Source: Nemertoderma westbladi | Lineage: Eukaryota > Animalia > Xenacoelomorpha | Direction of reading: 5' to 3' | Assembly (NCBI GenBank): GCA_032718475.1 | Contig: JAUCBJ010008134.1 | Span: forward strand, 1 to 62,387 | DNA length: 62,387 nt | Shown here: positions 1 to 62,387 of the stretch, in pieces | How the letters are laid out: the number at the start of each line of letters is the position of its first letter | Numbering within the stretch: position 1 is the first letter of the stretch | Program-made: the position numbers and the translations under genes | Notes under the pieces: model-generated | What the model was told of the DNA's origin: nothing | The model's input: the letters and a program-made list of their open reading frames with translations, nothing else | Database searches by the model: none

Positions 1-490
1 CGTCTTACGGACAGTACTTGCGAAGTGCGAGGGGATCATTAATAGCAGACCGCTATACCCGGAGAATGATGACCCTGAGTCATTAGACGTGTTGACGCCT
101 AGCCATTTTCTGATGGAAAGGCCAGCGACCATCGATATGCGGGGTGTAGACCCAGATGATATACATTCCCGCCAGAGTTGGAAAGTCGCTAAAGCAATAA
201 GCGCAGAGTATTGGAGGAGGTGGGTAGAAGAATACCTACCCACGCTCCATAAGCGAAGCAAGTGGAGGAAACCGAACCGGGAGTTAAAAGTAGGAGATCT
301 CGTAATCGTTACGGATGATACTATCATCAACAACCAGTGGCGGTTGGCGAGAGTTGTACGCACTTACTCCGATGAGGACGGAAGAGTCCGATCGGTAGAA
401 GTGCGAATAGGTGGGAAGATAGGTGCGAAGGACAGAAAAACCTACAGGAGAGCGGTAGGTAAATGCTGTCTCCTAGAAGGGGCACCTTAG
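1..490 (+). CDS. BEL/Pao Pol C-terminus (integrase end, DUF5641-type domain), partial
   Basis: INSRPL..LTPSHFL..YWRRWVEEYLPTLHKRSKW..LKVGDLVIV..WRLARV..DGRVRSVEV..RAVGKCCLLE is the typical BEL integrase tail. Confidence 0.92.
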   Translation, partial: VLRTVLAKCEGIINSRPLYPENDDPESLDVLTPSHFLMERPATIDMRGVDPDDIHSRQSWKVAKAISAEYWRRWVEEYLPTLHKRSKWRKPNRELKVGDLVIVTDDTIINNQWRLARVVRTYSDEDGRVRSVEVRIGGKIGAKDRKTYRRAVGKCCLLEGAP

Positions 491-599
491 AGTGGAGTTA
501 GAGTGGAGTTTAGTCGTCCAAGTTTTGGACTGAAGGGGGGTGGGATTGAGGGCGAGACGCCCTTCCCACACAAATAAAATAAAAATAAAATAAAAAATA

Positions 600-1410
600 G
601 TTAGTTAGTTAGTAGGTACGTAGTGCCTAGAGTTAGTTAGTTAGTAGGTACGTAGTACCTAGAGTTAGTTAGTTAGTTAGTAGGTACGTAGTGCCTAGAG
701 TTAGAGAGTTAGTAGGTACGTAGTACCTAGAGTTAGTTAGTTAGTAGGTACGTAGTGCCTAGAGTTAGAGAGTTAGTAGGTACGTAGTACCTAGAGTTAG
801 TTAGTTAGTAGGTACGTAGTACCTAGAGTTAGAGAGTTAGTAGGTACGTAGTACCTAGAGTTAGAGGGTACGTAGTACCGCTAGTTAGAGTTAGAGCTAG
901 AGGGTACGTAGTACCGCTAGTTAGAGTTAGAGTTAGAGGGTACGTAGTACCGCCAGTTAGAGTTAGAGCTAGAGGGTACGTAGTACCGCTAGTTGGAGTT
1001 AGAGTTAGAGGGTACATAGTACCGCTAGTTAGAGTTAGAGTTAGAGGGTACGTAGTACCGCCAGTTAGAGTTAGAGTTAGAGGGTACGTGGTACCGCTAG
1101 TTAGAGTTAGAGGGTACGTAGTACCGCCAGTTAGAGTTAGAGGGTACGTGGTACCGCTAGTTAGAGTTAGAGTTAGAGGGTACGTAGTACCGCTAGTTAG
1201 AGTTAGAGTTAGAGGGTACGTAGTACCGCCAGTTAAAGTTAGAGTTAGAGGGTACGTGGTACCGCTAGTTAGAGTTAGAGTTAGAGGGTACGTAGTACCG
1301 CTAGTTAGAGTTAGAGTTAGAGGGTACATAGTACCGCTAGTTAGAGTTAGAGTTAGTAGGTACGTAGTACCGTTAGTTAGAGTTAGAGGGTACGTAGTAC
1401 CATTAGTTAG
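600..1410 (+). repeat. Tandem array of about 24 units (about 24-36 bp) with hairpin core GGTAC-GTA-GTACC and TTAG/TTAGAG spacers
   Basis: Cores counted directly; the first 8 units have the extended stem TAGGTAC/GT(A/G)CCTA. Confidence 0.95.
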
Positions 1411-1896
1411 AAGAGAGAGAGTAAGAGGTAAAAGGGGTAAATAGGATATAGATATTAGTTAGCAGTAAGTAGAGTTAGTAGCGAGAGGGGGGCATATGAG
1501 TACAGCTGGGTAAATCGTGTGGCCACACGACGTATACTGCTGTACTGCATAGGCCCACAAAGTAGGCCAGAATATGGATTAGAGAATAGAATAATCCATA
1601 GGCAGTAATAGGTAGTAGGACAGTAGAATTAAAATAAATAGAATAGGGCTGAAAGTTAGAAAATAGTGGCAACACAAGGGAAGTCGTTCTAGAACATAAT
1701 AAAAGTAACGGACAGAAATTGTAAATTAGGCTCATTTACTAGCTTCAAAATTAATTAGGTTAAATTTAGGCTAAAAGGCGCAATTAAGTAGAAAGTAGGC
1801 CATTATCGAACCGTACGAAACATCTTAATACATCACTCATCTGTATTGCGCCTTGGTAAGGCACCACCCTGCAGGTGAGCGAGTGTAGTGTTCGGA

Positions 1897-2924
1897 ATGG
1901 CGAGTAAGTTGATCAGGAAGAGGAAGGCGGAGTCAGGAGGAAAAGAAATACTGGTGGATTTCACCGAAAGACACCCGGAAGAAAAGACGAGAGGATACTA
2001 CGAGAAGTTGGAAAGGGGTCACGCGGCACGAGCGCTGCAGGACCACTTCCGGGAGATGCACGAGCAGCGGCTGGTCGGGACCTACGGAACGCCGTCGCTG
2101 GACAACGCGATCTTCCAACACTTCCACTACGTGGTGAAAGGGGACGAGGCGAAGTTCGGGATTCCGAAGTATCCGAGGGAATCACCGAGGAAGGACTGGA
2201 AGAGGTTCATAGAGTCTGTCAACAGGGGAGGATATATGATCCTAGTGACGAGGGAACCGTGGAAGACGAGGCGGGTTCGAGACGAGGATCAGCGGGGTCG
2301 GCCAGGACCATACTCCTACATTTGGCCGCGCCAAATGGGGACATCTTCCTATTCGATTTAGGGACGTATGGGAAGAAGGACGGGCCGAAACTGAGCCGGT
2401 TACCGAAAGCGGTACAAGTCTTGGTAAGAGAGAAGTCGACGACGAAAGTGGGATCGGCGATTCGCGAGGATGCGGAAAGGATCATCGGTCCGGACGCCAC
2501 CAACCTCCTGGATACGCAGAAGGTCTTTATGGCTATGATGGCACCGGATGGGTTGGGGCTAGTCGAAAACACAGGTCTATGCGGGGCAGTGGCAATGGGC
2601 CAACTATTGGGGCTCGTATGTCACAAACCGATGGACTGGGGGAAGTTTAGGGATTTCTTGGCGGAGCACGTACCAAAGGCAATGAAAATGATCCTATGGG
2701 ACGCCACTAGAGGGAGACAACCGGGCCATTCTGAGGGGCCACCGGCGAAGCGATATCGGGCACTAATAACACCAGCGCCCAAGGAGCCAACGACCGGGAT
2801 TAGCAAGGAAGTGGCGGCGAAGGTCCGAAAGCAGAAAGCGGATGATGCCAGAGGAACGGTGATAACCAAGAAACGGCCCAGGGAAGAGGACGCCAGGGGG
2901 AACTACCCCCGGAGGAACAGATAG
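1897..2924 (+). pseudogene. Accessory ORF of copy A: DEDDy-like 3'-5' exonuclease, frameshifted and internally deleted
   Basis: 14 differences in the first ~114 aa versus the copy B ORF; 1-nt deletion near 2245 in the first Asp codon of the LDDEG motif; diverges from B after KPMDWGKFR and ends in a basic tail. Confidence 0.8.
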
Positions 2925-3631
2925 GTTCCCAGAGTCGAGGGAGAGAGACTGGGACTTAGACGTGGTACGCCTGGCAGGCGCCGCGCGGGATGTACGAACT
3001 ATTAAGTACAAATTCAATTAATGCAAATAATCATATAAGTGCAATTTGTATGTACGTACGTAGTAATTAGTAATCTAGTAAAATACATACGTTTGGAGTA
3101 AGTACTATAGTCATACAACCTTTTCTCAATTAGCTACAGGGATTGGGGGGATAACTGACTATGGCACTATGGACGAGACACCAGACGATTTCACACTTCT
3201 TGAATGCGACGGCATGGGAGGGGAGTGAGATTCGTCAGAAGGGATGAGGTAGTCAAAGTGGGGTTGAGGAACGGAGTAAGAGTGCGAAGTGCGGAGAGAG
3301 TGCGAACGCAATTCTAGTGTGGGGGGGGGGGAGAATAAGAGGCTGAGTGAGGGACGAGGAGGTCCGGGGGTATGAGAGAGTTAGGGTGAGAGTGGAGGGG
3401 AGATAAGGCGAAAGTGTTGGGGAAACAAAAGTCGCGTGAAGAGGTGAGCGCGATCGGCCCGACATGAGACGCCAGGCACACAGGGTAGCGTTATCATACC
3501 CATAAGGGGCGGCCTGGAAAGCCGGCTCCTAGAGAAAAGAATTCCACCCCACACCCGATACTAGATCGGGATCCAGCGGGATTGTAGCGCACTTTTTGGT
3601 TGAAGCTATCTTCTTACCGGGAAGATAGCAT

Positions 3632-3640
3632 GGGGGGGAG
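3632..3640 (+). promoter_or_regulatory. Polypurine tract of copy A
   Basis: GGGGGGGAG immediately before the LTR-initial TGTTAGC; preceded by hairpin GCTATCTTC/GAAGATAGC (3605-3629). Confidence 0.85.
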
Positions 3641-4181
3641 TGTTAGCTTATCCAATCCCGCTAACACCCCATAAAGTTATAAGCCGATAAGCAATATTGG
3701 GAGCCACGAGATTGGGCAATTAACCAACTCGTGCCATCCCAATAAGAGTGGGAAGGAAGCACACAATAGAGGGTCAGGGGCCAAACCCCTAACCCAGGGA
3801 GAACAGGTGGAGTGAACGGGAACACTTCAGAGGGCGCCAACAAGGGTATTAACCAATCAGAGGGGGGAAAGGCATCGATTGAGTAGCAATAAGGCCACCG
3901 TGCAATATAACCAATAACCTATTAATCAGTGATTCAGTTATCTCAGTGCAGCAGTGCTAGCGTAGGTTGGTAGTCAATTAGTTTAGTTAGGGGATCACGG
4001 GACTTTAGTTACCGTATCCCGCCTTGTACACATTATATCTATATCTATATCCTATGCCCTATTATTATTATACACCGAACTTCAGAACTCAGTTACTTTC
4101 TTTCATCCTTATACACGGCGGGGACGCGTGGACTAAATTACCACACCGGATAAATCGGGATCCCTCCTGGATCCCGGCACA
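3641..4181 (+). repeat. 3' LTR of copy A (541 bp)
   Basis: TGT...ACA termini, follows the PPT, homologous at both ends to 54622-55193, contains CCAAT boxes. Confidence 0.85.
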
Positions 4182-4417
4182 AACAAAACATAGAATTAGC
4201 TGATGAGGTGTCGGAGATTACCGCGTACTGGGTCTCAGACACCGAAACGCAACCAAATTTTTGATAAAATAAATTATTTTTGCCCTAGTTCTACCCCTTT
4301 TGCGGCGACAAAATGTCATATATTTTCTTATAGAATATAGGCTTAACTTTTGTGCAGTTTATTAACGGTATCATTTAGTGTATGGTGGTTAGGCTTAGGG
4401 TTAGGGAGCATATTTAA

Positions 4418-5240
4418 CTTGAGACAAAAAACTAACATCAATGCAGCATGTCTTTGTTGTGTATTTATCGTAACGGAGGTAATTTGTGTTGAATTATGTT
4501 TGAGCGAGGAAATTGATACAATGACAATTACTGGTCCTCTGGTGTTTTTAGGCATTATTGAGGACTGTTGAGTATAAATTAAGTGAATCAGAACAGGGCA
4601 ATTCCACGAAAAGGTCACCCCCACTACCAAAAATTGAAATGATTCAATTATACATGGCAGTATGATGGGTGTTAAAGTAATCCAGATAACCCAAATTCTT
4701 GGAAAAACACACACTGACCCCAATATATTTATGTAACTTCAAAAAACATAGGATTGAATATGAAGTAAATATATTCAATAAATCATATAGAAAATCCATT
4801 CAAATATTTTTGCAATTATCTACACCTCATGGGGACAAGGAAAAAATAAAATAACCAATTACTGACAGAAAAACTAATGGAGTTACAGTGTCAGAGATTT
4901 GGAGATTTCATATATAGGGTATAATGTTCTACTATGCGGTTGTAATAGACCAAGTCAAAAATTACGTCCGTTACGGAAAAAGGTAAAAATTTTAAATTAC
5001 AGGAGGAAGGGGTGATGTATTAAACTCATCACTTTCAGTGTAAAACAGATTTATTGTCTAGTAACTTGAGATAAAAAACTAACATCAATGCAGCATGTCT
5101 TTGTTGTGTATTTATCGTAAAGGTCGTAATTTGTGTTGAATTATGTTTTTAAGCGAGGAAATTAATTACAATGACAATTACCGGTCCTGGTGTTTTTAGG
5201 CATTATTGAGGACTGTTGAGTATAAATTAAGTGAATCATA
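4418..5240. repeat. Direct duplication of about 175 bp (about 4418-4590 and 5065-5240)
   Basis: AACTTGAGA.AAAAAACTAACATCAATGCAGC...AAGTGAATCA occurs twice. Confidence 0.85.
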
Positions 5241-5455
5241 ACAGAAATAATAAAAATTAATGGCAAGAATTTGGGACAAGAATTGTAAGTATTGCAATAA
5301 TTTTAGTTTCCCGAGATACATGTAGGTTGATTTTCGTTTAAGTTTTCTGTGATTTAAACCCTTAACATTGTATCCTCTCTTTTTTGTACTCACGTTGGAC
5401 CAGCTTTCCACCATATAAATGTTACCAATAGCGCAATAGCAATAAATTTAATATA

Positions 5456-6971
5456 GGGTCAGTCCATATCAAAACGACCAATGTTAAAAACCACTATGTC
5501 TTGGATCAGTCTAATTTTTGGAGAGATTGATGATGGGTTTAAGATATGAAGAACAAAAAAAACATTTCTCAGAAATATTGAGTAGAAGTCAAGATATGAC
5601 TATTTGAAAAATTCAAGTTTTCGCATGACCGCACACATTCACGACATTATTTTTTACGCCCTAATTTTAAAAAATCCAATTCAAATTGCTCTGTATGGGG
5701 TGTAAATTTTGTTTCTGTGCTCAATCCGAAAATGTCATCAAAAATTTGAATTTTTAATGTTTACTTGTGATATATTTTAAATTTCATTTTGTCCGTGACT
5801 GAAAAATTAAGGGTTTTCAGGGACATAAAAAGTCACTTAGGTGATGAAACTTTGTATGCTAAACCACAACACTATTTTATTCGAAATTCTAAAACAAAAT
5901 CTATGGGTATTTGACAACTTCATTATAATATTTGTGTTCAAATATTTGTCTAAAAAGTAACCGGGCGGTTAAATATGAAATGGTGATATCAACTGTAATA
6001 AGAAAAAAATAAAATATGAGCTGTATTAATCTGTGCTAGCAATTACAGTTGGGTCAAATTAATAAATAAGAAAAAAATAGGCCCTATCTATACCTATTAT
6101 ATAAGAAAATATGAAAAATTAATTTAATCAATAAAATTAATAATTGTATTAATATCCATTTTCAATTAATATATTTAAGTAATATTCCTTGTAAACACCT
6201 TCATCCTCGTATTTTTCATAAAACTTTACTAGAACAAGCTTTCTTAGGCAGGTGATACTCAATGCGTCTTCCTATTGGATACAAAGTTCCTCATCTGATC
6301 TTGCTCTTGTCTCTTAATTTTGCTTTCTGTAATTTTTGAGCAGCTACTGCACACTCATAATTTTACTAAATTTATAAACCAGCTATATTTAACCAAAACA
6401 GTTCTTTTAAGAGCTAACATTCTGCATTGCAATACCAATATTTTACTTAAAATTATATATTTCTCCTACCTTTGTAAACAACTATTACTCAATCGTATTG
6501 GTCAACATGAACTATTGCTCAATTGGTGTAATAAGTAATACGGAAGAAGCCTGTCATAAATTATCATACACGAGACATAAAGGTTTAAAATTAATTAAAG
6601 AACTATCCACAGAGTCCCTAGCAATTCTATTGGGCCGTTCTGATGTATTAATTAAGCCAGAGGATGTCAAGGATGAGACAGTCTGTTTTCATCATGAGAA
6701 ATACTTCCTGGATAAGTTTTCTTCCTTTCAAAAAAACTGTTGTGATCCATTTCAAACTCATAAACAGCTCGTTAAGAAAGACCTGCGAGAAATTGATCTA
6801 GACCTTTCTGTGTACCTTAATTCTGCATTTCCTCAACGAAATTTTAAACCTGGCGAAAAGTTATGTACAAACTGCAGGAAAGGAGTCAATGACAAGCAGA
6901 AAACGGATATTATTTGTGAGGATAGTCGCAGCTCACTCTCATCTGCTGATTCTGAAACGGAGTCCAATTAA
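5456..6971 (+). mobile_element. Probable truncated DNA transposon left end (Sola2-like)
   Basis: Terminus-like GGGTCAGTCCATATCAAAACGACC after ATATA, upstream of a Cys/His-rich ORF; no right TIR or catalytic domain seen. Confidence 0.4.
6507..6971 (+). CDS. Cys/His-rich domain resembling the ARL14EP (C11orf46) N-terminus; probably a truncated transposase N-terminus
   Basis: CSIG..CHK..YTRH.G..ELS..CFHH..FQK.CCDPF..HK.L.KK.L..IDL..PG.KLC..C follows the ARL14EP N-terminal motif order as I recall it; ORF stops after a Ser/acidic stretch. Confidence 0.7.
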   Translation: MNYCSIGVISNTEEACHKLSYTRHKGLKLIKELSTESLAILLGRSDVLIKPEDVKDETVCFHHEKYFLDKFSSFQKNCCDPFQTHKQLVKKDLREIDLDLSVYLNSAFPQRNFKPGEKLCTNCRKGVNDKQKTDIICEDSRSSLSSADSETESN

Positions 6972-7668
6972 ATCCCATAGTAGGCTTATCTTTAAACAAA
7001 AACCATGCTAAAATTGGAAGTATTTCATAAAATAGGTACCAGTGGTTGGTTTTAGAGCATTAAACATCTATGTGGAGAAGGAATAAATATAATATGTGTA
7101 TTATATCGTAACAGACGTAAATGGTTAGCAATAGAGCAGTGACCATCTCCTACACTCTGCAAACAGCGCAACAGCCCTGTAATTTCTCCAATTATGTTGG
7201 TTGCTGGTTTGTTTTTGGCTATTAACAGCATAACCTGAAGGATTGGCTACTTATATTGTGTTACTGATAGTAAGGCTGCCTTTATTGCCTTATGCCAAAA
7301 TTTAGCTCTTCTGCTCCTCTTTACTTCTTTTTATCCAAAATACTATATTATAAAATATTCAGTGTGACTTAAGTGCCCCACCCAATACGTTCTTTGATCT
7401 GAGTTGTAAGCTCAGCAATGGTCCAGTTAATTATCCTACTCGATAGGAATTCTTCCCCGTGGTGGAGAAGGTAATGCGGGGTCAGAGATAGGCGAAAGTA
7501 AAACAACTTCCTGCCATTTATCAGCTATTGCTGACATATGTTTATTATGGGCGTATTCATCAATACTATTGGAAGTATACTAGTATATTTGCCAAGGGTT
7601 GATTTGTTTATCTGTAATAAAGTGCTCCACAGCTCGTTTACTACAGACACCAACCCATACAATTCCTC

Positions 7669-9560
7669 CTACTTACCCATACTGCGTGGTACACCATGGG
7701 GGTGTAAGTGTTTCAGCATTTGGTGAATACCTTCTAATAGGTAGTCACCCCCTTCACCGTTGGTCGAAGTCGGAGTCCGTTTGTAGGATGTTCCACTTTC
7801 CAAAAATTGTAAAACTTCCGGTTGTAAACACAGCCGTTGTGTAACATAGTATGCCACAATCTTTTGGTAGTGCTTATGCCCACGTGTATAAAATAGCGGG
7901 GCAAATTTCAAAAGGGCGCATAACACAAAATCGGCGCGATTGCGACGTATCCCAATCCGCAGAAAAACAATAGCTAATAGATATGTGGTATTATACTGCA
8001 TCATGGCAGTAAACCCCTCATTTGGACACTGATCCAGAAAGGCCTGGAGTTAAACTCTATTTCTGAGAGTGTAGTGTTTATAGTACCTACAAATCTTTGC
8101 AGTTGGGCTCCCGTAGCACCAGTTAAGGCAACCACAACTGCTTCCCACGATTTGTGGTGATCCGTGGCCTCCCGACAACTTTTTAGCCACCCGGGAGTAT
8201 GGTAACCACTCTCCATTGCTAGTGATTCAAATTCCAGCTCCCATCCTGCACTAATCGCTGCCTTGATCATGTTGTGTTCAACATGACCAAAGCCTTGTGT
8301 TAATAAATATTTGATAGCTAAGGATTGGTCATCCTTCATTGCAGTCAACATGATTGACATGGGGCATCCATCCATCAATAACGAAACCCACTTTCGACCT
8401 TCACCTTTGGTGTCGATATCTGCAAAATAAATAAATAGTTTAAATATTTTGTATACCTAGTATACATAGTTTACCTAACTATGTGTATGTGAATGTATTA
8501 CGTCATGGTATACTGTTCACATATTACTGTACGTAACGCTCAGAAGGGGGTTCTGCCTGAGACTATTTTGTTTCAGGGTTGTATGGGGGGGGGGGGGGGA
8601 ATAAACGTTGTGTATATACCGCTGAAATGTGTACTATCACTAAAATTAATTAATAATAAAAAAATAATATTAATAATAAATTAATTAAATAATTAAATAT
8701 TTTAAAATAAATAAAACATACTTGCCAACTGTTCCACTTTCTCTAGCATTTCTTTTACAGTGTCATGGCTACACGGATCATTCGGTAGTGGAGCATGGAT
8801 ATCGATGTGAGGGAATTTAGGCCCACATTCAGCTCCAACAATATCGCGTTTCACTGCTTCATCAATAAGCCGTTGGTATGAATCATCATTGAATGATGAC
8901 TCGTTCCCATTATTTTTGATGTATTTCAACTCCATGAGTAGATATACCGCCCGCAAATTTCGGAATAAAACGTCGTTGTCCTTAAACAGTTGGTTGACAA
9001 CTCCGGATACTTCGTCTTGTCTCACAAATATGTACGACAAAGCATTACACTGCATTCTCATTTCTGGAGAGTGCACAATGCTAATTACAGAGGACACCTT
9101 AGTTACTGGGAGCGCGTGCTGGGTATACACTACAGGTGATATGTCTTCCCAACATATTGATTATTATCAATGATGAAAGACACATCCCCGTTTGAGCAAG
9201 TAGCAGGAATACGTGACGACGTTTTTAGTTGCCAAAGTAGACTGGAATAGTGGGGGGCAGCCGAACAAGTGCTACGTATTATTTGAGAGTTTTTCGAATT
9301 ATCACCCGCGTATGAGACCACGCTCTCTGTGGTAGCCAGTACACCACAATAGTGTTTATTTTGGGTTGCCAATAGCAACTCAAACATCTTCCCGGCCATA
9401 CTTGAGTGGAGGTGCATGATGCACCTCCACTTCCGCCGCATTAGGATTAGAATACCTTTCCACACATTGTTGCAGACAGCAGCATTCTCCGCCAACACTC
9501 CGTCGCAAACCATGGCTTCGACTGCCTTGCGTTTCCTAGTTGATGTTTTTATTACTGTAT
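7669..9560 (-). pseudogene. Degenerate intron-containing DDE transposase-like gene (Academ/DUF6589-like)
   Basis: Ordered motifs IIDNNQ..RKWVSLLMDGCP..GFGHVEHNMIK..GIRRN..FAPLFY..Y; a GT-AG intron at 8420-8721 joins EQLA|NIDTKGEGRKW in frame; several frameshifts. Confidence 0.5.
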
Positions 9561-9960
9561 TACTGTACTTATTAATGTATATTTTATACCTTTGGAAACT
9601 GGTCCATCGCGGTCATCGGAATGCACAGAGCATTTGCACTCCAAAGCGAATGGCATTGTTCAGCTATTTATACAAAATCAATAGTATATAAACTCAATTC
9701 AATATATCAATAAATAAATCACAAAATATATAATTATCGTAATGCTATACTGCTATAATAGATAACAGTAAATCTAAATACTGTATAATACGATAAAATA
9801 AATTTTCAATATAAATCATGTAGGCCTAATGTCAAAACTCAATAAAAGTTAGGTGAGTAAATTGAAAAATTAGGAAAATCCTCATATGTTAAGTTGTAAT
9901 ATACCTGAAAAAGATTCCAAATAACACATATAATACGTGTTTCGGTGTATTATTAATTAT

Positions 9961-10563
9961 GGATCTAGGACACTTCCCCCCCGGACACTTCCCCCCCCGG
10001 ACACTTCCCCCCCGCCCAAGTAGGACACTTCCCCCCCGGACACTTCCCCCCCGGACACTTGCCCCCCGGACAATTCCCCCCCAGTTAAAGTGTTAAAATT
10101 AATCTGGGAACATCAAAGCAATAAACAAAAGTTAAAGATGGTTAGGTTACAGGACAAGTTGTATCTAGACAAGTTTTTTCAAAATTATAAAAGAAACATT
10201 TTATAGTCAAATTTTGTTTGTATTTCTTTTAATTCCTTTAATTCTTTTAATTTCTTTTAATTGGGGGCTGCCGCCCCCAAACCCCCGCATCTTTTCTTGG
10301 GGGCTGCCGCCCCCAAACCCCCGCTTCTTTTATTGGGGGTTATCGCCCCCAGACCCCGGCATTTCCCTGAGTGCCCGTGGTGAAAGACTTAAGAACACTT
10401 TGAAATAATTAATTCATGTTTGTATCATCAGATAATAAATTGACTAAGCCTAAAGTAGGAGCTGTATTGAATGTTGACCAATTTAATATATAAATTACTA
10501 CAATATTATATAATTCAACAAAATCCTATTAAAAATATTGCAAGTAACCAGGAAATTTAATAT
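9961..10563 (+). mobile_element. One end of a MULE/foldback-like element with GGACACTTCCCCCCC subterminal repeats
   Basis: Inverted near-copy of about 35112-35744. Confidence 0.8.
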
Positions 10564-10908
10564 GTAATGTGTATAATTATAAAATAATGAAATTTGTTGA
10601 GCATCTTTAAACAAATAATACATAGTATATACAGTAGTAACTAAATAACGCCACCTGATAACGAATGACTTCAAAAGGAAATAATGAAAGGGAACTACAT
10701 AATTTATAAACACAAAAAATATAGAAAATAATTTATGAAAGCAACAGATAATTTAAAAACTAATACCAGAAATAGATTCTCCATAATTTTTTACCGCAGA
10801 ATGTGTATGTTTATCATTCAAACTGGTCACAAGAAACCAAACAACATGCTGACATGGCCTTCGCTAGCGAAGTATGGATTTACCTTTATAGGTATGGATG
10901 CCAGTGCT

Positions 10909-11651
10909 AGGGCTCGATCGGAGTTGGGATTTGGCCGGAGCAGGAGCCGGAGATGGACAATTTGGCCGGAGCCGGAGCCGGAGTTTTTCAAAAATTTTAA
11001 AAATTTAATTATTTATTAAAAAAAAATAAAGTATGGTTATCGTTCGCCAATCGCTCATAATCAATCATACTACTGTACTGTAGGTCTAATTAATGTCATA
11101 ATTTATAGATTTACGAATTTTCAATTTAAAATTTATGTAATTAATTTATCACGGACAGACGGCCTGACGCTGACGGCTAAAAATTACCTACAGTACCTAA
11201 CTCACTAACTGTCTAACTGTGGTAGAGGTGTGTACTGTAGGTAGCCTACCGTACTGCCGTACGTGTACTAGTACTGCAGTACAGTATGCTGGCAGGACAG
11301 CAGTAATTGGCTGCAGTGGTACAGCTACGGTCTGACAGTGTACAATCGCATTTACAATTTTTACAGTAGGGCCTATCTGTTATAGTCTGCTAGTCAGCCA
11401 GCTGGCCAGTATCAGTACTGCAGTACAGTCAGTCAGTCATTGACTTTAAGTAAATACTGCAGTACCGGTATTATGCTTGATATTGAAGCTGTACTACAGT
11501 ACTTCATATAGTGTAAATAATTGTTTAGATTAGAATATGCACGAAATATAATACAGTAATACGGTACTTTATTAAAAAATTAACTCCGGCAATATTTTTA
11601 CCGGAGCAGGAGCCGGAGGTGCCAAAATGGCCGGAGCTCTGATCGAGCCCT
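10909..11651. mobile_element. Non-autonomous TIR element (hAT-like MITE)
   Basis: TIRs AGGGCTCGATC / GATCGAGCCCT with subterminal CCGGAG repeats; no clear TSD. Confidence 0.65.
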
Positions 11652-12389
11652 TATGGCTCGGCCTCGGTCGGGCAGCCAGTCCTTGCTTCAGTAGTCCTTG
11701 GCTATACCGTACCTCTACACAAAATATATAGGCCTACTCCATTTTCACTCACATATTACTGTATTATGGGTAAGCCTGTCAGACTATTGCGTATACCTGT
11801 ATATGGCTGCAATGGTAGAGTAGGCCTAATCCTTGGTATGTATAATATACTAAAAACAGAAAAAGCTGAAAACCCTGGAAAATGGCTGGAAACACCTGGA
11901 AACAGGGTATTAGTACGATTGAACAAACAATTTAGCCAAATAATCATGACATCAGATAATTAATGGCTTAATGCAGTACTAACGTACTAATACTTTAATA
12001 CCTGGAAACATCTACAGCTCTGCAGCTAGAATAAACACCGAGGAGTTTCATAAAGACCGGAAACTATTAATTTCAAAGTAACAACAACGTAAGCTTTGCA
12101 TATTATCCATATTATAATCTTTGATTAATATTATATTATATCATAGCAAGCTACTATACTTCACGGTACCAGTAATGTTCAGTACCTTTTCGGTAGGCAG
12201 TTAGGTTAGCAGTCTGACAGTTCGTTTGAGCTGCGTTCTGGCAGCAGTCTGCACGTGTAGGTATATTACAGGTAGAGTTAGCGGTACCACCAGCTGCAGA
12301 CAAACTTGGTGGCGTTAGGTTCCCAATGTCCTTAGAGTTTTATCCAGTTTATGGGTATAATTTATACAACGCAATAACAGAATCTAACA

Positions 12390-14060
12390 CCCCCACTTGT
12401 CATAATTCACCCATAACTGCGAAACCAGTTTATAGTTGGTATAATCTTGTCACTTTGATTCTGATAGTCCCATATCTCCTTTCGCATCATAGTGGTCTTC
12501 TCCTTTGGAAGCCCCTTTGTTAGAATGTCGGCCCACATATATTCAGTTGAGCGGTAGATGATAGATATTGACACATTTCTAACCAACTTTCTTATGTGGT
12601 GGTGCTTAATATCGATATGTTTAGATCGGTGTTGGGTGACAGGGTTCATTCCCATCGCAATAGCCCCTTGATTATCCTCGAATATGGTCGTACCATCTCC
12701 CTGTGGTATCTTCATCTCAGCTAAGAGTGATCGAATCGCAACTGCCTCTTGTCCTGCTTGTGACAGAGCATCAAATTCTGCATCTGATATAGACCATGCA
12801 ACACTCTGTTGTTTTCGTGAAGCCGATGATATGGCTCCCCCATGTTTGGTTAATTTGAAGATATAGCCTCTGCCTCATGTTGACTTGCAGTCATTGATAT
12901 GTCCAACATAATCAGCATCGCTGTATGCGTGTAGTTTGAGGCCACCTGGGTCATTCCTGGAGGCCAGTTTCTCATCGATTGTCCCCTTCAGGTATCTTAC
13001 ACACTTCTTGGCAGCGGCTCAGTGTTGTTCATTTGGGTTGGAACAGAACATTGCCAGTGTACTTACTGTGAATGATATATCAGGTCGTATATTGCCGGAT
13101 ATGTATAATCCTCTCACTAATGACTTGTACTTTGCTGCCAAGTCATTGTTTACTGGATCTGTATGTTTCTTCAATACGTTACCTTAGGTAAGCGGTGTAC
13201 CCAATGTCTTGCAGTCTGCTATTGCTAACCCGAGCTTATTGGCCAGTTGCTCAATGTAGCTACATTGGTCAATGGTAATGATGCCCTCACTTGGGTGTAG
13301 CACTCTCATTCCAAGAAACCACCTTAGTTCACCTCGATCATCAATCTTGAAGCGTTTACACACTGCCTCTATTACTCTCTGTGTGGAATCTGGGGTTCCA
13401 GCTACTACTGTACTACGTCATCCACCCAAATTAAAACCAACATTCGTTCAGCATTCTGGCGGTTATCCATGTATAGACAATTTTTTTTAGACAAGATTTA
13501 CAACGCAAGCAAACAGTCGGCTGAGGCCGGAGGCGACCCGAAGGCTCCTCTTTCGATAGCTGCTACCCGAGGGTAGGGGTGGGCGCTACTCCTATCCCAT
13601 GATTTGCTCCCAGTAATTTAACTGGTACTCATTTTATCCACCCCAGTGGATGAAAGGCTGAGTGGAACCTGGCTGGCGGGGCTGAACCTACAACCACTAG
13701 ATTGCAGGCCCGGAGCTCAACCAACTGAGCTACCCCGCCGCCGATTTACAACGAGTCAGGCCATAACCCACCAGAAACTCATTGAGTTCATCATTCCAGT
13801 TCGCGCCTGTTTGTTTAAGCCCATACAGATATTTATTTAACTTGCAATATGGGTTGATACCTTGTTGTCCATGTTTTTCAAAACCTTGTGGTTGCTTCAC
13901 ATATATTTCCTCCTTCACGTTGCTCTGCAAGTAGGCTGACTTCACATCAATTTGTCGTATGGTTAGGTTCTCCTGAGCAGCAACAGCTATCAGTATTTTC
14001 ACTTCTTCTCGTTTGTAGGGTCTTAGGGCGAATGTTTCTTTGTAGTCAACACCAGCAACT
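12390..14060 (-). pseudogene. Ty1/Copia RT-RNase H remnant
   Basis: QIDVKSAYL..EEIYVKQPQGF..YGLKQ and IFEDNQGAI..RSKHIDIK..DILTKGL; PPT-like AGTGGGGG then TGTTAG at 12389. Confidence 0.9.
13506..13742 (-). mobile_element. tRNA-derived SINE inserted in the Copia RT
   Basis: A-box TAGCTCAGTTGG, B-box-like GGTTCAGCCC, central CTCAGCCTTTCATCC..GATAAAATGAGTACCAG; 11-bp TSD GATTTACAACG at 13495-13505 and 13743-13753. Confidence 0.85.
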
Positions 14061-14462
14061 TGTGAGAATCCCTTGTTTGCTACATAATAACTTTCGTAGT
14101 TTCATACAACCGCGACCGTACGTAGCACACTCTGTGTCTTTAAATGAATCGCCAATAACATATTTAATAAATTACCTAAACCTTTACTCTCGAATCGTAC
14201 TGGTACTGTAGGTACTGCTGGTACTGTAGTAGTGATAGTTTTCTTTTGGTTCCATTTGCTTGTCACTGTCACTATAATCTGCTCCTTTCCGTTACATCGA
14301 CATGCAACTTGCGCCCTTATATAATCTATTTATTATATTTACAACGATATAATATATATATATATATATATACGAAATTTATAATAGTGAAGAGCTTGAG
14401 ATACCTTAACCTACTGCCACCTGTATTTAATTTATTGATTAAGTTTTACTGAAGATTTGATA

Positions 14463-15971
14463 ATGGATCAGCATATTAATTTATTGAAAGAGGAATCATC
14501 TGGTGCCGGAATAGTTATAAAGAAAGAACCAACAGACTTTATAATTATAAGGAGAGAACCAACAGACTATACCCCCTATTATCTTGATGTTAATCAAGAA
14601 AACTGCGTTTACGGATCATCTCCCATCGAAGATCACAACAATTTGTTCGGTAGAGTAAATGTTGTCCCTGTACTAGATGACGAAGATATTTCTTATGAAC
14701 CATCTGGAGATTCTTTTATTGTTGAAAAACGGGAAAACGACGGCCCAGACTGTTCTTATGGTAGGCCTATTGGAACTGAAAGTACAGAAGCGACAATCAG
14801 TTGTGCAACAACAGAATCAGGTAGTTCTAATGAAACGGTTGGGGAGTTGGTATCTTCTTCAGACACCGGTTCCTGTTTGCATTGCAATGAATTATTTAAT
14901 AACAAAGGGAATTTAGAGAGACATATAGAATCCGTTCATAAAGACGTCAAGAATAAGTATAAATGCGATTATTGTGAGAAACTGTTTAAAATGGAAAATT
15001 ATGTAAAGAAGCATGTTGACGCTACCCATAAAGATATCAAACATAAGTGCGGTTATTGTAATAAAGAATTCAGCCGGCAAAGAATTTTAAACACCCACGT
15101 TAACTTTGTCCACAAAGGTATCATCAAGTATAGCTGCTCCGAATGTGGAAAATCATTTGATAAAAAAGACAAACTAAAACAACATGTCGACTCTATACAT
15201 AAAGATATCAAACATAAGTGCGGTTATTGTAATAAAGAATTCAGTCAGCTAACGTATCTAAACATCCATATCAACTACTCCCATAAAGATATCAAGTTCA
15301 ACTGTTTTCATTGTGGAAAATCATTTGCTAGAAAATGCCAACTAAAACAACATATCGAATCCGTTCACAAAGATATAAAACATAAGTGCGATTATTGTAA
15401 TAAAGAATTCAGCCGGCAAAGTAGTCTAAACACCCACGTTAACTTTGTCCACAAAGGTATCATCAAGTATAGCTGCTCCGAATGTGGAAAATCATTTGCT
15501 ACAAAAGCCGAACTAAAACAACATGTCAACTCTATACATAAAGATGTCAAACATAAGTGCGGATATTGTCATAAAGAATTCAGTTACAAACACGTACTAA
15601 ATCAACATGTCGACTCTATACATAAAGATATCAAATATAAGTGCGGATATTGTAATAAAGAATTCAGTCAGCAAGGCAGTCTAAACACCCATATTAACTT
15701 TGCCCACAAAGGTATCATCAAGTATAGCTGCTCCGATTGTGGAAAATCATTTGCTAGAAAAGCCGCACTAAAAAAACATGTCGACTCTATACATAAAGAT
15801 ATCAAACATAAGTGTGGTTATTGTAATAAAGAATTCCGTTACAAACACGACCTAAAACGGCATTTCGACAGTATACATAAAGATGTCAAACATAAGTGCG
15901 GTTATTGTAATAAAGAATTCAATCAGAAAGGGAACCTAAACACACATTTAAATTCTGTCCATAAATCTTAA
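14463..15971 (+). CDS. C2H2 zinc-finger protein with 13 tandem fingers
   Basis: Uninterrupted ORF; 13 C-x2-C-x12-H-x4-H units; acidic N-terminus with IKKEP/IRREP; an upstream exon cannot be excluded. Confidence 0.9.
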   Translation: MDQHINLLKEESSGAGIVIKKEPTDFIIIRREPTDYTPYYLDVNQENCVYGSSPIEDHNNLFGRVNVVPVLDDEDISYEPSGDSFIVEKRENDGPDCSYGRPIGTESTEATISCATTESGSSNETVGELVSSSDTGSCLHCNELFNNKGNLERHIESVHKDVKNKYKCDYCEKLFKMENYVKKHVDATHKDIKHKCGYCNKEFSRQRILNTHVNFVHKGIIKYSCSECGKSFDKKDKLKQHVDSIHKDIKHKCGYCNKEFSQLTYLNIHINYSHKDIKFNCFHCGKSFARKCQLKQHIESVHKDIKHKCDYCNKEFSRQSSLNTHVNFVHKGIIKYSCSECGKSFATKAELKQHVNSIHKDVKHKCGYCHKEFSYKHVLNQHVDSIHKDIKYKCGYCNKEFSQQGSLNTHINFAHKGIIKYSCSDCGKSFARKAALKKHVDSIHKDIKHKCGYCNKEFRYKHDLKRHFDSIHKDVKHKCGYCNKEFNQKGNLNTHLNSVHKS

Positions 15972-17080
15972 AGTTACCGGTAATAAAAATTGTTGTATTC
16001 GTACTGAACTATATTTTTAACTGATCAAATATATACATTGATTTTCAGGTTATTAATGTTTTCAGAGATGCTGATTTTAAGGGGGGGGGGGGTGGGGTTA
16101 CCCCAAGGCGTCCTTTAATACAGGCCAATATTTATATTAAAATTTATGTAACATTACAGAACATAGTTGTTCATAGCTGTTACATAGTTGTAAAGTTGTA
16201 AACATAGTTGTTTCTTATAGTGTTATTGATTGTTTGAAAATCATGATGTTCAGAATAAATTTAAATTACATTATTTGAACGTTTCGAATTGGATAGAAAC
16301 AAATTTTATACTACCATGTTTTTGCTAATTTCATTTGTGAAAATGTTCTCAAACATAAAATATATTCAATTAAAATATATTATAACGTTCTATATTTTCC
16401 GTTTTCAAAATAAAATTAAGAATCTTAACAAAATGTTCTCTTTTTTAAAAAAAATAGAACATTTCTGCATTTCCAATCGCTAATTTCTCAGGCTACCAAA
16501 GGGGGTCAGAACCTTGATGCGCATATAAGACAATGAATGCTTGTATTTATGGATGTATGTTACCACTATATGATTTCTGCTGATTGGAATTATTTATTTC
16601 AGAAACACATTGTCATCTATATTGTAATCTATGGTTGATTAAAAAGCAATAAACACAGATATATAAACACAATAAGCATAAACCATAAAATAAATATTTT
16701 AAAAAATTTGCTCTAGAATGTTTAGAATTGTTTGTTCAAAATGTTTGGAAATGTTTGGCCTCCTCGCAGATTCAAAAACATGATGAAAACTCTTCGAACA
16801 CCCATATCTCATCAAATATCTCTAAACGAAATTAATGTTATCCCTCGCTATTTGGAAACCTGGTAAAAGTCACATTTCCATCGGTAGAGGCCTTTCTTTA
16901 AACCACTATATGGTCACGGAATTGTACCACTAATGAAATATCGGCGGAGAAACATATTTCAAATGCTTGTAGCTAAAGTTCGAAAGGGAAAATATAAATT
17001 TTGACTCACCTACACTTAAGTCGGGAGTTTAAACTATCTCTTTGAAGGGTTTTTGGAGGGGAGGGGGTGCCTGAATTAAG

Positions 17081-19250
17081 ACTACTACAGTACTAGGATC
17101 GGCATGCTGCATTGCAGCTGCATTTTCGAGAATGCTGTGCCGGCTTGACGACAAAATTGCGCCGCCACAATTCCTTATCACCCATGACATTTGCTAGATC
17201 ATTCGCATCTTCCAGGCCAGTGTCCTTTAAGATGCGTCTCAAGAAAGTCATGGCCTTTCACCATGCTTATTCACTCCATGAGGCTGCCAAAGCACAAGAT
17301 TATGCACTGACTGGTCCACACGGCGAAAGGAATGTCCTGCAAAGCGGAGGAGGCTTTGTTCTAGTGTCAAGCCTGGGGGAACCAATGAGACACCTCCAAT
17401 GTTATATAGTGTCTGGTTGGAGATGTGTGGATTGTACTTGACACAGTGAATCCGGCGTAACATTCTTGTGAATGTGCCATCCAGAGATTTGAAATGAAAA
17501 CAAATAAGTTGGTGCCAGTTCCCAAGAAAGGCAACCTAACACTCTATGGTTCTTTTCGGGGAATCTCATTGATCTCGATTGCTGCAAAGCTATACAATAG
17601 AATTCTATTAAATCGCATCAGGGATCCCATTGAGAGACTGCTCCGTGGAAATCAGAATGGGTTCTGTAAAGGTCGTGGGACCATGGAACCCATTTTGGCA
17701 CTTAGAAGGATAATTGAAGAGTTATCAAAAAAGAAAGACAGGCATCTGGCTGTTATCTTTGTTGACTTCTTCAAGGCCTTTGATTCAGTCTCCCGCTCAC
17801 GTATGTTCAGCATACTTTCATTATATGGGATTCCTGATGAAATTATTGCAGCAATCAGATCAGTTACGATGGTTCGACAACATTTGTGTCTACTGTTGAT
17901 GGTGACACAGAACCATTTGAAGTGTTATGGGGCGTCCTCCAGGGAGACACACTTGCACCATTCTTGTTCATAATTGTGGTTGACTATGTTCTACGCATGT
18001 CCTTAGATCATCATAATGACGGTGGGGTGATGATAACTCCACCTACTGGCTCCAGGAGTCGAGGAAACCCTGCCAGTACTTAACTGATCTAGACTTTGCT
18101 GATGACTTAGGAGTACTCTCAGAATCACTAGAGGGAGCCCAACGGCTCCTCCGCTCATTAGAACATGCTGCTTCTAGTGTTGGTCTTTTTATTAACTCCA
18201 GAAAGACCAAAATTTTGACAGTTAACTTTGAAAGTTCTCAGCAAGTCTCTGATCGGATGAGCATAAGCTCAAAGAATGGTATGCTTGAGCATGTGGACGA
18301 CTTCTGTTACCTGGGATCATGGATCCGGAAGTCAGATGAGGACCTTCGAATAGGTAAGGGAAAGGCATGGGCAGCCTTGAATAGGCTTTCCAGGATTTGG
18401 AAGTCACCGAGAATTAATCGGAAACTTAAGGTCCGATTATTTAGAGCAGCAGTAGTTCCAGTACTCCTCTATGGGAGTCCATGCTGGGCTCTAACTGCTG
18501 AGGATACCAAATCTCTGGATGGCACATTCACAAGAATGCTACGCCGGGTTCATTGTGTCAAGTACAATGCACACATCTCCAACCAGACACTATATAACAT
18601 TGGAGGTGTCTCATTGGTTCCCCCAAGCTTGACACTAGAACAAAATCGCCTCCGCTTTGCAGGACATTGCTTTCGCCGTGAGGACCAGCCAGTGCATAAT
18701 CTTGTACTTTGGCAGCCTCATGGAGTGAATAAGCATGGTGGACAGCCCATGACTTTCTTGAGACGCGTCTTAAAGGACACTGGTCTTGAAGATGCGGATG
18801 ATCTAGCAAATGTCATGGGTGATAGGGAGTTGTGGCGGCGCAATTTTGTCGACAAGCCGGCACAGCATTCTTAAAAATGCAGCTGCAATGCAGCATGGCG
18901 ATACTAGTAGTAGTAGCCATCCAGAGATTTAGTGTCCTCAGCAGTTGAGCTCAGCATGGGATCCCATAGATAGAGGAGTACTGGAACTACTGCTGCTCAA
19001 AATATTCGGACCTAAATTCTATGTGACTTCCAAATCCTGGAAAGCCTATTCAAGGCTGCCTATGCCTTTCCCTTACGAATTCGAAGGTCTTCACCTGACC
19101 TCCGGATCTGAACCCAGGTAACAGAAGTCGTCCTCATGCTCAAACATATCCCCCTTTGAACTATGCTCTTCCGGTCAGAGACTTGCTGAGGACTTTCATA
19201 GTTAGTTGGACTCCCTCTAGTAATTCTGAGAGTACTCCTAAGTCATCTCC
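17081..19250 (-). mobile_element. Older RTE-like LINE 3' fragment split in two (17081-17490 and 18917-19250)
   Basis: The two pieces are contiguous across the TSD and match 48620-49440; degenerate (TAG)n tail near 17081. Confidence 0.85.
17491..18916 (+). mobile_element. 5'-truncated RTE-like LINE with frameshifted RT
   Basis: VPVPKKG..RGISL..QNGF..FVDFFKAFDSV..GVLQGDTLAPFLF..FADD; (TAG)n tail; TSD CCATCCAGAGATTT at 17477-17490 and 18917-18930. Confidence 0.92.
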
Positions 19251-19684
19251 TAGGACAACTCGGGTCTGTCAATGTTCTCGTAAACAGTAATAAGACCAGC
19301 GTTGTCCAGCAACTGAGTAAACAATGCATGAGTAGTTGGATTTAATAGTGTGGAAGAAAAATAAGCGCAACGAGATGGATTGGCTGAGTTGCTGGTGGAT
19401 AAAAGATGATGGAGTAGGTTAACTAGACCTGGTAGACTCTCGGGGTCAAAGGTCACATAAGCGGCGACAATAATATCGTATACATCTCTGTCAACCGCTT
19501 GATCGCAATTAGACAAACTCCAATCAAGGGGCTGCACTCTACTGTAATTATTTTGAAGCTGATGATTCTGTTTGCATTGAGTAGACTTCGAGTTGAGGCA
19601 GTTAATGCGAATATTCTCGCGTAAATTGTCCAGAACGTTTACGCTCGCGTCCGTAAACGTGTACACCGCAGGAAGTGACTTCAT
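19250..19684 (-). pseudogene. EEF2KMT: EEF2KMT/FAM86-like methyltransferase C-terminal fragment
   Basis: YTFTD..VLDNLRENIRIN..VQPLDW..DIIVAAYVTF..STLLNPTT..F..L; the family ADVxY/F motif has lost its Asp and motif I is missing. Confidence 0.7.
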
Positions 19685-20394
19685 AAATGTAATTATACAG
19701 TACAGGCCACCAGAAAAATAAATCAGATTTCATCAAATGTGATCACACGTGAACACATTTGTTCAAGTCATCTGATTGGCAGGTCACTACTGTACTGTAC
19801 ATTAATTTAATGGCGTGTTATCTTCTAGATACCGTGTGCGGTGCGCCTGTATGTCTGATATCAGGTAGATGAGAGGCCCCCAGGGCGTAACATTGCGGAC
19901 ATGGGCTGTACTGGTAGAGAGAGAACTACATAACAAGACCACATGGAGATTCATGCAGTAGGGAGTGTGAGTAGGCCTATGGGAGTGGATGGGTATATGG
20001 ATGGAGGAGCCTAGACCATCGAATAATTAATTTAGTGCAGGGAGATGTCGCGCCATTAGTCTGACACCGAGAGGGCACATAGAAAGACCAGAATATGCCT
20101 TAACATCACTAACTATAGGCCTACTAGCACTATTAACCGCACACTATAAAGGTAAACAATATCCTTATCGAATTTCCAGCTGCAGTGAGTGACAGTTCGC
20201 GGTAAACTACAGAGAGTTTCCAGATTACTAAGCGTTTCAAAAGTATTCAAATGTATCCTTTGGCGAAAAATTTTAGTTGTTGCCAATTCAAATATGTTCA
20301 ATTGTCCCGTTCAACAACATTACATTACACTGGTTGTGGTACATATTTGATCAAATGTGTTCACATTTTAACAAATCTGCGTTTTCTGCTGGCT

Positions 20395-20670
20395 TGTACT
20401 GTACCTGATCGGGTCGAGCCATAAGCGGAGAGAATCTTTCATACACCATGTTGCTAACTTCGGTAACATTATTAATTAGAAACTTGAGGAAGTTTATAAC
20501 ATAAGTTCTCGAGGGTGGGAATTCCTTCGCTTTTGGGTGGTCCACCGTTAGTTTCAGTATAGTGTAAGGGACCGATACTTCGCTGTTGCTATGGATATTG
20601 ATGACGTCTTTAAATATTCCCGTCAACGGCCTTATAGAAAGGAAGTGTTTCGTTAACATCAATATAGATG
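20395..20670 (-). pseudogene. EEF2KMT: FAM86 N-terminal domain fragment
   Basis: FLSIRPL..ILKLTVDHPKAKEFPPSRTYVINFLKFLI..VYE resembles the FAM86 domain; correct order and strand relative to the C-terminal fragment. Confidence 0.7.
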
Positions 20671-21325
20671 GAGTACATGTTGTCTGGTTGGAGATTGGCA
20701 TTGGATGTGAGGGATAAGGGGGATCGCGACCTGCTTTCGTTGCCATGGAAATGTCAGACACCCTCCCCCAGTATCCATGACATCCCCGATCCCATCTAGG
20801 TATTCAGGAATTGATTTAAATATTTAATATGTAAGATAATAAATACCGGTAACAAACAGTAAACTTTGAGCTACTACTGTAGCATGCTACACGATGTAAG
20901 TAGCTGACAGCTGACACCAGCTTAAATTACTGTAACTTTGAATTTCCCGCGCTGTATATTTTATAAAGGCAGTGATTTTTTATGTCCTTTTATTTGACTT
21001 TTTTTGTCATTTTTTTTTTACGAATTATGCATAATGACTTTTGTTGTCCTTTTAATGACTTTTATTGTCCTTTTAATGACTTTTTATGTATGTATTTCTT
21101 CAAACTGTCAGACTGCTGATTTCTGGACTTTCAGACAGTTGATTTCACTATGCCTGTGCCAAAACATTCCACGATTCCATGATTTATAGACTATGAGATA
21201 GATTTCCATATGCGCCTGTGGTAAAAAGACTCTATATTTAATAGTTTGTGGTTTTTGTCGATAATCGATTACCACATGACGTAGCAAAACACTCATTTTA
21301 TAGCCAAAAACAATTACCAATTGAT

Positions 21326-22222
21326 GGAAAGGAGCAGGTTAAGGCCGAGTTTTCTAACCAAAACAATAAACAGTCACTTTACCAAATCAGGGATAGGAGC
21401 AGGTTACAGAGACGGGATTTTCTAACCAAAACAATAAACGATCACTTAACTAATTGAGGGAAAGGAGCAGGTTACAGAGGCGGGATTTTCTAACCAAAAC
21501 AATAAACGATCACTTAACTTATTGAGGGAAAGGAGCAGGTTACAGAGGCGGGATTTTCTAACCAAAACAATAAACGATCATTTAACTAATTGAGGGAAAG
21601 GGACAGGTTACAGAGGCGGAATTTTCTAACCAAAACAATAAACGATCACTTAACTAATTGAGGGAGAGGAGCAGGTTACAGAGGCGGGATTTTCTAACCA
21701 AAACAATAAACGATCAATTAACTAATTGAGGGAAAGGGGCACGTTACAGGGGCGGGCCTTTCTAACCAAAACAATAAACGGTCACTTTATCAATTCAGGG
21801 AAAGGAGCAGGTTACAGAGGCGGGATTTTCTAACCAAAACAATAAACGATCATTTAACTAATTGAGGGAAAGGGGCAGGTTACATAGGTGGAATTTTCTA
21901 ACCAAAACAATAAACGATCATTTAACTAATTGAGGGAAAGGAGCAGGTTACAGAGACGGCATTTTCTAACCAAAACAATAAACGATAACATTACCTACCA
22001 ATTGAGAGAAAGGAGCAGGTTACAGAGGCGGGATTTTCTAACCAAAACAATAAACGATAACATTACCAATTGAGGGAAAGGAGCAGGTACAGAGGCGGGA
22101 TTTTCTAACCAAAACAATAAACGATCACTTAACTAATTGAGGGAAAGGAACAGGTTAAGGCCGGATTTTCTAACCAAAACAATAAACAGTCACTTTACCA
22201 AATCAGGGAAAGGTGCAGGTTA
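21326..22222. repeat. Minisatellite, about 62-69 bp unit, roughly 13-14 copies
   Basis: GGAAAGGAGCAGGTTACAGAGGCGGGATTTTCTAACCAAAACAATAAACGATCACTTAACTAATTGAG. Confidence 0.95.
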
Positions 22223-23706
22223 TCCGTAACACTACTCAGACAGTAGTCATGATCCATTATTGATTGTAAAACTAATACAGTAATAGGCCTAAATTATGTG
22301 AAAGGTATATCCACATTTTCCACAATCCTGCAATCCAGTTTGGCCTATCAATTATTTAAAATTTATTAGCACAACCGGTAGACCTACCATTACCGTATTT
22401 AAATGGTAGGCTACACAGTAGGCCTATAGCAGTACCGGTGCCGGTACCGGTGCTAAAATACAGAAATACCTGCTTTATACCTACATCTGTACATACATAA
22501 TACAGCAAAATAGTGCTATATATACTAATACCGGTACTGATAGCCTGAGAGAACAGCAGTAGAGAAACCGGTAGTATGGAACCTAACATTAGACTTTTGG
22601 AGGACATAAAAAATAAAAAAAAAAGGACAAAAAAAGGATTTAAACGGACAATAAAAATTATTGCGTTTTATAAATTGCAACTATGTTAAAAAAGCAGTGG
22701 TGATTTACAGAAACAGCAAAATTATACTGGTGCTTGGTGCTTGTAGAGAACTGTATGGCTTATGTATTAGACCGATATTATTAGAAAATCCTTATTGAAA
22801 AACGTAATTACATTATTCAACAATATTATATTGATTACTTTTATTTTCCCAAATAATACATAAACATAATAAATACATTACATAATTCACAATGAAATGA
22901 TGGGCAGGAAGACTGCTTAGTACACGGTGATGGGACGAAAGAAATACCGTTGTAGTTTATTCTTACAACTCATGTAAAACCTGTAATCCCTTCTTTCTTC
23001 TCGACTCTAGAATCTCGAGCATTTGGTATCTTGGTTAGGGAAAGATGCGGCATAAACTATTACTTCGGCTCTAATGCTGCCCCCATTAATATATTTTATT
23101 TAATTTATTTTTAATTTATATAACTAAGAATCCACAAAGCGCCAGGTTATACTGTACAAGTATACATAAACTCATTGGAATCCAAAACAAACTTTAAGTG
23201 AAGTAAAGTAAATTTTTATTCGGTTGTAAGGACAGGGATTACACATTAACCTCTAGAACTAAAGTGATATTGGTGAGAGGAGGTTAGGTTATATAAAATA
23301 TCGGCGCCGTTTTTAGCTAAAAAGGTCTGACGCCAAAGAGGTTATCCCGATAAAGGATATATATATATATACAGTACAAATACTGTATACATAAAACCCT
23401 GCCGCTGTAAAGTGCTCCCCATTCCCTGAATTGTTAAAGTGATCGTTTATTGTTTTGGTAAAAAAGTAATAAGTGCAGGAATAAGTGCATGGGAATATGT
23501 GGGAATCGGTTGAAGGGGGTCAAAGGGGATATAACTCGACATGCTACTAATTTATAAGTTTCACTTTGATTCATTGATTGATTTCGTTTATGTTGCATTA
23601 AAATCAGAATCACTGAAAACATTAATAACCTTAAAATCAATGTATTTAATCAGTTACAAATATATATAGTTCACTACAAAATACAACAATTTTGTTACCG
23701 GTAACT

Positions 23707-25210
23707 TTAAGATTTATGAACAGAATTGATATGGGTGTTTAGGTAGTCTTGCCGACTGAATTCTTTATTACAATAACCGCATTTATGTTTGATATCTTGG
23801 TGAGAATATTAGTATTATTATTCGATATGTTGTTTTAGCAAATTATTTTACACAATGAAAACAGTTTTACTTAATACCTTTATGAAAGTAGCTCACATGG
23901 GTGTTTAGATTCACTTTATGGATGAATTCTTTATTACAATAACCGCACTTATATGTTTGATATCTTTATGTATAGAGTCGACATGTCGTTTCAGTTCGGC
24001 TTTTGTAGCAAATGATTTACCACAATCGAAACAGTTGTACTTGATATCTTTATGAAAGTAGTTCACGTGGGTGTTTAGATACCTTTGCCGGCTGAATTCT
24101 TTATTACAATAAACGCACTTGTGTTTGATATCTTTATGTATAGAGTCGACATGTTGTTTTAGTTCGGCTTTTGTAGCAAATGATTTTCCACAATCAGAGC
24201 AGCTATACTTGATGATACCTTTGTGGGTAAAGTTAACGTGGGTGTTTAGACTCCTTTGACGGCTGAATTCTTTATGACAATAAACGCACTTATGTTTGAT
24301 ATCTTTATGTATAGAGTCGACATGTTGTATTAGTACGTCTTTTCTAGCAAATGATTTTCCACAATCAGAGCAGCTATACTTGATGATACCTTTGTGGGTA
24401 AAATTAATGTGGGTGTTTAGATTTGTTTGATAGCTGAATTCTTTATGACAATAACCGCACTTATGTGTTATATCTTTGTGAACGTATTCGATATGTTTTT
24501 TTAGTTCGGCTTTTCTAACAAATGATTTTCCACAATGAAAACAGTTGTACTTGATATCTTTATGGATGTAGTTCATATGGGTCTTCAAATTTCTTTGCTG
24601 GCTGAATTCTTTATTATAATAACCGCACTTGTGTTTTATATCTTTATGGATATCGTCAACATGCTTCTTTACATAATTTTTTATTTTAAACAATTTCTCA
24701 CAATAATCGCATTTATACTTATTCTTTACGTCTTTATGAACGGATTCTATATGTCTCTCTAAATTTCCTTTGTTATTAAATAATTCATTGCAATGCAAAC
24801 AGGAACTGGTTTCTGAAGAAGATACCAACTCCACAACAGTTTCATTAGAACTACCGGATTCTGTTGTTGCACAACTGATTGTCGCTTCAGTACCTTCAGT
24901 TCCAATAGGCCTACCATAACAACACTCTGGGCTGTCGTTTTCCTGTTTTTCAATAATAAAAGAATCTTCAGATGGTTCATAAGAAATATCTTTGTCATCT
25001 AGTACAGGGACAACATTTACTCTACCGAACAAATTGTTGTGATCTTCGATGGGAGATGATCCGTAAACGCAGTTCTCTTGTTTAACATCAAGAGAATAAG
25101 GGGTGGTGTCTGTTGGTTCTCTCTTTATAATTGTAGTTTGTTTGTTCTTTCTTTATAACTATATCGGCGCCAGATGATTTCTCTTTCAATAAATTAATAT
25201 GTTGATCCAT
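23707..25210 (-). pseudogene. C2H2 zinc-finger paralog of 14463-15971, frameshifted
   Basis: Same start MDQHINLLKE and end HKS*; 2-nt deletion near 25135, frameshift near 23950, one Cys-to-Tyr finger (CGYY). Confidence 0.85.
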
Positions 25211-27722
25211 TATTAAATCTTCAGTAAAACTTAATCAATACACTAAATACGGGTGGCAGTAGTTTAAGGTATGTCAAGCCCTTAACTATTATAAATTTTA
25301 AGCGAAACATTTATATTAAATACTGTAGTTGATATAAGGGCGTTCCAAAGTTACATGTAGCTAGCTGTAACGGAAAGGATCCGGTTATAGTGATAGCGGC
25401 AAGCAAATGTAAACAAAATAAAACTATCAATACATGAATTTTCACTACCGGATTAGCGTATCAGTTTGAACTAGGGATGGAACTGACAACAAAACAGAGT
25501 ATTTGGGAAATTCGAAGGACCGCGCGATGATGCAAAAGCATGCAACTTCACAACGCCAACATCTCGGCAATTTCTTGATAGCAAACTGATGTTTTCACAG
25601 AGTTAAAAAATATTAATCACCCACACTAAAATAGAACACCCGGTTTCATTTTTATAACAAAAAGTTAATGACATGTATGTGACAGGGAATAGGTTACATT
25701 GTTGTCAGGGCCCCAGGGCAAAATCAGCAAACGGTAATTGAAAATAAATAAAGTTATAATTAATTTTAAATATGTATCTTAACATTTTTACGTTTAAAGC
25801 CCATCTCCTTACTTCATGTATTGTTTGGTATATTTGTATTTCTCTATAAATAATAATAAGAAGAAGACCGGTACAAGACTGACATTAACTTCTGTACTAA
25901 TCAGGTACCAGTACGGTTCTAAATGACAGGTTTAAGGATATTTAGATTATTTACTAAATATGTTATTAGTATTGTCGATTCACTTAACGACACAATTGGC
26001 TCGGACGTACTGGGAACTACGTAAGGTCGGGATTGAATGAAATTACGAAAGTTCCTATGCAGCAAATTACGCCCGCGTCCAATCTTCGCCAGAGCAAAAT
26101 GTTTGGCACTTAATTAATTAACTACCGGTACCTAATAATTAAACAAAAACTTAAGTTCTTGTAACTGATTATGAAACTGTAATATGTGCATTGACTTCCG
26201 TTTATTGTTTTGGTTAGTTACAAGCCCTCAATCATTCTCATTTTATTAATACAATTTCAAAGCATTTTAAGAAGTACAATAAAGAAATAAAACATACCGT
26301 GTGTGTACTGTATGTTAGTGTGTACTGTACTGGCACCATAATAACAAAATAAATTAAATACAACAACAAGTAATGCAGAGCAACCAAGCCAAAGCATTTA
26401 TCCCAATATTACTATTTTAATGACTCTAATGGGCCACCATAGAAGACAACCCAGTAAAGCTTTACTTGGGGGCCTATATACTATGGAGTGCAGAATATAT
26501 AAAAAATCTATGCAAATTCCAGAAGGGAAAGAAATCTACAGTAGATAAATTATCAATAAACTATTTACAGTTAAAGAATCAACAACGTTATCCAGTAGAG
26601 AGAGTTCCAGATAGGTACAACCCTGTTAGCAAAGGTAAGTACTCAAAAGTGGAAACACCTATAGTTTTATTGCCAGAAACACGTATAATCATAATTATTG
26701 AGGAAGAAAACAATAGTTTAGCATATTTTTTTCGACGAAAATTCGTTGCTCCGTTGCTATGTTAACCCGAGCGGGATTTTTAAATTGCAGAAATAGATAA
26801 CAATTCAACCAGTGTGTAGGAGAGTGGAACAATTCAACCGGTGTGGCTGTGGAGACACTGCGTTGTACCGGTACTAGACTATAGACTTTGAACGATACCG
26901 ACTGAACTCTGAAACTGCAAGCTTGACCATTAGTAGGTGTGGCATTCAAGGCGATAAATGCTCCGTTAGATGGAAACCACAATCTGACAATGAGACTAAA
27001 CGACAAAACGAAGTTTGGACTTCGTCGTCTTCATTCGAAGTTTATTGGACATCAGCCTTCCATTCCTAGTTTATTTGGACTCGGCGACTTTGTTCTCGGG
27101 TTTACTTTTACTCCATGTGCCATCTGCCAGGTTTATGTACAACCGAGCATTTGTCACCGCCACACGTATTCACCATGAAGCTTTCAGTTTAGTCGGAATC
27201 GTTTACATGAGTAGTCTACTCTAGTACAGTACAGTACTGCGGTAAGAACGGTACCGGTACAAAACAGTGGATTCTACTGAATTACCTGATTACTGGCTAA
27301 ATTGTTATCAATTCTGTAATTTAAAACTCCAGCTCGGATTTGCATGGTAACGGGCATATGTAACGACCGCGACTGGTAGGCCTACATTGTAGTTAAAGTA
27401 AATAATTATGACGTTTAATTTTGAATTTTCGCAGAAAAAATCTAGCAAAACATAGTTCAGTAGTTTTCTGCCTCATTCTGGATAAAACTACATACCGGTA
27501 GGTGTTTCTAGCGGATGTTTCCGACCTTAAAACAAGGTGTTTCTTTCTAGCTGTTTCCTTTCCAGCATTTTCCAGGTTATTCCGCTCTTTATTACATACC
27601 GTACAGTCGTAAGCAAATGAGAATTTGGAGACGATATAGGCATATTCCATCTGTATTCTTTCTGTCTTTCTGGGGGACTACATACTGGCCTCTGGTCTCT
27701 GATCATAATGCACAGATGCAGT

Positions 27723-29649
27723 CAGGGCTGGCAAAAACCTTAGGTTTTTCAAAACAAAAATTAGGTTTTAGGTTTTTGTTAGGTTTTTGCAGGTCTTTGG
27801 AAGGTTTTTGCTGGTTTTTGAATGTTATTGCTAGGTTTTTGTAGTATTTCTGTCAGGCTGTAGGCCTATTTCTGTATTTGTATATTGATTGATTAGATTG
27901 ACCTGACAGTCTGACCTTGATTGGTTAATCAGTTCATTCTTTATGGTTAGATAAATTATATGGAAGTACAGCAGTATGGGGCCGCAATTGTTCAAGATTA
28001 TATTTTATACAGCACAGCACTGGTAGTTCAGTAGATAACTTAATTCGGGGTGACTTGATACATTGAGGTGACGGCAGGACGGTGACTTGACAGCAAGTTA
28101 TACTTTTTTTCTTTAACGGATTGTGGGTGATTGCGTGATATGATAAAAATTGAAATATTAGAAGATGTCTGAATAAATTGTCTGTCAAATAGTAAAATAA
28201 ATTTTGTCATTGCTTCGCATTTGTGATCACTAGAGCCAAAAATGCATTTTTCAAAAATTCACTTTTTTTCTATGTCAAAATATAGGTCGAATTTTTGACA
28301 CTTTGGGTTAATGTTGTTCAAAAATTATTTTTACAGATGCTAATAGATGAGTTTGAATATTATGATCTAAAAAAATTTTATAAATTTTCATATGAATTGG
28401 GGGTGGAGTGCCCGTTTTTTGAAAGTGTGTCTCAAAATGGGGTGACTTGATACATATTGGTTAACTGTAATTCATAGCCTCTTCGGCAGTACGGTAGGCC
28501 CCTATATTGAAGGCGAAAATGTTCTGATACCTGTGATTTAAACGTTGATTTTGCAAAATTTGTGCTTAAATTCATTGCTTTATTTGCAGTTTTATCTAAA
28601 ATGTTTTGTCTTATTTACTGGTGTCAGGATGTCACAATGCTGCAATGCAATGAAAGTCTTTTTCGTTTTTAAACTTCAATTTAACTTGTTAAATATGTTA
28701 TATGTTAAATCTTCTAAAATATTTTATCTTTACTTAAACCTGAAATTTGCAAAATTTGTGCTTAAATTCATTGTTTTAGTTTCCAGTTTTTCTAAAATGT
28801 ATTGTCTTACTTACTGGTGTCAGAATGTCACTATGCAATGAAGGTCTTTTTCGTTATTAAAGTGCAATTTAACTTGTTAAATATTAAATATTTTGCTATA
28901 AGAAATGAAGTTATTTTTAATTTTAGCCATAACTTTATATCCCCTTTAGGTGGGGACTTCGTTCTTTTTTTAAAATTTCCAAGATGTATCAAGTCACCCC
29001 CACAGCCTACAACATGATCCAAACTCATTCACAGAGTGGAAATATTGCGGAAAATTTGCTTGTGTATCAAGTCACCCCGTTATGTGGGGTGACTTGATAC
29101 AGCTGGTTTTTATGAAAAAAAACACCACTAGCTGACTAGACTAAGCACCTGAAGCTGAAATAGTACTTTAGTCTAGTGGTGTAGTACTCATCCCGACTAT
29201 AAAATTGTCTTTTTCAGTTTTTATTCCATCTGTGTAGGATAAAAACTTTAGAAGATATCTGGATATTCACAGTTAAAGGCAAAAACTGTATCAAGTCACC
29301 CCAAATTACGGTACCGTACCTTTAAGTCTACAATATATTAAAATAATCGATTTGATTTTTGTTTTAAAAAGCGGATAAGTCATTAAAGTCATTCGTGCTG
29401 CCAGCAGTGAGGTTTTATTGCATATTGTCAGCTTAGTTAAAGACAGAAACTCAAAAGACTTTAGTCTGTGAGTTTCATAAAAAAATTCCAAAATATTTTT
29501 GTCATCAGAAATTTTCAAAAAACAAGCAATTTGGCTCTTTTTTGTGATAAAAAACATAAGAACCTAGTTTTAGGCTTTTTTCAAATTTTAGGTTTTTGAC
29601 AAAAATCGACAAAAACCTAGGTTTACAAAAACCTACTTTGCCAGCCCTG
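27723..29649. mobile_element. hAT-like non-autonomous element
   Basis: TIR CAGGGCTGGCAAA / TTTGCCAGCCCTG; 8-bp TSD GATGCAGT / AATGCAGT. Confidence 0.85.
28041..29311. mobile_element. pogo/Tc1-like MITE nested in the hAT-like element
   Basis: TIR TAATTCGGGGTGACTTGATACA / TGTATCAAGTCACCCCAAATTACGG followed by TA; motif repeated internally; left terminus eroded. Confidence 0.75.
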
Positions 29650-29715
29650 AATGCAGTAGCTGAGTTGTGGGCCTAATGCTCTACCCTTGCCTACCGGTAC
29701 CGGTCGCCTTAACAA

Positions 29716-30408
29716 GGTACATACTAAAAGGTAGATCGATCTATAACGGGCTATAACGATCTATAACGGCGCTATAATTTCCTATAAAAAAGCTATAACC
29801 ACCTATAAAGAGCTATAATATGAAAATTTACATTAAAAAAACGCCCCTTGGGTGTGTTTAACTTTTGGATTAAAACGGTGGTCTGAAAAATACCTCAGGT
29901 TAAAAATTAGGGTAGACCTATCTGCCTATATGCCAGTAGGCCTATGCCTAATTGATATTGCTGTATTGGTAAGTTTTTTTTATTGCCTCTTGGCCTAGCC
30001 TATATCTGTATATTGCTCACTATATTCCTGTATTCTATATCGACCAGAACTGACAGCGGATTGCAGGATAGAGGATAGACAGAGAGATAGGAGATCTCTC
30101 CACTGCTGTACTGTCTGATAGTCAGATAATGCAGTACTCTGGTACAGTAGTGGTATGCTGACTAATGCAGTAATGACTGATTTCGTGATACCACAAAGAT
30201 GAAAAGCATTATAGACTGAAAATTCAAATTGCTTAATTAAATTACTGACTAGGAAAATAAATCCATTCTAAAATATATTTTTTATTGTAAATTTTCAGAT
30301 TATAGCTCGTTATAGATGGTTATAGCTTGTTATAGGAAGTTATAGCTGTATAGCCCGTTATAGATCGTTATAGCCCGTTATAGATCGTTCTACCTTTTAG
30401 TACGTACC
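29716..30408. mobile_element. MITE with 9-bp TSD (Merlin- or MULE-like)
   Basis: TIR GGTAC(A/G)TACTAAAAGGTAGA.CGATCTATAACGGGCTATAAC; TSD CCTTAACAA at 29707-29715 and 30409-30417. Confidence 0.88.
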
Positions 30409-31699
30409 CCTTAACAATGCTTTAGCATGCGGAACATAAAATACCTGTCTGCCTGTGCAACTATCGGCGGATTTGGACTTTCACGTTTTCATGAAACGCA
30501 AAATACAACCAGTGAACCAGGTAAGCCTACTGTAAAGTCAGATGCTAGTTCATGTACTGTACGTATAGTAGCTGCCAGTCAGTCAGCCAGTAGGCTTACT
30601 TAAGTCGGGTAGGACCATGGAATTGGAATTTAAATTTTGGAATTATTTATTAGACGTCAAATCAGCTAAAATTTACACAATTAAAATATAAACAATCACG
30701 ATAACATAATAAAATAGTTAACATAGTTATAACAATAGTTAATTTGTCCATCTATAATGGCAAATGTCCATCATATTGTCCGTCATGTTTTAATGCTTCA
30801 AACCGTGTAATTGTTTTAATGTATTTTAAACAATCCAAATCATGTGTGTCGCCAAAGTATCTGCCTCTTTACCGATTTCTATTTATTTATATTATATTAT
30901 ATGCTTATTTTATACTAACTCTTTTTATTAAATCTTTATACTTTTAATGTATGTCCTTTTATTTAACCCATTTTATTAAATCTTTATACTGTAGGAATTT
31001 TAAGTAAAATTTAGAATCCGCGTTATATTTTAATGTATGTCCTTTTATTTAACCCATTTTATTAAATCTTTATACTGTAGGAATTTTAGTAAGATATTTT
31101 ATAATCCGCGTGATATTTTAATGTATGTCCTTTTATTTAATTTTAAACTACTGTATTTCCAGGGGACCCCCATGGAAACCAGACATTTTCTCTTGGGGCT
31201 ATCCCCGACATCATATTTCAATTATATTTTAGTATAACTCGAACTACCGGTAGTACAGTCATATCATGTGCAAGTCCGTCTTAAGGGGAGATGATACCCC
31301 AGGCTATCATATCCCCATACATTTTACTATTAACACATATGTACCCATTACGCTGGTTCTACAAGATGGAATTCCATGAAAATTCCAGAATGGCGGAGTA
31401 ACTATCGAGACACAACTGGAACCTACAAAAAATTTGAAATTTTTTTTTGCGTTTATGTTTGAGGGTCACTTAATTCCAAAATATGACACATTTTCGAAGT
31501 TTATATAAGAAATACATTTGATAATTGTTTTAAACAAATTTTTTTTAGAGGTTCCACAATTGTGGCTCACTACAACATACATTACCTGCTGCAAAAATTT
31601 CAGCCAATTCCATCAAGCCGTTCTCGAGAAAAAGGTACATTTATTTCTAAATTTCACGAAAAATAAGATGTTGAGAAAAACGCATTTTAAGTTTTCAAA

Positions 31700-32040
31700 C
31701 ATTTCTGCTAATTTTGTGTCTGCCTGTCTGTCTGTTTGTCTGTCATTCTGTCTGTCTGTCTGTCAATCTCACATACAATAAATAAGTAAGCACACCACTT
31801 TACTATAATTTCTGATATGGGGGTTTTCCGAGTTGCGGATTTCATTTCCCATGTCATTTTTAATAATTGCATGAACCTAGACTGTCTGTTTAAGTCTGTC
31901 TGTACTGTATGTCTTTCTTGACAGACAGATCGACTTGCAGACAAATATACAGGCATAATAGACTCCTCCAAAAGGGGAAGATAACACCAGAAATGAAATC
32001 ACCGACCTTGAAAACCCCAACAGTGAAAATTTTAGTTACG
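31700..32040. mobile_element. Possible Helentron/HINE-like fragment (similar piece at 37231-37380)
   Basis: (CTGT)n/(GACA)n microsatellite beside an AAATC..CGAC...GAAAACCC motif; family call is tentative. Confidence 0.35.
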
Positions 32041-32975
32041 TACAGTCCCAATCCCAATAAACATTAACTTGGTCATTTTGGCGGCCAAAACGACCAAAAT
32101 GGCCAAATATAAATTGCGGCATTCATGAAAGGAACTTCTGAGGCAAGTTGGCTTGTCAATCACAGCCAGTGAATAGAGGCAGAGTGTAAGTAAAGCCCAG
32201 GAAGTTGGCAGATAGAAAAAGGCTTCGATTTCCGGACATTACCTCCCCAACCCCCCACCCGGACAGTTCCGTTCCGTTCCAGTAAGACACTACTGTTTTA
32301 ATAATTTCGCACGTTTATTTTTAATTTTGTAAGGTAAACATAGAACATTTTTATTTTCAATATTTTCTTGACCCTTTATTAACCTCGCTCGCACACGATA
32401 AATATAATGCATCGAGAATTAATAGTGAAAACATTTTAACTTTTTTTCCCATGTAATAAATAATTATTGTGTTTTTTATCTGTGTATCTGCGTTGAATAT
32501 AATTAATATATTGATAATTAATTTCGCTGGAGTTAATTAGAAGTTCGCTGGATTTAATATTATTTACCGTGGCTCAGGAGAGGTGTGATGGCTATGTAAG
32601 GTCATGTGTGAATCATACTTTGGCCTATAGGGTGAGTGTGCGTGCATGGGGTGGGGGGAAATTAGTAGATAATTCGGAATGTGAATCCTGTTTTCATTTT
32701 TTCAAACTGGACGCTAGTGGCCTTGCATGTTTTCACGTGACATACATAGAATACAGGCAAAAATACATAGAAATAAGCCCAACGCTAATAATTAACACAT
32801 GTAATGAACTATACAAGAAGGTACTGTTTCTCCTGTTCAAAGCAAAATCTAATCATGAATACTTTTTCACTGTAACTCGTAACTCAACCAATTGGTCCTT
32901 TTTCGAAGAAATTCTACATGGGCATTTTGGAGCTAACCCACCACTACTGCTTGGCTCACTGGAAGTGTATTTAGG

Positions 32976-35744
32976 GGTGTTCGGACACTTCCCCCCCGGA
33001 CACTTCCCCCCCGGACACTTCCCCCCCGCTCAAGTAGGACACTTCCCCCCCGGACACTTCCCCCCCAGACACTTCCCGACTTCCCCCCGCGGACACTTCC
33101 CCCCCGACTGTTCTTAACTTCGCACATTCTTATTTTTCATTTTGTAAGGTAAACGGACCGCTTGTATCCAGATAAGTTGTATACAATTTTCCTTTCGTAG
33201 CTCAGAAAGTGATCTTTTGCATCCCGATTTTACATTTTATATCCAAGTTTTATTTATGGGTTTTATCAATGCAATTACATCGTATTGTTTGCTAATCTTT
33301 AACCCTATTAAACCCGGGGGGGGGTCAATATGACCCCTCCCGTGGTTTTTTTATTATAATTCTGAAACAAACGCAGTTGGGAATCTGAAATTTTATGACT
33401 TTTCCTAAAAATCTATTGTCTTCCTAGTAGTGAAAACCGTTTTCAAAAATATTGGGTACTTTTCGAGTTATAGAGCCATTTTTTAACCCTACTTTTGGCA
33501 CTTTTTTTGAGACGTTTTTTGAAAATTACATTTCATTAAATATGAATTGTAACATCTCTATTTTTTATTTACACGGTTTTTTGGTGTTAGAAATTTGATG
33601 GAATTCATATAAATTGATTTAGAAATTTCGAACTTGTTTTTTTCGGTGGGTGCCAAATTTTGGTGCCAGCACCAAATTTTGAAATAAGTCAATTTGTAAA
33701 TTGATCGTTTGAAACTTGTTTTTTACGCAATTGGGGTTTTTTGGGTTTCTGGATTCGAAGAAATATATACGAGTTGCACCAAGGGTATCAAACTTGTATT
33801 TTTGGGTGCTGTGTGCAAATTTTGGTGCTAGCACGAAATTTTGAAAATCCATTCAATAGATAAAATTGCTTGTGAGAATTTATTTCTTGCGTTTTAGAGG
33901 TTTATGGCTGTTCTGAATTCAATGGAAAATATAATTATCGAACTAGACATCTCAAACTTGCATTTTTCGGATGTGGGTGCTAAATGTGGTGCTAGCACCA
34001 AATTTTGAAAACCATCAAATATATCAATTGATTGTGTCACCTTGTTTCTTGCGTTATACGGGTTTGTGATGGTTCTGAATTCAATAGAATCAGTAAAAAT
34101 TTCATAAGAGTTGTCAAACTTGTATTTTTCGCCGGTGGGTGAAAATTGTTGTGCCAGCACCAAATTTTGGAAAATATGCAAATTGATAAGTAGATAGTAT
34201 CACCTTGTTTCTTGCGTTATACGGGTTTATGAGGGTCCTGAATCCGATGGAATCAATAAAAACTGCACTGGACATCGCAAACTTGTACTTTTTGGTGATG
34301 GGTACGAAATTTGGTGCTAGCACCAAAATTTCCCAAATTACGCCGAAAAATACAAGTAGCAATGATCTAGCATATTAGAAATGTACTCCATTAGAATCAG
34401 CGCCCTCGAAAACCTGAAAATGTGAATTTATAGCATCGTATAAGTGAATTAAAAATTTTGAGTTCTAACTGAAAAGTGCTGGTTACTTGTTTTTTTCATT
34501 TTTTCCTACGCAGAGAGGACTAAACAGCCATTTATAGTAATCATATCATTTTTTAATATTTTCCAATGTATTTTACACCCCAGAAAACCTGTATTGAAAA
34601 ATAATTAGCCGAAAATGTAACTTTCAAATTTGGTGAAAATTGTGCACTACTTGTAATTTTGGTGCTGCAATATAACCACCCCAGTACATTTTTTCGAAAA
34701 TTTTTTTTTTCGGTCGGATCCAGACAAGTGATACCTACGTACAAACAAAAAATCAGACGTTTTCGTAAATATTTGTAGATTTTAGAGGGGGGGGGTCAAT
34801 ATGACCCCCTCCCGGTATTTGTACAACATTTTATAGCCCGGTACTAATAGGGTTAAACAATTAATTATATTAGATGACCTATAAATTCCATCACCCGAAT
34901 GATATACTGTTTTTATTAACTATAGAATTATAATAATTAATTGTTTTAATTATAGGTATTATTATGTAATTGTAGTAATTGTAATTGTAATTGCAAATTG
35001 TAGCAGATGGGGATGAATATTATTGTTGCAATCAAAATTATACCTCTCCAGGGTAAAATCGACATGCGTCGACCTGTATTCTGTGTTTAGCATTACATAT
35101 TGATAAATGAATTAAATTTCCTGGTTACTTGCAATATTTTTAATAAGATTTTGTTGAATTATATAATATTGTAGTAATTTATATATAAAATTGGTTAACA
35201 TTCAATACAGCTCCTACTTTAGGCTTAGTCAATTTATTATCTGATGATACAAACATGAATTAATTATTTCAAAGTGGTCTTAAGTCTTTCACCACGGGCA
35301 CTCAGGGAAATGCCGGGGTCTGAGGGCGATAACCCCCAATAAAAGAAGCGGGGGTTTGGGGGCGGCAGCCCCCAAGAAAAGAAGCGGGGGTTTGGTGGGC
35401 GGTAGCCCCAAACAAAAGAAGCGGGGGTTTGGGGGCGGCAGCCCCCAATTAAAAGAAATTAAAAGAATTAAAGGAATTAAAAGAAAAACAAACAAAATTT
35501 GACTATAAAAATGTTTCTTTTATAATTTTGAAAAAACTTGTCTAGATACAACTTGTCCTGTAACCATATTTAACTTTTGTTTATTGCTTTGATGCACCCA
35601 GATTAATTTTAACACTTTAACTGGGGGGGAAGTGTCCGGGGGGCAAGTGTCCGGGTGGGAAGTGTCCGGGGGGGGAAGTGTCCTACTTGGGCGGGGGGGA
35701 AGTGTCCGGGGGGGAAGTGTCCGGGGGGGAAGTGTCCTAGATCC
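32976..35744. mobile_element. MULE/foldback-like element with GGACACTTCCCCCCC subterminal arrays
   Basis: Inverted arrays at both ends, GG...CC termini, 9-bp TSD GTATTTAGG at 32967-32975 and 35745-35753. Confidence 0.88.
33303..34852. mobile_element. Non-autonomous piggyBac-like element with internal ~160-bp tandem repeats
   Basis: TTAA-CCCTATTA ... TAATAGGG-TTAA; GTGC(T/C)AGCAC(C/G)AAATTTT recurs near 33661, 33822, 33988, 34151 and 34312. Confidence 0.85.
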
Positions 35745-36714
35745 GTATTTAGGTAAAGCTCTATTGTAGGCTGTGGCTCTGTTTAAGCTTAGCTGAGCCA
35801 AGACGAGACATTAGGATGGGAACACGAACACACCATATTATCCTTCCCATATTCATTTCAATGGTAGCCAGCTTGTCTTTCCCGCACTGGGGGTAGACCA
35901 TTGCCATTGGTTAGCTGTATGCTATTGTTATACAAAGAGAGCGGCCGGATAAAGAGAAATGCCGACCACACTAATAATGGGCTGGTCCCACAGGTCACTT
36001 TAAGGTAGGTGGTACTTTAAGGTAGGGGGCACTTTAAGGTAGGTTAGGGTAGGGCGCCAGTCCCAAGTCGCTAGCCCATAGTCTGCCATGGAGTTCCTGT
36101 AGTAGTTTCAGACGCTTTCACTCAGTATCCTAAGTGTCCAGGAAGTTGGGAGTTGAGTGTGGGTTGGTGGATTGGTGGCCCCCACGCAACACCGCAGTGT
36201 CGGGTGACTACAAAACAAAGACCAACGACCAAAATAATAAAGACCTGTACAAATACAAAACACATGTTTTAACTTTCGTTTATTGTTTTGGTTCCCCAAC
36301 ACGTCTCTGTAACCTGCTTCTTTACTAACCTGCTCCTTTAAATAGCAATGTGACCTCACGCTCTCTGGCAATGGGACCTAAAGCTCTTTGGAACCTAACG
36401 CTCTTTGGGACGTTACGCGACTTTACCTCTTTGTTTTGTACAGGTCACAGAGGTGTGACGGGGGATTCAAAACAATTAACGAAAGTTAACACATGTAACA
36501 ATATTATGCAGGTCTTTATAATTGGGTCTTTGTTTTGTAGTCACCCTGCAGTGTCCACGAATTATACATTGTAAAAAAATATTAAAAAAAAATGTTTATT
36601 ACAGGGTGTATAAAAAAAATATTATTGAAATTAATTTCGGAAATTAACATCCCGAAATTAAATTATGGACGTCTATTAATTAGTTATTTCATTACGATTC
36701 TGATTGGTTGATAG

Positions 36715-36886
36715 ATTAATTTCGGGACGTCCATAAATTAATTTCGGGACGTCCATAAATTAATTTTGGGACGTCCATAAATTAATTTCGGGACGTCCAT
36801 AAGTTAATTTCGGGAAGTCCATATAGTTAATTTCGGGACGTCCATAAATTAATTTCGGGACGTCCATAAATTAATTTCGGGACGTT
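36715..36886. repeat. 22-bp minisatellite AATTAATTTCGGGACGTCCATA, about 8 copies
   Basis: Direct reading; related inverted units at 36630-36680. Confidence 0.9.
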
Positions 36887-37815
36887 CAGATTATTATACA
36901 TACTCCTCCTTTAACGAAGTCCCATTCAACTCCTTTTATAAGACTGTGTACTCTATCAATGCCTCAGTGGGCGGACTCAAGTACTGCAAGGCTCAGTGCC
37001 GGGTAAGTTAATAATCTGTCAATAATAAAAATGAAAGCGAGCCGACATTTAGTCAGATCCACCAAATGGATGGCCAAGGAGACAGACTGTCTGGATTGAG
37101 CTGATTCTAGTTAGATCGCTTCGCCAAAACGACCAAGTAGCCCATAGGAATACACTACATTTTTTTGGTGATTTTGGTCATTTTGGCCGCCAAAACGACC
37201 AAGTTAATGTTTATTGGGATTGGGACTGTAGTGTGATTCGTTATGTTTTTGACAGACAGACCGACAGACAGACAAACAGACAGACAAACTAGATTACGTC
37301 AAATTTGAAAACTGACCCCGGAAATTAAATCTGCGACGACGAAAACCCATGTAGCAATTACTTTAGTTAGGTGGTGTATATTTTTATGTCCATACTGTAT
37401 TGTTCACCAAGGATGTTATTGTACGTTACGTTAGGGTATTTTTTCAGGAATACCGTAGCTCAATATTTTTCCGTAACGTAAACCGTAACATAATAGCTTT
37501 TTCAATACCGTAGCGTAATATTACTGTATATTTTTACCGTAAACCGAAACGTAATAGCGTAATATTTGTTTTATCTACAAAGCAATCATTTTGGACAAAA
37601 AAGTAAATCTTTCGACAAAAAACTTTCACTTGCACGTTCTACTGTAGGCCTACATACTGTAGCTATTCAATATAAAGCTAAATGCTTTTAGGTTTTGTTT
37701 GTCTGTACACGGTATCCTTATAGCCAGCTTCCTGGCTTCTCCAGTTATTTATGATGAAGTTTTAATTAATAATTAATTAATAGTTAAATTAAGTTTTAAT
37801 TAAACATTAAGTTTT

Positions 37816-38979
37816 TGTTCGCGCTTTTAGACCTTTAGCAGTTTAACCTGCCAAATTTAGGTGTCTTTTAAGTTATAAATCGACTTTAGCCTATGACGAG
37901 TATTTGATACACTACATTAGCCGAAGCCAGCCTATGCGCGACCATTCACCCGCTGGATATACCCGGGAGACTGGATTCGGAAGCTCTGACCTTATTGCGG
38001 TGTAGGCCTACTGTATTATTCGATTGATCGTTAATATATAATCTCTGACCAATATTATTCACTTTCGGGAAATATTAACAGTTCCTTTAGGACGTGGCGC
38101 TCTAAGTATGTAAACAGAGTTATGACTTACACTAGACACAACAGGATGGCTATTGATTCACGTATAAAGCGCATTCTTTAGGAGATGCTTTGTTATCTAT
38201 CACACTCATGCACACTACCGCACAATACTGCACACCGATCTGCCAACCTTCACTAATTTTAGTCACATATAAAGAGAACAGCAACCGACACATGTAGTGC
38301 CTATGAAATAGCATTAGATTCACTCCAAAACCACTTTAATGTAAGTCGCAATTGTTATATGTAACCGGTCTCTCTAACCTTCAGTATATCAAGAAGATTG
38401 GGGTTTTCTGATTATTTATCGATATTATCCAAATATAACAATATTCCATCAACTGATACAAATTAATAACCGACAGTAAATAGCAGTAAAATAATGCGGT
38501 GAAAGCATAATGCATATGTACTGAGTTGGTTTGATAACAGTTATACGTTTCTATGATCAAAGCCTACTAATGTTTGGCTAAAGTCTGAAACTTCCACAGA
38601 AGTACAGAAGAATCCTAAGCCGGTGTTCTGGGCTTAGAAAGATACATACTGACTGAATTGCGTGAGTTTCTATATGCACTGTCCAACACAAAGAAAATCG
38701 CTCTGATTGGTCGACCGAACAAAGAACAAGGGAAAAATTACACGTGTACATATCAGCTGATAGATGTCGTCATCGTAACTACACTGTATCAAGAGGATTT
38801 TGGCTTATTGCGACATAAAATCGCTAGTTATGTCCGCTAAAGTACACATACAGAAGAAATGGCTTTTTATGTCCACTAAAACACCTGTACAGTAAGGAAA
38901 CGGCTTTTTATGTCCGCTAAAACACCTACAGAGTACTTTGCGGGGAAAATAACTAGCTAGATCCGCAAAAGCCTTTACA
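37816..38979 (-). repeat. 3' LTR of element C (about 1164 bp)
   Basis: Minus strand reads PPT-like GGGAGCGG then TGTAAAGGC...CGCGAACA; 37816-38369 is repeated at 51103-51656; the 38979 boundary is inferred from the PPT. Confidence 0.7.
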
Positions 38980-39057
38980 CCGCTCCCAGAAAATGGGATT
39001 TAATTCTATAAAATATAAAAAATCACAGTTTCTAAAATATAAAAATACTCTAAACAG

Positions 39058-40612
39058 TTAGTTTTTCTTGCGCGGACGGCGTTTACGCAGTTTTTTGAGG
39101 CTAGCAAGAGTCCTTTTCTCTTTGGGGCGAGCCACTTTACTAGGAGGGCTATAACTCCTGGGTGAAGGGTGCAATACAATTGCATCGGAAGGTTTAGGAT
39201 TACGGTCGGTGTATCCGCCGGTCGAGGTACCTGGTTGATCGATATCAACCTCAGTGGAACGAGGTCGAACAACCTTGAGAGCGCATTTTAAGACAGCAGC
39301 CCTTATTGGTCCCTGACGATTCGTCTGCACAAGAGCGGTAGGTGGACCGTGTGTAGTGAGAAATTTCCTCGGTTTGATGATTCTTTTCAACTCGCGTTCT
39401 CGGGCTCTATCGGAATCGATATGCTTCTCCTCGAGCTGATTTTCCTCCGCTTGTCTGTCGGAAGCATTCGTCTAAAACTCTTGCAGAAAGTAGAGTCGTC
39501 CAAGTTCGATATCTTCTTAGAGATTCTGGATTTCCTCGATCGAACTGAGATAAAGCTAATTCGTTTACAGCTTGGACCTGCTGCTGCAATTTACGTTTCT
39601 CTAAACAATTGTAGGTTCCTTTTCCGATCTTTTGACGAATAGTGTCCAACGCGTTTCGTACAACTCTCTCCCTCCGCCTCGGTGACAGGTTGTATCGGGT
39701 TAAACAGGGACGATGATACGGTTGAATGGCGATATTAGATGTCCGCGTCCCAATCCGGCTAGGTAAGATGGGCGAATATTTAGGGAGCCCACAACCGGAG
39801 TGCCACCGACTAACTGTTCGGGTAACACTAGATCTTTGAACAGTGAGTACAGTTCGGGAGGATCCGTGATACTATTAGGATCAAGAGTCTGAGGTCTAAC
39901 TAGGGAATGAGGAGGTCTGACCGAGTATTCCGGAACTCTGATCATAGGTTTATTTAAGGATCGTTTGAATCGAGCGAGCGTAGGTGATACATCGAACAAG
40001 TTTCGCTCGAAACTCCCGTAAATATAGCGAGTAAAACCGTGTTTAAAACAACGTCTCCGCAGATGTTTATGTTTTTCCGTTTGTTGGTTGGGTCTTGGGC
40101 ATTCATCGCAATAATACCAAAGACGCACGTCTTGTAGGGGAAACGCGGGTGATATTTATTCGGTTTTACAACGTTTCTCTCAAGAATTCCAAATATACGT
40201 TGGAGTTACTGCGTTTATCCGGTTCTTTAACGTCTTCTCTTTCGAGTCGATTTCGAATAGAATTTTCGCATTCGATTTTCAGTTTATCGTTCCGACTCCG
40301 CTGGGTAGGATATTTAAACAGTACCATTTCCCTTTCGGTGTCGACATCGTCCGTATCGTGTAAATCGATAAGATGACCAATAGTTAAGAAGTCCATATAC
40401 GTACCATTACGATGCGTATAGCGAGCAGTGAATTTTCGATAGTCCAATTCACGCGTAAGTTGCTCCTGGGACATCGGCGGTTCGATATAACGACCATCGT
40501 CCTTCGTAGTAGTTGGACTAGCGTCGCTGCGTATCAAGCTATCAACAAACGCTTGCAAAGGTAGAGTATATCGCTCCCTGATACCAAGATCATCTTCTAT
40601 CAACTCAGTCAT
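39058..40612 (-). pseudogene. Orphan coding-like region between the pol remnant and 3' LTR of element C
   Basis: Four consecutive same-strand ORFs (148, 142, 80, 110 aa) in a GC-richer island ending in a basic tail; no family recognised. Confidence 0.5.
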
Positions 40613-42317
40613 ATCTGCTATATGAGTTTATTAATATTATAATGAGTTTATAATTAGGCTAGCGGGCGTCGCTGCCTACCCCTCTCGGCCCCCGGACAGT
40701 GCAAGATCCTCAGCGCTGGTGTACTTTCGCCGATGTGCCTATCGCCAACGTAGTAGCTGCACAACGACCACAACAACCAGCGCGAGTCACTCCACCGTCC
40801 GTCCCAAAGGCTTAGATTTACTTCAGGTTCTTACTGGAGAGTTAGGGCTACTTTCACAATTGCGACTCGCTACTGTAAACACACTTTAGTAGTAACATTC
40901 ACCTATAAACGCACAAATTCCACACAACTGTCACAAATTGTACACATGCAGGCCATTTGTCCGTTAGTCAGTGCCTTCCAGAATGCCACGTTATTATTAT
41001 GTATCCTTGGATACTAGCAGTGTGCTATTTATTCCCTATGCTATTCAATGGGGCAAGCCTTTATTGTTCTTTTAACTCACTTCTAATTCTAGCGTGGTTG
41101 TTGCCATGGTGACATTATGGAAAGCTAGCAGTAGAATTAGGGTAATTCTCATGCATACAGATCTGGGATGCTATTTAATAGTAATTCTTTAATTGTCAAT
41201 ATTCCTCTTTATACATGATTTTATGAATTTTATCGGCTATTGACTATATATTGGAGATTCTCGCACACTAATACACTTAATAGGGTGAATCTCCGCTCCC
41301 ATGATCTATTAATTAATGGAATTTTGGGAATGTTATAAATTGCATAAAAATGACAATTTATCAAATTCATTAAAAGATATGAATTTAAATTTATTCCCGT
41401 AAATTTTATTATTTAATATTAAAATAGACACAATTTTATTCCAGAACATATCTGGGGACTGGGATCCTTGATTCTAGGAAATTTGTTCTTTTAAGAGTAT
41501 CGGTAAGTGCTACGATATCTTAATTGACTAGAATTTTAAAGGATCTAAATTTTGACAGATTTTAATTTATAGATTTTCTAGAGTTAACTTGTAAGTAGTT
41601 ACTCTATTGTATCTATTTGACAGATTTTATAAATATTAATAATTAATATTTAAGATGGGCACCGGTTTATTCCAGAACATGTCTGGGGACATTAACCATT
41701 GATTCTAGAATTTTGTCTTTCAAGTATATCGGTGGGTGCCGCGATATCTTAATCGACTAGAATTACAGATGGTCAAAGGGTTCAACAGATTTATTTTGCG
41801 TTTTACGCTACTGTTAAAGGGACATCACGCTACTATATGTATTATTTAATATACGGTATGAGAGCAATATCGCAAGAAGCAATGTCAGTGAGAAGAGGCA
41901 AGTCGTTTCCAAGGTCTACCCAGAGCTTGGTTTAGCCGAGACACGAGGATCTGAACTTTGCATTCCTAATACTCTACTTACCAATAATACTTGAATATAG
42001 TAGGAGCTTTATTGTACTTTAATAAGTACGGACATTTCATCTTACTGTAGTCACGTATTTATAATATGATACGGACAGTAAGGAAAGAGAAAAAGAATTA
42101 TTTCTCGCCGTCGCACTAAATATATAATATATAAGTAATTAAGTAATAAACACTAATATATATTGCACTAATCTACTAAATAATCGCTAAAATAACATTC
42201 TACTAAATAAAATTAAAGAAAACGATTATAATAAAATTACATAATAATACATACATAAATATAAAATAATAAAAACAAATATAAAATAATATAGTCACAC
42301 ACCCACTCCAGACGCTG

Positions 42318-45300
42318 TTACGTTGGGGAGTCCCTAGATGTTTGTTGGATTAGGGAGGTGGTCGTGGGAAGAGTATCTTGCCTTCCATAGTTTCCGGACA
42401 GTTCTCGGTCTCTTTCCAGTAAACATAAACGACCAACTGGGCGATTGAGTTGTTGTGTTTCGAATACAATTCCAGGTTTCCTCTTCGTCCTGGAATAGTG
42501 ACGATAGAAACATCGCTTCAAATACACGACGGCCTTACAAAGCCGATTCCAGGATCTATAGTGGTCCATCGCTCCCGGCAGGAGAGGTGAGAGTCCCGGC
42601 GAGACGTCTGGTGTTCCAGATCTCCAGTCTCTCTCTCTGATCTCCACAACAGATCGGTTCGCGGTGGGGGAGTTTAGATCCACAGCGTCGTCCCTGGCAA
42701 TGTGTAGTACAGACAGATCTATCACGGGTTTAAATAACCTTGATTTACTCGTCCGGGTTTTAGGTTTGACTTTCTCCGCTCCCTTGGCTTGTCTAATCTC
42801 AGCCGTGGTAAGATGGGGAGGCCATTCATCTTCTTTACTTAGGAAGTCGGGTCCACCTAACCAGTCTGGAGTATCTGTCAGTTCTTGAGGAGTTGCTCCT
42901 CTGGAAGCGATGTCGGCTAGATTAATCGTCTCGGGGCAATGTCTCCATTGATCTACATTGGAGTTAATATCGTCATTATCTGAGGAGTATGGTGTTCCCT
43001 CAGTTGGGTCGTCTACCTCACTGCTCTCCGCTTCCCATTCACTTACTTGGTATACCCGTTCTTTTGGTAACCTTTCCATGAGAGTTCTACGGGAAGGGCC
43101 AGTAAAGTACCAACCTACTCTAGTTCTTCCCGCATAGGCTTGTAGTGGTTGCGGTTGAGCAGGCCGTTTCTCCAATGTCTCAAGCGCCTCATGCGCATTT
43201 TGGCCGATGAGTATTTGCACTCCAGGGTAGTCTGTGTTGAATCTAGGTATCTTAAGCTGCTGGGTGAAATCGTCCTCATCCCAGTTATAAGGTTCTACTT
43301 GGCTGGTAGCGAAGTTCTTTATCGCCACCATTTTTACTGACCTTATACTGTGTTCTCCTAGTTCATCCTGGGGGGTGGACAACGCACCTACATAATAATC
43401 TGCTATTACTGTAGATTTCCAAACCTGCATAATTCCTGACATGTTTAACTTAGTTCGGAACTTGGGTTGTCCAGCAAAGATGTCTTCGGCTAGTTCTTTG
43501 TCGATGAATGTTCCTGTGCTACCGGAGTCAAGGAGGGCGTTCACTATATAACTCCTTTCAGGTCCGTGGACCCTCAACTGCACTACGGGAAATTCTCGGA
43601 TTCCTACATTGGAAGTTGGTGCTTTCCAAGATGGTTGTCGGTCAGAAGTAGTTAGGGGGAGCTCGCTGTCGGTGTCCTTTTCATACGTAAGTGCTCGATA
43701 CACTGCGGTATTTATCAGGTAACAGGATTCGTTTTCGTCGGAGAATTCGTCCGTATAGAATCCTTCCATCTCAGAACTTTGGTCAGTGTCGTTCACATCA
43801 CTGAATTGGACATGTAGTTCGGACTCACTTACCTGACTCGGGCTGTTTCGTTCGAATTCAGTGTGCAACAAGATATGATGTTTTGCGCCGCACTTTGCAC
43901 ACCTTGCGTCGGAGTAACAGGTTCGCCGTTGGTGTCCTCGTCTGAGGCAATTATAACACAACCGCTTATCCCACATGACTTCACGTCTATCCTTTAGTGA
44001 TTTCCTCAGGAATTCATCACACGCACTTAAACGGTGGGGCCCGTCGCACAGCACACGTTTTGGTTTGATGTTACTTACCTTACTTTGGGTAACGTTGTGC
44101 ACACTCGTTCTTTCTTCGGGCTTTCTTACATGAATTCTCTTAGGAGACGTAGGAGGAGTTTTTCTTACCTGTTCTCTCCTGTCATTGGTTCGAGACTTGA
44201 ATTTACTTACGTCCTTAGGCGCTTTGTTGTCATAGTAAGATCTTTCAGTGTCTTTCCCGCTGTCTTCCTCTTGAGAAACCTGGCTTTCGCCGTCGTCTGT
44301 ATAACACACGGGTATTACCTTTCTCCTAGAAACGGGTTTCTCACTTACCTTATTTTCCGGTGTCTTCTCTCTGGACTGTTTTAGGAGCTGTAATTTTACC
44401 TCTCCATCTAAGAATGACATGAGATCAGCCATGGTAGGGTCTCGTCGTTGTTGTTCCATCATATATAACACTTTCTTATCCCAGCGTGTACCTACTCCAC
44501 CCTTCGGTAAAGTAGAGGCCACGGCTCCAATAACCATAGAACTCTGATATTCATGAGACTTACCTAGCCAATCTAATTGTCTACAGATCTCCTGAATCTC
44601 ATTGGAAAACTCTATAATCCCGCTGCTAATGAACTTTCGGGGGGCTACCAATTTTGCATACAAATACCTAGCTATGTTATTCCTATTACCATACCTGATG
44701 TTTAGTGTATCCCAAACTTGTCTTAATCCATCTGGATGTCCAATAAACTTTAACGCCATTAACTTGGGAGATCCTTCCAAGCACTCGATGAGGAATCTAA
44801 GTTTCTCTCCGTTAGATAGCACAGAGTTCTGTATGTTATCTTTGTAATATTCATTAAAAGGTAACCATTTCATCTCATCTCCATTGAACTTGACGATCTC
44901 TCCCACCTTTACCGCTTGACGGGCTTCGGTTCTAGCCATTTGACGCGTAAAACTTTCTTGGGCCATTGTGTTATTTAATATCGAGTTATCGGTATATAAA
45001 TTTCTCGGATTATGATCAGGTCTATATGGAATATCATTGTCAACAGGTTTATAATTACCCTTAATAGGGTTTACTATAGGAGTTTCCACTTCACTAGCAG
45101 TATAGATGCGTGTAGGCTCCACACCTTGCGCATGAAATACTTCAGACCTAACAGGTTGACACATTGTTACAGGGGGTGGTGGTATACCCTTTTGTGTATT
45201 TACTAATTTATCGCGTTCTAACGCGATACTTTGCTGCACTTCTTGCAACTCTAACCTACTTTCCCTTACTGTTCCCTTAAACTGATGAACAGTCTCCTGC

Positions 45301-45710
45301 ATCTGCCCGAGCAGGAGATTCATCCCTCGCCGCCCCTCATCCACCCACTCGACCGCCGAAGCGGGAGCCGCCAACATAGTAGCGGGCAGACGAGAGACGA
45401 CGGGCGATAAATTCTTGATATCTCGCTCGGCGTCCAGGACGGGTTCGGACTCGGGAACAGTCCTACTGGGCACAGGTAGTTTAGTACTGTGCAAAGGGAA
45501 TTTAGAGGTAGGTTCTGGGAGTACAGGTGTCTCTATCACCGAAGGGGTGGCTTCGAGAACAGGCCTAATTATTTCAGGCTCATCTACTATAGTAGGGAGT
45601 CTTTCTATTTTAATTATTTGGTCTGTGGGTTCTGTACTACCTATGTCTGTGCTAGCTAGTTGCCTTCTAACAGCTGGGGGCAAATCAGGCAATTTCTGAC
45701 GGTGGGACAT
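42318..45710 (-). CDS. BEL Gag-protease fused in frame to RNase H-end and integrase-end remnants (1130 aa)
   Basis: DUF1759-like KFNGD..W..F..EKLRFL; knuckles CYNCLRRGH..C and CAKCGAKHHILLH; protease ALLDSGS; then WRHCP..NLADIASRG..WLGGPDFL and RPVGRLCLLE. Confidence 0.88.
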   Translation of the reverse strand: MSHRQKLPDLPPAVRRQLASTDIGSTEPTDQIIKIERLPTIVDEPEIIRPVLEATPSVIETPVLPEPTSKFPLHSTKLPVPSRTVPESEPVLDAERDIKNLSPVVSRLPATMLAAPASAVEWVDEGRRGMNLLLGQMQETVHQFKGTVRESRLELQEVQQSIALERDKLVNTQKGIPPPPVTMCQPVRSEVFHAQGVEPTRIYTASEVETPIVNPIKGNYKPVDNDIPYRPDHNPRNLYTDNSILNNTMAQESFTRQMARTEARQAVKVGEIVKFNGDEMKWLPFNEYYKDNIQNSVLSNGEKLRFLIECLEGSPKLMALKFIGHPDGLRQVWDTLNIRYGNRNNIARYLYAKLVAPRKFISSGIIEFSNEIQEICRQLDWLGKSHEYQSSMVIGAVASTLPKGGVGTRWDKKVLYMMEQQRRDPTMADLMSFLDGEVKLQLLKQSREKTPENKVSEKPVSRRKVIPVCYTDDGESQVSQEEDSGKDTERSYYDNKAPKDVSKFKSRTNDRREQVRKTPPTSPKRIHVRKPEERTSVHNVTQSKVSNIKPKRVLCDGPHRLSACDEFLRKSLKDRREVMWDKRLCYNCLRRGHQRRTCYSDARCAKCGAKHHILLHTEFERNSPSQVSESELHVQFSDVNDTDQSSEMEGFYTDEFSDENESCYLINTAVYRALTYEKDTDSELPLTTSDRQPSWKAPTSNVGIREFPVVQLRVHGPERSYIVNALLDSGSTGTFIDKELAEDIFAGQPKFRTKLNMSGIMQVWKSTVIADYYVGALSTPQDELGEHSIRSVKMVAIKNFATSQVEPYNWDEDDFTQQLKIPRFNTDYPGVQILIGQNAHEALETLEKRPAQPQPLQAYAGRTRVGWYFTGPSRRTLMERLPKERVYQVSEWEAESSEVDDPTEGTPYSSDNDDINSNVDQWRHCPETINLADIASRGATPQELTDTPDWLGGPDFLSKEDEWPPHLTTAEIRQAKGAEKVKPKTRTSKSRLFKPVIDLSVLHIARDDAVDLNSPTANRSVVEIRERDWRSGTPDVSPGLSPLLPGAMDHYRSWNRLCKAVVYLKRCFYRHYSRTKRKPGIVFETQQLNRPVGRLCLLERDRELSGNYGRQDTLPTTTSLIQQTSRDSPT

Positions 45711-47392
45711 TCTTCTACGCCTACTTAGACGAGATCTATTTCCTCCGCCTTCAGGATCGGTGGTATCGCCTTCATCAGAGGATGTAAATCCCTGTCGTTT
45801 GGGAGTAGATCAACTCATCATCTGCATTTGACTAGCTGTTAACTGTTCATTGAAGTTGTCTTGCCTCTCTTGAAGATTTTCCAACTCTAGTTGGGTTGTG
45901 TCTTCAGATGCCCTCCGTTCTGCTTCTGCCACTGCCGCTTTTCTTTCTGCTTCTGCCGCTTTTCTTTCCGCTTCTGCCCCTGCCACTGCCGCTTTTCTTT
46001 CCACTTCGGCCGCTTTTCTTTCCGCTTCTGCCGCTGCCACTGCCGCTTTTCTTTCCACATCGGCCGCTTTTCTTTCCGCTTCTGCCGCTGCCATTGCCGC
46101 TTTCTTTTCCACTTCTGCTGCCTTTCTTTCCGCTTCTGCCGCTGCCATTGCCGCTTTATTTCCACTTCTGCTGCCTTTCTTTCCGCTTCTGCCTCTGCCG
46201 CTGCCGCTGCTGCTGTCTTTCTGTCTTCTATACGTTTTTTCTTTACTTGTTCTTCTTGAACCTTAGCGATGCGGATGCTTTCATCAAATTTAGCTTGGTT
46301 CGCAGCTGACATTTCCGCATCTATTGCGTCCAGCACAAACTTGGCTCCTTCACTATTATGGCGAAGTCCATCTAGCCTTCTCCTCAACTCTTCATCACCT
46401 AGAAAGCGTTGATAGTCTGACAGATAGATGTCAATAGCATCCCTCTTATGCGGTTTCTCTGCTGTCGCTTCGCTTTCCACTTGAGAAAAGGTAGCGTCTG
46501 TTGATTCTCCATGGGTTGAGCGCTCAGCCAGCTGAGATTTCCACTGGGCCGTTCCTTGAACCTTGAGACTCACCCGCTGGAACCAAGTCTTTACAGCAAC
46601 TTGCAACAACGTGTCTTGTCTCCTTTTCGAAGCTTCCTCAAAGGCCGATAGGATTAGTCTGATTCTTAGAATTCTTTCTCTAACTTGATAAAGCAGCTCT
46701 CCCTGCTCTTGAGGTCCTTGGGGTTGTCGAAACAGTTGTTCCTCTAATCGCTCCAAAGAGCTGAAGAATCCCTGTACGTATCCTGCTGCCGACCTCTTCC
46801 ATACAGCTGGATCACTGGTGTCTTTTGTCACTCCCATCCTGTGTATGTCTTCCCAGGCAGCTTCCGATAAGTCAAACGGGAGTCCGGGTCCGGGGAAGTT
46901 CCATTGCGACTCGACAATAGACTTCAGTTCTTCCCTTGTGTATCCCGCATAACTATCCTTGGTCGATCGCTTACTTCTTGCCCAATCAATCTGGTGTTCC
47001 TCCACCGCAATCAATACCCTAGTGAGTACGGCTGCAGGAAGGATGAGAAGGGGATCCGAATAAACCGCATCTGCCATCTTTGCTCCACGCTCGGGTGTCA
47101 GCTCTACAGTATCCGCACTACTGGAGCTGTCGGGCCGCTGAGAAATAAGTTCTCGGCTCGAGTGTTGCTGCTGTTCCGCTGCTTCTTGGTCTCGCTTGAC
47201 TTGAGCTCGAGTGCCTATGATAGACCTACGGTGTTGGACTAGCCTAGGGTCTGATATTACTACTGGAGGGATGATCTTTCTTACAGTAGGAGGTGAGTTG
47301 AACTTCGGTCTCACACGTTCCACACTCCTATCTGGGTCACAGATGGTTGTATCTAGGAGACTGTCTGACAGGTTTTGCTTTGTGTCAGACAT
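45711..47392 (-). pseudogene. Gag N-terminal part of element C with an Ala/Glu/Arg/Lys coiled-coil repeat
   Basis: One frameshift near 46155 and one in-frame TGA (45810-45812) exactly 33 codons upstream of the 45710 ATG; 54-bp repeat encoding AAVAAAEAERKAAEVERK. Confidence 0.8.
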
Positions 47393-48618
47393 GTTTGTTT
47401 GTACAGTTGAATGCCTACTGCTATATTACAGTTAAAGCAAGTCTAGTAATTCAGTATCAACTGTTAGCCTAGTAATTAATTACCGATATCGTTACTCAGT
47501 GTGACGTAATATATATACACAATATATTAGAATACCAGTATACACTTATAGTATATATAAGTATTATTACAGACTAGGTTTGTCACAGAATACCGGTATA
47601 TAATTTCAGCACAAATATATATAAATATATATAAGCCTATCGTGAATACCGGTATACAACTTACACTTATAGTATATATAAGTATAATTATAGACTAGAA
47701 TTAATTACAGAATACCGGTATATAATTTCAGCACAAATATATATAAATAAATATAATAAGCCTATTGTAAATACCGGTATGTCAATTATTTTAGAATAAT
47801 TTAATTTCTGAATTTTTAAGGGGTTACTTAGTTACTTTACTTGACTTTATTACCGTTATTTAAGCAGTAGTCCAACTGATATTAAGACCTAATTGTTGTA
47901 TGACAGGCCTACTATTTTATAAATCTGTTTGAGTTGATTTATAATATATATATATACTGGGTTTTTGTCAATGTTTGAAATAAATGTTATTATTTCTGGG
48001 AAGCGTCACCGCACAGAAGCTGTACGCTCTCAGTGAAGTGCTACTTGTTGGACACTAAAACAAATAATTCTAATTTACCTAAGTTACTTAATACTACAAA
48101 TTACGTACAATTCGGGGTGAGATTACAATCTCTAAATAAACACAAAAAATTTACACGTACAAATTTTAGGGGTAATTTTACAAGAAGTCTACAAACCAGC
48201 CTAACAAAGGGTTAGAATATCTGGTTATTATTAACGGACAGGATACCACGGTATTTGAAAATAATAAGCAGTAGTAAATATATTGCGTTGTCCAGATAGG
48301 AAAAATACCACCGTCTGACGACTTATAGCCGTATCGCTATAAGTACTACGTTATGTATCACGGAGTGTTCCTACCTAGAAGTTAATTACCGCGGCCAACC
48401 AGAGCCAACGTGCCTATTAACCACTTTACAACACAAATATACTGCCTACACACTAATTACCTTCGGAAAGCACTGTAAACTAAACCCTAAATTAGGTACA
48501 AGTACTTATACAACAAATAACCAGCAGTTAGAAATACTTATACAGCTAAAGGAACCACGGTATCTGCCGGAGTGACCAAAGCATAATATCTCCAGTCTTT
48601 ACCTACGCCAAACAGCCC

Positions 48619-50118
48619 TACTACTACTACTAGGATCGGCATGCTGCATTGCAGCTGCATTTTTAAGAATGCTGTGCCGGCTTGTCAACAAAATTGCACC
48701 GCCACAACTCCCTATCACCCATGACATTTGCTAGATCATCCGCATCTTTAAGGCCAGTGTCCTTTAAGATGCGTCTCAAGAAAGTCATGGGCTGTCCACC
48801 ATGCTTATTCACTCCATGAGGCTGCCAAAGTACAAGATTATGCACTGGCTGGTCCTCACGGCGAAAGCAATGTCCTGCAAAGCGGAGGCGATTTTGTTCT
48901 AGTGTCAAGCTTGGGGGAACCAATGAGACACCTCCAATGTTATATAGTGTCTGGTTGGAGATGTATGCATTGTACTTGACACAATGTACCCGGCGTAGCA
49001 TTCTTGTGAATGTGCCATCCAGAGATTTGGTGTCCTCAGCAGTTAGAGCCCAGCATGGACTCCCGTAGAGGAGTACTGGAACTACTGCTGCTCTAAATAA
49101 TCGGACCTTAAGTTTCCGATTAATTCTAGGTGACTTCCAAATCCTGGAAAGCCTATTCAAGGCTGCCCATGCCTTTCCCTTACGTATTCGAAGGTCCTCA
49201 CCTGACTTCCGGATCCATGATCCCAGGTAACAGAAGTCGTCCACATGCTCAAGCATACCATCATTTGAGCTTATGCTCATCCGATCAGAGACTTGCTGAG
49301 GACTTTCAAAGTTAACTGTCAGAATTTTGGTCTTTCTGGAGTTAATAAAAAGACCAACACTAGAAGCAGCATGTTCTAATGAGCTGAGGAGCCGCTGGGC
49401 TCCCTCTAATGATTCTGAGAGTACTCCTAAGTCATCAGCAAAGTCTAGATCAGATAGGTACTTGGCAGGATTTCCTCGACTTCTGGAGCCAGTAGGTGGA
49501 GTTATCATCACCCCATCATCATTATGATGATCTAAGGACATGCGTAGAACATAGTCAACCACAATAATGAACAAGAATGGTGCAAGTGTGTCTCCTTGGA
49601 GGACGCCCCATAACACTTCAAATGGTTCTGTGTCACCGTCAACAGTAGACACAAATGTTGTCGAACCATCGTATACTGATCTGATTGCTGCAATAATTTC
49701 ATCAGGAATCCCATATAATGAAAGTATGCTGAACATACGTGAGCGAGAGACTGAATCAAAGGCCTTGAAGAAGTCAACAAAGATAACAGCCAGATGCCTG
49801 TCTTTCTTTTTTGATAACTCTTCAATTATCCTTCTAAGTGCCAAAATGGGCTCCATGGTCCCACGACCTTTACGGAACCCATTCTGATTTCCACGTAGCA
49901 GTCTCTCAATGGGATCCCTGATGCGATTTAATAGAATTCTATTGTATAGTTTTGCAGCAATCGAGATCAATGAGATTCCCCGAAAAGAACCATAGAGTGT
50001 TAGGTTGCCCTTCTTGGGAACTGGCACCAACTTATTTGTTTTCATTTCTTGTGGGACTCTTGTTGTACGGTACATGTCTACTATGATGGGATAGATGAGC
50101 TTTAAACACTCAGGTATT
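48619..50118 (-). mobile_element. 5'-truncated RTE-like LINE inside element C
   Basis: (TAG)n tail at 48619-48633; same family as 17491-18916; no TSD found. Confidence 0.9.
48663..50075 (-). CDS. RTE-like reverse transcriptase, open 470-aa frame without an endonuclease domain
   Basis: QNGFRKGRGT, DFFKAFDSV, GVLQGDTLAPFLF, LDFADD, FCYLGS, RLRFAGH. Confidence 0.88.
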   Translation of the reverse strand: MYRTTRVPQEMKTNKLVPVPKKGNLTLYGSFRGISLISIAAKLYNRILLNRIRDPIERLLRGNQNGFRKGRGTMEPILALRRIIEELSKKKDRHLAVIFVDFFKAFDSVSRSRMFSILSLYGIPDEIIAAIRSVYDGSTTFVSTVDGDTEPFEVLWGVLQGDTLAPFLFIIVVDYVLRMSLDHHNDDGVMITPPTGSRSRGNPAKYLSDLDFADDLGVLSESLEGAQRLLSSLEHAASSVGLFINSRKTKILTVNFESPQQVSDRMSISSNDGMLEHVDDFCYLGSWIRKSGEDLRIRKGKAWAALNRLSRIWKSPRINRKLKVRLFRAAVVPVLLYGSPCWALTAEDTKSLDGTFTRMLRRVHCVKYNAYISNQTLYNIGGVSLVPPSLTLEQNRLRFAGHCFRREDQPVHNLVLWQPHGVNKHGGQPMTFLRRILKDTGLKDADDLANVMGDRELWRCNFVDKPAQHS

Positions 50119-50266
50119 TACAGGTATTCATTTCCTGATGTAGTACCGGGGTTAATTTAACTATAACGGTATGTATAACAAGCACAATTACTGTAGGAAT
50201 AAACTTGGGGGTATGAATGTTGCGAATAATCGCATAAACTCTGAATAATAAATATTACGCTACGCC

Positions 50267-50823
50267 TACAGACTACTCAAACAAAATACAGACCAAACGC
50301 TGGCAGACTACTATCAAGCCCAAACAAACTACAGTATATGCAGACTCCGAAATGGTTAGTTAGTATGCGTTCTAACCGAGTAGTACGACTTATTCTTTCA
50401 GGGGGATTTACCTTACAGCACTGGATGCCACCCACTTTCCTAACTTGTACTTTATCGGACATACACTCTACACACACCGCAATCTCTTCAGACCTAACAA
50501 CAGCCAGGCAACAATCCAGCCTACAAATTATCTAAATAAGAAATATTACACTACCCGTACAGACTACACAAACAAAATACAGACCAAACGCTGGCAGACT
50601 ACTATCAAGCCTAAACAAACTACAGTATATGCAGACTCCAAAATGGTTAGTTAGTATGCGTTCTAACCGAGTAGTATGACTTATTCTTTCGGGGGGATTT
50701 ACCTCACAGCACTGGAAGCCCCTACGTTCCTAACTAGTACTTTATCGGACATACACTCTACACACACTGCAATCTCTTCAGACTTAACAACAGTCAGACA
50801 ACAGTCCAGCCTACAAATTATCT
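50267..50823. repeat. Tandem duplication (period about 291 bp) in the 5' leader of element C
   Basis: ACAGACTAC.CAAACAAAATACAGACCAAACGCTGG...CCTACAAATTATCT occurs twice. Confidence 0.9.
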
Positions 50824-51102
50824 GTACAATCTGAGCAGGCTTACATGTCTTCTGCTCAATATTAACCTACAAATAAATAAAACTGACAGAAATAAGTAAA
50901 CCATACAAAGGAATAAGGGGTGATCAATCCCTAATCCCCTAACAGCCTACAATATACAATATATCACAATCGAAATAATACTGGTACCTGTACTGCAGTA
51001 AGTACCGGTTCGGGTGGTTAGGTAGTCAGGCCTACTGGTTACCGGTTGACCAGTACTTCAGCTTTATTGCCTACGTTGCAATACAGAAGCAATAACTGTT
51101 AT

Positions 51103-51656
51103 TGTTCGCGCTTTTAGACCTTTAGCAGTTTAACCTGCCAAATTTAGGTGTCTTTTAAGTTATAAATCGACTTTAGCCTATGACGAGTATTTGATACACT
51201 ACATTAGCCGAAGCCAGCCTATGCGCGACCATTCACCCGCTGGATATACCTGGGAGACTGGATTCGGAAGCTCTGACCTTATTGCGGTGTAGGCCTACTG
51301 TATTATTCGATTGATCGTTAATATATAATCTCTGACCAATATTATTCACTTTCGGGAAATATTAACAGTTCCTTTAGGACGTGGCGCTCTAAGTATGTAA
51401 ACAGAGTTATGACTTACACTAGACACAACAGGATGGCTATTGATTCACGTATAAAGTGAATTCTTTAGGAGATGCTTTGTTATCTATCACACTCATGCAC
51501 ACTACCGCACAATACTGCACACCGATCTGCCGACCTTCACTAATTTTAGTCACATATAAAGAGAACAGCAACCGACACATGTAGTGCCTATGAAATAGCA
51601 TTAGATTCACTCCAAAACCACTTTAATGTAAGTCGCAATTGTTATATGTAACCGGT
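51103..51656 (-). repeat. 5' LTR of element C, truncated on its outer side
   Basis: About 4 mismatches versus 37816-38369 by eye. Confidence 0.85.
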
Positions 51657-54621
51657 AATGAATGTTAGGCTAACTAGGGCTACTGACTGAACTATTTATT
51701 CCATATTATACTATATATTATAGTCTCTGCTCTATCCTAGCTGTAACCTATAACAACGCAGTATGCTGTAATGGTATAGATCATAGATTTACAGAACAGG
51801 TCAGCAGGTTACATGGTAGGCCTACCTACAGGGCCAGCGCTACCTGTATGTCTTATTATGACAAACTATTCTATTACAACACAAGCATATCCGTTCTACC
51901 AATTTAAAGTTATTTTTATGTTAATGATAAAAAAACTGTAAATTGGCAAAGAAATATGACGTTATATACTAACGTTATTATTTCGTTTTTAATAACATTA
52001 AAATAACAAAGCCAGGATGGTTACATATATCATTACTTTTATGTTATTCCTTATCATTATTATTGTATTTTTATTGACATTAAAATAACAACGGCATAAT
52101 GTTTATTTAGATCGTTACTTTTATGTTATTTCTTAACATAAAAATATTGTTTGCTAAAAACGTAACATTATACGTGCATTTAAGCCCTTCTCTCATGTTT
52201 TATGGTTGGTTCGCTTGCTCAAACTAATAATCCCCCTCCATTGCCTTTCTTTATATCGTTCTTTATAATTGCCAAAACCTTTATTGAATAATTAATTAAT
52301 AATTTCCCTACGCATGTTGATTTGGTAGTGGCAGGCTACAATCTCTAACACAGTTTGATTGAATACAATTTTGTCGTAGGCAATTGTATGCAAATTAATA
52401 ACAATTAAAACGTATAACATGAATTGAATTTTTTGTATAATGACCAGTCAGGAACAATAATAATGAAATAAACAGCAAAATCAAAGTGAAATATCACAGA
52501 ATAAGTAAACAACAAATATATGGCTGTATGGCCCATTACGTAAATGGTTTTGATATTTCGGTTAAAGTTAATCACAGACTTAAAAAGAATATGTTTAAGA
52601 CGTAATAATAAGTGGCAACAACGTAATGAATTGCGTCAATTAAAATACTTTGAGTTAATATTATCCACTAGATTTATAGATCTGCTTTGTAGTCTATATA
52701 AAATAATGTACATACTGTATAGTGGGTTTAATAAATAACAAGCTGGCAAGCCTGGAGGGTTCACGGTCCTCCTACTTAATCAGTACAATAATAATACGTT
52801 TTCGTTCGGGTAGGCCTATGTTTCATTATCACTTGTTCCCATCGTACTGTCGTAGGCGACCTCATGCTCATCCCACCACGACCACGACCACCAGTTACGA
52901 GTTGGGTAGGCGTCTACCGGCAACCGGTAAGTAATTACGCGCCACACGACATCATCCCACCATCCGCCAACATTTATACTGGTACGGTAAGCCTACCACC
53001 TACCGGCTGGCTACCATCGCACCGTAGGTCTACCGCCTACCGGTCAACCGGTAACGGTAGGCTACCGCGTACTGGTACAGCGGTACTCAAAGTCGTACCG
53101 GTATTGTCGTAATTGACAAATGCAGGATTAAACCGTAACCCGTTCCGGTTGCCGGTACCGGTACCATATGCATCTGAACGACTGGACGGTTAATCTCATA
53201 GCATAGCTGCATAGGCCTCCTGGTAGTCAGTGCGAAGTCGCCTGCGAACATGGCGAAATATTATATTTACTGCTAGGACTAGGCTAGGACCTACTGCTGT
53301 ACTGACCTATGACAGTATGAAGATAGGCAGATAGGCCTACAGTGGTCAGGTAGTACCGGTCCGGTATGCCTACTACAGGCAGACAATCAGACAGTACTAG
53401 CAGTGCTAATTAATTACCTTAATTAAATCTTCAATTAGGTCATAATGTAGGTCCAAATTTAAAAATCGGCCTCCGTTAATCGATTTAGAAATAATTCAGG
53501 TACCTCCATGCCAAATATCAGAATCATTCATTGCGTTCCCTATGACAAGATAGCTTTTTCCTAAACCATGCGAAAACACGCAAATATAGCGCTCACATCG
53601 CACAAATACCATCTCGACACCCAATTTTTTGTATGAGCCTTCGCCATCCCTATATCTAACTTTTGTCCAACTTTTGTTTCGATTGATTAATAAATAACTG
53701 AGATATCGCTCTGGACACACACACACACTAACACACACACACACACACACATTACGGTAATAATGGTCACTTATGTCAAGGACCGTGAACCAATACCTCA
53801 CAACAATGTTAAATTATTAAAACGAGCAGGTTACAGTTGGCTACAGAGGCTCATTATTATATCCTACGGGTAAATAAAAAAAAACAGGTTACAGATTTAT
53901 TTCTGGGAGAGTAATCATTAGGCCCTACTTATTTGAATCGATATCTCCCTGAAGAGGGATGATTTTGATTGCATCGCAAATCCTCCCTGAACAAATCATA
54001 TTTAAAAAATTAAATGTTAATTATAATTATAGCTGAGTGAGCGTCATTTATTAAACTGTAAAAATAAATCAATAGGCCTAGGCCCTACAAAAGTACAATC
54101 TAAAAACTGAAACAATAAATATAGTTTGTACAGTAATAACAGTTCAATGTGAAGTTTTCAAATCGAAATCGAATCGAAAGTTTTGTAGTAATGCTGTCCC
54201 TGTGCCCTGCCCCTTCAACTGAAAAATGGGACCTCCCAATAATAAGAATTCCAATCTTTAGTCCTCGGCTGTTGAAATCCACCATCAGTAAAGACAAATA
54301 AGTCAATCCTCCACCTGTCAGTGCTGGTTTAAGGGGACTTCCTGGTCCTGGCAGACTTGAATTCTGTAATTGGTAGGTCTAATGCAGTAATGCAGTAATG
54401 TGTGAATCCAGAGGGTAAAGGCGAACTCGCATTCAGGTAGATATGTTTTATTTATGAGTTCAGGTTAAATAAATCACAAAACCAAAACTATAAAACCAAA
54501 AATGTAAGCTACTGTACAGTGCAGTAGGCCTGCAGTAACTACACTACAGTAATATAGAGATAGGCCTTGCAGTACAGCAGTATAACAATACATATACACA
54601 ATAAACATTGAATACAGGCAT

Positions 54622-55193
54622 TGTGACGGGATCCGAGAATCCCAACCGGTGTGGTTTGTTTATTTACGCGTCCCCGCCGCCAGTGAAAGAGTTCGTTATA
54701 TCGTTCCAACGTTGTTAATGAATATAAAATATAGTATCGAATAAGATAAGTTGACAGATAGCACAGTTGATGGTAAAATATAAGTTGACCGGTAAAATAT
54801 TGATGGTGGTGGCGGCAACGATGGTAATAAAGGTTACCGTCCTGCCCTAACTGAACTGACTAAGTTGACTAAATGAAATGACAAGTATCAAAGGGTAATA
54901 TACTGCACTGGTTTGGCCGTATTACTCAGCGGATGCCTGCCCCCCATTGGCTAATAACCTAATTCTCGCCCTCCCATCTCTCTGGGAGTGTCTTCCCCCT
55001 CCACTGTCACTTTCCCTCTCCCGGGGGTGTAACCTCTGACCCCTATTGTGTGTGGCCCTTTGGGGTTCATCGTCCCCGTTTATTGGGGGTGATACGAGGT
55101 TGGTTGGTAATCAACCTCGTACTCCCCAATATTGCTTAAAGGCCCTGCTTATCCAACTTTGTGGGGTGGTTAGCGGAATTGAATTCGCTAACA
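54622..55193 (-). repeat. 3' LTR of copy B (572 bp)
   Basis: TGTTAGCG...GGATCCCGTCACA preceded by PPT AGAGGGGGGGAG (55194-55205); homologous to 3641-4181. Confidence 0.85.
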
Positions 55194-56295
55194 CTCCCCC
55201 CCTCTGATATGGCGTATACACCTCCCCGTCTACTAGATGTCGGCAGTTATAATATACCGACTTGCCCTTCAGCCCCGGGTGGTCTACCAGACCCTCGAAA
55301 GCCGTCTTGAAGGCTCTTCTGTAGTTCAGGGGTGATCCCGATAACAGGAATGCCGTTGGTTCTCTCTCGATAACCACGGTCATGAATAGGTTTAGCAAAC
55401 CCATCATTATCCAGTCCTCCTGCAGGATATATCGCTTCTGATATACCTTTATCGCTCCTCTCCGGAATTGATACACCTCTTGTTTCCCTGGCCTCGCTCC
55501 CCACTTCAGCGAGTTTGCTAACTCCGCTCCGTACTCCCCTCTGAATTTACCCCAGTCCATTGGTTTGTGACACACAAGCCCCATTAGCTGGCCCATCGCC
55601 ACTGCTCCACAATGGCCTGCGTTCTCCACTAGTCCCAACCCGTCTGGTGCTGTCATAGCCATGTAGACCGTCTGCATGTCCAGGAGGTTGGGGGTGTCTG
55701 GACCGATGATTCTCTCCGCATCGTCGCGGATCGCTGATCCCACCTTTGTCGTCGACTTCTCTCTTACTAGGGTTTGCACCGCCTTTGGCAACCGGTTCAA
55801 CTTCGGCCCGTTCTTCTTCCCATACGTTCCCAGGTCGAATAGGAAAATGTCCCCATTTGGCGCGGCCAAATGTAGTAGTATGGTTCTGGCCGACCCCGCC
55901 GATCCTCTTCTCGAACCTTCCTCGTCTTCCACGGTCCCCTCATCGTCTAGGGCCATGTATCCTCCCCTGTTGACGGACTCTACGAACCTCTTCCAATCCT
56001 TTCTCAGTGACTCCTTCACGTACTTCGGAATCCCGAACTTCGCCTCTTCTCCCTTCACCACGTAGTGGAAATGCTCGAAGATCGCGTTGTCCAGCGACGG
56101 CGTCCCATAGGTCCCGACCAGCTGCTGTTCGTGCACTTCCCTGAAATGGTCCTGTAGCGCTCGCTCTTTGTGACCTCTCTCTAACCACTCGTAGTATCCC
56201 CTCGTCTTTTCTTCCGGATGCCTCTCGGTGAAATCCACCAGTATCTCCTTTCCTCCTAACTCCGCCTTTCTCTTTCTGACCAGTTTCTCCGCCAT
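55111..56295 (-). CDS. Accessory DEDDy-type 3'-5' exonuclease (EXD1/WRN/RNase D-like), 394 aa from the shared ATG
   Basis: ExoI YMALDDEG; LLHLA..IFLFDL; LP..V..LV..KVG..IRDDA (ExoII); LLDMQ; ExoIII-like QKRYILQED; N-terminal RKRK; ATG conserved in copy A. Confidence 0.78.
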   Translation of the reverse strand: MAEKLVRKRKAELGGKEILVDFTERHPEEKTRGYYEWLERGHKERALQDHFREVHEQQLVGTYGTPSLDNAIFEHFHYVVKGEEAKFGIPKYVKESLRKDWKRFVESVNRGGYMALDDEGTVEDEEGSRRGSAGSARTILLHLAAPNGDIFLFDLGTYGKKNGPKLNRLPKAVQTLVREKSTTKVGSAIRDDAERIIGPDTPNLLDMQTVYMAMTAPDGLGLVENAGHCGAVAMGQLMGLVCHKPMDWGKFRGEYGAELANSLKWGARPGKQEVYQFRRGAIKVYQKRYILQEDWIMMGLLNLFMTVVIEREPTAFLLSGSPLNYRRAFKTAFEGLVDHPGLKGKSVYYNCRHLVDGEVYTPYQRGGVLANSIPLTTPQSWISRAFKQYWGVRG

Positions 56296-56799
56296 TTCGA
56301 ACTCTCTCACTCGCTCACCTGTAAGGTGGTGCCTTGCCAAGGCGCAGTACAGATGAATGATAAGGTTAGGATGGTTTATACAGTCCGGTAATGGCCTACT
56401 TCTCACAGAATTCTAAGTTATCGCCTAATTTTCCTACCTAATTTTCTAAAACTGTCAAATTGTACTAAATTTCGTAATTCTGTCCGTTACTTTAATTATG
56501 TTCCAGAATATTTCTCCTACTGTTACCATAATTTGTCTAATTTCTAATTTTATCTTTATTTTAATTTAATTAATCCTACTACTGTGCCATCAGTATTCGC
56601 CAATGGATTATTCTATTCTATAATCCGCATTCTGGCCTACTCTGTGGGATTGTGCAGTACAACAGTATGCGTCGCGTGACCTACACGATTTATCCAGCTG
56701 TACCCACGTGCCCCCTCTCGCTACTCACTACTACCTCTACTAACTTCCTAATTAATCTCTACTAACTCTCACTATATTTTATATCATACCTACCTTCCT

Positions 56800-57385
56800 A
56801 CCACTAACTCTTGCTACTAACGGTACTATACGTACCCTCTTACTAACTTCTAACTAACTCCTACTAACCGGTACTACGTACCCCCTTACTAACCTCTAAC
56901 TTCACTAACTCTTACTAACCAGTACTACGTACCCTCTTACTAACTTCTAACTCCACTAACTCTTACTAACTGGTACTATGTACCCTCTTACTAACTTCTA
57001 ACTCTACTAACTCTTACTAACCGGTACTACGTACCCTCTTACTAACTTCTAACTCTACTAACTCTTACTAACTGGTACTACGTACCCTCTTACTAACTTC
57101 TAACTCTACTAACTCTTACTAACCGGTACTACGTACCCTCTTACTAACTTCTAACTCCACTAACTCTTACTAACCGGTACTATGTACCCTCTTACTACCT
57201 TCTAACTCTCTCAACTAACGGTACTACGTACCCTCTTACTACTAACTAATTATCTAACTAACGGTACTACGTACCCTCTTACTGCTAACTAACTATCTAA
57301 CTAACGGTACTACATACCCTCTTACTACTAACTCTTACTAACTTCTATCTGCCTACTTGCTCACTACGTACCTACTACGTACTAT
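56800..57385 (-). repeat. Tandem hairpin array of copy B (about 11-12 units, about 44-51 bp)
   Basis: Sense unit GAGTTAGAAGTTAGTAAGAG-GGTACGTAGTACC-GGTTAGTAA...; same core as 600-1410. Confidence 0.95.
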
Positions 57386-57496
57386 TACTTTCCTTTTCTT
57401 TATTTATTATTTTTTTATATTTATGTGTGGGAAGGGCGTCTCGCCCTCAATCCCACCCCCCTCAGTCCAACATTTGGACGACTAAACTCAACTCAA

Positions 57497-58932
57497 CTAA
57501 GGTGCGCCCTCTAGCAGGCAGCATTTTCCTACAGCCCTCCTGTAGGTCTTTCTATCTTTCGCTCCTATCTTACCACCTATCCGCACTTCTACTGATCGGA
57601 CTCTTCTGTCCTCATCGGAGTAAGTGCCCACAACTCTCGCCAATCGCCATTGGTTGTTGATGATAGTGTCATCCGTGACGATCACCAGATCACCCTCCTT
57701 TAACTCCCTATTTGTATTCCTCCACTTGCTTCTCCTATGAAGCGTGGGTAGATATTCCTCAACCCACCTCCTCCAGTACTCCGCGCTTATCGCCTTGGCG
57801 ACTTTCCAACTCTGTCGGGAGTGTATATCGTCTGGGTCTACACCCCGCATGTCGATGGTCGCCGGCCTCTCCATTAGAAAGTGACTGGGTGTCAGCACAT
57901 CTAATGACTCTGGGTCATCATTTTCTGGATATAGTGGTCTGCTATTAATGATATCCTCACACTTTGCTAGTACCGTCCTCAGTACGTCTTCTGTTACCAT
58001 GTGGGTGTTCATCAACTTCGTCATCAGACGCTTGGAACTACCCATGAGTCTCTCGACGCATCCTAGAGTATGCGGAGCATCCGGCGTCCTCCTCTCCCAC
58101 TTCACTTGTCGTCTTCTCATGGCTGCCCTGACTTCCTCCCCTTCCATGATTCCAAGGCGTCTGCCAGCTCGTTCTCTGCCCCCACAAAGTTGGTTCTGTT
58201 GTCGGAGTATATTACTGCGATCGTCCCACCTTTGCGGTCTCTGAACCTTTCTAGGGCATTGATGAATGCCGATGCTGTTACATCTTGGGCGAGTTCTATC
58301 CCTACCGCCCGTGTGTTGTTACATATGAAGATAATGCCGTAGCGCTTCTCCGTGTGCCGCATCACCTTAATCTTTATCGGCCCGAACATATCCACACCGC
58401 AGTGCGTGAATGGCGGGTCGTGCTGTCTCACCCTACTGGCCGGTAGTGGCGCCATCTCCTCTATGGCTCGCTCCTTCTTCATTCGTCGGCAGGTCTGGCA
58501 CTGCCCCACTACTGCCTTTACCTTCTTTCTTAACTGTTTGACCCAAAAGGTCCTTTGTATCTCTGTGAGGGTTCGGTTGGTGCCCCCGTACAATATCGAT
58601 TTATGGGAGTCCCAGATGATCTGGTGGACTATCGGCGATCCATTAGGGATGATGATGGGCTTTGGTGGAATGATGATACTGTTGTTGTTCAACACCCTAG
58701 AGTTCATTACTAAGATTCCATCATCATTGAGTTGTGGTGACAGCGTGATCAGCTCACTGTCCCGTCGGAGATACTGTTGTTTACCGACGCGTTCCACCTC
58801 ATCGCCGTAGTTCTTTCTCTGTTCGTAGCGGATGACGGCCTTGGCCGCTCCCTCCAGAACGATGTGTGGTTTATTTTTTATGTCTTTACCGACTCCCTTG
58901 AGGAAATCCCCGAAGGCTCTCCAGTACGCCAC
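57497..58932 (-). pseudogene. BEL integrase, frameshifted near 58130
   Basis: Zinc region ..CQTC, PFTHCGVDMFGP, IYSDNRTNFVGA, VERL and DUF5641-type tail. Confidence 0.92.
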
Positions 58933-59156
58933 TAACTTCTTGGTCTTGTACCAACTTGAGCTGTAGCTAAGGAGTTATCGCACAGTTCTTCCGGTTTTGG
59001 TTGCACGTCCCTTATCTCCCTCACCATCTGGCTATATATCTCTTCACCTTCTGAATCTCCTCCCTCTTCCTCTAATGCTACTTCTCCTGAGCCCGGGTCC
59101 ACCTTTCTCATCGGCGGCCAGGCTGTCTTATCATTCAGAAATTGTGGCCCATTTTG

Positions 59157-60759
59157 CTACAATACTTCCTTCTTCAAGAAAGTGTGGCGTGCTATGCCCC
59201 TCGATAACAAGTCCGCTGGGTTCTCGTCCATTGGGCAGTAGTGCCACCTTTCCAATTCCGTCGTCGCTCTTATTTCGTCCACCCTATTTGCGACGAATAT
59301 AGGGTATCTCGTCCTTTCGTTAGGTAGCCAACCAAGCACTACCATGGAGTCCGTCCAGTAGTGTGTTTCCACTATGTTGGGAATAGCGTCCATTAAGTAG
59401 GTTGTGGCCCTAACTCCTAACCTCGCAGCTGTCAACTCGAGTTTTGGAACCGATGCTGAATCTGGCGGCGTTGACTTCGCTTTGCTGAATGCGAGTCTGG
59501 GCTTGTGAGCCCCCTCTCGTTGTACTAAGTAGAGTGCTGCTCCGTATGCCTCTAATGACGCATCGGAGAACATAGATCCAGATTCGTCATGTCCCCATCC
59601 GGGAAATACACGCGTGGCATGCTGTATGTTCCCATCTGTTCTAAACTCTCTGTCCACTTGCACCACTGCTTCCTGATCTCTTCTGGTACTTCTGTGTCCC
59701 ATTCTTCCTTTAATTTGTATACTTTCCTAAGTATCTGTTTCCCCATGACTAGTAGTGGGGATGCTAGGCCTAGGGGGTCGTATATCCTTGCTATGTACGA
59801 CACATAGCCCCTCTTTGTGTGGATGTCTGTGCCCTCCTGGCTCAACTGGTACTTCAACTCGTCCGTCTCTCTGTTCCACACGATCCCTAGTGCCTTCTGT
59901 TGGGACTCTACCCTTTTGTTCGCCATGTCCTGTTCCTTGGCTGTCGTGGGATTATCCATGGTCGACTCTGGCCTCCTGTCCTCTATGGCTTTCATGAACT
60001 TTGTTGGAACTTGGTTAGGTTAAACCCGGATCCTTTTAGGATGTCGCGAACTTCGCGCCCCGTATCCAGTAGTTCCTTAACCGTATTTCCAGACTCCATC
60101 CCGTCGTCTACATAGAAGCCGCGTTGAATCATATCGACGGCTTTGGCGCTATATTTATCTTCCTTTCCTTCTACCGTGTCCCTCATGGCCACAGTCGTCG
60201 TGAAAGAGGACGACTTGGCCCCCATATTCTGAACTACCATCTTATACATTGGTATTGTCGATGGTTCCTCGTCACCATTGTACCATAGGAAGCGCTGACT
60301 GTCGCTATCCTCTTCCATTACACGGACTTGGTTGAACATGCCTTCGATGTCGCAGGTGAAGGCGTGTTTTCCATTCCTGAATCTGAGTAGGACCTCGATC
60401 CCTGAGTTATCGATATTGGGACCCTCCAACAGATAATCGTTTAGGCATTTGCCGTCGGTCTTGGCCGACGCGTCAACTACCATCCGCAGTTTACCTTTCT
60501 TTGGATCTAGAGCCACATGGAGTGGCAGGTAATAGGTCCTGTCCGTGCTTGGTTCGTCGACCGGTAACTCTATGGCCCATCCTTTCTCGACATACTTCTT
60601 AATCGTCTTATGAATGTACTCATTCTTTTCGGGGCTCCGTTTTAGTGTTTGCTTCAACTTACGAAGCCTCGTGAGTACCATTCCTTTATTGTCGGATAGC
60701 GGTAGCTTCGGTAGTTTCCATACCATCCCTATGGTATACCGCCCCTCATTGCATGTCAT
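59157..60759 (-). pseudogene. BEL reverse transcriptase and RNase H, frameshifted
   Basis: YYLPLH..KLRMVVDAS..CLND..CDIEGMFNQV..QRFLW..FYVDD; IYDPLGL; FSDAS..AYGA; PKLEL; WTDS; NPADLLSRG. Confidence 0.93.
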
Positions 60760-62310
60760 CGATTCCTTTACGCTTTGTAAAGCCTTTGTAAAGCTGCGTC
60801 GCCGCGTACAGCAGTGATTGTCTGAGCTTTGGCAATGCGTTCGCCGTGTTATGTTCTGGTTTCGGCCTGTGGTATTCGGTCTTTGGTCCCTTTCCCAGGC
60901 TATCCTCGCTATAGACTGGGTCCGTTATTAGTTCGGCTTCATAGTTTAAGAAGCTCGACATTTCTTCTAAACCCGGTTCCGCACCCTTCTTGTCTCGAGT
61001 TGAGAAAGCAATCTTCCTCCACTTGTTGCGCAACCAATCGGCAGTGCCTGCGCTATCATGGTGATGTTATTAGACGCGTTGAGTTTGTATTGTGTGTCCA
61101 GTGTCTTTAGTACGACTAGCGCCTTCTCAACTTTGTTCGCGAATGTCTTTATGCTAACGGGGTTATCCTGTAGGCCACCCGATGTTATACCTCTCAGGGT
61201 CTGCCGGATGATCTTGGCCGGGTGCCCGTACTCCCTGTCTAGTGCCCGCCATGCTGTCGTGAAGCCGCCCTCGATGCCCTGGTATTGCCTCACGATGTCG
61301 TATGCTGGGCCTCCTGTGTACACTTGCAGATACTTTAGGCACTCCGCTTGTGTCAAATTCTTCGTTAGTATTTCATTGCTATACATTCGCCGAAACTGCA
61401 GGTATTCTTCCGGCCTGCTTCCATCGAATTTAAACGGTTCCACGGGTGGTAACTCGATCCTGGTTTTTAATGCATCGATCAATGTGGCCATCCCCATCGC
61501 TTGTGCTTCCAATGGGTTTGATGGATGCTGTATAGATTCTCCTGTTGGGTGTGGCCCGTTCGTCCTATTCGCTGCCTTTCTTTGGCTTGGATATATCATC
61601 GGGGATAGCGGCCCCCTCCATATTTCGGTGTCGCACGATCTATTCTCGTCCAAGGGGTTCGATGTTCTTATTCCTATTGGGGTATATTGTTGATATTGTG
61701 ATGGGGGAATGTCACCCTGCCCCCCCCCCCCCCCCCCCACCGGTATGTTTGATACTGGGGTTGATACTCGGCGCGTAGTATGCCTCGTCAGGTCGCGTCT
61801 CCCCGGGACGACGGCAATCTCCCGGAGTTCGACCCCACCGACTCTCCGTCTCCATCTCTACTACCGACGGCTCGCTATCCGTCCTCGCTCTCCTGTCGTT
61901 CGCGACAACACTTCCTCTACTCTCCCTCCTTTTTCTCTCTGCAGTGCAGTATCCCCGCTCGTGAGATCTCTCGTCGACCTCCTGGTTAAACTCCACTTTT
62001 CTTCTTCCCTCTTCTGATTGGGCTCGACGTCTCGTCGCTCGCCCTCTCGCAACGTCAACCTGTCTCCCTCTGCTCGATCGCAAGTCGCTGGGGATACTCG
62101 TAACCCCCCTACTATTCTCCATCGCCGGGTGCTGCGGTTCACCTAATTCGCCCCGTGCATTATCCGCCGACGCTTGTGGGACACTCTTTGCCCCCCCCCC
62201 CCCCCCCCCCTTTCGCCGCTAATCTCTCGTTGTGGGGCTCCTGTAGCCCCCCCCCCCTACACCCCTCTCCAATCGACACACTAACCCCACTGCGGCTGGG
62301 TCCATTATAA
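60746..62310 (-). pseudogene. BEL Gag remnant (DUF1759-like); zinc knuckles and protease deleted
   Basis: LPPVEPFKFDG..Y..F..CLKYL..L..EYG; joins RT near 60790 with no knuckle or DSG motif; 5' boundary uncertain. Confidence 0.8.
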
Positions 62311-62387
62311 CATGGGATCAAACTAGAAATATGTAAACTTATGTACAATGTTTTTTATGTAGATAAAAATAAATATTTATCTAGTGC

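Follow-up and report, generated by a model that had tools for sequence, protein, structure and literature searches.

What gene does a retrotransposon carry between pol and its 3' LTR, in the position of env, and what might it have to do with the structured RNA encoded beside it? The window analysed here, a 62,387-nucleotide stretch of Nemertoderma westbladi contig JAUCBJ010008134.1 (assembly GCA_032718475.1), raises this question because it contains two inverted copies of one element, copy A on the plus strand and copy B on the minus strand, which align at 75.6% (B 57978–55541 against A 9–2650). As originally predicted, the two copies are arranged alike: the pol stop (B 57497, A 490) is followed by a pair of hairpins, a tandem array, a leader, and an extra open reading frame, ORF3. 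The 5' ends of both copies fall outside the window, within which there is no 5' LTR. Pol, array, and ORF3 are all covered by contigs of other samples.

By its Pfam domains, the host element is a member of BEL/Pao. All three BEL-type domains exceed the Pfam cut-off in copy B: DUF1759 in a gag fragment (60970–61857, minus strand; PF03564, E 9e-11), and Peptidase_A17 (1.6e-15) and DUF5641 (9e-24) in pol, along with Integrase_H2C2 (4e-11). The RVT_1 match (E 6e-5) falls under the cut-off. Copy B pol (57497–60924, minus strand, stop at 57497) consists of several broken frames, with the reading frame shifting from piece to piece, and comprises RT, a Peptidase_A17/RNase H region, integrase, and DUF5641; the order on the minus strand is RT, RNase H, integrase. 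No Pfam match to a protease was found between gag and RT of copy B. Comparison with copy B identifies the integrase C-terminus and pol stop of copy A (2–490, plus strand), and the two integrase C-termini differ by seven amino acids in 162 codons (dN/dS 0.019).

The 3' ends of the two copies have the same form, in which the PPT GGGGGGGAG is followed by TGTTAGC and eventually CACA, that is, a PPT and then a TG...CA LTR. In copy A the PPT (3632–3640) and LTR (3641–4181; together 3632–4181, plus strand) lie further out than position 2924, at which the copy had been thought to stop. In copy B the PPT (55194–55202, minus strand) is located inside ORF3 and is followed by an LTR of 572 nt (54622–55193, minus strand), whose boundaries were inferred by comparing both copies. 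Given these positions, copy B ORF3 crosses the PPT and terminates within the LTR. The predicted PPT and LTR are therefore present, but farther out than proposed, and in copy B the gene runs into the LTR instead of preceding it. The LTRs of the two copies are 60% identical. The purine run at 57456, downstream of the pol stop, was considered as an LTR start and rejected, since the standard PPT-TGT junction common to the copies occurs further down.

The predicted 394-codon ORF3 is present in copy B (55111–56295, minus strand; 394 amino acids). In copy A, ORF3 codons 1–252 (1897–2650, plus strand) are retained with a one-base deletion near 2245 that causes a frameshift. These are followed by 981 nt (2651–3631, plus strand) unrelated to codons 253–365 of copy B, with the frame open to 2924. 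The DNA local score between this segment and the corresponding 339 nt of copy B was equalled by 47 of 300 shuffles, and the protein scores in three frames by 292, 31, and 159 of 300. The junction of the copy A 3' part to the PPT also appears in three contigs of sample X4.

The claim that ORF3 is conserved as protein was borne out, with 14 amino acid changes among the 113 codons compared, alongside 32 third-position differences. Over 249 codons dN/dS is 0.095 at a dS of 0.70, indicating purifying selection and a value not near 1. In contigs of other samples, 11 of 19 ORF3 differences are synonymous among the differences listed (40 of 697). Codon 379 is a stop in most of the contig depth (12128 of 15159 in sample X1), so the 394-amino acid length looks particular to copy B. 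The median ratio of ORF3 to pol contig depth, which is not a ratio of copy numbers, is 0.45 in X1, 0.74 in X2, 0.77 in X3, and 0.09 in X4; the last value either argues against the presence of ORF3 in the majority of copies or reflects more distant relatives in X4.

The original prediction assigned ORF3 to the DEDDy exonucleases on the basis of four motifs in order. Three of these were located (D117-x-E119, K184-x-G..D192, and D206-x-Q), while Y-x3-D is absent after ExoII. The DEDDy-like domain spans about residues 102–309. We built a DEDDy profile from 65 bacterial PF01612 proteins, the family having been chosen beforehand. It matches ORF3 residues 102–196 with 12.9 bits (P 2.4e-6, equivalent to an E of about 0.06 on a Pfam-sized scale), a score reached by none of 6000 shuffles (maxima 7.6 and 8.2). 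The profile places D117-x-E119 on ExoI and D192 on ExoII, with DxE and K-x-G..D in register. By this profile ORF3 ranks first of the 71 open reading frames in the window, with only the other copy coming near, and its glocal alignment to the profile has a z of 5.7 (60 shuffles). Weaker scores came from a narrower profile (P 0.001) and from hhalign (P 0.15). The spacing from K184 to W248 is 64 residues, as compared to 61 in 117 of 120 EXD2-like proteins. All 16 profile-critical residues checked agree between copies, and the ExoII residues K184, G186, and D192 (K-x-G-x5-D) are kept in both; the ExoI D-x-E is disrupted by the deletion in copy A.

The fourth motif is atypical. The sole ExoIII candidate in copy B is Y289-x3-E293 followed by D294, behind an insertion of about 29 residues. 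It lies 41 residues past W248 (24 past W265), as against 12 in 117 of 120 homologues. The score of the ExoIII half alone was equalled by 7 of 100 shuffles for copy B and 53 of 100 for copy A, in which the ExoIII region is missing and ORF3 is in addition frameshifted. Support for the exonuclease assignment is accordingly confined to the ExoI-ExoII half.

An AlphaFold2 model guided by the DEDDy alignment, and hence not independent of it, has pLDDT values of 82–92 in the core blocks and 72–78 in the helix at 284–309, with the ExoI D-x-E on a β-strand. This model matches DEDDy structures with Z of 11.9–13.2 and rmsd of 3.3–3.8 over 153–165 residues, although the comparison is circular, and domains of Nibbler/Mut-7, Exd1, WRN, RNase D, and polymerases tie within that range. 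Single-sequence AlphaFold2 gave a pLDDT of 32. This failed independent prediction, the long insertions required for alignment, and library searches that all came back blank would also fit a different reading, in which ORF3 is a genuine gene under selection but has another fold, its motifs arising by chance and the array being an ordinary hypervariable 3' repeat. We judge that reading quite improbable, as the profile match exceeds 6000 shuffles and the other open reading frames of the window, six motifs occur in DEDDy family order, and the same type of gene is known at the same position in other elements. ORF3 very probably has a DEDDy fold, with catalysis and target putative.

The blank searches were broad. 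The curated-family check went against the assignment, since neither the full-length protein nor its domain matched PF01612 or any other Pfam family. There was likewise no match in NCBIfam, PHROGs, or PDB sequences, no homologue in a word search of 5.8 billion proteins of near and shorter lengths, and none in metagenome, viral, or prokaryote contigs. The DEDDy proteins of the rotifer elements Juno, Vesta, and Terminon were absent from the protein search matches. A phmmer search of 1.84 billion protein representatives returned a single match, P0001 (E 3e-4), which was rejected as a repeat protein aligned over 34 residues.

As to whether ORF3 is an env gene, it has neither a transmembrane anchor nor a cysteine-rich ectodomain, containing three cysteines and a best 19-residue hydropathy mean of 1.32. 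The premise that canonical BEL elements encode only gag-pol calls for correction, as BEL/Pao elements with env-like third genes are known (roo, and mosquito elements with a chuvirus-like glycoprotein; PMC13524379). These share with ORF3 the superfamily and the position after pol, but ORF3 is nuclease-like rather than fusogen-like and has no strong hydrophobic segment.

The RNA between pol and ORF3 contains predicted structures in both copies. Two hairpins just past the pol stop (B 57427–57479, minus strand, RNA fold z −2.2; A 516–569, plus strand, z −3.1) have the same structure and are 86% identical between copies. The tandem array follows. In copy B (56802–57341, minus strand) it consists of 43/51-nt units with 11 cores of GGTAC-GTA-GTACC and C-poor GTTAG spacers, and in copy A (599–1401, plus strand) of 32/36-nt units with 24 cores. 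All 11 cores of copy B can pair on the sense strand, and all 35 cores found retain the 5-bp stem, whereas spacers and unit length vary between copies. Relative to shuffles, the gain in array folding is modest, with a z of −3.8 for copy B and −1.4 for copy A. Two variants of the array core are compatible with CpG decay.

The leader of copy A (1484–1896, plus strand) comprises a structured block, an AT-rich middle, and an acceptor-like AG ending at 1874. Its structured block (1484–1612) is 79% identical to that of copy B (56585–56712, minus strand); 26 of the 30 consensus pairs are the same in A and B, three are one-sided, one is compensatory, and none is broken (the fold z is −1.75 for copy B and −4.48 for copy A). 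Another block, just 5' of ORF3 in copy B (56296–56404, minus strand), is 81% identical between copies. The non-coding blocks are thus 79–86% identical, as compared to 60–66% for the LTR and AT-rich middle. A splice-acceptor-like motif occurs in both copies, its AG in copy B ending at 56319, 23 nt upstream of the ATG; its use is putative. The sole match in an Rfam search had an E of 0.93 and was judged to be chance.

Motifs of the RU1-3AG or UAG type bind Musashi and hnRNP A1. The array could work without ORF3 as a cluster of sites for host proteins controlling splicing, translation, or localization. In both arrays the sense strand has 11.6 matches to [AG]T1-3AG per 100 nt and the antisense strand has 0, the figure for the window as a whole being 1.2, but tandem repetition enriches any motif of the unit, and we consider this explanation rather unlikely. 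It is compatible with the other readings.

Our favored explanation, advanced tentatively and somewhat short of probable, is that the conserved third gene after pol encodes a likely DEDDy 3'-5' exonuclease fold that acts on the RNA of its own element, the array and leader being the likely candidate binding site. ORF3 would be made from a spliced message by way of the conserved acceptor-like site 22–23 nt upstream of the ATG, which would confine array and leader to full-length RNA. The protein would bind metal through D117, E119, D192, and E293 or D294, and might trim or protect the 3' ends of element RNA or reverse-transcription intermediates.

The atypical ExoIII motif of copy B and its loss in copy A would also suit a catalytically weak or dead DEDD-fold RNA binder that recognizes the array or leader and directs the export or localization of unspliced genomic RNA. 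This possibility, modelled on Rev, CERV, or Egalitarian, is unlikely but deserves weight. The Egl exonuclease-homology domain binds stem-loops and needs two of them, with RNA 15 Å from the putative catalytic residues (PMC13186709); Cer1 exports its genomic RNA by means of a spliced accessory gene (PMC10309623); and the array would sit within an intron. Conversely, all four positions retain acidic residues although cellular relatives are about 20% identical to ORF3, a pattern consistent with selection for metal binding. More speculative, and doubtful in our estimation, is a lineage-specific BEL/Pao module in which a DEDDy-fold protein from the spliced message recognizes the hairpin array in full-length RNA and routes or shields that RNA. 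If this were true, full-length RNA would leave the nucleus or escape small-RNA silencing, and the module would constitute a Rev/RRE-like system built from a captured nuclease.

Nibbler/Mut-7 and Exd1, which have roles in small-RNA pathways, are among the matches of the model, and the family is multi-copy in several samples. Both points favor the original suggestion of an anti-silencing nuclease, one that would trim or destroy piRNA or siRNA of the host. Like the other functions first suggested, cDNA trimming and processing of the array, this role is hypothetical. We find anti-silencing action improbable, because Nibbler and Exd1 tie with WRN, RNase D, and polymerase domains in the circular comparison above. 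Moreover, PMC5408684, which raises the small-RNA roles of these proteins, reports that rotifer families carrying DEDDy genes remain covered by small RNAs without clear copy-number gain.

DEDDy ORF3s were described in 2017 in the bdelloid rotifer LTR retrotransposons Juno and Vesta and in Terminons (PMC5408684; PMC6431247). On the original question of whether this architecture is already catalogued, such a gene is on record in these elements, and a search confined to the literature listed none in BEL/Pao. What is likely new is a DEDDy-like ORF3 in BEL/Pao, the type of cargo being known from other kinds of retrotransposon. As in the rotifer elements, a separate DEDDy-like ORF follows pol in the env position, a motif is altered (DEED in rotifers, PMC5408684; ExoIII here), spliced expression is expected, and function is putative. 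By its Pfam domains the host element is BEL/Pao and not Juno or Vesta, and its ORF3 comes after a hairpin array and a structured leader, whereas the word "tandem" appears nowhere in PMC5408684. For the env and GDSL ORFs it sequenced, that study detected no deviation from neutral evolution within genomes. The DEDDy third genes of rotifer retroelements were never given a function; a second such gene, in another LTR superfamily and under clear purifying selection, suggests that such genes were captured repeatedly to meet a common need. The intact copy B frame beside a candidate RNA target makes an exonuclease role in a retrotransposon directly testable in vitro.

Cellular DEDDy domains (WRN-exo, EXD2, RNase D, Nibbler/Mut-7, Exd1, and Egalitarian ExoHD) have ExoI and ExoII in register with ORF3. 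Identity to ORF3 is about 20%, insertions occur after DxE and before ExoIII, and Y-x3-E or Y-x4-D replaces the cellular Y-x3-D. ORF3 has in addition a 100-residue N-terminus and a C-terminus of about 70–85 residues that belong to no known family.

Tandem repeats in the 3' regions of LTR elements are common and are not assigned a known role (PMC10794571). As described there, Tat/Ogre plant elements resemble the present element in that an array of 3' UTR tandem repeats, itself variable, lies after pol and before the 3' LTR. Unlike Tat/Ogre, the present element preserves a 13-nt hairpin core from unit to unit and from copy to copy, and downstream of its array lies a nuclease-like gene.

Judged from its zinc-finger arrays, LINEs, and LTR elements, this repeat-rich window looks like DNA of an invertebrate animal. 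The BEL/Pao family represented in it by two diverged copies has a third gene that is real, under selection, and nuclease-like; a conserved cassette of structured RNA lies upstream. Copy B (minus strand) contains pieces of DUF1759, RVT_1, Peptidase_A17, Integrase_H2C2, and DUF5641 in BEL/Pao order (Pfam), spread over several frames in a broken gag/pol region. Copy A (plus strand) starts at the window edge, inside the integrase C-terminus. As predicted originally, the copies share a common layout, aligning with 75.6% identity over B 57978–55541 and A 9–2650. Each copy does have a polypurine tract (PPT) and 3' LTR, at positions that replace the copy ends first proposed: PPT 55202 and LTR 55193 to 54622 (minus strand) in copy B, and PPT 3632 and LTR 3641 to 4181 (plus strand) in copy A. 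From PPT to LTR, the two copies read alike: GGGGGGGAG-TGTTAGC.

The third gene, ORF3 (copy B 56295–55111, minus strand, 394 amino acids; copy B numbering is used throughout), occupies the env position and is a real gene. Its predicted conservation as protein was confirmed: 249 codons compared between copies have 29 amino acid changes (dS 0.70, dN 0.067), and the ratio of 0.095 is not near 1 (integrase control, 0.019). Contigs from four runs (three samples; 5922, 12319, 5861, and 109 matched records) cover LTR to integrase in 30 of 30 bins, mostly 90–99% alike. Among the 40 of 697 differences listed, 19 fall in ORF3; 11 of these are synonymous, and another turns codon 379, which lies within the LTR, into a stop in most contig depth. 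ORF3 of copy B reads through the PPT into the LTR (55111–55202, minus strand). In copy A, ORF3 lacks a single base near 2245, and past codon 252 it continues into 981 nt unrelated to copy B, whose form of this region is well covered by contigs. Within the unrelated segment lies an AT-rich, intron-like stretch (2990–3140, plus strand); beyond it, one frame encodes a Y-x3-D peptide, which lacks profile support and is probably due to chance.

ORF3 had no homologue in Pfam, NCBIfam, PHROGs, PDB sequences, large protein sets, or metagenome, viral, and prokaryote contigs, and single-sequence AlphaFold2 gave no confident model (pLDDT 32). Because of these two outcomes, profiles of the DEDDy 3'-5' exonuclease family PF01612 were built for comparison; searched against the PDB, a ten-sequence version gave WRN, Mut-7, and EXD2 as its top matches. 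A narrow profile (121 proteins) matched ORF3 with P 0.001, and hhalign against the DEDDy family gave P 0.15. A broader profile, combining 40 loci with 25 of the 120 proteins, matched residues 102–196 with 12.9 bits and P 2.4e-6, which would be an E-value near 0.06 in a search the size of Pfam. None of 6000 shuffles reached this score, and among 71 window ORFs copy A alone scored near copy B ORF3; glocal alignment gave z 5.7 (60 shuffles). That ORF3 has another fold is a reading we consider improbable, and a DEDDy fold is likely.

In the broader-profile alignment, D117-x-E119 falls at the family's ExoI motif and K184-x-G..D192 at ExoII, in the predicted order. The predicted Y-x3-D did not hold, ORF3 having Y289-x3-E293-D294 instead. 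This candidate ExoIII follows W248 by 41 residues as compared to 12 in the family, and it is the candidate that is late, since W248 lies at family spacing from K184 (64 versus 61). The half after ExoII, scored alone, was matched by 7 of 100 shuffles for copy B and 53 of 100 for copy A. This departure at ExoIII is why ORF3 is not classed among canonical DEDDy proteins. When guided by a DEDDy alignment, AlphaFold2 yielded a consistent model of mean pLDDT 69 (core 82–92, insertion <50, last helix 72–78). Its structural matches, at Z 11–13, are WRN, RNase D, Nibbler, Exd1, and Egl, an uncontrolled and circular comparison as the model was built from that alignment. We put the chance that catalysis is intact at slightly better than even. 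ORF3 may alternatively be a non-catalytic binder for export or localization, for which PMC13186709 and PMC10309623 offer export analogies; we regard this as unlikely.

The predicted hairpins are present, two directly after the pol stop that fold alike in copy B (z −2.2) and copy A (z −3.1). An array of tandem hairpin cores follows, with 24 cores in 32/36-nt units in copy A and 11 in 43/51-nt units in copy B; spacers and unit lengths are unlike between copies. Each of the 35 cores identified is either GGTAC-GTA-GTACC or a variant still able to pair on the sense strand, which is modest support because the search pattern admits near-core variants only and two variants are compatible with CpG decay. 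The core was absent from the remainder of the window by pattern search and had no Rfam family match. RU1-3AG motifs are linked to Musashi and hnRNP A1, and their density in the array might allow it to bind host proteins, a rather improbable role that is not exclusive of others. The leader, between array and ORF3, has a structured block with 79% identity between copies. Of its 30 consensus pairs, derived from these two sequences themselves, 26 are unchanged, three one-sided, one compensatory, and none broken, with differences at 5 of 60 paired versus 24 of 75 unpaired columns. The AT-rich middle has 66% identity. The last block has 81% and closes with an AG resembling a splice acceptor, 22–23 nt before the ORF3 ATG. 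Judged by sequence comparison, the hairpin, structured leader, and pre-ORF3 blocks (79–86% identity) evolve under constraint, because the LTRs have only 60% identity, near the 54% at synonymous sites.

Rotifer Juno and Vesta elements acquired DEDDy ORF3s at least twice, and these are common to Terminons; 3'-end processing and silencing are proposed roles (PMC5408684), an account repeated in PMC5718144, PMC6338049, and PMC6431247. ORF3 acting as an anti-small-RNA nuclease is improbable in our estimation. Our tentative preference, held at somewhat below even, is that ORF3 would be made from a spliced message and its nuclease-fold protein would work on RNA or cDNA ends of the element itself, the array and leader being candidate cis sites within the full-length RNA. 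Canonical BEL elements were described originally as gag-pol only; BEL/Pao elements with env-like genes are known (PMC13524379). Tat elements have 3' tandem repeats (PMC10794571). The portions available of PMC8220671 and PMC11599104 contain nothing bearing on ORF3. A literature search outside Repbase, Dfam, most subscription journals, and supplements found no DEDDy gene in any BEL/Pao element, so ORF3 may already be annotated in those sources.

A further LTR element (37811–51656, minus strand; 559-nt LTRs at 37811–38369 and 51098–51656, 99% identical) carries a DUF1759 gag (Pfam), with no pol domain found except a weak protease match. Its long 3' region contains a different, broken extra ORF (about 40615–39060) with a C-x2-C...H..C motif and no Pfam or DEDDy match; BEL elements of this host may have several kinds of third gene. 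The same element has a 135-nt duplication (41400–41764, 79% identity) in its noncoding 3' region and an inserted LINE (about 48620–50117). The reverse transcriptase of this non-LTR retrotransposon (48620–50117, minus strand) is 97% identical to a second copy at 17081–18916 (plus strand). Elsewhere, C2H2 zinc-finger arrays form two inverted paralogues (14439–15971, plus strand; 23911–25152, minus strand; 81–92% alike), an ORF at 12407–12874 (minus strand) presumably resembles Ty1/copia RNase H, and 68-nt units are repeated in tandem about 13 times at 21206–22222.
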